40,000 nucleotides of DNA from Methanoculleus marisnigri JR1 (GTDB lineage: Archaea > Halobacteriota > Methanomicrobia > Methanomicrobiales > Methanoculleaceae). The DNA is taken from the NCBI RefSeq assembly GCF_000015825.1, contig NC_009051.1, forward strand, positions 698,695 through 738,694. Direction: 5' to 3'. The notes beneath the pieces are model-generated. The model saw only the letters and a program-made list of their open reading frames with translations. It was not told where the DNA came from and searched no databases. Shown in pieces: positions 1 through 40,000 of this stretch; the stretch's first letter is position 1, and every line of letters starts with the position of its first letter. Position numbers and translations under genes: made by a program.

Positions 1-105
1 TTATGTCAATAAGAGGAGTGATAAAGGTTTGTCATTCTCCCACGTTTTTGGAGGTAGGGTTCCGTCGTTTTCGTGCCTGCCCGCATGGACGTGGCCGCAG
101 ACGGT

Positions 106-2106
106 TTATGCGGGGATCCGGTAGATCCGGACTCCCTGCGCATCATAGATGAGTTCGAGCGCATTCGTCGGGATGGAGACGGCGTAGCGTTCGCGCTCTG
201 CCGCACCCACGTAGAGCAGGGTGGCGTTGTACGCCCGCGCAAGGTCGACGGTCCGGTCGGGCTGCTCATAGATTGCCCGCACATCGGCGCTCCGCTCGCT
301 GATGCGCCCTTCATCGCCCCGCCACATGTACTCGTGGAAGGGCATCCCGATCACGGCCGGGATTCCGGTGAACGACGAGACCCTTGAATAGTAGGTGTAG
401 TCGCCGCCCTCCGCCTCGACGATGACGTGGTTGCCGGGAAGAGTCCGGAGGAACGCGATCGCCGCCGCGTCAGAGGGATTCGAGCCTTCGAGGTATGCCG
501 CCCCGTCGAGGGTGTGGCTCCCGTAGCCGAAGTCGACGTTGATCGCGAAGGGCGCGATGAGGAGCAGCACCGCGGCCAGGACCGGGAGCGCCTTCTCCGC
601 CCTATCCGGGATCTGCCGGTCGATCCCGGCGCCCCGGAGCCATTCCCCGATGACGGCGAGGCTCGCCGTCCCCATCAGGAACCATGCCGGGAGGTAGAAC
701 TTGAAGACCGTGTTCATCCGGAAGTAGGTCTCTCCCATGTTATCCACGAGGTAAATGAGCTCGGTGACGAGGACGATCGCAAGCCCGAGCATCGCAAGCG
801 TTTCGACTGCCGTAAAACGGCGGCGGGCGGCGAGGTAGACCAGCGGAACGGCGGCGATGGCCGCGGCCGGGTAGCCGGCGAGCACGAACGGCACCGCGGC
901 GAGCAGGAGGTAGGGGCGTCTCCGGATATCCGGTGCGCAGTACGCGATCAGCACCGCGAGGAAGAACCCGTGAACCAGCAGGAACTCCACCGGTGCGGAG
1001 GGTGTGGGGACGATTGCGACTCCCGCGACGCCGGGGCTGTTGAGCTGCAGGTAGAATGGGAGGTAGGTCAGGATCGCGAGCGGTGGCACCGCTGCAAGCA
1101 CCATCCAGGAGTTCAGGCTGTCCAACCGAAGATTTCCGTAGCGCCACCATATCAGGAGGCCGAAGGCCAGCGTGACCGGGGCATAGACCAGCACGTCCCA
1201 GGAGTTGAACCCGGGCATCGACCCGAGGGAGAGGGCGGCAAGCCCACAGAGGAGTGCCCGCCCCCGCATGGAGAGTGTCCCCCACCGCATGTAGGCGAAG
1301 ACCAGGAGAAAGAGCAGGAACCCCTGGTTGAAGAAACTCATAACGTGCGGGTGCACGTCGCCCCAGAGCATCGAAAAGATGGGATACTCGTTGATGGTGT
1401 TCTCGATCGTCCGGGTGCTCCCCCAGAGGACGTCGAACCAGGCATCCCCTATCAGGATGTGGTAGATGGCGGAGGGGTTCGGGAGGAAGAGTGCAACCAC
1501 CGGGAGCCACCGGTAACGATCGAGGAGGAGGTGCCCGAGAGCGTAGAGTGAGACGACGGCAAGACCGAGCACCGTCGGGAGTGCAAGGTTGAAGGCGATC
1601 GTCGAAGGCACGCCGGATACGAGCCCGAGCACCCCATCCATCCAGTAGCCGAGGTAGTAGTAGACGTCCAGCGTTCCCCCTGCATACCAGGGATCGAGCG
1701 GCGGGACGGTGGGCACCCGCATGATCGAAGCGAGGATCGCGTGATCCATGAACTTCTCGGCGTAGGAGATGCTCGGGTTGATCCAGCGCACCTCGAGCAT
1801 GAAGAGGAAGGGGAGCAGGAAAGCGAGGTCCCAGGTGAGCGCGGACCGTAGCCGCTCCCTCGTGAAGAACCTGCGCGACCCTGCATACGCTACTACGGCC
1901 ACAAACGGCAGAAGGCCGAGCACGATCGGGAGTCCTGTCAGTCCCAGGTACCACGTAACGAGCGTGAAGAGGAGAATTGATGCCGGGTATGCCGCGGCTG
2001 CCGAGAGGCTGCCGAGGGTGCGGTCGAGCGCCGGCCAGACGGCGAGTTGAAGCATCTTGACGACGAGAAGCCAGAGCAGCACGGGAACGATGAACTCAAC
2101 CGCCAA
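106..2106 (-). CDS. chlor_Arch_YYY / DUF2298-type polytopic membrane protein (TIGR03662-like; function unknown)
   Basis: 666-aa ORF dominated by hydrophobic helices. Carries the family-naming YYYxG motif (LDVYYYLGYW) and a soluble C-terminal domain. Non-ATG start (TTG 2106, alternative GTG 2082). 11-nt overlap with the upstream gene. Confidence 0.75.
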   Translation of the reverse strand: MAVEFIVPVLLWLLVVKMLQLAVWPALDRTLGSLSAAAAYPASILLFTLVTWYLGLTGLPIVLGLLPFVAVVAYAGSRRFFTRERLRSALTWDLAFLLPFLFMLEVRWINPSISYAEKFMDHAILASIMRVPTVPPLDPWYAGGTLDVYYYLGYWMDGVLGLVSGVPSTIAFNLALPTVLGLAVVSLYALGHLLLDRYRWLPVVALFLPNPSAIYHILIGDAWFDVLWGSTRTIENTINEYPIFSMLWGDVHPHVMSFFNQGFLLFLLVFAYMRWGTLSMRGRALLCGLAALSLGSMPGFNSWDVLVYAPVTLAFGLLIWWRYGNLRLDSLNSWMVLAAVPPLAILTYLPFYLQLNSPGVAGVAIVPTPSAPVEFLLVHGFFLAVLIAYCAPDIRRRPYLLLAAVPFVLAGYPAAAIAAVPLVYLAARRRFTAVETLAMLGLAIVLVTELIYLVDNMGETYFRMNTVFKFYLPAWFLMGTASLAVIGEWLRGAGIDRQIPDRAEKALPVLAAVLLLIAPFAINVDFGYGSHTLDGAAYLEGSNPSDAAAIAFLRTLPGNHVIVEAEGGDYTYYSRVSSFTGIPAVIGMPFHEYMWRGDEGRISERSADVRAIYEQPDRTVDLARAYNATLLYVGAAERERYAVSIPTNALELIYDAQGVRIYRIPA

Positions 2107-3076
2107 ACGTATCCTCCTTCTCGATCTCCCTGTTGAATGCTCTCTTCAGGAGGCTCATCGACCAGTCGCCGAAGTAGTATATCGATCCGACGCCCCCGAC
2201 GAGCGTGACCAGGTTCTTGATCAGGTGGTCGATGACCGCTATCAGCGTTGCCGTGACCGCCGGGGTTCCCGCGAGCCCGAACGTCAGGGCGAGCGCGAGT
2301 TCGTAGGTTCCTACCCCTCCCGGGGTGATCGGAACAGCCTTGACGAGGTTGCCGATGACGATCGCGAGGACGATGATGCCGAACGGCACCGGCGCCTGGA
2401 ACATCAGGACGACCGCGTAGCAGACCAGCACGTCGACGAGCCAGATCAGGAGCGACGAGCCGCTGAGCACACCGAGAGCCCGGGGGTTGAGGGAGGCCCG
2501 CTTCACCTCATCAAGCATCCTCTGGACGGCAACGACGATCCGGTTCCCCGACTCCATCCTGCCCGACCAGAGCAGCACGGCGAAGAAGACGGCCCCTGCG
2601 GCGAGGGGAACAATGATGACCGTGATGAACCAGTCGGGGACGTCGAGAACCGCGAGGACGAACGGGAGCGCGACGGCACCGAGTATCGCGATCATCAGGA
2701 TGTCGAAGACACGCTCGACGACGAGAGACGAGAACCCCTGCGAGTAGGTGGCGTCGTCCTCGTGCTTTAAGATCAGCATCCGCACGAAATCACCGAGGCG
2801 CGCGGGGACGATGAGGTTCGCCGTCTGGGAGATGAATATGCAGGCGGTCGAGAACCAGAGGCTCTTTCTGACGTCGAGCCCGTGCAGGATGAACCGGTAC
2901 CGGTACCCCCGGAGGATCCAGGCAACAACGCAGATCCCGACGGCGGCAAAGAGGAAGGGTATTACGGCGTGCTCGAGCGTCAGCAGGAGTTCGTCCCATA
3001 CACGGTAGAGCATGTAGGCGACGATTCCGACCGCGATCAGGGTGGGGATGACGACCGCGCTAACTTTTTTCCACAT
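2096..3076 (-). CDS. flippase-like membrane protein (UPF0104 / lysylphosphatidylglycerol-synthase transmembrane-region family)
   Basis: ORF 2096-3118 trimmed to ATG 3076 (MWKKVSAVVIPTL...); the 3118 start is TTG and overlaps the GT2 gene deeply. Multi-pass hydrophobic protein of typical family size. 17-nt overlap with the GT2 stop. Confidence 0.65.
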   Translation of the reverse strand: MWKKVSAVVIPTLIAVGIVAYMLYRVWDELLLTLEHAVIPFLFAAVGICVVAWILRGYRYRFILHGLDVRKSLWFSTACIFISQTANLIVPARLGDFVRMLILKHEDDATYSQGFSSLVVERVFDILMIAILGAVALPFVLAVLDVPDWFITVIIVPLAAGAVFFAVLLWSGRMESGNRIVVAVQRMLDEVKRASLNPRALGVLSGSSLLIWLVDVLVCYAVVLMFQAPVPFGIIVLAIVIGNLVKAVPITPGGVGTYELALALTFGLAGTPAVTATLIAVIDHLIKNLVTLVGGVGSIYYFGDWSMSLLKRAFNREIEKEDTFGG

Positions 3077-3779
3077 GGAGCCGCCACCAGAGACGAAGAA
3101 TCGCCGATCCCATCTCAACTACGTCTTTCCTCCGTACCGTCGTCCCCTCTCCCTGCCGCCATTGCACGGGGAACTCCCGTATCCGGTAACCGTTCTTCTG
3201 TGCCCGAACCAGCACCTCGGTGTCCCAGAACCAGTGATCTGCGGTCACCGACGGGAGCAGGGAGAGCAGGCGGTCGCGCCGGAACGCCTTGAACCCGCAT
3301 TGGTGATCGCAGAGCGAACTCCCGAGGATCGTCCTGACAAGCGTATTATAACCGCGACTCGCGATCTCCCGCCCGCCGCTCCGTACGATGACGCTTTCGG
3401 GAAGGAGGCGGGAGCCCGTTGCAATGTCGTTGCCGTCGCGGATGGCCTCGACCAGTTCGGGGAGGTGCTGCATGTCGGTGGCGAGATCGACGTCGTAGTA
3501 GCAGACAATAGACCCCGACGCCCCGGCAAACGCGCGGTTGAGCGCCCGTCCCCGCCCGAGCCGCTCGTCGGAATGGAGCAGGCGAACCCGGGGATCTCCG
3601 GCCTCGCACTCCCGTACGAACTCCGTGCTCCCGTCGGTGCTCCCGTCCTCGGCGACGATCAACTCGAACCTCCCCGGAGCGATCGCCTCGAGCGTCTCGA
3701 GCGACCGCGGTATCGCGGTCTTGAGCGCTAAAAGATCGTTGTAGACCGGAAGGACGGCGCTCACCTCGACCTCACGCAT
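3060..3779 (-). CDS. family 2 glycosyltransferase (dolichyl-phosphate sugar synthase-like)
   Basis: 239 aa. N-terminal GT-A block VSAVLPVYNDLL...IVAEDGSTDGS and DxD-like YDVDL. ATG 3779 overlaps the upstream stop by 8 nt. Confidence 0.85.
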   Translation of the reverse strand: MREVEVSAVLPVYNDLLALKTAIPRSLETLEAIAPGRFELIVAEDGSTDGSTEFVRECEAGDPRVRLLHSDERLGRGRALNRAFAGASGSIVCYYDVDLATDMQHLPELVEAIRDGNDIATGSRLLPESVIVRSGGREIASRGYNTLVRTILGSSLCDHQCGFKAFRRDRLLSLLPSVTADHWFWDTEVLVRAQKNGYRIREFPVQWRQGEGTTVRRKDVVEMGSAILRLWWRLHVEKS

Positions 3780-5004
3780 CCGGATACCTCGCGAGAACCC
3801 TCTTCGCCGCTTCCTGCCCGGCGACGACCGAACCGTTCATGCTCCGCTCCGGGTAATTCGGAGGGCTGAACATCCCGGCGAGGAAGAGTCCGTGCTCCTC
3901 GTAGTCGGGCAGCCGGTTACGGAGCCCCGTCGTGTAGACCGGGCCGGCATACGGGTCGACCGCGAGCCGGTGCCAGTGGACTTCGCGTTCACTGACGGAG
4001 AATCGCCGGCAGAAGTCGGCAAGCATCGACTGCTCGAATCCTTCCGGGAGCCGGCCGGTGAAGTAGGATGCAAGGTAGACGATATGCTCCCCATACCACT
4101 CGAGCGGGGCAAAGTTGGTGTGCGAGACCACCGCACCGTAAGGGGCGGCATCCTTCATGTTCAGCCAGTATATTCCGTCGGTCACGTCCCGGTCGAGCGC
4201 GAGGGTCATGCAGGCGGCGCCCTGGTAGGGAATTTCGGCGAGATCGAGACCGGCAAGGTCCGCGGTTGCCTGCGGGGGGAGCGTCGATACGACGGCGTCA
4301 TACGATCTCCCGTTGACGACCCAGCCGCCGCCCTCCCGCCGGATCTCTTCGACGGGAGTGTCCGGCAGGATCGAGGCGCCCCGTTGCGCTGCCTCTTCCT
4401 CGAGCCGCGCGACGAAGTGCCGGAAACCCCCTTTCAGGTAGCCCAGACGCTCGCCCCCGGCACCCCGGTCGGATCGGATGGCGATGCGGGATATGAGCCA
4501 GGCGGCGGAAACCTCATCACGGCGGTCGCCGAACTTGCTTTTTAAGAGCGGTTCGAAGAACGAGGAGTATATCCCGGGACCGAGGTTATCGAGGATGAAA
4601 TCCTTCGCGGTGATCTCGTCGAGCGCCGAGACGTCGAACCGGCGGGAGCGCAGGGTCAGCAGGCCGAGACGGGCCTTTTCCATGAGCGTGAGATGGGGGT
4701 AGCGCAGGATCTCGGTCGGGGTGGTGAGCGGGTGGAGAGTTCCGTCGACGTAGTAGCCGGTGGACCCGTGAAGCCATACCAGCCGATCTGTCACCTGCAG
4801 CGCATCGAAGAGGTCGAGCAGGGCGGTATCACCGGCAAAACAATGGTGGTAATACTCCTCGATCCAGTAATCGCCGATCCGGTATGAACCGAGGCAGCCG
4901 CCCGGAATCGGCCTTCGCTCGAAGAGATCCACCTGGTGTGTCCCGGCGAGTTCGAGCGCCGAGACCAGACCGGAAAGACCTCCCCCCACAACGCAGATCT
5001 TCAT
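3772..5004 (-). CDS. NAD(P)/FAD-dependent oxidoreductase (amine oxidase / phytoene desaturase-like fold)
   Basis: 410 aa. N-terminal Rossmann dinucleotide motif MKICVVGGGLSGLVSALELA...DLFE. First gene of a four-gene minus-strand operon. Confidence 0.8.
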   Translation of the reverse strand: MKICVVGGGLSGLVSALELAGTHQVDLFERRPIPGGCLGSYRIGDYWIEEYYHHCFAGDTALLDLFDALQVTDRLVWLHGSTGYYVDGTLHPLTTPTEILRYPHLTLMEKARLGLLTLRSRRFDVSALDEITAKDFILDNLGPGIYSSFFEPLLKSKFGDRRDEVSAAWLISRIAIRSDRGAGGERLGYLKGGFRHFVARLEEEAAQRGASILPDTPVEEIRREGGGWVVNGRSYDAVVSTLPPQATADLAGLDLAEIPYQGAACMTLALDRDVTDGIYWLNMKDAAPYGAVVSHTNFAPLEWYGEHIVYLASYFTGRLPEGFEQSMLADFCRRFSVSEREVHWHRLAVDPYAGPVYTTGLRNRLPDYEEHGLFLAGMFSPPNYPERSMNGSVVAGQEAAKRVLARYPDA

Positions 5005-5118
5005 TACCTACCCCTACGTATGAAAATTATAAGAACACTTTTGGGTTATAATGTATGTATGGTCTTTATACATAAGCGTGGATATAATTAATTAGTCAAT
5101 ATGAGGGTGTGAAGCTGA
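5005..5118. promoter_or_regulatory. AT-rich divergent promoter region (oxidoreductase operon leftward, cetZ operon rightward)
   Basis: 114-nt AT-rich island in a GC-rich genome. Several TATA-like boxes (aaaattataag near 5030-5042, tttatacataa near 5066-5076, gatataattaatt near 5082-5094). SD-like gagggtg lies 10-16 nt before ATG 5119. Confidence 0.45.
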
Positions 5119-6285
5119 ATGAGGGTCTTCTTCATAGGATTCGGTCAAGCTGGGGGCAAAATTGTCGATATGTTCATTGAACAGGACAAACGAATGCAGA
5201 CCCAGAGTTTCAGGGGAATCGCTGTAAATACAGCGCGTACCGACCTGATGGGACTGAAGAACATCGAGCTCAAAGACCGGCTCCTGATCGGCCAGACCGT
5301 GGTGAAAGGCCATGGGGTCGGGACCGACAACGTGACCGGTGCACGGGTGACCGCCGACGAGATTGATGCCATCATCAACGCCGTCGATTCGCGTGGTACA
5401 CACGATATCGATGCCTTTGTCATCGTCGCCGGCCTCGGCGGCGGAACCGGCTCGGGGGGTTCGCCGGTGCTCGCCCGCCACTTAAAGCGTATCTACCGGG
5501 AACCGGTCTATGCGATCGGCATCCTGCCTGCCCCCGAGGAAGGCCGGCTCTATTCGTATAATGCAGCGCGTTCCCTGAGCACCCTGGTGAACGAGGCTGA
5601 CAATACCTTCATCTTCGATAACAGTGCCTGGAAGAATGAGGGAGAAAGCGTCAAGGACGCGTATAACCGGCTGAACGACGAGATCGTCCGCCGGTTCGGC
5701 GTACTTTTCCGTGCCGGCGAGGTCGGCAAGGCGGGTGTCGGCGAGATGGTCGTTGACTCGAGCGAGGTCATCAACACTCTCCGGGGTGGCGGCATCAGCA
5801 CTGTCGGGTATGCCATCAGCGAGAAGATCAGTCCGCGCACGAAACAGAACCAGGGGCTCCTCTCCGGTCTGGTGCGCAAAAAGGAGAAGACCGAGGAGGT
5901 GCTGACCGGCGAGGACAAGTCGGCGAAGATCATCGCCCTCGTCAGGCGTGCCATGCTCGGACGTCTCACCCTGCCGTGCGACTACTCGACGGCCGAGCGC
6001 GGTCTCGTCCTTCTCGCGGGCCCACCGGATGAGATGGACCGGAAGGGCGTTGAGAAGTCGAAGAGCTGGGTGGAGGAGAACATCGCCGGCGTCGAGGTGC
6101 GTGGTGGTGATTACCCGGTGCAGAGCGACTACATCGCTGCGGTTGTGGTTCTTGCGACGATCGGGAACGCTCCCCGGATCACCGAACTTCTTGAGATTGC
6201 CAAGTCCACGAAGGAAGATGTCCTTAAGTCGAAGGAAAAGCGCTCAACCATGTTCGACGACGGCATAGAGCCGTTGTTTGAGTGA
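5119..6285 (+). CDS. cetZ: CetZ-type tubulin/FtsZ-superfamily GTPase
   Basis: 388 aa. N-terminal GFGQAGGK nucleotide-binding start and tubulin signature GGGTGSG (AGLGGGTGSGGSP). Length and C-terminal helical region are typical of archaeal CetZ rather than FtsZ. Confidence 0.88.
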   Translation: MRVFFIGFGQAGGKIVDMFIEQDKRMQTQSFRGIAVNTARTDLMGLKNIELKDRLLIGQTVVKGHGVGTDNVTGARVTADEIDAIINAVDSRGTHDIDAFVIVAGLGGGTGSGGSPVLARHLKRIYREPVYAIGILPAPEEGRLYSYNAARSLSTLVNEADNTFIFDNSAWKNEGESVKDAYNRLNDEIVRRFGVLFRAGEVGKAGVGEMVVDSSEVINTLRGGGISTVGYAISEKISPRTKQNQGLLSGLVRKKEKTEEVLTGEDKSAKIIALVRRAMLGRLTLPCDYSTAERGLVLLAGPPDEMDRKGVEKSKSWVEENIAGVEVRGGDYPVQSDYIAAVVVLATIGNAPRITELLEIAKSTKEDVLKSKEKRSTMFDDGIEPLFE

Positions 6286-6294
6286 GGAGACGTT

Positions 6295-7377
6295 ATGAAG
6301 GGAAACATCAGCAGATGGCTTATTCTCCTGCTGGCACTGGTCTGTGTCGCGCAGGCAGCAGCGGCGTTCGACGTCAAGACGGAGACCGTCAACCCCGCGA
6401 GCGGCGCTCTCGAACCGGGCCAACAGGTGAACGCGCGGTACGTGCTCACCTACGATATGGATGATCATGACCTGAACGACGAGTCGTTCGAGCTCAGCAC
6501 CGCGTTGCAGAATCCCGTCTGGGATATCAACGTCTACCGTGGCGGGGTTGAGATCCCTATCAAGAAGACCGGGTACTACCCGGTCCTGTCGGAGTTCGAG
6601 ATCGATTACGGCGATGCAGATGTAGAATTGCGTGTCGAACTGCGCGGCATGGTTCCCTCGACCGGGAGCAACAAGGTTCTGATCACCAAGATCGAGCACC
6701 TGCGGGGTGACGATGTGAAGGACACTCACTCCGTGACCCGCGACGTCGTGACCGCGGCCCAGATCGGGGGTTCTCTTACCGCCCAGCAGCAGCGTCTCAA
6801 GGACCTGAAGGCCGACATGGATGAGAAAGCTGCAGACGGGGTGGATGTCACCGCCGTCCAGGCCGAGTACAACGCTGCAAGTCAGGCGCTCACCAGCGCC
6901 GCGTCGGCAGGTCCGTCACAGGCGGCGAGTTACATCGCTACCGCGAAGAAAGACATAGACGAGGGAATTGCGCTCCTCGATAAGGTATGGGCCGAGAAAG
7001 CGGTCGCCGACACCGGCGCGGCAATCGAGTCGCTCGACGGGATGATCACCTACTTCGTCGAGAACCGTTCCATGAACAGCGATCCGCAGGTGGTCGCCAT
7101 CATGACCAAGCGCGAGAGCGCCGTCCAGTTCTACTCCCAGGCACAGGACAACCTGAACGCCGAGAATTATCCGCTGGCGCGCTCGAAGGCTGGGGATGGC
7201 CTGAATAAGGCAAACGAGGCCCTGACCGATGCGAATGCGCTCCGGGAGAGGATCGGTGAGGGGTTCGGCATCGGTGGTGACTTCCTCCTCTACATTGGCG
7301 TCGGGGTTGTCATCGTCCTCGTTGTCGCGGGCATCGTTCTCTACCGGAAGAGATCCGGCTGGGACGAGCTCGGATAA
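6295..7377 (+). CDS. secreted, C-terminally membrane-anchored protein of unknown function (signal peptide + beta-rich domain + long helical region + TM anchor)
   Basis: 360 aa. Signal peptide MKGNISRWLILLLALVCVAQAAAA. Ala/Gln/Asp-rich helical segment. C-terminal TM FLLYIGVGVVIVLVVAGIVLY followed by a basic tail RKRSGWDELG. GGAG Shine-Dalgarno 6 nt upstream. 9-nt gap after the cetZ stop. Confidence 0.7.
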   Translation: MKGNISRWLILLLALVCVAQAAAAFDVKTETVNPASGALEPGQQVNARYVLTYDMDDHDLNDESFELSTALQNPVWDINVYRGGVEIPIKKTGYYPVLSEFEIDYGDADVELRVELRGMVPSTGSNKVLITKIEHLRGDDVKDTHSVTRDVVTAAQIGGSLTAQQQRLKDLKADMDEKAADGVDVTAVQAEYNAASQALTSAASAGPSQAASYIATAKKDIDEGIALLDKVWAEKAVADTGAAIESLDGMITYFVENRSMNSDPQVVAIMTKRESAVQFYSQAQDNLNAENYPLARSKAGDGLNKANEALTDANALRERIGEGFGIGGDFLLYIGVGVVIVLVVAGIVLYRKRSGWDELG

Positions 7378-7415
7378 CCCGTCCCTCCCCCTTCTTCGCA
7401 CTTCCTGCTTCCCTA

Positions 7416-7421
7416 TTTTTT
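7416..7421 (+). terminator. oligo-T tract downstream of the cetZ operon
   Basis: T6 run about 40 nt after the stop of 6295-7377. Archaeal termination typically uses oligo-T. Confidence 0.3.
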
Positions 7422-7459
7422 CACCAGGCTCTTTTGGCCGATGACTGTACATTCGAGTT

Positions 7460-7900
7460 GACTTCCGGTGCGCGTCCGATTTGTTGCCGGGGGAGCCGTC
7501 CCCAAACGCCTCTGCCGGAGGGGGACACCAATCGCACCTCCGGTGCTCACGTTCGTTTTCGCCCACGCTTCGAAGACTTTTGGCCTTCTCAAGATCCCTC
7601 TGGTCCCATTCCCCGGTCTCTCGCCCGAAACGTTTCGAGTTTCGGCTCTGTTAAAATCATGTTTTGGTTTTGAAGGTCGTAATTGGGGGGGGTGTAGATG
7701 TCCGGGGTTCGAGCACCCTGATGCGAGGCGCGACTGGCCGAAGGGCAGGAGCAGGAGAAGACCGAAGGTCTTGGACTGGCGACTGGCCGAAGGTGCGACG
7801 TTCCTCCGGAACGGAGTTTGAGCACCGCAAGGTGCGGGGGCAGGAGCACGAGCACCACAGGTGCGCAGTCCCCTCGGAAGCCGTGTCTGGGACGCAATCG
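7460..7900. repeat. cluster of short GC-rich hairpin repeats (interspersed intergenic repeat family, copy R1; two modules in inverted orientation)
   Basis: 7532-7555 is the exact reverse complement of 13911-13934 (24/24). 7567-7593 matches 20752-20778 (23/27, same orientation). 7755-7774 matches 13877-13896 (19/20). Multiple 5-7 bp stems with 3-4 nt loops (GCACC-TCC-GGTGC 7534-7546, AAGACC-GAA-GGTCTT 7758-7772, CTCCG-GAA-CGGAG 7804-7816, GCACC-GCAA-GGTGC 7822-7835, GCACC-ACA-GGTGC 7852-7864). Confidence 0.8.
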
Positions 7901-7936
7901 ATGACTCGTCCCGGATTCCCGGCGGCCTCGCGGGTC

Positions 7937-9619
7937 TCAGGCAGTCGTGGGAACCCTCGAGAAGACCTCGAGGTTTCTGCTCCCCGCCTTCCCGTCCCGC
8001 AGGAAGTAGTACTCGAGCACCCTCTCTTTGTTCTCCTCGTACGAGAACCAGTAGTTCAACCGGTAGGTCTCCTTTACGTAGCCGTCGAGAGTCGGGTAAG
8101 TATCGCCGTCGTGGGTGATCACGACGTCGAAATCTCCCCCGTATATCGTCGGCTCGCTCACCTTCTGGCTGTAATAAGCAAGCTTCGAGGCGCTATCACC
8201 ACGGTAGTACCAGGGCAGCGGCCAGTAGGAGTCGGTCGCGACCGCCACCTTATCCGCAGCGTCGATCTTCGCGAAGACCTCCCGCAGGTCTTCGGAGTTC
8301 TGCACCTGCACGATGGGCTCGTTGATGTCCGCCGGGGTGTACGCCACGTGGAGTGTCATGGCGACCAGAAAGATCCCTGCCACGACTGCGACGACCGCCT
8401 TCTTCGTGGTCATCATATAGACCGCGACGAAGATCATGGGCAGGAGCTGATGGAGGATCAGCCACGGCACCTTCTCGCCGATGTAGGCATAGACTCCAAG
8501 CGAAAGAATCATCCAGAAGATGGCGAACCTCGCGAACTCCTTCTGCCGGTCGATCGGCCGGAGTTCCCCGCCGCCCGAAAGGACCTCGCGGAGCCGGTCT
8601 TTGAAGCCCTGCACCGGCTCGACGGGCGGGGCCCCAATCTCCCGGCTCGCTTCAGTCTCTGCCTCTGTCTCTGCTGCTTCTCCTTCGTCGGGGCTCCCCG
8701 TGTGCCCCGCCTTTCGCTCCCTCCAGCGGGAGACGATGCCGGGGATATCGACGAACTGCAGGACCCCGACCACGGCAAGGATCAGGATCGGCGCCTCGTA
8801 GAGGAGGAAGAGCAGGATGTAGATGTACGGCGGCCCCCCGAGGCGCTGTGCCTGGTGCATCGAGGTCCAGTGTTCGATAGCCCGGAGCCACCCGTCCATG
8901 AGCACCTCGGGGTGGGCGCCGAACGACGAGTAGAGGATCGCCATGATCCCGACCGCGACGAGGGCGCCGAGCGCGAGATCCCGAATCCAGCGTTTCGGGA
9001 GCCGGACCTTCCTTGTCCAGATGAGGTAAAGGAGGTATGCCCCGAAGATCAGGACGATGATTGGCATGTTCTCCTTCGCGGTCATCCCGAGCCCGACCGC
9101 CGCCCCGGCGATGAGTGCGTACTGCACCTTGTGCCGCTCGAAGTAGTAGAGGAGGGCGACGAGGAGCACCATCGTAAAGAAGGCGATGAAGATGTCGTTT
9201 CGGAGAAACCGCGAGAAGTATACCATGTTCGGCGATACGGCGAGGAAGAGCGCCGCGACAATCGTCTGCTTCTTATCGAGATAGCCGAGCCGGTAGATCG
9301 GGTAGACCAGCGGGACGAGCAGGGTGCCGAGCAGCGCAGGTATGAGCCGGCCCACCAGATCGGAGTCTCCGAGCAACGAGAATATCCCGGCCGTTACGTA
9401 ATAGAGGAACGGCCCGTGATACATGGGATCGTAGGTGTACGTTCCTTCGGTCAGGAGCCGATAGGAGAACCACGCGTGGATGGCCTCGTCGTGGTGAAAT
9501 AACTTTACGTCGAGCGAGTAAAAACGGAGGGCAATTGTGGCCAGAAATATGAGGAGGAAAAGCCCCTCGAATGAGAGTAGTCGTTCACGGTATCCTGCCG
9601 CGAACACGGCGGCCTTCAC
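7937..9619 (-). CDS. TIGR03663-like polytopic membrane protein (PMT/ArnT-like glycosyltransferase-C fold; function unknown)
   Basis: 560 aa, many TM helices. N-terminal invariant features recalled for this family are present: DE dipeptide (FHHDEAIH) and HGP tripeptide (MYHGPFLYY). Acidic low-complexity loop (EGEAAETEAETEA). GTG start 9619, 12 nt after the rps10 stop. Confidence 0.75.
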   Translation of the reverse strand: MKAAVFAAGYRERLLSFEGLFLLIFLATIALRFYSLDVKLFHHDEAIHAWFSYRLLTEGTYTYDPMYHGPFLYYVTAGIFSLLGDSDLVGRLIPALLGTLLVPLVYPIYRLGYLDKKQTIVAALFLAVSPNMVYFSRFLRNDIFIAFFTMVLLVALLYYFERHKVQYALIAGAAVGLGMTAKENMPIIVLIFGAYLLYLIWTRKVRLPKRWIRDLALGALVAVGIMAILYSSFGAHPEVLMDGWLRAIEHWTSMHQAQRLGGPPYIYILLFLLYEAPILILAVVGVLQFVDIPGIVSRWRERKAGHTGSPDEGEAAETEAETEASREIGAPPVEPVQGFKDRLREVLSGGGELRPIDRQKEFARFAIFWMILSLGVYAYIGEKVPWLILHQLLPMIFVAVYMMTTKKAVVAVVAGIFLVAMTLHVAYTPADINEPIVQVQNSEDLREVFAKIDAADKVAVATDSYWPLPWYYRGDSASKLAYYSQKVSEPTIYGGDFDVVITHDGDTYPTLDGYVKETYRLNYWFSYEENKERVLEYYFLRDGKAGSRNLEVFSRVPTTA

Positions 9620-9631
9620 GCCGCTCTCACC

Positions 9632-9940
9632 TCAACTCTCCAGCACAATCTCAATGCCGATGTCTTTTGGAACCTGAATACGCATCAGCTGGCGTAGCGC
9701 ACGCTCGTCGGCATCAATGTCGATGAGTCTCTTGTGCACTCGCATCTGCCAGCGATCCCAGGTTGCGGTACCTTCGCCGTCAGGGCTCTTCCTGGTGGGG
9801 ACCACGAGTTTCTTCGTGGGCAGCGGGATCGGACCTGCCAGATTGACGCCGGTACGCTCTGCTATCTCTTTGATCCGGTCGCAGACCATCTCGATTTTTT
9901 CGAAGTCGGTTCCGGAAAGACGTATTCTGGCTTTCTGCAT
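9632..9940 (-). CDS. rps10: 30S ribosomal protein S10
   Basis: 102 aa ([20 protein letters not shown]...[10 protein letters not shown]...). Canonical position immediately downstream of EF-1alpha. Confidence 0.95.
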
Positions 9941-9971
9941 GTTTAACCACCAAAAAATTATAGGTACCTTC

Positions 9972-11249
9972 TTATCTCATCTGCTTGGGCGTGATGTCCA
10001 TGCATACGCCTGCCGCAATGGTGGATCCCATATCACGGACAGCGAACCGCCCGAGCTGCGGGATCTCTTTGACCTTCTCGATGACCATGGGCTGGGTGGG
10101 CCTGATCTTGACGATCGCGGCGTCGCCGGTCTTGAGGAACGTGGGGTTCTCTTCCTTGACCTGGCCGGTCCGCGGGTCGAGCTTCTTCATGAGTTCGACG
10201 AAGGAGCATGCGATCTGGGCGGTGTGGCAGTGGAAGACCGGGGTGTACCCGACGGTCAGGGCGCTCGGGTGGTGGAGCACGACGACCTGTGCGATGAACT
10301 CCTCTGCAACGGTCGGCGGGACGTCGGAGGGACCGCAGACGTCGCCACGGCGGATGTCACCCTTGCCGATGCCGCGGACGTTGAATCCGACGTTGTCGCC
10401 GGGGAGTGCCTGCGGGATCTCTTCGTGGTGCATCTCAATGGACTTGATCTCACCCTCTTTGTTCGCGGGCATGAAGCTGACCTTCATTCCCTTCTTCATG
10501 ATGCCGGTCTCGACACGGCCGACGGGCACGGTTCCGATACCGGAGATGGAGTAGACGTCCTGGATGGGGAGACGCATGGGCAGGTTCGTGGGCTTCTCGG
10601 GTTCGCTGAGCGCGTTGAGTGCGTCGAGCACCGTCGGGCCCTTGTACCAGGGAGTGTTCTCGCTCTTCTTCGCGATGTTGTCGCCGACGAACGCGCTCAT
10701 CGGGATGAAACTGATGTCGTCGGGCTTGTAGCCGACCATCTTGAGCAGCTGGGAGAGCTGTTCCTTGACCTCGTTGTAGCGCTTCTCGTCGTACTTGGCG
10801 GCATCCATCTTGTTGATGCCGATGATCAGCTGGTTGATGCCGAGCGTACGGGAAAGGAAGACGTGCTCCTTGGTCTGCTCCATCACGCCGTCGGGTGCGG
10901 CGACGACCAGCAGTGCAGCGTCTGCCTGGGATGCGCCCGTGATCATGTTCTTGACGAAGTCACGGTGCCCGGGGCAGTCCACGACGGTGAAGTAGTACTT
11001 GTCCGTGTCGAACCGCTTGTGGGCGATATCGATGGTGATACCGCGCTCACGCTCTTCCTTGAGGCTGTCCATGACCCAGGCGAACTCGAACGAGCCCTTA
11101 CCCTTGGATTCGGCCTCCTTCCTGAACGACTCGATGATGTGGGGCGGTACGGTTCCGGTCTCAAAGAGTAACCGACCGACGGTGGTAGACTTCCCGTGGT
11201 CGATGTGTCCGATAACTGCTAAATTCATGTGGGGCTTCTCAGCTGCCAT
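9972..11249 (-). CDS. tuf: translation elongation factor 1-alpha (aEF-1A)
   Basis: 425 aa with GTPase motifs [17 protein letters not shown] and NKMD. GGAGG Shine-Dalgarno at 11259-11263 (minus strand). Confidence 0.97.
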
Positions 11250-11258
11250 AGTTTGTAT

Positions 11259-11340
11259 CCTCCACTCAAATAGGCCTGTCAGCTCGAACAGCCTGCTTAT
11301 GCGAGTATCTTATACATATGACGTCTACCATATAAAGCAT
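11259..11340 (-). promoter_or_regulatory. tuf-rps10 promoter/leader (SD plus TATA-like boxes)
   Basis: GGAGG lies 10-14 nt upstream of ATG 11249. On the minus strand, TATA-like gctttatatgg (about 11329-11339) and tgtataaga (about 11306-11316) sit in an AT-rich stretch. Confidence 0.4.
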
Positions 11341-11427
11341 TTCTATGCGCGTCGATACCGCGCATCCCCCAAAAACCCCCGGCAATCGACAGAATCTTAT
11401 TCTCGGGAAATCTACGTTCCTCGTACC

Positions 11428-11730
11428 ATGAAGATACTTGAGTTTCACCGTGACGATGCAAGTGACCGGGTGACGGTGACATGCGCAGATCGCGAGGTGT
11501 CGGTCCACTCCCACTGTGGTTACTGCAGGCACTGTGCGGGTGTCCGGGTGGGCAAACGGACGATCCCGACGCCGCAGCGCCAGGCTCTCTCCGGTGTCCG
11601 GCAGGGCGGCAATCCCGACGAGAATCTGTTAAACGCAGCCATGATGTTCAACACCCTTGTCCGGGACGGCACTGCTATCGAGTGTGAGGACGACGCGGGT
11701 GAAGGGTTCTCTTCGATGTACGGCCGCTAG
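11428..11730 (+). CDS. candidate small Cys/His-containing protein (100 aa), unknown function
   Basis: In-frame ATG inside the spurious ORF 10999-11730 (MKILEFHRDDASDRVTVTCADREVSVHSHCGYCRHCAG...). Preceded by an AT-rich region. GC-rich third codon positions (hand count). No family recognised. Confidence 0.3.
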   Translation: MKILEFHRDDASDRVTVTCADREVSVHSHCGYCRHCAGVRVGKRTIPTPQRQALSGVRQGGNPDENLLNAAMMFNTLVRDGTAIECEDDAGEGFSSMYGR

Positions 11731-11754
11731 ATCCCGGCGCCGGACTCTCCTTTG

Positions 11755-12633
11755 TTACTCCGCTGCCGGGACTTCCGGCCCGAACTCTTTTCGGATCTCC
11801 TCTGCGAACTTATCGTATCCAATCTCGTCCATCTGGTCGGCGAGGGGCCGGCCGCTCCATGCGGTGCGGTAGACCCAGTAGACGATACGGTCGACGACCT
11901 CGACGACCTCCTCCTCGGTCTCGACGGTGACGAGTTCCCTTCCTGCGGCGGGAGAGGCTCCGCGCCGGCCCCCGACCGTGATCTGGTAGTGGGCGTACTC
12001 GGACTTCAGGAGGTTATAGGGACAGGAGTGGATGCAGATGCCGCACTGGACGCATTTGCTCTCGTCGAGAACCGATATGCCGTTCTTGAGTGCTATGGCG
12101 CACTGCTTGCAGTACTCCACGCAGGTGCCGCACCCCGTGCAGAGTCCCTCGATACGCAGCGGCCGGATCCTGCCGATGATCCCGATGTCGTTTAAGAGCG
12201 GGCTGTTGCACATGTAGGTGCAGCCGGATATGGCGATGCGGAGCCGTATCGGGAGTTCCTTGCCGAATACCCGCTCGTCGATCTTCCGGGCGAGATCGAT
12301 CGTCTCGCAGTTGGCGTACTTGCACCGTTCCGTGCCCGGACAGGCCATGATGTTGACGACCTCGTTCTGCTCCGCCCCGATGGGCGTCCCGTTCTTCTCG
12401 AGGGCCTTTGCGATTATTACGAGGTTGTCGGGGTTCACGTGCGGGATCTCCACCGCCTGGCGCATGGTGAGGTGGAGCGAGCCGTCGCCGTATTTCTCGC
12501 TGATTTTTGCGAGTTGCTTGACCTGCGCCGCGGAGAGGACCCCCGCCGGGACCCGCAGCCGTACCGTCGCATAGTCCGCGTTCCGCTCGGTGATAATCCC
12601 TCCCCGGGAGTAGAGGGTATGGTCCTGCATCAT
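11755..12633 (-). CDS. small dissimilatory-type sulfite reductase-like protein (Dsr-LP; siroheme/4Fe-4S domain plus 2x[4Fe-4S] ferredoxin insert)
   Basis: ORF trimmed to ATGATG at 12633 (MMQDHTLY...); the longer start would overlap the cobS terminus. Contains CX5C...CX3C (ACPGTERC...SGCTYMC) siroheme-cluster cysteines and two ferredoxin motifs (CTGCGTCVEYC, CVQCGICIHSCP). Confidence 0.8.
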   Translation of the reverse strand: MMQDHTLYSRGGIITERNADYATVRLRVPAGVLSAAQVKQLAKISEKYGDGSLHLTMRQAVEIPHVNPDNLVIIAKALEKNGTPIGAEQNEVVNIMACPGTERCKYANCETIDLARKIDERVFGKELPIRLRIAISGCTYMCNSPLLNDIGIIGRIRPLRIEGLCTGCGTCVEYCKQCAIALKNGISVLDESKCVQCGICIHSCPYNLLKSEYAHYQITVGGRRGASPAAGRELVTVETEEEVVEVVDRIVYWVYRTAWSGRPLADQMDEIGYDKFAEEIRKEFGPEVPAAE

Positions 12634-12670
12634 TCTACAATAGTAGCGGTCGCCGGGGTAAAAAAGGTGA

Positions 12671-13381
12671 TTACGGGAGAACGAGGAGGAGAATGATCCC
12701 TGCCCGAACGATCTCGTTTGCGGCGCCGACGACGTCGCCATTGATGCCGCCGAAGAGCCGCCGGGCGAGGGCGAGCATCAGTGCGGCGATGACGGCCGTG
12801 GCTGCGAGGGCGAGCGCGATCGTTATCTGCGGCACCGGCAGCAGGAAGAGGGGCAGCGCGAGCAGGATGGCCGGTACCGGGAACCACGGTTTTGCAAACC
12901 CATGAAGGTAGGAGTGGATCCCCTCCCGGAACGGCGTGCCGAGCGTGGTGAGCCAGGACATCCCGACCTTCGCGCAGACTTCGGCGATGAGGATGGCCGC
13001 CGGGAGGTTTGCGGCGGTCTGAAGTCCGGCGAATGCGAGGAGCGTGACGATTATCCCCGCCGCGACGGCTCCGGCCCCGGTCGTGCGGTCGGTCATGGCC
13101 GCGATCCTCTTCTCCCGGCTCCCGTGAGCCATGAGCCCGTCGCCGAAGTCCAGCAGCCCGTCGAAGTGGTTGCACCCGGAGAGGAGGAGCACCACGGCGA
13201 GGGCGACGGCCGCACCCACCACCGGGGATGCTATCCAGCAGGTGATGCCTGCCGCTACCCCGCCGATGACGTACCCGGCGAGCGGGTAGAGGTAGGAGCG
13301 GCGGGCGAAGTGCTCGAAGTCAACCGGCTTCCCGAGTGGGAGCGAGGTGCAGAACTGCAGGAGGGCGAGAACGGATTTCAC
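12671..13381 (-). CDS. cobS: adenosylcobinamide-GDP ribazoletransferase (cobalamin synthase)
   Basis: 236-aa hydrophobic protein with a CobS-like N-terminus (LALLQFCTSLPLG...YLYPLAGYVIG). GTG start overlaps the upstream stop as GTGA. Confidence 0.82.
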   Translation of the reverse strand: MKSVLALLQFCTSLPLGKPVDFEHFARRSYLYPLAGYVIGGVAAGITCWIASPVVGAAVALAVVLLLSGCNHFDGLLDFGDGLMAHGSREKRIAAMTDRTTGAGAVAAGIIVTLLAFAGLQTAANLPAAILIAEVCAKVGMSWLTTLGTPFREGIHSYLHGFAKPWFPVPAILLALPLFLLPVPQITIALALAATAVIAALMLALARRLFGGINGDVVGAANEIVRAGIILLLVLP

Positions 13382-13821
13382 ATCGATCCCATCGACTCGC
13401 TGTAGAGGCGCGACGTGCAGCCGGCGATCAGCCCGGCGACGGCGTCGTCGAGGAACGGCCCGAGTTTGCCCAGGATCCCCGGCTTCTTCTGGTCGTAGCG
13501 GGTGAACTCGAACCGTGCGTAGGTCCCCCCGATCACCTCGGCGATGGCCATCCCGATGATCTCGTCGGAGAGGAGGAAGACCGGGTCGTCGGCGATCTCG
13601 GAGTCTTTCCGCTTCACGTAGAGTTCGTCCTCGAGCAGGAGGGCACCGAGGAGGAGCGACGAGATGTTCGGGTCTTCAAGCGCCTTCCCGATCTTTGCGT
13701 CAAGCCTGCGCGCGGCCTCATCCGCCTCTATCCCGTGGGGGACGTAGAGTTCCATCGCGGCGGCGACGATATCTCTCCTTACGATGCCCTTCTCTTCCAG
13801 CCTGCGCTCTATCTCGAACAT
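13378..13821 (-). CDS. cobZ: probable alpha-ribazole-5'-phosphate phosphatase CobZ (PgpA-like family)
   Basis: 147-aa soluble protein translationally coupled to cobS. The archaeal CobZ described in Methanosarcina is a PgpA-family protein linked to cobS. Assignment rests on context and recalled family resemblance, not on a search. Confidence 0.55.
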   Translation of the reverse strand: MFEIERRLEEKGIVRRDIVAAAMELYVPHGIEADEAARRLDAKIGKALEDPNISSLLLGALLLEDELYVKRKDSEIADDPVFLLSDEIIGMAIAEVIGGTYARFEFTRYDQKKPGILGKLGPFLDDAVAGLIAGCTSRLYSESMGSM

Positions 13822-13828
13822 TGTTGAA

Positions 13829-14150
13829 GTGTTTGGTTTTGGGAGGTATTTTTGGGTTTGGTATTAACGACGCTCGGAGAAGACCGAAGGTCTTCGACGC
13901 GTGAGCGTAGCGAACGTGAGCACCGGAGGTGCGACGGCGACGGACAGGATTGGGGACTGCGCCGTGAGAGGGGGTGCATGTGGATTTTTAGGGCTCGTGC
14001 TCGTGGCTATCCTGTCCATAACGTTCTTGGACACGGATTCCCCTGGGATATCGCGCTTGGGGGTGGGGCTGACGGGGAGGGGGGAGTATCCCCCCTCCCC
14101 TGTCCCCTCCCCCCTATGGCGATTCCACCACGGTCCACTGTACTGGAATT
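13829..14150. repeat. interspersed intergenic repeat, copy R2 (hairpin modules plus G/C-tract palindrome)
   Basis: GAAGACC-GAA-GGTCTTC hairpin at 13879-13895. 24-nt exact inverted match to 7532-7555 at 13911-13934. Perfect 11-bp G/C hairpin at 14074-14100. The ends ttgggggtggggctgacggggag (14057-14079) and gtccactgta (14133-14142) recur at 20631-20652 and 20929-20938. Confidence 0.8.
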
Positions 14151-14255
14151 GCCGGGGAATACCCTGCCACGGCCCCGGAGATGTATGCGCCCCCACCTCC
14201 CCCCGCCACGCCCCGACAGCAACCTCTTCTATGCCGCAACCCTACCCTGTACATA

Positions 14256-15272
14256 ATGTCCAACCCGTTCCTCTCAGAAGACCCCGGGATAAGGCCCGAG
14301 CGCCCGATGCTGGCGCTTGTCCTCGGCAACACCATGCTCTCCACCGTCCCCGGCATATCCGGCGCAGGGCCGACCCCCGAAAAGACCCTGCTCACCCCGA
14401 ACCTGGATGCGGAGCTCGTCACGACCGGCGCGATCACGAGTGTCGCGGCCCGGCCGAACACCCCCACCGGCTGCCCGACGCCGGCGACCATCACCCGGTC
14501 GATGGTGGAACTGACCGGGCTTGCCCCCGTCATCGTCAACGCGGGGCTCGCCCATACTCCTACCGTCCCCTGCCTCGACGTCTACGGGAGCCCCGGCGGC
14601 GATCCGAGAACGGAGGATGCGGTGCCGCAGGCGGCAGCCCTCTTCGAGCGGGGCGAAGCGGTCGGGAGGCTTCTCTCGCAGTATAGCGATTTCTTGATGC
14701 TCGGGGAGTGCGTTCCCGGCGGGACGACCACCGCCCTCTGCGTTCTGCGGGCACTCGGCTACGACGCCTCGGTCAGCAGCGCGTTTGCCGAAAATCCCCT
14801 CGGCCTGAAAGATGCCGTCTGCAAGGCGGTGCTTGCCCGGATCGACGCGACGGGCGCAAGAGAGCCCCTCGAGATCCTCCGCGCCGCAGGCGACCCCATG
14901 ATGCCGGTCGCTGCAGGGATTGCGAGCACCTATACCGGCGAGATCCTCTTTGCCGGCGGAACCCAGATGCTTGCCGTTGCGGCCGTCCTGAAAGCGCTCG
15001 GGAAACGGGTGCCGGGCCTCGCGACGACGGTCTACGTCAGGGACGATCCATCCGCCGGGTTCGTCCGGTCGGTTGCCGATGTCGGCACCACCGCATACTT
15101 CGTCGACCCGAACTTCGCCGAGCTCGGGCACGTCGGGCTCGCCCGCTACTGCATCGGCGAAGTCAAGGAGGGGATGGGGGCCGGAGGGGCCCTGACACTC
15201 GCCTACCTCATGAACCACGAGCCCGAAGAGATCTCCCGGAAAGTCTTCGATTTCGTCAGGAAGTATGCCTGA
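14256..15272 (+). CDS. cobT: archaeal-type nicotinate-nucleotide--dimethylbenzimidazole phosphoribosyltransferase (UPF0284 / MJ1598-like CobT)
   Basis: ORF 14181-15272 trimmed to ATG 14256 (MSNPFLSEDPG...), because the upstream part lies in the repeat element. Motif-level resemblance (LGNTMLSTVPGISGAG...GECVPGGTTTA). Divergent from cobZ-cobS. Confidence 0.72.
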   Translation: MSNPFLSEDPGIRPERPMLALVLGNTMLSTVPGISGAGPTPEKTLLTPNLDAELVTTGAITSVAARPNTPTGCPTPATITRSMVELTGLAPVIVNAGLAHTPTVPCLDVYGSPGGDPRTEDAVPQAAALFERGEAVGRLLSQYSDFLMLGECVPGGTTTALCVLRALGYDASVSSAFAENPLGLKDAVCKAVLARIDATGAREPLEILRAAGDPMMPVAAGIASTYTGEILFAGGTQMLAVAAVLKALGKRVPGLATTVYVRDDPSAGFVRSVADVGTTAYFVDPNFAELGHVGLARYCIGEVKEGMGAGGALTLAYLMNHEPEEISRKVFDFVRKYA

Positions 15273-15310
15273 GGGAAGGACTATTACCTTTTTGCATCTA
15301 TCTATAAGCA

Positions 15311-15865
15311 ATGCTTCCACTCTATGTGGTCAATAATCACGGGCAGTTCAACCACCTGATCCTCCGGACGCTCCGTGACATGGATATCGAGGCCACGATG
15401 ATCTCGAATGAGACGCCGCCGGCCGAGGTCGCCCGGGGCTGCCGGGGCATCGTCCTCGGCGGCGGCCCGACCCTTGAACGTGCCGGCGTCGCCTCTGCGT
15501 ACCTTGACCTCGGTCTTCCCGTCCTCGGCATCTGCCTTGGGCTGCACATCATGGCGACGGCCCGCGGGGGTGCGATCCGCCGGGGTGCGAGCGGCGGGTT
15601 CGGTGCGGTCGAGGTTGAGATCTTCGAACAGAACCCTCTCCTCCGTGGCTACCCGGACCGGATGCAGGTATGGGCGTCGCACGCGGACGAGGTCTCGGTT
15701 GTGCCGGAAGGATTTGTCCGGCTTGCAGGATCATCCATCTGCGGCGTGGAGGCGATGGCATCTCCCGATGAACACCTCTACGGTATCCAGTGGCACCCGG
15801 AGGTCAGTCATACCGTCAACGGACGGCTTCTCTTTGAGAATTTTGACGGGATATGCTCGGAGTAG
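15311..15865 (+). CDS. guaA: GMP synthase, glutamine amidotransferase subunit A
   Basis: 184-aa class-I GATase. Nucleophile elbow GICLGLH and HPE (QWHPEVSH). Size typical of the split archaeal GuaA subunit A. Confidence 0.85.
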   Translation: MLPLYVVNNHGQFNHLILRTLRDMDIEATMISNETPPAEVARGCRGIVLGGGPTLERAGVASAYLDLGLPVLGICLGLHIMATARGGAIRRGASGGFGAVEVEIFEQNPLLRGYPDRMQVWASHADEVSVVPEGFVRLAGSSICGVEAMASPDEHLYGIQWHPEVSHTVNGRLLFENFDGICSE

Positions 15866-16395
15866 ATGACGTTGCGACCCGGCTTGGGTCGGTAGGATTT
15901 CGCTGCAGGGAGTGCGGCGCCTGCTGCCGGCGGGTCGCCGAGGACTCGAACCTCGTGCTGGTGAGTCCGGCCGAGGTCCGGGCAATCATGGCAGTTACCG
16001 GGATGGCCTGGGACAAGGTTGCCGAACCCTACCCCGACTTCATCAGTGCCGATAACGGTGGGGAGTACACCCTTGCATGGTGTCTCAGGCGAACGGCCGA
16101 TGCCTGTATCTTTCTCCGGGATGGGCGGTGCTCGATCTACGCTCGCCGTCCCTGGATCTGCCGCACTTACCCGTTCATGCTGGTGGACGACGATCTCGCG
16201 GTATCGGAGTGTCCCGGCCTCGGTGCGCCGCTCACTCCTCTCGATGCGCGCGATGCGGCGGCCGATCTCTGCAGGCGGCAGGCCGCCGAGGCGGTAGAGG
16301 AGGCCGGTATCCGCGCCGTCTTCCATGAAGCGACGGTGCCGCCGGGGAAGCGCGCCGTAATCGACAGCGAAGGCGTGAAGGTGCTCGATGACTGA
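15853..16395 (+). CDS. YkgJ-family cysteine-cluster protein (UPF0153)
   Basis: 180 aa with CxxCxxCC (CRECGACC) and a distal C...C...C cluster (DGRCSIYARRPWICRTYP). 13-nt overlap with guaA. Confidence 0.7.
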   Translation: MLGVDDVATRLGSVGFRCRECGACCRRVAEDSNLVLVSPAEVRAIMAVTGMAWDKVAEPYPDFISADNGGEYTLAWCLRRTADACIFLRDGRCSIYARRPWICRTYPFMLVDDDLAVSECPGLGAPLTPLDARDAAADLCRRQAAEAVEEAGIRAVFHEATVPPGKRAVIDSEGVKVLDD

Positions 16396-17584
16396 GATCC
16401 GCCTTGTCGGAACGGCGCACGTCTCGCGGAAGAGCGTTGAAGAAGTCCGATCCGCCATCGAGGAGTTCCAGCCCGATATCGTCGGCGTCGAGCTCGACCG
16501 GGGCAGGTTCGTATCGCTCAGAGAGGAGGCGGCCGAACCCTCGGTAGGGGAGATCCTGAAAGGCGGGAACTTCGGCCAGCTCCTCGTTCAGTGGGTGCTC
16601 ACCTACATCCAGCAGCGGATCGGCGCAGAAACCGGCGTGAAGCCCGGTGCCGAGATGCTCGCCGCCGTCGAGGAGGCCGAAGCGCACCAGAAGCCCGTGG
16701 CGCTCATCGACCGGGATATCCGGATCACACTTGCCCGGTTCTGGGGCAGGATGGGCATCTGGGAGAAGATCAAACTCATCGGAGCCCTGATCTATTCGCT
16801 CGTGAGTGTCGAGGGGCAGAAGATCGACGTCGACGAGTTCACTGACCAGGACGTCGTGAGCGCTGCCATGGAGGAGTTCAGGAAGTTCTCTCCCCGGGGC
16901 GCCCAGGCCCTGATCGACGAGCGGGACGCCTATCTGGCTCACCAGATCCTGATGCTCGGGGGCCGGTACGAGCGGGTGCTCGCCGTCGTCGGTGCCGGGC
17001 ATATCCGGGGGGTGCAGCGATACCTGGACGCACCGGAGACGCTGCCGCCGCTCCCGGCCCTGACCGCCGGGGTGAAGACTCTCCCGTGGGCGAAGATCAT
17101 CGGGGTGGGCGTCACCATTCTCTTCCTCCTCCTGATCGCCGCGATAGCCTTCTCGGGCGTTGGGATAGATGTCCTACTGACGGCTCTCCTCTACTGGGTT
17201 CTGATCAACGGTGTCCTGAGCGCCGCGTTCACCCTGGTTGCCGGCGGGCATCCTCTCTCGGCCGTCACGGCGTTTGCGGTTTCCTGGCTGACATCGCTCA
17301 ATCCCCTGCTTGCGGCGGGCTGGTTTGCCGCCATCGTCGAGGCGAAGATCCGGAAGCCCGCCGTCGGTGAGTTCCGGCAGATCATCGAGGCGGAGACTCT
17401 GGCGGAGATGCGGCGGATCCCGCTCTTTCGGGTGGTGCTGGTTGCAGCCCTCGCGAGCGTCGGGAGTACGCTCGGGACGGTCCTCTACTTCCTCTTCATA
17501 TTTCCGATCCTCGGGATCGACCCGACCGTGGTCATCGCCGACGGCTTCTCGAACATGGTGGAGATGATACGGGGACTCTTCTAG
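16388..17584 (+). CDS. TraB/GumN-family protein with C-terminal membrane domain
   Basis: 398 aa. N-terminal GTAHVS motif (IRLVGTAHVSRKSVEEV) and later VVGAGH. C-terminal third has several TM helices. Confidence 0.8.
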   Translation: MTEIRLVGTAHVSRKSVEEVRSAIEEFQPDIVGVELDRGRFVSLREEAAEPSVGEILKGGNFGQLLVQWVLTYIQQRIGAETGVKPGAEMLAAVEEAEAHQKPVALIDRDIRITLARFWGRMGIWEKIKLIGALIYSLVSVEGQKIDVDEFTDQDVVSAAMEEFRKFSPRGAQALIDERDAYLAHQILMLGGRYERVLAVVGAGHIRGVQRYLDAPETLPPLPALTAGVKTLPWAKIIGVGVTILFLLLIAAIAFSGVGIDVLLTALLYWVLINGVLSAAFTLVAGGHPLSAVTAFAVSWLTSLNPLLAAGWFAAIVEAKIRKPAVGEFRQIIEAETLAEMRRIPLFRVVLVAALASVGSTLGTVLYFLFIFPILGIDPTVVIADGFSNMVEMIRGLF

Positions 17585-17660
17585 GACGGCCTTTCTACCG
17601 GAGCCCTTCCTTTCTCCATTTCCCCAAGGTATTTAGGCCAGGAGTGCCCACCATCGTTGC

Positions 17661-18191
17661 ATGAGTCCGATTGGTGGAACGGTTAATCTCGGTGTCACCG
17701 TGATACGGAGCAGGCACAGCGTGCGGAAGTACAAGGACAACCCCATCGAGGATAAGATCGTAAAAGACGCCCTCGACTGCGCACGGCTTGCCCCGACCGC
17801 GCGAAACGAGCAGCCCTGGCTTTTCGGGACGATCCAGAACCGTGATACGCTGCGGGCGATTGCCGATCTCGCCGAGAACGCCAGGTTCATCGCCGATGCG
17901 CCGATCTGTTTTGCCGTCTTCGGGAAGAAGGATGCAAAGTACTATCTCGAAGACTGCTGTGCGGCGACGATGCAGCTCCTCCTCGCGCTCCAGGCATGGG
18001 GCCTCGGAACCTGCTGGGTTGCGGGAGAGAAGAAGGATTACGCCGAGGATGTCCGGAAACTTCTCAACGTCCCGGAGGATTACACGCTCGTCTCGCTCGT
18101 GCCCGCGGGATACCCCGAGGAAATCCAGATCAAGGAGAAAAAGGTCCTCGACGAGGTCACGTTCTTCGAGCGTTACGGGGAAGAAGAATAA
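17661..18191 (+). CDS. nitroreductase-family flavoprotein
   Basis: 176 aa. RHSVRKY FMN-binding start, APTARNEQPW, and a conserved C-terminal beta-strand region. Confidence 0.85.
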   Translation: MSPIGGTVNLGVTVIRSRHSVRKYKDNPIEDKIVKDALDCARLAPTARNEQPWLFGTIQNRDTLRAIADLAENARFIADAPICFAVFGKKDAKYYLEDCCAATMQLLLALQAWGLGTCWVAGEKKDYAEDVRKLLNVPEDYTLVSLVPAGYPEEIQIKEKKVLDEVTFFERYGEEE

Positions 18192-18202
18192 AACCGTATA
18201 TC

Positions 18203-18219
18203 AAAAATCCCTCTTTTTT
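18203..18219. terminator. bidirectional oligo-T/oligo-A tracts between convergent genes
   Basis: T6 (18214-18219) lies 23 nt after the nitroreductase stop. A5 (18203-18207), which is T5 on the minus strand, lies about 25 nt after the stop of 18232-18780. Confidence 0.35.
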
Positions 18220-18231
18220 GCTGCGCCTTCT

Positions 18232-18780
18232 TCATCCGTCGCTCTGCTTTGCCGGGCAGTAGGGGCAGAGGGCGTTCTCGACGTCGTCGGCCTTCTCCCT
18301 GACCGGACAGAGGTACTCCCCGTTCCTGACCTCGACCTCGAACCCGCCGGGAAACGGCGTGCCCACGGGGTGAGCGGGGCGGTCGAGGACGAAGATGTTG
18401 AAGGCGGCAAGGAGGAAGTAGAGGAGTTCGAGGTGCCGCTCCCCTTCGTCCTCGCGAAGGCACGTTTTCTCGACCATATCGCAGAAGTCCTGGAACTCGC
18501 CCGGGAGCAGCCTCTCCCCGTCTCCCGGATCTCCGCGGCGGCCAGCGACGATGAGGGTGTGGTGCGTCTCGAAGATCTGCTCCATCACGCTCGGGTAGAG
18601 GCGTCGCCGGTATCCGGCGGGGACGGACCGGAGGTCGCGCTCCACCCTCCCCCGCATCTCCTGGAGGTCGAAGAGCGAGTAGCCTGATACCGCATGGTAG
18701 AGGATCTTCGCGAGTTCCCTTTGGGTCTTCGCCGACCGCAGGCGGGCGCAGACCCGCCGGACATCGCCCTTCGTGCTCAT
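18232..18780 (-). CDS. conserved archaeal hypothetical protein (possibly UPF0305/DUF2115-like; unverified)
   Basis: 182-aa ORF with normal composition. C-terminal Cys pair region (CPVREKADDVENALCPYCP). The family name is only a recollection. Confidence 0.55.
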   Translation of the reverse strand: MSTKGDVRRVCARLRSAKTQRELAKILYHAVSGYSLFDLQEMRGRVERDLRSVPAGYRRRLYPSVMEQIFETHHTLIVAGRRGDPGDGERLLPGEFQDFCDMVEKTCLREDEGERHLELLYFLLAAFNIFVLDRPAHPVGTPFPGGFEVEVRNGEYLCPVREKADDVENALCPYCPAKQSDG

Positions 18781-18846
18781 CGCATCACGCAGATATGATC
18801 TGTACCTCCGGATGCATCAGTCCTTCCGTTACGTGCGCAAATAGAA

Positions 18847-18879
18847 AAATTTATAATTGTAAGAAGGAAACTTCCTTCC
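18847..18879 (+). promoter_or_regulatory. amt-glnK promoter: TATA box plus GGAA-N6-TTCC palindrome (NrpR-type nitrogen operator)
   Basis: aaatttataatt at 18847-18858. GGAAacttccTTCC at 18866-18879, overlapping the expected transcription start about 25 nt downstream of the TATA. ATG of amt at 18925. Confidence 0.5.
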
Positions 18880-18924
18880 GATGAATGACAAGAACACTTT
18901 GTGGTTGAGCCGGGAGGCCGGGGC

Positions 18925-20118
18925 ATGATAGACTCCGGCGCTACGGCGTTTATCCTTGTCTGTACGGCACTGGTCATGCTGATGACCCCGGGAGTGGGGC
19001 TCTTCTATGGCGGGCTCGTGCGGCGGAAGAACTTCATCTCCATGCTTGCGCTGGCGTTCATCGCATTTGCCCTCGTCAGCATCCAGTGGGTCGTCTGCGG
19101 CTACAGCCTCTCCTTCGGCGCCGATATCAACGGGCTGATCGGGAGCCTGGAGTACGCCTTCCTGCAGGGTGTCGGGATGGACGGCGACGGCATCCCGGAT
19201 CTGCTCTTCATGGCCTTCCAGATGGTCTTTGCGGGCCTCACGCTTGCAATCGTGACGTCCGGGGTTGCGGAGCGGATAAAGATCAGTTCCTTCGTCGTCT
19301 TCGGTCTGCTCTGGACGACGCTGGTCTACGACCCGCTTGCCCACTGGGCGTGGGGCGGCGGATGGGCTGCGCAGCTTGGTGCGCTCGACTTCGCCGGCGG
19401 CACGGTCGTTCACATCAGTTCCGGGTTCTCTGCGCTGGCGCTCGCGCTCGTCATCGGGAAGCGCCTCGGGTTCGGCGGCCACGGCATGGAGCCGAACAAC
19501 ATCCCGATGGTTCTCCTCGGCGGGGCGCTCCTCTGGTTCGGGTGGTTCGGGTTCAACGCCGGGAGCGCTCTCGCCGCGGACGGCCTTGCGGCAAACGCGT
19601 TCGTCGTGACGAACATCGCCGCCGCTTCCGGGGCTCTCGCCTGGCTCTGTGCCGCCTGGGTTCGCGGCAGACCCGGATCGGTCGGGATCATCAGCGGGGC
19701 GATTGCCGGGCTCGTCGCCATCACGCCGGCGGCCGGATTCGTCACGCCCATGGCCGCGATTCCCATCGGCGCCGCTGCCGGTCTCGTCTGTTACGGCGCC
19801 CTGCTCTTCCGGGTTCGTCAGGGGCTCGACGAGAGCCTCGACGCGTGGGCGATCCACGGCATGGGCGGGATCTTCGGCGCCCTTGCAACCGGAGTCTTTG
19901 CGGTCGCGGCAATCGGCGGCGTGGACGGTCTGCTGTATGGAAATCCGGGCCAGTTCCTCATCCAGATGCTGGATGTGGCCGTCGTCGTGGCCTACTCGTT
20001 CGGCGTGACCTACGTCATCGCAAAGGTTGTCGATGTAGCGATGGGCCTGCGGGTCACCGAGGAGGAAGAGTATGTCGGCCTGGACATCGCCCAGCACGGC
20101 GAGTCCGTGCGGGTTTGA
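18925..20118 (+). CDS. amt: ammonium transporter
   Basis: ORF trimmed to ATG 18925 ([23 protein letters not shown]...). Amt signature [17 protein letters not shown]. About 11 TM helices. Confidence 0.95.
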
Positions 20119-20128
20119 GGTGGTGCGG

Positions 20129-20467
20129 ATGAAGATGGTTACCGCAGTCGTCAGGCCCGAGATGTTCGATGCCGTGAGGGCGGCGCTCGAGGCCGACGGC
20201 ATCTATGGGATGACCGTGAGCGAGGTGATGGGGCGGGGGGCGCAGAAGGGTATCGCCCTCCGGTTCAGGGGGAAGACGATGCCGGTCGAACTCATCCCGA
20301 AAGTGAAGATCGATATGGTCGTAAGAGACGCCGATGTCGAGCGGATCGTCGGGATCGTCCGGGCAAACGGCCGGACCGGCAGGCCGGGCGACGGCAGGAT
20401 CTTTGTCCTGCCGGTCGAGAGCATCTGCCGGGTTCGGACGGATCAGGAGGATCCGGAAGAAGTGTAA
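20129..20467 (+). CDS. glnK: P-II nitrogen regulatory protein GlnK
   Basis: ORF trimmed to ATG 20129 (MKMVTAVVRPEMFDAV...). 112 aa. T-loop region GRGAQKG and C-terminal TGRPGDGRIFV. Immediately downstream of amt. Confidence 0.93.
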   Translation: MKMVTAVVRPEMFDAVRAALEADGIYGMTVSEVMGRGAQKGIALRFRGKTMPVELIPKVKIDMVVRDADVERIVGIVRANGRTGRPGDGRIFVLPVESICRVRTDQEDPEEV

Positions 20468-20468
20468 C

Positions 20469-20476
20469 TTTTTTTT
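20469..20476 (+). terminator. oligo-T terminator after glnK
   Basis: T8 run starting 2 nt after the TAA stop (20465-20467). Confidence 0.5.
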
Positions 20477-20499
20477 GGGCTGGTTCGGGGGGGCTTTGC

Positions 20500-20950
20500 T
20501 CTGGGGTGGTTAGTGGATAGGATTTTTGGGCTTGGGACATTCAGTTTGCTGCCACTCGCGCTTGCGACACTCTATTCCTACCACTTGTGATCGCACAACT
20601 CTTGCACGGCTTTTCGGTGGGTATCGCCCTTTGGGGAGGGGCTGACGGGGAGTGCGATGGGCGGAACGCCCGGAGCTCGACCACCGTCAGGTGGGGAGGG
20701 GGGCACGCCCCCCTCCCCTGTCTCTTCGCATCAGACAGTGTTCAAATACGTGCTTCGAAGATCTTCGGCCATCTCAAGCCTCGAACACTATCCGTCGGCC
20801 CTTTCATGATAGGAGCGCTCCCCCTATGTGGGCGCCCGCAAATTTCTCATCAACCCCCCACCACCCGCGCTTCGCGCTCCTCCCGCCCCCCCGCAGGGGG
20901 GCGGGCAGTGCGTGGCGATGCTCCCATAGTCCACTGTATCGAATTCTTCT
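20500..20950. repeat. interspersed intergenic repeat, copy R3 (expanded version of the 14.06-14.15 kb element plus hairpin module)
   Basis: Shares both ends with R2 (20631-20652, 20929-20938). Perfect 11-bp G/C hairpin at 20693-20718. CTGACGG...CCGTCAG inverted pair within 20642-20689. CCCCCC-GCA-GGGGGG at 20887-20901. gcttcgaagatcttcggccatctcaag (20752-20778) matches 7567-7593. Confidence 0.8.
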
Positions 20951-21092
20951 TTGGTTGAAGTTGCTAGTTGTCACGACTCCACTGTCTCCGTACTCGCCTC
21001 CCCGGCCCTCACCTTCGCTACAGTGCTCCGGTGCATGGAGGGTGACGGCAGGGCATGGAGTGAATATGAACCGGTGTCTCTACTCCCCTCCC

Positions 21093-22055
21093 CTACTTTC
21101 CAAAATGCGGCAGAACCTCCTTCGCGTAAAACTCCATGAACTCCTGTTGCTGCTGCCCGATCTGGTGGATGCAGACGTGGTCGAACCCCTTCCCGATGCT
21201 CTCCTCAATCTTCTTGATATGCGCCTCCGGGTCTGGGCCGCAGACGACGTGCTCCGCCACGTCTTCCGGCGTCACCATCTTCGCCGCCTGCTCGTAGTGA
21301 ACCGGCGTGGGGAGGAGCCGATTGAGTTCTCCCGTGTTTGCGGGGATCGGCCAATGCTCGTATGCGGTTCTGCGCCCGACCTCCTCGGTCCGGGCCCAGC
21401 AGACCGAGTTCTCGATGTATGCCGGTTTATTCCCGCCCCCGGAGTCCCGGAAGATGATGAGGTTCTCCTCGGCGTTGCTGCCCGGGTTGATGAACCCGTC
21501 GCCGACCCGCGCGGCCATGGACGCGCTGATCGGGCCTTCCGACGCAATGTAGATCGGGGGGAGTTCATCCGGGAGCGAGAAGACCTGCGCGTTCTCGAGC
21601 GTGTAGAAAGCGCCGTAATAGTTCTTCATCCCGCCCTTCCAGAGCAGCCGTATCACCTCCACCGCCTCCTCGAGCATCTCGATCCTGACCGGCGCCGGGG
21701 GCCAGCGGTCGCCGAAGACGTGCTCGTTGAGGTTCTCTCCCGACCCGAGGCCGAGGGCAAACCGTCCGGGCATCATCATGGCGGTGGTTGCAGCGGCCTG
21801 GGCGATGATCCCGGGGTGAATCCGTATTGTCGGGCAGGTAACCCCCGTCACCAGCGGGAGAGTCGCCGTCACCTGCGAGATGCCGCCGATGACGCCCCAG
21901 ACGAATGGGCTCTGCCCCTGTCGGTTCGTCCAGGGGTGGTAATGATCCGATATCATGGCAAACGCAAACCCGGCATCCTCCGCCTGGCGGGCGTTGCAGA
22001 CGAGTTCCGGGGGAGCGTGCTCCTCACAAGCCAGTTTATAACCGATCTCGACCAT
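21093..22055 (-). CDS. F420-dependent LLM-class oxidoreductase (luciferase-like monooxygenase family, G6PD-related subgroup)
   Basis: 320 aa. Motif-level resemblance to the TIM-barrel LLM family (ISDHYHPW...GLGSGENLNEH...). Methanogen context. Confidence 0.78.
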   Translation of the reverse strand: MVEIGYKLACEEHAPPELVCNARQAEDAGFAFAMISDHYHPWTNRQGQSPFVWGVIGGISQVTATLPLVTGVTCPTIRIHPGIIAQAAATTAMMMPGRFALGLGSGENLNEHVFGDRWPPAPVRIEMLEEAVEVIRLLWKGGMKNYYGAFYTLENAQVFSLPDELPPIYIASEGPISASMAARVGDGFINPGSNAEENLIIFRDSGGGNKPAYIENSVCWARTEEVGRRTAYEHWPIPANTGELNRLLPTPVHYEQAAKMVTPEDVAEHVVCGPDPEAHIKKIEESIGKGFDHVCIHQIGQQQQEFMEFYAKEVLPHFGK

Positions 22056-22157
22056 CCGTCATCACATCCGTGCCGCCGCCCACCTCCGGCATCTCATGGG
22101 ATATAGGTTTCCCCGGCCCGGCACCTGATAAATAGAACTCTCGCCATACTGTACTGC

Positions 22158-23447
22158 ATGGCAACACCCACTCTCCAGGTGGCGCTCGATCTCCTCGAGC
22201 TCGATCGTGCGGTTGAGATCGCAGATGAGGCGGTCCGCGGCGGTGCGGACTGGATTGAGGTCGGGACACCCCTGATCAAGAGCGAGGGGATGCAGGCCGT
22301 GCGGACGCTCCGGGAACGCTTCCCTGGCCACGAGATCGTCGCGGACATGAAGATCGCCGATACCGGGGCGGTCGAGGTTGAGATGGCGGCGAAATCCGGC
22401 GCCGGTGTCGTCTGCATCCTCGCGGACGCCGATGATGCCGTGATCGTCGAGGCGGTGCGCTCCGCCCGCAAGTACGGCGTCCGGCTCATGGCCGACCTCA
22501 TCAACGTCGCCGATCCCGTCTCCCGGTCACGGGAACTTGCCGCGCTCGGCGTCGACTACATCAACGCCCATGTCGGCATCGACCAGCAGATGATCGGCAG
22601 GTCGTCGCTCGACCTCCTCCGCCGTCTTGCCGGAGAGGTTGGCGTCCCGATCGCCGTTGCGGGGGGACTCGATGCGGAGACCGCATCCGAGGCGGTCGCC
22701 GCCGGTGCCTCGGTTGTCATCGTGGGAGGGAACATCGTCAAGGCCGCCGACGTGACCGGGGCGGCGCGGCGGGTCCGGGAGGCCATCGACCGGCCCGAGA
22801 TCCGGCCGCGGGAGGAGGAGAGCCGGGATGCCGCGATCCGCCGCCTCTTCGAAGCGGTCTCCGCACCGAACGTCACCGACGCCATGCACCGGAAGGGCTC
22901 AATGGCGGGTGTCGTCTCCATCTGCGGCAGGGTCAAGGCGGTCGGCCCGGCGGTGACCGTCCGGACCCTCGCCGGGGACTGGGCAAAACCCGTCGAGGCG
23001 ATCGACGTCGCCGCTCCGGGGGATGTCCTCGTCGTCAGAAACGAAGGGAGGACGGATGTCGCCCCCTGGGGGGAACTCGCCACCCACTCCGCGAAGAACC
23101 GCGGGGTCGCGGGTATCGTGATCGACGGGGCGGTGCGGGACGTGGACGATATCCGGGAGATGAAGTTCCCGGTCTTTGCCACGGCGACCGTCCCGAACGC
23201 CGGAGACCCGAAGGGTCTTGGGGAGATCAACACCGAGATCGTCTGCTGCGGGCAGGAGGTGCGGCCGGGAGACTGGATCGTCGCCGACGAGAGCGGGGTC
23301 GTGGTGGTTCCCCGGGAGCGCGCTTACGAGGTCGCACGCAGAGCAATGGAGGTCAGGAAGAACGAGGAGCGGATCCGCGAGGAGATCCGGCGCGGCCGGA
23401 CGCTCTCGGAGGTCTCCGAACTCCTGAAATGGGAGAAACGACACTGA
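22158..23447 (+). CDS. bifunctional 3-hexulose-6-phosphate synthase (OMPdecase-fold) / RraA-like (HMG/CHA aldolase family) fusion protein
   Basis: 429 aa. N-terminal HPS block LQVALDLL...[12 protein letters not shown]...[10 protein letters not shown]-terminal RraA-like block ([12 protein letters not shown]...[25 protein letters not shown]). Confidence 0.8.
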
Positions 23448-23521
23448 CCGGCGGGGGGCACCGCTTTTATCTCTTTTTGCGATAGAATACCTGATCACCG
23501 GCATCGGGGAGGAACGGCAGG

Positions 23522-24217
23522 ATGATGCAGGATATCAAGGAGTCGGTCTTTGAGGTTCTCCGGGCAGTCCTTCCCATCATCCTCGTCATCACCATCTTCA
23601 AGATCGCCCTCCTCCGGGTGCCGCCGTCGGATCTCCTCCTCTTCCTGCTCGGTAGCGGCATGGTCGTTCTCGGGATCGCGCTCTTTCTCACCGGTGTCAA
23701 GGCGGGCCTCCTCCCCGTCGGCGAGGCGATTGGGTCTGAACTGCCCGCCCGGGGTTCGCTCCTGCTGGTCGTCGCAGGCTCGTTTCTCTTCGGGTTCCTG
23801 ACGATCATCGCGGAGCCGAACCTCCGTGTCCTCGTAGATATGCTTGATGCCGTTCCGGGAACCGGCATCCCCGCGGTTCCCCTGCTCCTCGCGATCGCGG
23901 TCAGTGTGGGTTTCGTCATCACCGCCGGCGTCCTCCGGATCATCTTCGGGTTTCCTCTCGCGTACCTCTTCGTTGCGGGATACGGTGCAATCCTCCTTCT
24001 TGCGCCGTTCTCGTCGCCCGAGTTTCTCGCCGTGGCGGTCGATGCGGGAGGGATAACCACCGGACTCCTGACGATCCCGATCATCCTGGCGCTCGGCGCC
24101 GGTGTCAGTGCGGTTCTTGCCGGACGTTCGGCTCTCACGGACGGCTTCGGGTTGATCGGGCTCGCCTCGATCGCTCCCATCCTCGGCGTCATGGCGATGG
24201 GGTTGGTCTACCCATGA
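23522..24217 (+). CDS. DUF1538-family integral membrane protein (1 of 2)
   Basis: 231-aa hydrophobic protein. Tandem paralogue follows with an ATGA overlap. Family assignment from recalled resemblance and the typical pair + PII architecture. Confidence 0.7.
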   Translation: MMQDIKESVFEVLRAVLPIILVITIFKIALLRVPPSDLLLFLLGSGMVVLGIALFLTGVKAGLLPVGEAIGSELPARGSLLLVVAGSFLFGFLTIIAEPNLRVLVDMLDAVPGTGIPAVPLLLAIAVSVGFVITAGVLRIIFGFPLAYLFVAGYGAILLLAPFSSPEFLAVAVDAGGITTGLLTIPIILALGAGVSAVLAGRSALTDGFGLIGLASIAPILGVMAMGLVYP

Positions 24218-24945
24218 TCACAGCGGCGGTTCTCGCCGGCATCGACCGGGTTGCCCTCGAGGTTGTCCAGGCGCTCCTCCCCCTGCTCATCTTCTTCGCG
24301 GTCTTCCAGGTGCTCTACCTTAAACTTCCGCGAGTCTACGTCGTGAATCTCGCCAAAGGCGTCCTGCTCGCTTCCATTGGCATGGTTCTTTTTCTTCAGG
24401 GCGTCAATGTCGCGTTCCTCCCGGCGGGCAGGGAGATCGGCGAGGCCGTAGCCGCGTTCGACCAGCGGTGGCTGCTCATCCCGTTCGGGTTCTTCCTCGG
24501 TTTTCTCGCTACCTATGCGGAGCCTGCAGTCAGAGTTCTCGGCTATCAGGTCGAGGAGTCGTCGAGCGGTTACATCGGGGAGTCCCTGATCCTCTACACC
24601 CTCTCCTTCGCGGTCGCCGTCTCCGTAGCGCTCGGGATGGCCCGCCTCGTCTACGGCATCCCGCTGCTGTGGCTCCTTATTCCCGGCTACCTCCTCGTCA
24701 TCATCCTTCTTCTCTTCACTGAAAAGGAGTTTGTCGGGATTGCATTCGACTCGGGGAGTGTCGCCACCGGCCCGATGGCGGTCACCTTCCTCCTTTCCCT
24801 TGCCGTGGGAGTTGCGGCGGGGATCGAGGGCCGAAACCCCGTCGTCGACGGCTTCGGGCTGATTGCGTTAATAGCGCTTGCACCCATCCTCTCGGTGCTG
24901 ATGCTCGGCATCCTCTACCGGAGAACACGAGGTGAAGATACGTGA
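24214..24945 (+). CDS. DUF1538-family integral membrane protein (2 of 2)
   Basis: 243-aa hydrophobic paralogue of the preceding gene (shared blocks ...FLTGVKAGLLPVGEAIG / FLQGVNVAFLPAGREIG...). ATGA and GTGA overlaps on both sides. Confidence 0.7.
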   Translation: MITAAVLAGIDRVALEVVQALLPLLIFFAVFQVLYLKLPRVYVVNLAKGVLLASIGMVLFLQGVNVAFLPAGREIGEAVAAFDQRWLLIPFGFFLGFLATYAEPAVRVLGYQVEESSSGYIGESLILYTLSFAVAVSVALGMARLVYGIPLLWLLIPGYLLVIILLLFTEKEFVGIAFDSGSVATGPMAVTFLLSLAVGVAAGIEGRNPVVDGFGLIALIALAPILSVLMLGILYRRTRGEDT

Positions 24946-25310
24946 CCAACGATTACGGTAACGAACTGATCGTCACGATCGTAAAACGGGGCTGGTCCGA
25001 GCCGGTGCTCGCGGCGGCCCGCGGTGCCGGGGCCGAGGGAGGAACCATTCTCCTCGGCCGCGGAACCGGTATTCATGAGGTAAAGACGCTTCTCGGGATC
25101 GCCATCGAGCCCGAGAAAGAGATCATCCTGACGGTCGTCGCCGCCGACCGGACGGATGCGGTGCTCGATGCGATTGTCGCCGCTGCGGAACTGGATCAGC
25201 CGGGGATGGGCCTTGCATTCGTCCTTCCGATCCGGCGCATCACGGGACAGGTTCACATGTTCCGCAAGGACGAGGCCGAGAGCCCGGGAACGCCCCGGGC
25301 TCCTGTGTGA
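24942..25310 (+). CDS. P-II-like signal-transduction protein
   Basis: 122 aa. GTG start overlapping the upstream TGA. P-II-like beta-alpha-beta pattern (ELIVTIVKRGW...AARGAGAEGGTILLGRGTG...EKEIILTVV...). Confidence 0.68.
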   Translation: MTNDYGNELIVTIVKRGWSEPVLAAARGAGAEGGTILLGRGTGIHEVKTLLGIAIEPEKEIILTVVAADRTDAVLDAIVAAAELDQPGMGLAFVLPIRRITGQVHMFRKDEAESPGTPRAPV

Positions 25311-25316
25311 TCCGGG

Positions 25317-25748
25317 TTACCTGGAGAGGGATGCCTTGAGGAGTTCACCGCCACGGTCAAGGATCTGCCGGACGGCGTCCTCGACCTGGTCCACGCGCAG
25401 GATCAGGATGGCGGCGTCCTTTCCCGAGTAGGCGTAGGCGTACTCGATGTTGATCCCGGCGTCCCCGAGAATCGACGCGATATCCGAGAGACCGCCGGGC
25501 TCGTCGCGCATCTTCACGCCGATGACGTCGGTGAACGAGACGCGGAACCCGAGATCGGTCAGCGTCCGGTGTGCGTCCTCCGGCCGATCGACGAGGGCGC
25601 GAACGACCCCGAACCCGTCCGCCTCGGCGATACTGAACGCAAGGATGTTGATCTTCGCATCCCGCAGCGCGCCGGCGACAGCCGCGAGGCGTCCCGGGCG
25701 ATTCTCCGAAAAGATGGAGATCTGTTTTACGATATACGACTTCTCCAT
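25317..25748 (-). CDS. tandem ACT-domain protein
   Basis: 143 aa. Two ACT repeats (ISIFSENRPGRLAAVAGAL..., VKMRDEPGGLSDIASIL...). Start overlaps the paaK stop (TAATG). Confidence 0.85.
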   Translation of the reverse strand: MEKSYIVKQISIFSENRPGRLAAVAGALRDAKINILAFSIAEADGFGVVRALVDRPEDAHRTLTDLGFRVSFTDVIGVKMRDEPGGLSDIASILGDAGINIEYAYAYSGKDAAILILRVDQVEDAVRQILDRGGELLKASLSR

Positions 25749-27049
25749 TACAATGACCTCCTGTCAACAACTTTCTTCGACTTGCCTTCGAACCGTGGAA
25801 GAGTTCCCGGTTCGACCAGTTCGACGTCCACGCTCACGTTCAGCGAGCTCCGCAGCCGGTGCTCCACGGCCTTCTTGATCACCATGAGTTCGGTGATCTT
25901 GTCGGAGAACGCCTCTTCGCTCACCTCAACCCGCACGAGCATGGAGTCGAGCGCACCCTTGCGGTCGACGACGATCTGGAAATGCCTGCCGACCTCGGGG
26001 ATCTCGAGCAGCGCATGCTCCACCTGCGACGGGAAGACATTGATGCCCCGGACGATCAGCATGTCGTCCACCCTCCCGCGGATCCGGCCGATGCGCGGAT
26101 GGGTCCGGCCGCAGGCGCAGGTTCCTTCCTCGATGGCGGTAAGGTCGCCGATCCGGTACCGGACCATGGGAAGCGCCTCTTTCTGCAGCATGGTGATCGT
26201 CAGTTCGCCCTGTTCGCCGGCCTCTAGCACCTCGCCGGTTGCAGGATCGACGATCTCCACGAGCGCGAGGTCGCCCCAGATGTGGATCCCCTGCTGCTCG
26301 GTGCACTCGGTGAACATCGGGCCTGAGAGTTCGCTCGTCCCGTATATGTCGTAGGCGCGGATCCCGAGCCAGTCCTCGATCCTGCCCCGCATCTGCTCCG
26401 ACCAGGGTTCGGCGCCGAGGAAGCCCATCCGAAGGTCGGTGTCGTTCTTGATCGAGACGCCCATCTTCTCCGCAACCTCTCCCATGTGGAGGAGGTAGGA
26501 GGGGGTGCAGGCGATGGCGGTGACATGGAGATCCTGCATGAGTTCGATCTGCCGCTCGGTATTCCCGACGCTTGTCGGAAGAACGGTCGCGCCGACCCGT
26601 TCGGCCCCGTAGTGAGCGCCGAGGCCGCCGGTGAAGAGGCCGTACCCGTAACTCACCTGCATAACGTCGCCCCGCCCAAGACCGCAGGAGGAGAACGCCC
26701 GCGCGAGCGACTCGCTCCAGTTCTCGATGTCGCGTTCCGTGTACCCGACGACCGTCGGTTTCCCCGTCGTCCCGGAGGAGACGTGGTACCTGACCAGTTC
26801 GTTCTGCTCGGCGGTGAAGATCCTGTCCGGGTAGCCGTCCCGCAGGTCGCTCTTGTACATGAACGGGAGTTTCGCGACATCCTCAAGCGTCCTGATGTCG
26901 TCGGGATGAACCTCGTGCTCCTTCATCCGGCGCCGGTAGAAGTCGTTGAAGCTGTAGAGCCGGTAAACCAGGGATTTTAAGAGTTTGAACTGGAGCCGCC
27001 GCAGTTCGTCGAGCGGCATCTCTTCCGTCCGCGGGTTCCACGAAGCCAT
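25748..27049 (-). CDS. paaK: phenylacetate--CoA ligase family protein (PaaK / F390 synthetase-like), paralogue 1
   Basis: 433 aa. Adenylate-forming motif SSGTTGKPT. Start overlaps the upstream stop (TGATG). Confidence 0.9.
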   Translation of the reverse strand: MASWNPRTEEMPLDELRRLQFKLLKSLVYRLYSFNDFYRRRMKEHEVHPDDIRTLEDVAKLPFMYKSDLRDGYPDRIFTAEQNELVRYHVSSGTTGKPTVVGYTERDIENWSESLARAFSSCGLGRGDVMQVSYGYGLFTGGLGAHYGAERVGATVLPTSVGNTERQIELMQDLHVTAIACTPSYLLHMGEVAEKMGVSIKNDTDLRMGFLGAEPWSEQMRGRIEDWLGIRAYDIYGTSELSGPMFTECTEQQGIHIWGDLALVEIVDPATGEVLEAGEQGELTITMLQKEALPMVRYRIGDLTAIEEGTCACGRTHPRIGRIRGRVDDMLIVRGINVFPSQVEHALLEIPEVGRHFQIVVDRKGALDSMLVRVEVSEEAFSDKITELMVIKKAVEHRLRSSLNVSVDVELVEPGTLPRFEGKSKKVVDRRSL

Positions 27050-28338
27050 CAGATCGCCCCCCGGCGGTCGATCACCCGCTTCGCCTTCCCCTCGAACCGG
27101 GGCAGCGCTCCCGGCTCCACCAGTTTCACCGCGGTCCGAAGGCCGAGCGTATTGTGGAGTTCGCCGGAGATTTTCTTCTGCATGCGGGCGAGGTCCTGCA
27201 GTTCGCCGGAGAACCCCGTCCTGCTCATCTCTACCTCGATGGTCATCTCATCAAGATGTTTGACGCGATCAATATATACGATGAACTGCTCCCCGACCTC
27301 AGGGAGGGCCCGTAGCACGTGCTCGATCTGGGACGGGAAGACGTTGATCCCCCGGATAACCAGCATATCGTCGCTCCGGCCCGTGATCCGCTCGATCTTC
27401 TGCCCGCGCCCGCAGGCGCACCCGTCATCCATCAGCCGGGTCACGTCGCCGGTGCGGTACCGGACGAGCGGCAGGGCGTCCTTGACGAGCGGCGTGATGA
27501 CAAGTTCGCCGCGCTCCCCGGGAGCGAGCCGCTCGCCGGTCTTGGGATCGATGATCTCGACAAGGTAGCAGTCGTGCCAGATATGAAGCCCGTCCCTCTC
27601 CGGGCACTCGAACGCCACGCCGGGACCGTACATCTCCGAGAGCCCGTAACTGTCGTAGGCCTTCACCCCGAGACGCCGTTCGAGTTCGTTGCGCATGCTC
27701 TCCGACCAGGGTTCGGCCCCGAAGATCCCGGTTTTCAGGGTATCCAGCGTCTTTCCCATCGACTCGGCCACCTCGGCGAGGTGGAGGGCATAACTCGGCG
27801 TGCAGTGGATGGCGGTCACCCCGAAATCCTCGATCATCTCGATCTGGCGGCGGGTGTTTCCGGTCGCGCTCGGGATCACGGTCATCCCGATCTTCTCGGC
27901 GCCGTAGTGGAACCCGAGCCCCCCGGTGAAGAGACCGTAGTTGACGGCGTTCTGGAAGACGTCGTCCTCCCCTAGACCGATCATCGTCATGTTCCGTGCG
28001 ATCAGTTCCGACCAGTTATCCAGGTCCTGCCGGGTGTAGCCGACGACGGTCGGCTTGCCCGTCGTGCCGGAGGTGGTGTGAATTCGGACGATCTCTTTTA
28101 AGGGAACCGCGAAGAGGCCGAACGGGTATCCGGCCTGGAGCTCCTTTTTGTAGGTAAAAGGGAGTTTCTCCACGTCGTCAAGCGTCTGAATATCGTCCGG
28201 CGAGACGCCCGCTTCTTTTAACTTTCTCTGGTATAACCCTACTTTCTGTGCCTGGGCTAGCGACCATTTCAGCCGCTTCAGTTGCAGATCCGCGAGTTCG
28301 CTAGATCGGATCGTCTCCATCTCTCTATTCCAGAACAT
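27049..28338 (-). CDS. paaK: phenylacetate--CoA ligase family protein (PaaK-like), paralogue 2
   Basis: 429 aa. TSGTTGKPT motif. Collinear with paralogue 1 (roughly half the residues identical by eye over the N-terminal 190 aa). Confidence 0.9.
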   Translation of the reverse strand: MFWNREMETIRSSELADLQLKRLKWSLAQAQKVGLYQRKLKEAGVSPDDIQTLDDVEKLPFTYKKELQAGYPFGLFAVPLKEIVRIHTTSGTTGKPTVVGYTRQDLDNWSELIARNMTMIGLGEDDVFQNAVNYGLFTGGLGFHYGAEKIGMTVIPSATGNTRRQIEMIEDFGVTAIHCTPSYALHLAEVAESMGKTLDTLKTGIFGAEPWSESMRNELERRLGVKAYDSYGLSEMYGPGVAFECPERDGLHIWHDCYLVEIIDPKTGERLAPGERGELVITPLVKDALPLVRYRTGDVTRLMDDGCACGRGQKIERITGRSDDMLVIRGINVFPSQIEHVLRALPEVGEQFIVYIDRVKHLDEMTIEVEMSRTGFSGELQDLARMQKKISGELHNTLGLRTAVKLVEPGALPRFEGKAKRVIDRRGAI

Positions 28339-28736
28339 AGTATCCCATCGGTTTTTCGCCGGTTGGAGAGATCGTGCTCCATCCGGCTATATTGCCCGGT
28401 ATCGGGTTGCGATACTCCTGACGGTCCTGTTCCGGCAGGCCGCCGGGCATACTTTACCGTTATATGGGCCCGCGGTGCGGAAAAGGTTTGTCAATGCGTG
28501 GCATGGTACGCCGTGACAGTCCCCGGTCCGGTTCCACTCTCCCGGGCAGTCAGGTTTTTTCTTCCCGAAACCTGTCCGGAGCAGGCCCCTCGGGCACCCG
28601 CGCCGGACGGCGGCGGCATAGGCGGCCGGCCGGTCGATCCAATCTCCTTACGCTGAGATTGCGTTCTCTCTGTATCCGGGAGATTCGATGCATTAATCAC
28701 CGAAAACAGCCCAATACTCATTTCCAGAGTGATCAG

Positions 28737-29672
28737 ATGGCAGCGACGGAACCCTGGCTCCCTGTCTTCGGCTACGGGGGGCACATCAAGGCGACGACAC
28801 GGGAGCTCATCATCGCGCGCGGGAGCGATACCCGGCGTTATCCCATACAGGCGGTGAAGCACCTCCTGATCGTCGGCGGGCATACCCTGCATACCTCGGC
28901 GGTGACGAATCTCCTCAAAGCCGGCGCTGCCATCACCATCTTCGACATCGACGGCACGCCCGTCGGATACCTCTACCCTTACGGTTATCGGCCGGACGAG
29001 TCGGTGCGCCTCGCCCAGGAGCGGGCCGGTCCCCACCGGTTCGCTCAGCCGCTCGCACGGGCCTCCCTCCAGTCGAGGCTTCTCCTCCTCGAGGAACTCT
29101 ACGACCACGCCGGGCACGATATCTTCTACGCCGGAGAGTTAGACTTCCTCCACCAGGCCAGGGAAGAACTTTCGGCCTCGGTCACGATGGAGAACCTGCG
29201 GCGGCTCTCCCGCCTGACCACCGATATGTACTACGAGATCCTCTCCCGCACGCTCCCGCCGGAACTCGGGTTCCGCCGCAGGACGAGCCGCCCTTACCTC
29301 GACCCCGTCAATGCGATGTTTGCGCTCGGATACGCGATGATTTACGGCAACTGCTGCGTCTCGGTGGTCGGGGCTCACCTCGATCCCGATCTCGGCATGC
29401 TTCACGAAGGGGCGGGGAGTTTCGTTCACGACCTCATCGAACCGCAGAAAGCCTCGATGGTGGATCGTGCCGTTATCCGGTTTGCCCGCGAAGAGATCTC
29501 AAGCGGAGATTACGAATGCGGAGAAAAGCGGTGTTATCTTGGCGGGGATCTCTCGTCCCGGCTGGCCGCGGCGCTCCGCGACTCCATTGATCAGGCCCGT
29601 ATCGACGCGCAGGTGCGCATCGTGCGGGATGCGCTCCTTGCGAACGCCGAGTTTCATGTGCTGTACTGGTAA
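28737..29672 (+). CDS. cas1: stand-alone Cas1 homologue (Cas1-solo; no CRISPR-cas context)
   Basis: ORF 28464-29672 trimmed to ATG 28737 (MAATEPWLPVFGYGGHIK...) with SD-like gagtgatc upstream. Cas1 N-terminal beta domain plus C-terminal block RPYLDPVNAMFALGYAMIY...GAHLDPDLGMLHEGAGSFVHDLIEPQKASMVD. Confidence 0.75.
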   Translation: MAATEPWLPVFGYGGHIKATTRELIIARGSDTRRYPIQAVKHLLIVGGHTLHTSAVTNLLKAGAAITIFDIDGTPVGYLYPYGYRPDESVRLAQERAGPHRFAQPLARASLQSRLLLLEELYDHAGHDIFYAGELDFLHQAREELSASVTMENLRRLSRLTTDMYYEILSRTLPPELGFRRRTSRPYLDPVNAMFALGYAMIYGNCCVSVVGAHLDPDLGMLHEGAGSFVHDLIEPQKASMVDRAVIRFAREEISSGDYECGEKRCYLGGDLSSRLAAALRDSIDQARIDAQVRIVRDALLANAEFHVLYW

Positions 29673-29941
29673 CTGCCCCGCTGAATGGTGAACTCGGGGT
29701 AAGCGGCATGGGGGACCTCCTGCTGGATGATATCCCTGATGATGACCCGGGGACACCCGTACAGCATGGAGACGAACTTATCGAGGACGACCGGGTCGGC
29801 GGTTGCGGTGATGAGCACCTGCCCGTCGGGGAGATTCATCGCCTCGCCGCCGACGCCGAGATTGGTGGCGATCCTCTTGATGCACGCGCGGAACCCGACG
29901 CCCTGTACTCTTCCCGAGACTTTGATCTCGACCGTCTTCAC
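29654..29941 (-). CDS. acyP: acylphosphatase-like protein
   Basis: ORF 29654-30094 trimmed to GTG 29941, which overlaps the TGA of the upstream gene (GTGA). 95 aa. Signature VSGRVQGVGFR and the Asn loop (AMNLPDG). Confidence 0.78.
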   Translation of the reverse strand: MKTVEIKVSGRVQGVGFRACIKRIATNLGVGGEAMNLPDGQVLITATADPVVLDKFVSMLYGCPRVIIRDIIQQEVPHAAYPEFTIQRGSYQYST

Positions 29942-32900
29942 AGCCAGTGCTCCTGGATGATCCGCATGGACATATCCAGCTCGTCGTATACCTCGTCCCG
30001 GATCATCGAGTCGCGGATGTTGAGCGCCTCGCTCACGGCCAGATCGAGGACCTCTCTCGAGCGGTCTTCGTAGCGCTCCGCATAGATCCGGCACGCCATA
30101 TCGCCGAGCACGAATGCCCGCCGTGAGAGCGGCCTGATGATCCGGGCCTCTTCGAGCGCGCAGAGCAGCATCCTGTCTGCAACCTCATGCTGCCCTGCGC
30201 CCCGGGCAATGAGGTAGAGTTCCGTGTAGTAGGCTGCCCGCTTCGCCCTGTCGGGCGCCGCACGTATCGCACGATCGAGCGTGACCATGTCCTTTGTGGT
30301 GTACTCGCCGTTCCGGATCTTGTCCCGGCAGTCGAGGATCCTGGCATAGACAGTATTCTTCCACGACTGGGGCATGTTCTGCTCGAGTTGGACCGTCAGG
30401 TTGTACCGGATCCGGTCGTCATCGATGGCGGAGACAATTTCGGCGGCACGTTCTCGGGCGGCAGGTTTCCCGCTCGCCCGGTAGAACGAGAAGAGCATCT
30501 GGGCCATCCGCTGCCGTGTCATGGCGGTGATGAACGGGATCTGAATGTAGCCGGCAGTCTGCTCCATGCCGTTTAACAGCTCCTCGATCTCCTCCTGGTC
30601 ACCGTACGTCTCGGCGAACTGCGCCACGTCGAAGAGCATCGAGAGCCGGACGTAGGGGGAGGGGATGTTCACGACGGTGTGGCACATCGAAGAGAGGATA
30701 TCCTTTCTCTGCGCGGGTTCGCTGACCATGTCGAAGACTGCCGCGAGAGCGTCGACGTATTCGACCGGATCCTCGATCCTGCCGACCTGCCCCATCGCCC
30801 ATTCGACGTCTTTCTCCTGCCGGTTGACGGCACTGAGGTTTCTTGCGGCGTAGATCAGGTTCTTCCTGACGAATGCCTCCCGCTCGCTCCCTATCGCGTC
30901 GAGCATTTGTTGCGCCTCGGCAAGATACTCCCTGGCTGCATCGTGATCGATCCCGGCCATGAGTCCGGCGAGGTCGGAGAGCATGATCGCGCGGACGGAC
31001 GGATCGGAGAGGTCGCCGATGGTCTCGTGGAGTCTCCGGATGATCGTCTCGGCCTGCTCGACGTTTTCGAGAGCCGAGTAGGCGCTCACGATCCGGTACA
31101 TCCCGGTGTAGCGTGCATAGACGTCGCCGGTGTGCTCGAAGAGCCGGTACATCAGTTCGAGCACAGGCTGTGCTGCCGCCCCTCCTTCGATCCCTTCGAG
31201 CAGGTAAGCCGTCACCTCATAGGGATCGGCCGAGTCGAATTCTTTCGTGTAATCGGTAAAGAACGTGAGGATCCGCTGGATCATGGCGGTTCGCTCGTAG
31301 TCGCCGTCGATCTCCAGGGAGAAGAGCGACATGGGTGCCGCAAAGATCGGGCTCGCGTAGATCTGTGTGTACTCGAGCATGATATCGACGTAACTTGCTA
31401 TCTTGATCGATACCTCCTCGTGCGGGGTGCTGGTCTTGAGGAGGTCGAGCGCTATTTCGAACGGCTCCATCATGCCGTCGAAGATCTGCGCCTTCCTCCG
31501 GGTGAGTTGGTCTGCCACCTGCAGGCTCCCGACCCGGACGTAGCCTTCGACGAGGGGATCGGCCAGTTGCCGCTGCAGGGACGGGTCGGCGATCTGGGAG
31601 AGGATCTGGCCCGCCTCGTCCAGCGCCTGGAGCGAGAGCTGCTCGATCCCGTACATGATCAGGCCGTGGACGACCTTGCCCATCGCAAAGAGGCAGTAGT
31701 CCCGTTCCAGCAGGGACGTGGAGAGAACCCGCATCCCGTGGAGCAGGTCGAGGTCGGCGTCCTCAACGGCGAGCACGGCAGCCTGGTCCACGATGCCCCC
31801 CATCGCCTCGGCCCGTGCCCGCTGGTCCACGATCTCGCAGGTGAGTCCGGTTGCGTGCCGGAGAAGATCCCGGTCTTTCCGGGCGACGCCGATCCTTGCC
31901 ATCTCGACTGCGATGGTCGAGATGGCCTGCTCGCGGAGATCCTGTTCTCCAATCTGGCCAACCAGATCCACGAGAGCCGAAGGCTCTTTCTGGCGAACGA
32001 ATCCTCGCTCGATCAGGATGGTGTTGCACTCGAAAAGCAGGGTGTCCTGTCCGCGGTGCGAGCTCGCGAGCTCCTTTATGGCTGGAATATGCCTGACGAC
32101 CTCGTCAAAGTCGTACTCCTTGCAGAAGTCGGTCACCGCCTGGTGAACCAGCGAATCGGCGATCTCGATATCCAGTGTGGCGAGGACGTTCTCGCGGACG
32201 AGCCCGATCTCGTCGCGCCGGACCCCCTCCTTGATCAGGCGGACACTGGTGTCGAAAAATTGGGCGTTGATCCTCTGTGCACTGCTGCTGGCCTTTTTCA
32301 TGACCTCGATTGCGTGATAGAAGTCGCCCATGCGGGAGAGTGCGTCGGTGATCTGCCGGTAGAGCTGGGCCGCTTTCGCAGCATCGCAGGACTCGTCGAT
32401 CAGCGGCGTGATGTCGAGGAGGATGGTCGGGTTGCCGCTCTTCTCGACGACCGCGATCCCGGAGAGGACGATCTCTTCGATGGGGAGCTGGGTTTCTCCG
32501 GCGCCCCGGGCGTTGAACTCGAACGCTTTCTCGAGGAACCAGCGCTCCCCACTCCGCTCGGCTTTCTTCAGGAGTTCGAGGACGAGGGTCTGGCCTGCCC
32601 ACGCTTTTTCGTCGTCGATCCTGAGCAGTTTGGTGTATACCTGTTTCTTGTCCCGCTGGCGGTCGAGGAGCTGCTCGGTCAGGATCGCGAGAACCTCCGT
32701 GAGCCGCTCTTCGGGGACGTCCGGGAGAGAGTCGATGATCCGTTCGATATCGGAAATCTCCTTCCTCTGCGAGGATTTCCAGGCCGCGTCCACGATATCG
32801 GCGATCGAGTTGGTGCGCCGGATCTTCTGGTTGATCTCGGTGGCGCTTGAAAGCCCGCGGATCACGAGGTTGATATCGCCGGACTCGATGCCCGCCCCGG

Positions 32901-33504
32901 CAATCGCCCGGGCCACGTCGGCGTGGAGTTGGGACTGCCGCGATATGTCGCCGATCTCGGGAAGCATCTGGAGCGCATACTGCATGATGTCGACGTTCTG
33001 GTGCTTCTGCCCGTACTGGATGAAGAGCGGGATGATCTCGGAGAGGATTGCAGAACGGTATTTGCGGATGCTGATCTTATCGAAGGCCTCTCCGCCTTTC
33101 TCGACGTAGTGGATGTCGCCGGAATCAACCCCGGACTGGACAAGGTCACGGGAGATCCTGGCGAGGATATCGGATTGATGGCTTTTGCGATCGAGTTTAT
33201 CGACCAGGGTGAATATCGCCGAGAACCATGCTTCATCCTTTTTCTCGCTATAGGTGACGGCGGCACGCTTGGCGAGGTCGAATATCTCTTCTTTGGTCGG
33301 TTCGACGAGCTGGCTCAAGAGTTCCGGCTGGCCTTCGTTGAACGCCGCTTCGACCAGGGCGGCATTCATCTGCTCGTAGAGCGATCTCTTCTCCTTCCTC
33401 GTCTGGGTCTCCGATATGTCCGAAACCACCTTTTCAAGCTCACGCAGATCGCCAGAAGAGATAGCGGAGTTGATCTTCTGTTTTATCTGTAGTTTTCCAT
33501 CCAT
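29938..33504 (-). CDS. very large (1188 aa) all-alpha repeat protein of unknown function
   Basis: Single uninterrupted ORF with normal amino-acid composition, whereas its 723-aa antisense ORF is R/G/D/H-rich shadow. Recurrent helical-repeat-like blocks (e.g. DILARISRDLVQSGVDSGDIHYV / ADVARAIAGAGIESGDINLV). No P-loop, Cys cluster, signal peptide or TM segment noticed. Confidence 0.8.
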   Translation of the reverse strand: MDGKLQIKQKINSAISSGDLRELEKVVSDISETQTRKEKRSLYEQMNAALVEAAFNEGQPELLSQLVEPTKEEIFDLAKRAAVTYSEKKDEAWFSAIFTLVDKLDRKSHQSDILARISRDLVQSGVDSGDIHYVEKGGEAFDKISIRKYRSAILSEIIPLFIQYGQKHQNVDIMQYALQMLPEIGDISRQSQLHADVARAIAGAGIESGDINLVIRGLSSATEINQKIRRTNSIADIVDAAWKSSQRKEISDIERIIDSLPDVPEERLTEVLAILTEQLLDRQRDKKQVYTKLLRIDDEKAWAGQTLVLELLKKAERSGERWFLEKAFEFNARGAGETQLPIEEIVLSGIAVVEKSGNPTILLDITPLIDESCDAAKAAQLYRQITDALSRMGDFYHAIEVMKKASSSAQRINAQFFDTSVRLIKEGVRRDEIGLVRENVLATLDIEIADSLVHQAVTDFCKEYDFDEVVRHIPAIKELASSHRGQDTLLFECNTILIERGFVRQKEPSALVDLVGQIGEQDLREQAISTIAVEMARIGVARKDRDLLRHATGLTCEIVDQRARAEAMGGIVDQAAVLAVEDADLDLLHGMRVLSTSLLERDYCLFAMGKVVHGLIMYGIEQLSLQALDEAGQILSQIADPSLQRQLADPLVEGYVRVGSLQVADQLTRRKAQIFDGMMEPFEIALDLLKTSTPHEEVSIKIASYVDIMLEYTQIYASPIFAAPMSLFSLEIDGDYERTAMIQRILTFFTDYTKEFDSADPYEVTAYLLEGIEGGAAAQPVLELMYRLFEHTGDVYARYTGMYRIVSAYSALENVEQAETIIRRLHETIGDLSDPSVRAIMLSDLAGLMAGIDHDAAREYLAEAQQMLDAIGSEREAFVRKNLIYAARNLSAVNRQEKDVEWAMGQVGRIEDPVEYVDALAAVFDMVSEPAQRKDILSSMCHTVVNIPSPYVRLSMLFDVAQFAETYGDQEEIEELLNGMEQTAGYIQIPFITAMTRQRMAQMLFSFYRASGKPAARERAAEIVSAIDDDRIRYNLTVQLEQNMPQSWKNTVYARILDCRDKIRNGEYTTKDMVTLDRAIRAAPDRAKRAAYYTELYLIARGAGQHEVADRMLLCALEEARIIRPLSRRAFVLGDMACRIYAERYEDRSREVLDLAVSEALNIRDSMIRDEVYDELDMSMRIIQEHWL

Positions 33505-33741
33505 TTTGATCAGCGCTCTCCCGTGGGTTCTGCATCATGCATATCCATTATCCGATATATAGATTGCCCCCCTCTCACAAGAATGTTTTTCAATGAATTC
33601 GGAGAGTTCCTCAAAAAATATCAGGGATAAGGTGGATGATAGCAGTCCCCCCGGGCACCCCGGGCGGAACTGCTTCATGGGGTCCCGATCCTGCGGGTGA
33701 GAGGTCGGCGCGGTGAGGCGATCGTGCCAGACAGACCGCGT

Positions 33742-33881
33742 GCACCTGGTGCTCGCGCTCTGGCTCTGCGACCCGTCGCGCTTCGAAAACGCTTCGCGTT
33801 TTCTCATGCTCCGGACGTCCCGTCCGTCGCGCTTCGAAACCCTTCGGGTTTTCTCACGCTCTGGCCCTTCGGCCCGTCGCG
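33742..33881. repeat. interspersed intergenic repeat, copy R4 (about 50-nt unit in tandem, hairpin modules)
   Basis: ccgtcgcg recurs at 33773, 33824 and 33874 (spacing 51 and 50 nt). Units contain GAAAACGC-TTC-GCGTTTTC (33785-33803) and AAACCC-TTC-GGGTTT (33836-33850). The last unit runs into the 3' end of glmM. Confidence 0.75.
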
Positions 33882-35224
33882 GCCATCATTATCTCCCGGT
33901 ACATGGCGTCCGCGACGGCCGGGTCCTTTGCCTCGATCATGATCCTGATCATCGGTTCCGTGCCCGATGCCCGCACCAGCGCCCAGGCGTTGTCCCTGAC
34001 GATCTTGATGCCGTCGATCTTCTCGACGGTCTCTCCCGTGAATGCCTCTTCGACGGCGCGGACCAGCGCCGCCGGGTCGGCGGTACGGTATTTCTCCTTG
34101 ACCAGGTGATACGCGGGGAGTTCGTCGACGATATCCGAGAGTTTTCTGTCCTGATGGCTCGCGAGCACCGCCACCATCATGGCGGCGGTCATGCCCCCGT
34201 CCCGGCAGAACTGGTGGTCGGGGTATATCAGCCCGCCGTTTCCTTCGCCCCCGAACGAGACTTTCCTGCCCTCGCCGATCAGCTCGATCATCCTCCTCGC
34301 GACGTAGATGCTCCCGACGGGTGTGTAGTCGACGGTGCAGTTGTGTTTCTCCGCGATATCCCGGATCAGCCGGGAGGTGGCGACCGGGGTGACGACGAGT
34401 CCGCCGCCGTTTCTACCGCAGACATAGTCCTCGACCAGACCGAACTCGTAGTTCTCTTCTATATAGCGTCCTTTGGTATCGACGAAGACCGCCCGGTCTG
34501 CGTCGCCGTCGTGCGCCACCCCGAAGTCGGCGCCCGTAGCGAGTACCATCTCCGAGAGGGGCTGCAATCCTTCGGGGGTCGGTTCGGGCATCCGGCCCGG
34601 GAAGGTGCCGTCGAGCCGGGCGTTGATGGTATGGACCCGGCACCCCATTCTCGAGAGGATGATCGGGGTCGTGAGCGCCGCGGGCCCGGAACCGGGGTCG
34701 ACGACGACGGTCATCCCCTTGCCGATGCCTTCCGGGAAGTGGTTCACGACGGCCTCGATGTACTCCTCCAGCCGGTCGGGTGCGGCGCTCTCGCTGCCGA
34801 CGCCGTCCCAGTCGACCACATCGAACTCCTCCGCAAAGAACCGGCCTTCGAGCCGGATGATCTCCTCATCGGACATCTCGGTGCCGTCGGCCTCGACGAT
34901 CTTCACGCCGTTGTACTCGGGCGGGTTGTGGGATGCGGTGATCATCGCGCCGCCGGCAAACCGGTTGGTCTTTATGATGTACTGCAGGGCCGGGGTGGGA
35001 AGGACGCCCACGTCCACCACGTCGCACCCGGTCATCAGGAGCCCGGCCTTGAGGGCATGGGTCAGGGCTTCGCCGGACGTTCGCGTGTCTCTGCCGACCG
35101 CAATGGTGCCCCTCCTCATCGATCCGAGCGCGGCGCCGATCTTGAGGACGAGGGTCGGCGTCATCGTCTCTCCGATCACGCCCCGCACGCCGTTCGTTCC
35201 AAACATCTGTTTTCCGTTTCGCAT
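33854..35224 (-). CDS. glmM: phosphoglucosamine mutase / phosphohexomutase
   Basis: 456 aa. Active-site loop TASHNPPEYNGVK, metal loop AHDGDADR, N-terminal FGTNGVRG. Alternative start at ATG 35206. Confidence 0.85.
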   Translation of the reverse strand: MRNGKQMFGTNGVRGVIGETMTPTLVLKIGAALGSMRRGTIAVGRDTRTSGEALTHALKAGLLMTGCDVVDVGVLPTPALQYIIKTNRFAGGAMITASHNPPEYNGVKIVEADGTEMSDEEIIRLEGRFFAEEFDVVDWDGVGSESAAPDRLEEYIEAVVNHFPEGIGKGMTVVVDPGSGPAALTTPIILSRMGCRVHTINARLDGTFPGRMPEPTPEGLQPLSEMVLATGADFGVAHDGDADRAVFVDTKGRYIEENYEFGLVEDYVCGRNGGGLVVTPVATSRLIRDIAEKHNCTVDYTPVGSIYVARRMIELIGEGRKVSFGGEGNGGLIYPDHQFCRDGGMTAAMMVAVLASHQDRKLSDIVDELPAYHLVKEKYRTADPAALVRAVEEAFTGETVEKIDGIKIVRDNAWALVRASGTEPMIRIMIEAKDPAVADAMYREIMMAATGRRARA

Positions 35225-35228
35225 CCCA

Positions 35229-35984
35229 TCACTTCTCCACGTCGTGTAGTTCCCGTTTCAGCCTGTCGATGGCGTTGGCAGCGGCGGCGAACGCCTCCTG
35301 CCGGTGTTCTGCAAGTATAGCAAGATATGTTATATCCTCTCCGGCATAGAGTCGCCCTTTCCGGTGATAGAACCGGGCACCGATGATTCCCGGGACGGTT
35401 TCCATCTCTTTTCGGATCCGCTCCGCAACGGTGTCGACGGTCTCGTCGAAGTCCATATGTTCGGTCCGGTCGTCCCCCGACCATTCCCTGACGATCCCGT
35501 TGAACGTGAGGATGGCCCCGGCGTGCGAGACGTCGCACTCGCGCTTCAGTTCCCTGACCAGCCCCTCGACGGTATAGTAGTCCTCGAACCGGTCGAGTGC
35601 GGCGATCGCCTCCTCGATAGTGGGGTTGCGGAGCACGACGTTCTCGCTTTCGAGATCGCCGATCACTATCCGTGGAAACGATCTCGACTTGAACCCCTCG
35701 AGTATAGCATACTCAACCCCGGCGTTGCAGAGGATCTCCAGTGTGGAGTTAAGATCGTTCTCGCGCCTGACGATGACCGACTTCTCCTCGTCGACACCGC
35801 CAGATATAGCAGCATACGATTCATAATACAGGGTCGTGTCCTTTCCGGGCTCGAGCGAAAAGCCGTGATGTCCCAGGTGTTTGACTGCTCCGACGGTCCC
35901 TTGTTTGGAAAGCGCCCCGATCAGGCTCTTTATGAACGTGGTCTTCCCGGTGTTCGAGCGGCCGACGATCTGTATGATCTTCAT
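35229..35984 (-). CDS. mobB: MobB (molybdopterin-guanine dinucleotide biosynthesis protein B) fused to a MoaE-like C-terminal domain
   Basis: 400-aa ORF trimmed to ATG 35984 (MKIIQIVGRSNTGKTTF...). P-loop GRSNTGKT. The C-terminal ~115 aa resemble MoaE (HAGAILTFNGIVRE...); this assignment is less certain. ATGA overlap with the upstream gene. Confidence 0.75.
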   Translation of the reverse strand: MKIIQIVGRSNTGKTTFIKSLIGALSKQGTVGAVKHLGHHGFSLEPGKDTTLYYESYAAISGGVDEEKSVIVRRENDLNSTLEILCNAGVEYAILEGFKSRSFPRIVIGDLESENVVLRNPTIEEAIAALDRFEDYYTVEGLVRELKRECDVSHAGAILTFNGIVREWSGDDRTEHMDFDETVDTVAERIRKEMETVPGIIGARFYHRKGRLYAGEDITYLAILAEHRQEAFAAAANAIDRLKRELHDVEK

Positions 35985-36553
35985 ATCTCCTCCTTTTCTT
36001 CTTGACTCTGTACTTCCGGCTCCTGTACTTCCTGGCTCTCGCCTTCCTGGCCTGGCCGGGTCTTCAGGATGACCGAAGCCGCCTCGGCCACGCCACGCAT
36101 CACCTCGGTGATCCGGTCCTCGACGTCGATCTCGTCGTCGAGGTTCAGGCTCGTTCCTTCCACCTCCAGCAGGAACCGGGCGACTTCGCTTGCCTCGAAG
36201 AGGATCTCGTCGAGTTCCTCTGCGGTGAAAAAGCCGCACATGGCCCCGTAAAAGAACGTGGCACCTGCTTTCTTCACCTTCTTCTTGAACGAGCTCCTTG
36301 CCTGGTTGACCGCCTGCGGGGAGTAGGAGTCGACCATGAACGGGCAGAGTTCGGGGAGGTTCTCCCCGATGAACGTCATCTCCGAGCCGCTGGTGGTCTT
36401 GAAGTCTGCGCAGAGGCGTGCGATCGCCCACTCGCGGGCGGTGATGTGGGTGTGTTTGCGCAGGAACTGGTTGACCCGCTGGTAGGTGGCGCCATCCACC
36501 TTCTTGAATTTCTGGTACTTGTTCGGGTCTTTGATGCTGTCAGGTTCTTCCAT
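35981..36553 (-). CDS. hypothetical protein with acidic C-terminal tail
   Basis: 190-aa ORF of normal composition. GAGGT Shine-Dalgarno about 8 nt upstream and an AT-rich upstream region. Possible helix-turn-helix-like segment (HITAREWAIARLCADF). Tail EGESQEVQEPEVQSQEEKEEI. Confidence 0.6.
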   Translation of the reverse strand: MEEPDSIKDPNKYQKFKKVDGATYQRVNQFLRKHTHITAREWAIARLCADFKTTSGSEMTFIGENLPELCPFMVDSYSPQAVNQARSSFKKKVKKAGATFFYGAMCGFFTAEELDEILFEASEVARFLLEVEGTSLNLDDEIDVEDRITEVMRGVAEAASVILKTRPGQEGESQEVQEPEVQSQEEKEEI

Positions 36554-37712
36554 TTTATCTACCTCTTGTTGGTTTTGCTATTTCAATAATAAGGCTGGTT
36601 GAACGGTGGTTCAAAAGAAACCGGATGCGCCGCCGGGATCGGTCTTGTCGTGCGGGTGCTGCCGGTGTCACGATCGCCCTCTGTCATGATATAGCATCAT
36701 AAGGTTTATGTCTGTCTCTTTGCTCTCGGGTTCGGGGCGGTGATCCGGTCATCGGAGTGGGCTGTTCTCCCGTTTGCGGCACAATAATCGGCTCGAGTGC
36801 TCGATAACGGTTGACGGGTGAGATCGTATCGGGCTTCGGAGGTGGTCTTGATCGTGGTGGGGGGCCCCGTGGCGTCCGGAGGGCGGTATGTGGAAACTCA
36901 TTTGGGCTTCGGACTGCTTTGAACCCACAAACCCTGCGTTTTCAGGGCTCAGCGGTGCCCGAACGGTCCCGGGGCATATGGGCTTTGAGGGTGCGGCACC
37001 CGGGTAAATGCCCGGCAGTACGGATCTTCATCAAATTGGTTTTGTCCTGCCCGATCTCCCGGAGCGCGCCGTTGCCCCGATTTTTGGGTGGTCATCCGGA
37101 TCCGGTGCCCTCATATCGCGATTCTGAGCCGGGATCGTAATCCTTCCCATGCAAGAGGTTGTCTGAGGGGCCGATCGGGTGTCTGTGCTCGCATGTGGAG
37201 TTCATTTATATATGGGCGCCCGGCGGGGGTCGCGTGGCACCGGTGTTGTTCCCGGATCGTTCACTTTCTCCCCGCGCGGTATGGGGTTCATATACCTGAA
37301 AAGGAACGTATTCAGTAGGGTTTGCTTCCCCGCCCCCACCTGGGGCGCAGCCCCTCATACCTCCGAACTCCGAAGCAATCTGCATCACCTTCCGTCCATT
37401 TTTTAAGTATCCGGGTCTGCCCGGCCTTTCTGCAACTTTCTGGCGCGTTTTAGGTGTGTTCCGGGAACTGTGGGTCGCCTCCCGCGGCGGCATGGTCCGG
37501 GGGGTAATTGCTCTCGTTTCTCGGCTATTCGCCTGCCCCTCCCGGGGTATCGGGAGATCGGCGGGTTCCTGCGGCCGGGACGTGTCTCTTTCCTTAACGG
37601 CTCTCCCGGTGCGAGTGCCGTGCGGTCGGCTGGTGGGTCTCCCATGCGCCGGGCCCGCGTTCTCTGGCGGCAGAATGCGTTGCGGGGAATAGGCATTTAC
37701 CGCAATCTTGAT

Positions 37713-38654
37713 ATGCTCGGTTATTTAATTTATTGTACAATGGATAACGCCTGTTTCTCGGAATGGCTGGATCGCTTCAGCAGTTACCTCCGGATGCGGA
37801 ACTACTCGCCCCGGACCATCGAAAAATACCTGCAGACCATCCGGCGTTTCGCCCGATACGCCTGGTTACGACAGAACTCGGACGGGGTCTCGTTCGATGG
37901 GGCTGCGTTCGAGAACGCTCCGCTGGATGCCGACGTCAACGTCTCTTCGGCTCTCGTCACCGATTTCTTCTCTTACTTATCGGAACAGCAGGACTACAAG
38001 CCCAAGACCCTCCACCGGATGATCTCGACGCTCTCTTCGTTTTACAAGTATCTCTACGTGCAGGGCGCCGTGGTCGCCGACCCGATGCTCGGGGTGGAGC
38101 GGCCCCGGATCAAGAATCAGGAACTGAAATATCTCAAACACAGCCAGGTTCTCCGCCTGATCAACACCATTGAGAGTGAGCGCGACCGGCTGATCGTCCG
38201 CCTTATTTACGCCACCGGTGTCCGTGTTTCGGAGCTTTGCGCGATATGCGTCGAGGACATCGATTTCGAGGAACAGACGATACGGGTGAAGGGTAAAGGC
38301 GATAAGATACGGACGGTTTTCATCGACGAGGAGACTCTCGAAGAGATTAACCGGTTCATCGGCAACACAATCGAGGGGCCGCTCTTTTCAGGTCAGCAGG
38401 GCAACCACCTCTCCCCGCGAACCGTCCAGCATCTCTTCAAGCAATACGCTCCTTCCGGGATTACACCGCATAAAATCCGGCATTCCTATGCGAGTGAACT
38501 CTATCGCCGCTCGAAGAATCTCCGCGTCGTGCAGGAGAACCTGGGGCACTCCTCCATCAAGACGACCGAGATCTACCTGCACACCGACATCGACGAGCGC
38601 AAACGCGTCTATCAGCAGTATTTCCCGCTCTCGAACGGAAAAAAAGAGGAATGA
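37713..38654 (+). CDS. tyrosine recombinase / integrase (XerA/XerC-like)
   Basis: ORF 37470-38654 trimmed to ATG 37713 (alternative ATG 37740, MDNACFSEWL...). N-terminal SAM-like core-binding domain. Catalytic residues R (ATGVRVSEL), HxxR (HKIRHSYAS) and H...Y (GHSSIKTTEIYLH). Confidence 0.88.
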   Translation: MLGYLIYCTMDNACFSEWLDRFSSYLRMRNYSPRTIEKYLQTIRRFARYAWLRQNSDGVSFDGAAFENAPLDADVNVSSALVTDFFSYLSEQQDYKPKTLHRMISTLSSFYKYLYVQGAVVADPMLGVERPRIKNQELKYLKHSQVLRLINTIESERDRLIVRLIYATGVRVSELCAICVEDIDFEEQTIRVKGKGDKIRTVFIDEETLEEINRFIGNTIEGPLFSGQQGNHLSPRTVQHLFKQYAPSGITPHKIRHSYASELYRRSKNLRVVQENLGHSSIKTTEIYLHTDIDERKRVYQQYFPLSNGKKEE

Positions 38655-38883
38655 TCGGGCTCGTCGGCGATCCGGATGAACTGCATGATGCTATATGGGT
38701 TCGACCCGGCATGGGATCTCGGGGTGCAGCCGTGTTGGGTGGGGTTCCCGGTGTCTGCACCGGTTTATTATTGTGGTTCTTGCGTTAAGGGGCAAGGAAT
38801 CTACTGAACCCACTTCCGTGCCTTCGCCCTCTTCTCCTTCTCTCCCGGCAACGCTCAAATCACTGGAGCGCCTATCAGTCCAT

Positions 38884-39819
38884 ATGCGTTACATCGTCAC
38901 GGGCGGGGCGGGGTTCATCGGGTCCAACCTCGCAGAGCGGCTGGCACGCGATGGTCACGAAGTCGTGATCTTCGACGACCTCTCCGCCGGGCGGCGGGAG
39001 AACATCGAGCATCTCCTGGTTCATCCCCGGGTGACGTTCGTCGAGGGGAGCGTCACCGATCTCGCCCTGCTTGTCGATGCCTGTGCCGGAGCGGACGGCA
39101 TCTTCCACCAGGCGGCCGTCGCTTCGGTTCCCCGATCCGTAGCAAACCCGCTGGAGACGAACGAGGTGAACGTGACCGGAACCCTGAACGTTCTCTGGGC
39201 CGCAAAGGAGTGCGGCGTCCCGGCGGTCGTGGCGGCTTCCACCTCGGCGATCTACGGTGACGATCCGGTCTTCCCGAAATGCGAGACGATGGCGCCGGGA
39301 CCGCTCTCCCCCTACGCGGTCTCGAAGCTCGCGGGCGAGCACTACGGGAAGGTGTTTGCCGACCTCTATGGTATCCGGACGGTATTCCTGCGCTACTTCA
39401 ACGTCTTCGGTCCCCGGCAGGACCCGAACTCCGAGTACGCGGCGGTGATCCCGAAGTTCATCACCCGCCTGCTCGGGGATAAGCCGCCGATCATCTACGG
39501 CGACGGAGAGCAGACCCGCGACTTCATCTTTGTCGGCGACGTGGTGCGGGCGAACATCCAGGCGATGGAGGGCGGCGCCTCCGGCGTCTTCAACATCGCC
39601 GGGGGCAGCAGGATCAGTTTGAACCATCTTGCGTCCATTCTCGCGGAGATCACCGGCATACACCACCGGCCGGTTTATGAGCCGCCGCGGCCGGGGGACG
39701 TACGCGACTCGCTCGCCGAGATCACCCGGGCCCGAGATGCCTTCGGGTTCTCTCCCCGCTGTACGCTTGAAGCGGGGCTCCGCGAAACCGTGGCGTGGTT
39801 CCGCGACGGCGGCCGGTAG
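38884..39819 (+). CDS. NAD-dependent epimerase/dehydratase (extended SDR; UDP-sugar 4-epimerase-like)
   Basis: ORF 38695-39819 trimmed to ATG 38884 (MRYIVTGGAGFIGSNL...). GxxGxxG motif and catalytic YxxxK (YAVSK). Confidence 0.88.
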   Translation: MRYIVTGGAGFIGSNLAERLARDGHEVVIFDDLSAGRRENIEHLLVHPRVTFVEGSVTDLALLVDACAGADGIFHQAAVASVPRSVANPLETNEVNVTGTLNVLWAAKECGVPAVVAASTSAIYGDDPVFPKCETMAPGPLSPYAVSKLAGEHYGKVFADLYGIRTVFLRYFNVFGPRQDPNSEYAAVIPKFITRLLGDKPPIIYGDGEQTRDFIFVGDVVRANIQAMEGGASGVFNIAGGSRISLNHLASILAEITGIHHRPVYEPPRPGDVRDSLAEITRARDAFGFSPRCTLEAGLRETVAWFRDGGR

Positions 39820-39929
39820 CCGTTCCGGGCACCCGGTTGCCCGATTGGGGGTCGCCAGGCTCCCGGGCACGGCAGGTGCAGGAACCTATATATTGTTACT
39901 CCGCAGTAAGAGGGGCTAGGTGCAGACGT

Positions 39930-40000
39930 ATGCCCCAATTGGTTACACCGGAGGCCCGCAAGGGTAATGAAAGAGATACGTCACGGGCGTACAGCGACGT
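39930..40000 (+). CDS. possible 5' end of a CDS running off the window
   Basis: ATG 39930 preceded by SD-like aggtg (8-12 nt upstream) and TATA-like ctatatatt (39886-39894). Open to the window edge (MPQLVTPEARKGNERDTSRAYSD...). Too short to identify. Confidence 0.3.
   Translation, partial: MPQLVTPEARKGNERDTSRAYSD

Follow-up and report, generated by a model that had tools for sequence, protein, structure and literature searches.

The results presented here favor the view that the stand-alone Cas1 homologue of Methanoculleus marisnigri JR1 is a domesticated, non-catalytic Cas1 with a housekeeping role independent of CRISPR, a reading to which we assign a probability of roughly 0.6 and whose mechanism we infer. 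Judged by its sequence, the 311-aa protein is a member of the already described Cas1-solo group 1 and no new entity, and it is best explained as an ancient, vertically inherited Cas1 paralogue across the order Methanomicrobiales. A key catalytic residue has been lost, and Cas1-solo is therefore probably a repurposed non-enzyme. The gene lies in a stretch of 40,000 nucleotides, the whole of which was analysed and is called the window below; the features discussed are listed in Table 1.

Table 1. Features in and around the Cas1-solo gene, in window coordinates.
Feature	Position	Strand	Remarks
Promoter-like motif TCGATGCATTAATCA	28685..28699	+	38-52 nt upstream of the Cas1-solo ATG; upstream alignment
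GTGATC ribosome-binding-like motif (Shine-Dalgarno-like)	28729..28734	+	Ends 2 nt before the ATG at 28737
Cas1-solo group 1 CDS	28737..29672	+	311 aa plus stop; ORF and translation, PF01867, TIGR00287
Family signature RRLxxLxxDMYYE	29199..29237	+	Helix 151-170; canonical counterpart rGiEGxaaxxYf
Ser158 codon, catalytic Glu position (E. coli E141)	29208..29210	+	HMMER alignments to 4n06, 7cr6, 7mi4
His223 codon, catalytic His position (E. coli H208)	29403..29405	+	GMLH
Asp232 to Glu235 codons (HDLIE), E. coli D218 and D221 positions	29430..29441	+	Alignment
Acylphosphatase gene, 95 aa	29654..29941	-	PF00708, NCBIfam acylphosphatase models, gene call in locus L086
1188-aa all-alpha TPR/HEAT-like protein gene	29938..33504	-	Directly upstream of the acylphosphatase gene, 4-nt start/stop overlap

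Two lines of evidence place the protein in the Cas1 superfamily. First, it matches the family profiles over their full length: PF01867 is hit with E=2.8e-46 and 158.4 bits (cut-off 22.3) across profile positions 3-281 of 283, and TIGR00287 with 127.2 bits (cut-off 71.7), while none of the subtype-specific Cas1 models attains its cut-off. Secondly, it adopts the two-domain Cas1 fold. The AF2 model (pLDDT 90.4, pTM 0.89) has an N-terminal beta domain with strands at 8-79 and a C-terminal helical domain with helices at 88-302, and Foldseek returned TM values of about 0.8 to 4n06, 6opm, 7kft and 7mi4, which are Cas1 proteins and a casposase. All of the best matches were Cas1 or casposase, and among the top 50 listed the E values ran from 3e-18 to 4e-11 with TM up to 0.83. 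The earlier note, made from the letters of the DNA, had recognised a two-domain Cas1 layout and had proposed a profile search and a structure prediction as checks; both agree with it.

Translation confirms a real open reading frame of 311 codons plus stop. A longer frame of 402 aa starting at 28464 was considered and found unsupported, as homologues begin at MAATEPW in the alignment of upstream regions; the 91 codons that it would add are unconserved among homologues and carry indels. The GTGATC motif is kept in the Methanoculleus loci and is presumably complementary to the 3' end of 16S rRNA, and its position immediately before the ATG supports the shorter start. Further upstream, TCGATGCATTAATCA stands at equal distance in 34 Methanomicrobiaceae loci regardless of the identity of the upstream gene, which suggests that it contains a TATA-like box, ATTAAT at 28692-28697, and may serve as the gene's own promoter, with Cas1-solo being monocistronic; the predicted transcription start lies some 25 nt beyond this box. 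A second conserved motif, the distal GAAAAGGTTTGTCA (28481-28494), goes with the PaaK side and is not part of the Cas1-solo feature. The upstream intergenic region matches no Rfam family, and the GC and GC3 of the gene are native.

Description of the group in 2013 is reportedly due to Makarova and co-workers, together with the report of the following year. Cas1-solo group 1 was characterised as confined to Methanomicrobiales, without horizontal transfer or linkage to CRISPR (Krupovic et al. 2014, BMC Biol 12:36), and in the supplementary alignment of that paper the M. marisnigri JR1 entry (gi 126178701, 273 residues) is 100% identical to residues 5-277 of our protein. The protein thus belongs to the founding alignment of the group, and the suggestion in the earlier note that it is a candidate for something undescribed fails; its statement that the Cas1-solo lineage outside casposons has no established function was correct. 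When 1.84 billion representatives were searched with a profile, the full-length members of the family scored from 488 to 205 bits and the next full-length matches, at 141 bits or less, were canonical Cas1. Relatives occur in 229 GTDB species genomes, the best 80 of which all belong to Methanomicrobiales or to unclassified Methanobacteriota MAGs, whose copies are 89-91% identical to those of Methanoculleus; the family is also found in Methanofollis, Methanospirillum and Methanocorpusculum. With taxonomy inspected by name for the best 80 loci and 120-150 proteins, the sequences appear to form a clade that is vertically inherited within Methanomicrobiales and has an incomplete active site, as expected of group 1.

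Earlier publications thus already cover the gene and its clade, including where the clade occurs and that it is predicted to be inactive. What our results add is the spread over 229 species genomes, the variability of the catalytic His, a dN/dS of about 0.16 and a shift of the pI to about 6, and further the convergent pairing with an acylphosphatase gene, the lineage-specific TPR-like gene of 1188 aa alongside and the conserved promoter-like motif.

Of the catalytic set defined by E141, H208, D218 and D221 of E. coli Cas1, the alignments indicate that the JR1 protein is short of one member. The earlier note had judged the His in GMLH and the acidic pair in HDLIE to be retained, and in alignments with solved Cas1 structures H223, D232 and E235 do fall on the catalytic His, Asp and Asp/Glu. 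The same alignments locate the Glu that it had left unplaced: the position is occupied by Ser158, the S of SRLTT. Across 201 family members this column holds Ser in 83, His in 62, Phe in 45, Tyr in 5, Ala in 5 and Gln in 1, and Glu or Asp in none; P0125, a profile-search representative outside the 201-sequence set, has Asp. The His column retains His in 171/201, with N, R, S, Q or Y in the other 30 (15%), and is T, F, S, P or Y in Methanofollis, Methanospirillum and Methanocorpusculum-type members. D232 is invariant in the 201 sequences and is replaced by Glu in Methanocorpusculum P0139, and E235 corresponds to E or D in 192 of the 201 and to G in 9. The E-H-D-E set is complete in 34/34 of the nearest canonical, CRISPR-type Cas1 proteins, relative to which the family also has a 4-residue deletion after the His.

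From this loss of residues itself we infer that the family is inactive, in keeping with Krupovic et al. 2014, who noted the lack of a full active site and called group 1 proteins unlikely to be active endonucleases. It could be hypothesized instead that Cas1-solo is still a nuclease or integrase that uses non-canonical residues (D232 and E235 together with D163 and E167 or with position 158) on a new substrate, which was the "less likely" option in Krupovic 2014. D232 and E167 are invariant, E235 is E or D in 96% of members, the near-invariant D163 lies on the helix that has lost the Glu, and the His found at the Glu column in 62/201 could in principle bind metal. However, the mixture of Ser, Phe, Tyr, Ala, Gln and His in that column provides no consistent metal ligand, whole sub-lineages have T, F, S, P, Y, N, R or Q in place of the catalytic His, and even D232 is not kept in Methanocorpusculum. 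Moreover, D163 and E167 follow position 158 on the helix by 5 and 9 residues, a spacing at which helix geometry would put them off its face, the E141A substitution alone abolishes the activity of E. coli Cas1 (cited in Krupovic 2014), and the formerly catalytic elements show lower relative conservation than those of canonical Cas1. We consider retained activity unlikely, and the same holds for the description of the protein as an "integrase-like enzyme" in the earlier note, given Ser158, the 0/201 count for Glu or Asp and the 15% of members without His.

The pattern of constraint has moved away from the catalytic elements. Compared with canonical Cas1, relative conservation in Cas1-solo is lower in the His loop and the D/E helix and higher in the N-terminal domain and helix 151-172, this helix being the region of highest conservation in the family. 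It carries the family signature, in which E167 is invariant and D163 near-invariant; both share the helix with the lost Glu. Column comparison with canonical Cas1 yielded invariants specific to Cas1-solo that include R156, R181, R265, M164, Y166, M241 and W7; H42 and H49 are present in most members. Three of these positions are arginines at a canonical glycine: R156, two positions from the missing Glu and in a column that is Gly in 97% of canonical Cas1, R181, beside a universal Arg, and R265. Their sequence positions, read on the known architecture of Cas1, would bring all three near the former active site.

The overall charge has changed as well. Cas1-solo proteins have a median pI of 6.2 and a net charge of -4 (n=201) compared with 9.4 and +9.5 in canonical Cas1 (n=34), a gap part of which may be proteome background because the canonical set comes from other organisms; in the window, a XerA-like recombinase has a pI of 8.8 and cytosolic enzymes have pI 5-6. 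The near-neutral pI would argue against extensive wrapping of DNA and says nothing positive on the bound ligand.

We propose that Cas1-solo is a pseudo-enzyme that would no longer cut or integrate DNA. The loss of basic charge together with the gain of invariant arginines makes it most likely, in our view, that what was once the active site, or its vicinity, now holds a partner protein or a specific ligand carrying phosphate, no reaction being catalysed. Candidate ligands would be nucleic-acid ends and short branched segments, and the protein may act as a CRISPR-independent adaptor or sensor in housekeeping, for example in genome maintenance or information processing. No expression or functional data on group 1 were found in the literature.

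Cas1-solo is under purifying selection comparable to that on its housekeeping neighbours. The gene is uninterrupted, at about 300-350 aa, in 79/79 fully captured copies from 80 species loci, the 80th running off a contig end; its median dN/dS is 0.157 against 0.07-0.18 for the neighbours, and its pairwise distances correlate with those of PGM (r=0.97) and of the acylphosphatase (r=0.92). The conserved context, the intact reading frames and the low dN/dS together show that the gene is maintained and is not a decaying relic. The view that the gene is a decaying remnant left by a casposon, or by a CRISPR-Cas locus since lost, would account for the degenerate active site and for the presence of a casposase among the closest fold matches. 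It is nevertheless refuted by selection and synteny, since the gene keeps its synteny and co-diverges with its neighbours throughout an archaeal order, has neither polB nor TIRs nor repeats at its flanks, is native in base composition and retains the promoter-like motif upstream; we give this explanation next to no credence. The earlier note had offered degenerate active sites combined with unconserved context as the mark of a relic: the first part was found and the second was not.

The surroundings of the gene hold nothing related to CRISPR. Tandem, direct and inverted repeat scans found no repeat array in the 40-kb window, tRNA and Rfam scans of it returned no tRNA and no Rfam match, and these scans likewise gave no hidden CRISPR or mobile-element feature tied to Cas1-solo. 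No cas2, cas4 or polB is present in the window, where Pfam shows housekeeping families only, among the large ORFs checked and the genes called on a contig with an identical Cas1 protein, and no cas genes or arrays lie within ±8-10 kb in roughly 85 related loci. For small ORFs in the intergenic gaps, the published total of one cas gene in JR1 speaks against a cas2. The window genes include no PolB domain, no inverted or direct repeat pair brackets Cas1-solo, and the flanks are housekeeping genes syntenic across the order. Neither the company of an adaptation module (cas2, an array) nor the combination of PolB, bracketing repeats and four catalytic residues that distinguishes a casposon was therefore encountered. 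This bears out the absence of CRISPR, cas2, cas4, effector genes and family-B polymerase in the earlier note, which had also raised the prospect of service to a locus elsewhere in the genome.

In Cas1-Cas2 complexes two of the four Cas1 protomers are catalytic, so a dead Cas1 could be structural. Cas1-solo might accordingly work in trans in CRISPR adaptation, either by supplying the integrase that a cas1-less locus lacks or by acting as a regulator or non-catalytic protomer, and CRISPR-Cas is indeed present in the carriers M. hungatei and M. labreanum. Against this, the published genome counts for M. marisnigri JR1 are one cas gene and no CRISPR array; there is thus no CRISPR-Cas locus for Cas1-solo to serve in that strain, and the idea is close to refuted for JR1. 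In M. bourgensis a type I-U locus lies apart from Cas1-solo and encodes a Cas4/1 fusion and a Cas2 of its own, the roughly 85 loci lack cas genes and arrays beside Cas1-solo, and the catalytic Glu is missing. We regard service in trans as highly improbable.

Gene context yields no functional operon. The acylphosphatase gene is convergent with Cas1-solo, the 3' ends overlapping by 19 nt, and every locus whose sequence extends downstream has it tail-to-tail at +0.9 to +1.0 kb. The arrangement recurs in Methanospirillum and Methanofollis and is missing beside the Methanocorpusculum gene. The VxGxVQGVGFR loop and the downstream Asn, catalytic motifs read by eye, are kept, and we treat the enzyme as context with a putative functional link. 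A disguised Cas2, which has the same ferredoxin-like fold, was considered and rejected: acylphosphatase profiles match, and PADLOC gives no Cas2 match. Next to it, the 1188-aa protein has no match in Pfam, NCBIfam or PADLOC. Its AF2 model (pLDDT 89.5) has about 65 helices, and both Foldseek (TM below 0.25) and a PDB sequence search gave generic TPR/HEAT solenoid similarity only. It has 93 homologues, every organism name given by the sources being Methanomicrobiales, and those of full length measure ~1185-1230 aa, mostly 1185-1189. The gene is adjacent in most Cas1-solo loci, and its product might, speculatively, be a partner of Cas1-solo. The remaining neighbours change with lineage: PaaK-like ligases in Methanoculleus, the RNA polymerase/NusA operon in Methanospirillum, and an archaemetzincin plus a YchF-like GTPase in Methanocorpusculum. 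In some genomes a histidine kinase, an arginine-deiminase-like gene, PEGA surface proteins and a phosphatase are inserted upstream of Cas1-solo; these genes are ordinary, and the variable region was dismissed as an integration hot spot for the Cas1-like protein.

These neighbours invite the hypothesis that Cas1-solo is a protein-binding module that has nothing to do with DNA and works with the TPR-like scaffold and the acylphosphatase. Methanomicrobiaceae, Methanoregulaceae and Methanospirillaceae have the order Cas1-solo, acylphosphatase, 1188-aa gene in common even though the opposite flank varies, both Cas1-solo and the 1188-aa protein are found only in Methanomicrobiales among the carriers inspected by name, TPR/HEAT solenoids are protein-binding scaffolds, and the near-neutral pI of Cas1-solo would fit. 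However, the Cas1-solo and acylphosphatase genes are convergent and not co-transcribed, and the 3' overlap alone could keep them adjacent because any breakpoint damages a gene. Moreover, the 1188-aa gene is non-adjacent in the Methanoregulaceae/Methanolinea loci L041, L047, L052, L054, L066, L068 and L079, and neither gene flanks Cas1-solo in Methanocorpusculum. We consider this proposal doubtful. Equally tentative is a variant of our preferred reading, the domesticated non-catalytic Cas1, in which the exapted protein would join the 1188-aa scaffold, and possibly the acylphosphatase, in an order-specific module for genome maintenance or information processing. This variant, if true, would make Cas1-solo the first pseudo-enzyme of the Cas1 family for which a cellular partner is defined.

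CRISPR adaptation and casposons alike have Cas1 as their universal integrase. Cas1-solo group 1 adds a third lineage, in which the fold has been kept for hundreds of millions of years while catalysis was lost, in genomes without CRISPR, and the Cas1 fold can therefore be domesticated for other use. The question of its role was posed in 2013-14, and no answer was found in the literature searched. Solving it would bear on the evolution of Cas1, in particular on whether the solo or the CRISPR form came first, and could expose an order-specific housekeeping process in important methanogens.

Compared with known systems, Cas1-solo shares with canonical CRISPR Cas1 the two-domain fold (TM ~0.8) and the motifs R182, DPVN (189-192), GY (198-199), D232 and D243. 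Its nearest subtype models are I-D, I-G (Cas4/Cas1), I-B and I-C, and its nearest solved relatives the A. fulgidus (4n06) and Synechocystis (7cr6) proteins. It differs from canonical Cas1 insofar as the Glu and its flanking glycines are replaced, the His is unconstrained, and no cas2 or array is nearby. The casposase of Methanosarcina mazei, 6opm, is similar in fold (TM 0.82-0.83), and casposases (Cas1-solo group 2) are, like group 1, stand-alone Cas1 proteins outside CRISPR loci in methanogenic archaea. Casposases carry a C-terminal HTH. They keep all four catalytic residues, reside in mobile elements that have polB, TIRs and target-site duplications, and show a patchy distribution (Krupovic et al. 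2014). Unlike casposases, the 311-aa Cas1-solo protein ends with the Cas1 domain and displays none of the casposon features. Babu and co-workers reportedly found in 2011 that E. coli Cas1 (YgbT) acts on branched DNA for genome maintenance, a role apart from immunity. YgbT, unlike Cas1-solo, is a basic protein with catalytic activity whose gene belongs to a CRISPR-Cas locus; by analogy with it, a role of Cas1-solo in repair could be hypothesized.

Our results agree with the earlier note that the gene encodes a Cas1 homologue. The Pfam Cas_Cas1 match spans the whole product (E=2.8e-46) and the TIGR00287 score lies above the model cut-off; with the subtype-specific Cas1 models, the score stays below the cut-off in every case. 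AlphaFold2, given 26 family members as input, produced a confident model (pLDDT 90.4, pTM 0.89) whose closest structural neighbours are without exception Cas1 or casposase (TM ~0.8), including 4n06, 6opm, 7kft, 7mi4 and 7cr6. As to the start site, every homologue opens at the equivalent of MAATEPW, and in the alignment of upstream regions the 91 codons 5' of this position show weak conservation and indels. The JR1 numbering in the 2014 supplement alignment begins at residue 89, which suggests that the deposited protein uses the longer start, and that start is probably wrong.

Features of the window (window positions; strand where assigned)
Feature	Position	Strand	Remarks
cas1-solo ORF	28737-29672	+	311 codons + stop
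GTGATC ribosome-binding-like motif	28729-28734	+	supports cas1-solo start at 28737
5' extension	28464-28736		longest ORF (402 aa) adds 91 codons before the conserved start
cas1-solo/acylphosphatase overlap	29654-29672		19 nt, convergent 3' ends
1188-aa protein gene	29938-33504	-	strongly acidic, pI 4.9
Two tandem paralogous PaaK-like genes	25748-28338	-	phenylacetate-CoA ligase/F390-synthetase-type; ~64% DNA identity
Conserved non-coding block	28470-28520		CGGAAAAGGTTTGTCAATGCGTGGCATGG..GTGACA; PaaK/cas1 intergenic region; TGTCA..N20..TGACA inverted repeat
Acidic 360-aa ORF	6295-7377	+	pI 4.6; directly after CetZ tubulin gene; no Pfam family
~1.1-kb region	14181-15320	either	both strands have long ORFs; no Pfam family on either
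59-nt inverted repeat pair	7532-7590, 13877-13934		86% identity, perfect 24-nt core TCGCACCTCCGGTGCTCACGTTCG; two intergenic regions 6.3 kb apart
Complementary segment	7729-7763		7.7-kb intergenic region; 83% complementary to tandem-repeat unit at 33847-33881
Tandem repeat	33752-33889		~50-nt unit, ~2.6 copies, 75% match; between 1188-aa gene and phosphoglucomutase
G-rich palindromes	14032-14123, 20605-20722		GGGGAGGGGGG...CCCCCCTCCCC, within 34-48-nt direct repeat; two intergenic regions
Region without called gene	36553-37740		~1.2 kb, between DUF5806 and Xer-like recombinase
TATA-like element	near 37205		strong; TTTATATA
Conserved part of region without called gene	~37170-37390		conserved across Methanoculleus loci

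The gene also stands alone, as had been claimed. Across the 40-kb window we found no repeat-spacer array, tRNA or Rfam family, and Pfam, applied to the large window ORFs checked and to the genes called on a contig with the identical Cas1 protein, returned housekeeping families only (among them CetZ, EF-1alpha, CobS, ammonium transporter, P-II, the two PaaK-like ligases, acylphosphatase, phosphoglucomutase, MoaE/MobB and an Xer-like recombinase). The earlier note had left room for a cas1-less CRISPR locus served in trans. Published genome statistics list one CRISPR-associated gene and zero arrays for M. marisnigri JR1, which excludes such a locus in this genome, and the separate type I-U locus of M. 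bourgensis has its own Cas4/1 fusion and Cas2. A trans-acting role in CRISPR adaptation is thus essentially refuted, and we regard it as highly improbable. The solo gene is also carried by M. hungatei and M. labreanum, with 21 CRISPR-associated genes and 6 arrays, and 8 and 1, respectively.

Several features of the window are observations in their own right. The 59-nt inverted repeat pair and the complementary segment suggest a small dispersed intergenic repeat family, and the G-rich palindromes are possible terminator-like or regulatory hairpins. The region without a called gene, for which Rfam gave no family even at E<=1, could be an undescribed non-coding RNA or regulatory region.

The active site is where the product departs from an integrase. 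The His and acidic pair that had been recognized by eye are retained, and the Glu that could not be placed is lost: in HMMER alignments to solved Cas1 proteins H223, D232 and E235 align with the catalytic His, Asp and Asp/Glu, and Ser158 with the catalytic Glu. Across an alignment of 201 family sequences, of which 80 come from genomic loci, 120 from database proteins and one is the window protein, the Glu column holds S (83), H (62), F (45), Y (5), A (5) or Q (1), and Glu or Asp in none; P0125, a database representative outside this set, has Asp there. His is kept in 171, the other 30 having N, R, S, Q or Y, and the most divergent members (Methanofollis, Methanospirillum, Methanocorpusculum) show T, S, P, F or Y. 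All 201 sequences have D at D232, which is E in one most-divergent member, and at E235 192 have E/D and 9 have G. By comparison, E-H-D-E is kept in 34/34 of the nearest canonical Cas1, including four scoring between the two groups. The solo family further displays a 4-residue deletion after the His, 'RRLxxLxxDMYYE' in place of canonical 'rGiEGxaaxxYf', and an invariant R156 at a position that is Gly in 97% of canonical Cas1. Conservation of D232, E235 and E167 would fit an unconventional active site in a protein that is still an enzyme. We consider this quite unlikely, since the residues found in place of the Glu do not provide a consistent metal ligand and the His is missing from whole sub-lineages.

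Loss of catalytic residues could also signal a decaying relic. When GTDB was scanned with one genome for each species, 229 species had relatives. Each of the 80 listed either belongs to Methanomicrobiales or is an unclassified Methanobacteriota MAG with 89-91% identity to Methanoculleus copies, and the closest among the matches listed is from Methanoculleus sp. MH98A (97%). Searched with a profile, a set of 1.84 billion representative proteins yields a discrete family, also including Methanofollis, Methanospirillum and Methanocorpusculum, with full-length members at 488-205 bits and the next full-length matches, canonical Cas1, at <=141. The ORF is uninterrupted in 79/79 fully captured copies (the 80th locus runs off a contig end), comparison with 14 Methanoculleus orthologues gives a median dN/dS of 0.157 (0.07-0.18 for neighbouring housekeeping genes), pairwise protein distances rise in step with those of two neighbours, phosphoglucomutase (r=0.97) and acylphosphatase (r=0.92), and GC and GC3 are native. 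Consequently, vertical inheritance is supported and the relic is rejected; distribution and selection data essentially refute it and leave it next to no probability.

Gene order is kept from Methanoculleus to Methanoregula, where Cas1 identity drops to ~45%: RraA/OMPdc, ACT, PaaK, PaaK, Cas1-solo (+), acylphosphatase (-), 1188-aa protein (-), phosphoglucomutase (-). The upstream flank varies, with ordinary insertions (for example, histidine kinase, arginine-deiminase-like gene, surface proteins). The trio of cas1-solo, acylphosphatase and 1188-aa-type gene is kept in Methanofollis, and in Methanospirillum cas1-solo follows the RNA polymerase/L30e/NusA operon while its convergence with acylphosphatase and a 1189-aa gene persists; in Methanocorpusculum no such trio exists, and cas1-solo has an archaemetzincin on one side and a YchF-like GTPase on the other. 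Cas genes, arrays, polB and transposon ends were absent from every related locus examined. In 34 Methanomicrobiaceae loci, the ATG is preceded at 38-52 nt by the motif TCGATGCATTAATCA regardless of the upstream gene, which fits a predicted promoter of cas1-solo's own. On the PaaK side, the PaaK-like pair and the ACT-domain gene form a trio conserved across the order. The conserved intergenic block remains with PaaK in L018, a related locus where the region splits, so it probably serves the PaaK-ACT operon as a promoter element or as a site for a regulator.

Such conserved adjacency might reflect a protein-binding module of Cas1-solo and the neighbouring 1188-aa protein. The latter has no family in Pfam, NCBIfam or PADLOC, and its 93 homologues carry Methanomicrobiales names only, full-length ones being mostly 1185-1189 aa. 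AF2 predicts an all-alpha solenoid of ~65 helices that matches only generic TPR/HEAT scaffolds (Ski3, IFT-A, Ctr9, CAND1; TM <0.25); it is apparently an uncharacterised order-specific scaffold, and its gene appears translationally coupled to the downstream acylphosphatase. However, cas1-solo is convergent with the two neighbouring genes, and several Methanoregulaceae, as well as Methanocorpusculum, do not keep the pairing, so that we find the module unlikely. The tail-to-tail overlap with acylphosphatase (4-59 nt in Methanoculleus, Methanoregula, Methanospirillum and Methanofollis) could alone preserve the adjacency, and may simply lock both genes together or permit antisense interference.

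We favor, with a probability of roughly 60%, a pseudo-enzyme in a CRISPR-independent housekeeping process. With a median pI of 6.2 and a net charge of -4 (n=201), the solo family is close to neutral, whereas the nearest canonical Cas1 have a strongly basic character (pI 9.4, net +9.5, n=34); for comparison, the window also encodes a DNA-binding Xer-like recombinase of pI 8.8 and cytosolic enzymes of pI 5-6. Against an overall solo/canonical identity ratio of 1.32, the His loop (1.03) and the D/E helix (0.85) are relatively less conserved, and the N-terminal domain (1.58), the linker helices (1.71) and helix 151-172 (1.48) relatively more. Family-specific invariants include R156, R181 and R265, mostly glycine in canonical Cas1; judged by sequence position, R156 (two residues from the lost Glu) and R181 (beside the universal Arg before DPVN) would lie near the former metal site. 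A Cas1 whose fold is kept under purifying selection, independently of CRISPR, with the Glu lost and the His relaxed, would no longer wrap and cut DNA as an integrase does, and might have kept the ability to bind a partner, or a ligand bearing a phosphate, in or close to the former active site. The identity part of this statement is near certain, and the mechanism part about even. The role of a conserved dead Cas1 is a real question, which makes the gene biologically intriguing, and the charge and constraint shifts, selection, conserved neighbours and promoter-like motif sharpen that question without answering it.

In relation to known systems, the protein belongs to Cas1-solo group 1, which Makarova et al. 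2013 were the first to report. Krupovic et al. 2014 (PMC4046053) describe the group as confined to Methanomicrobiales, without horizontal transfer and short of a complete active site, and on that ground consider active endonuclease function unlikely; a review from 2023 gives the same account and names no function. The Krupovic supplementary alignment includes M. marisnigri JR1 gi 126178701, whose 273 residues shown are identical to window residues 5-277, making this a founding member of the published clade. The earlier note's "strongest candidate for an undescribed activity" and "integrase-like enzyme" were therefore overstated: protein, clade, Methanomicrobiales restriction, absent CRISPR linkage and predicted inactivity were already published in 2013-14, and the charge and constraint observations are new here.
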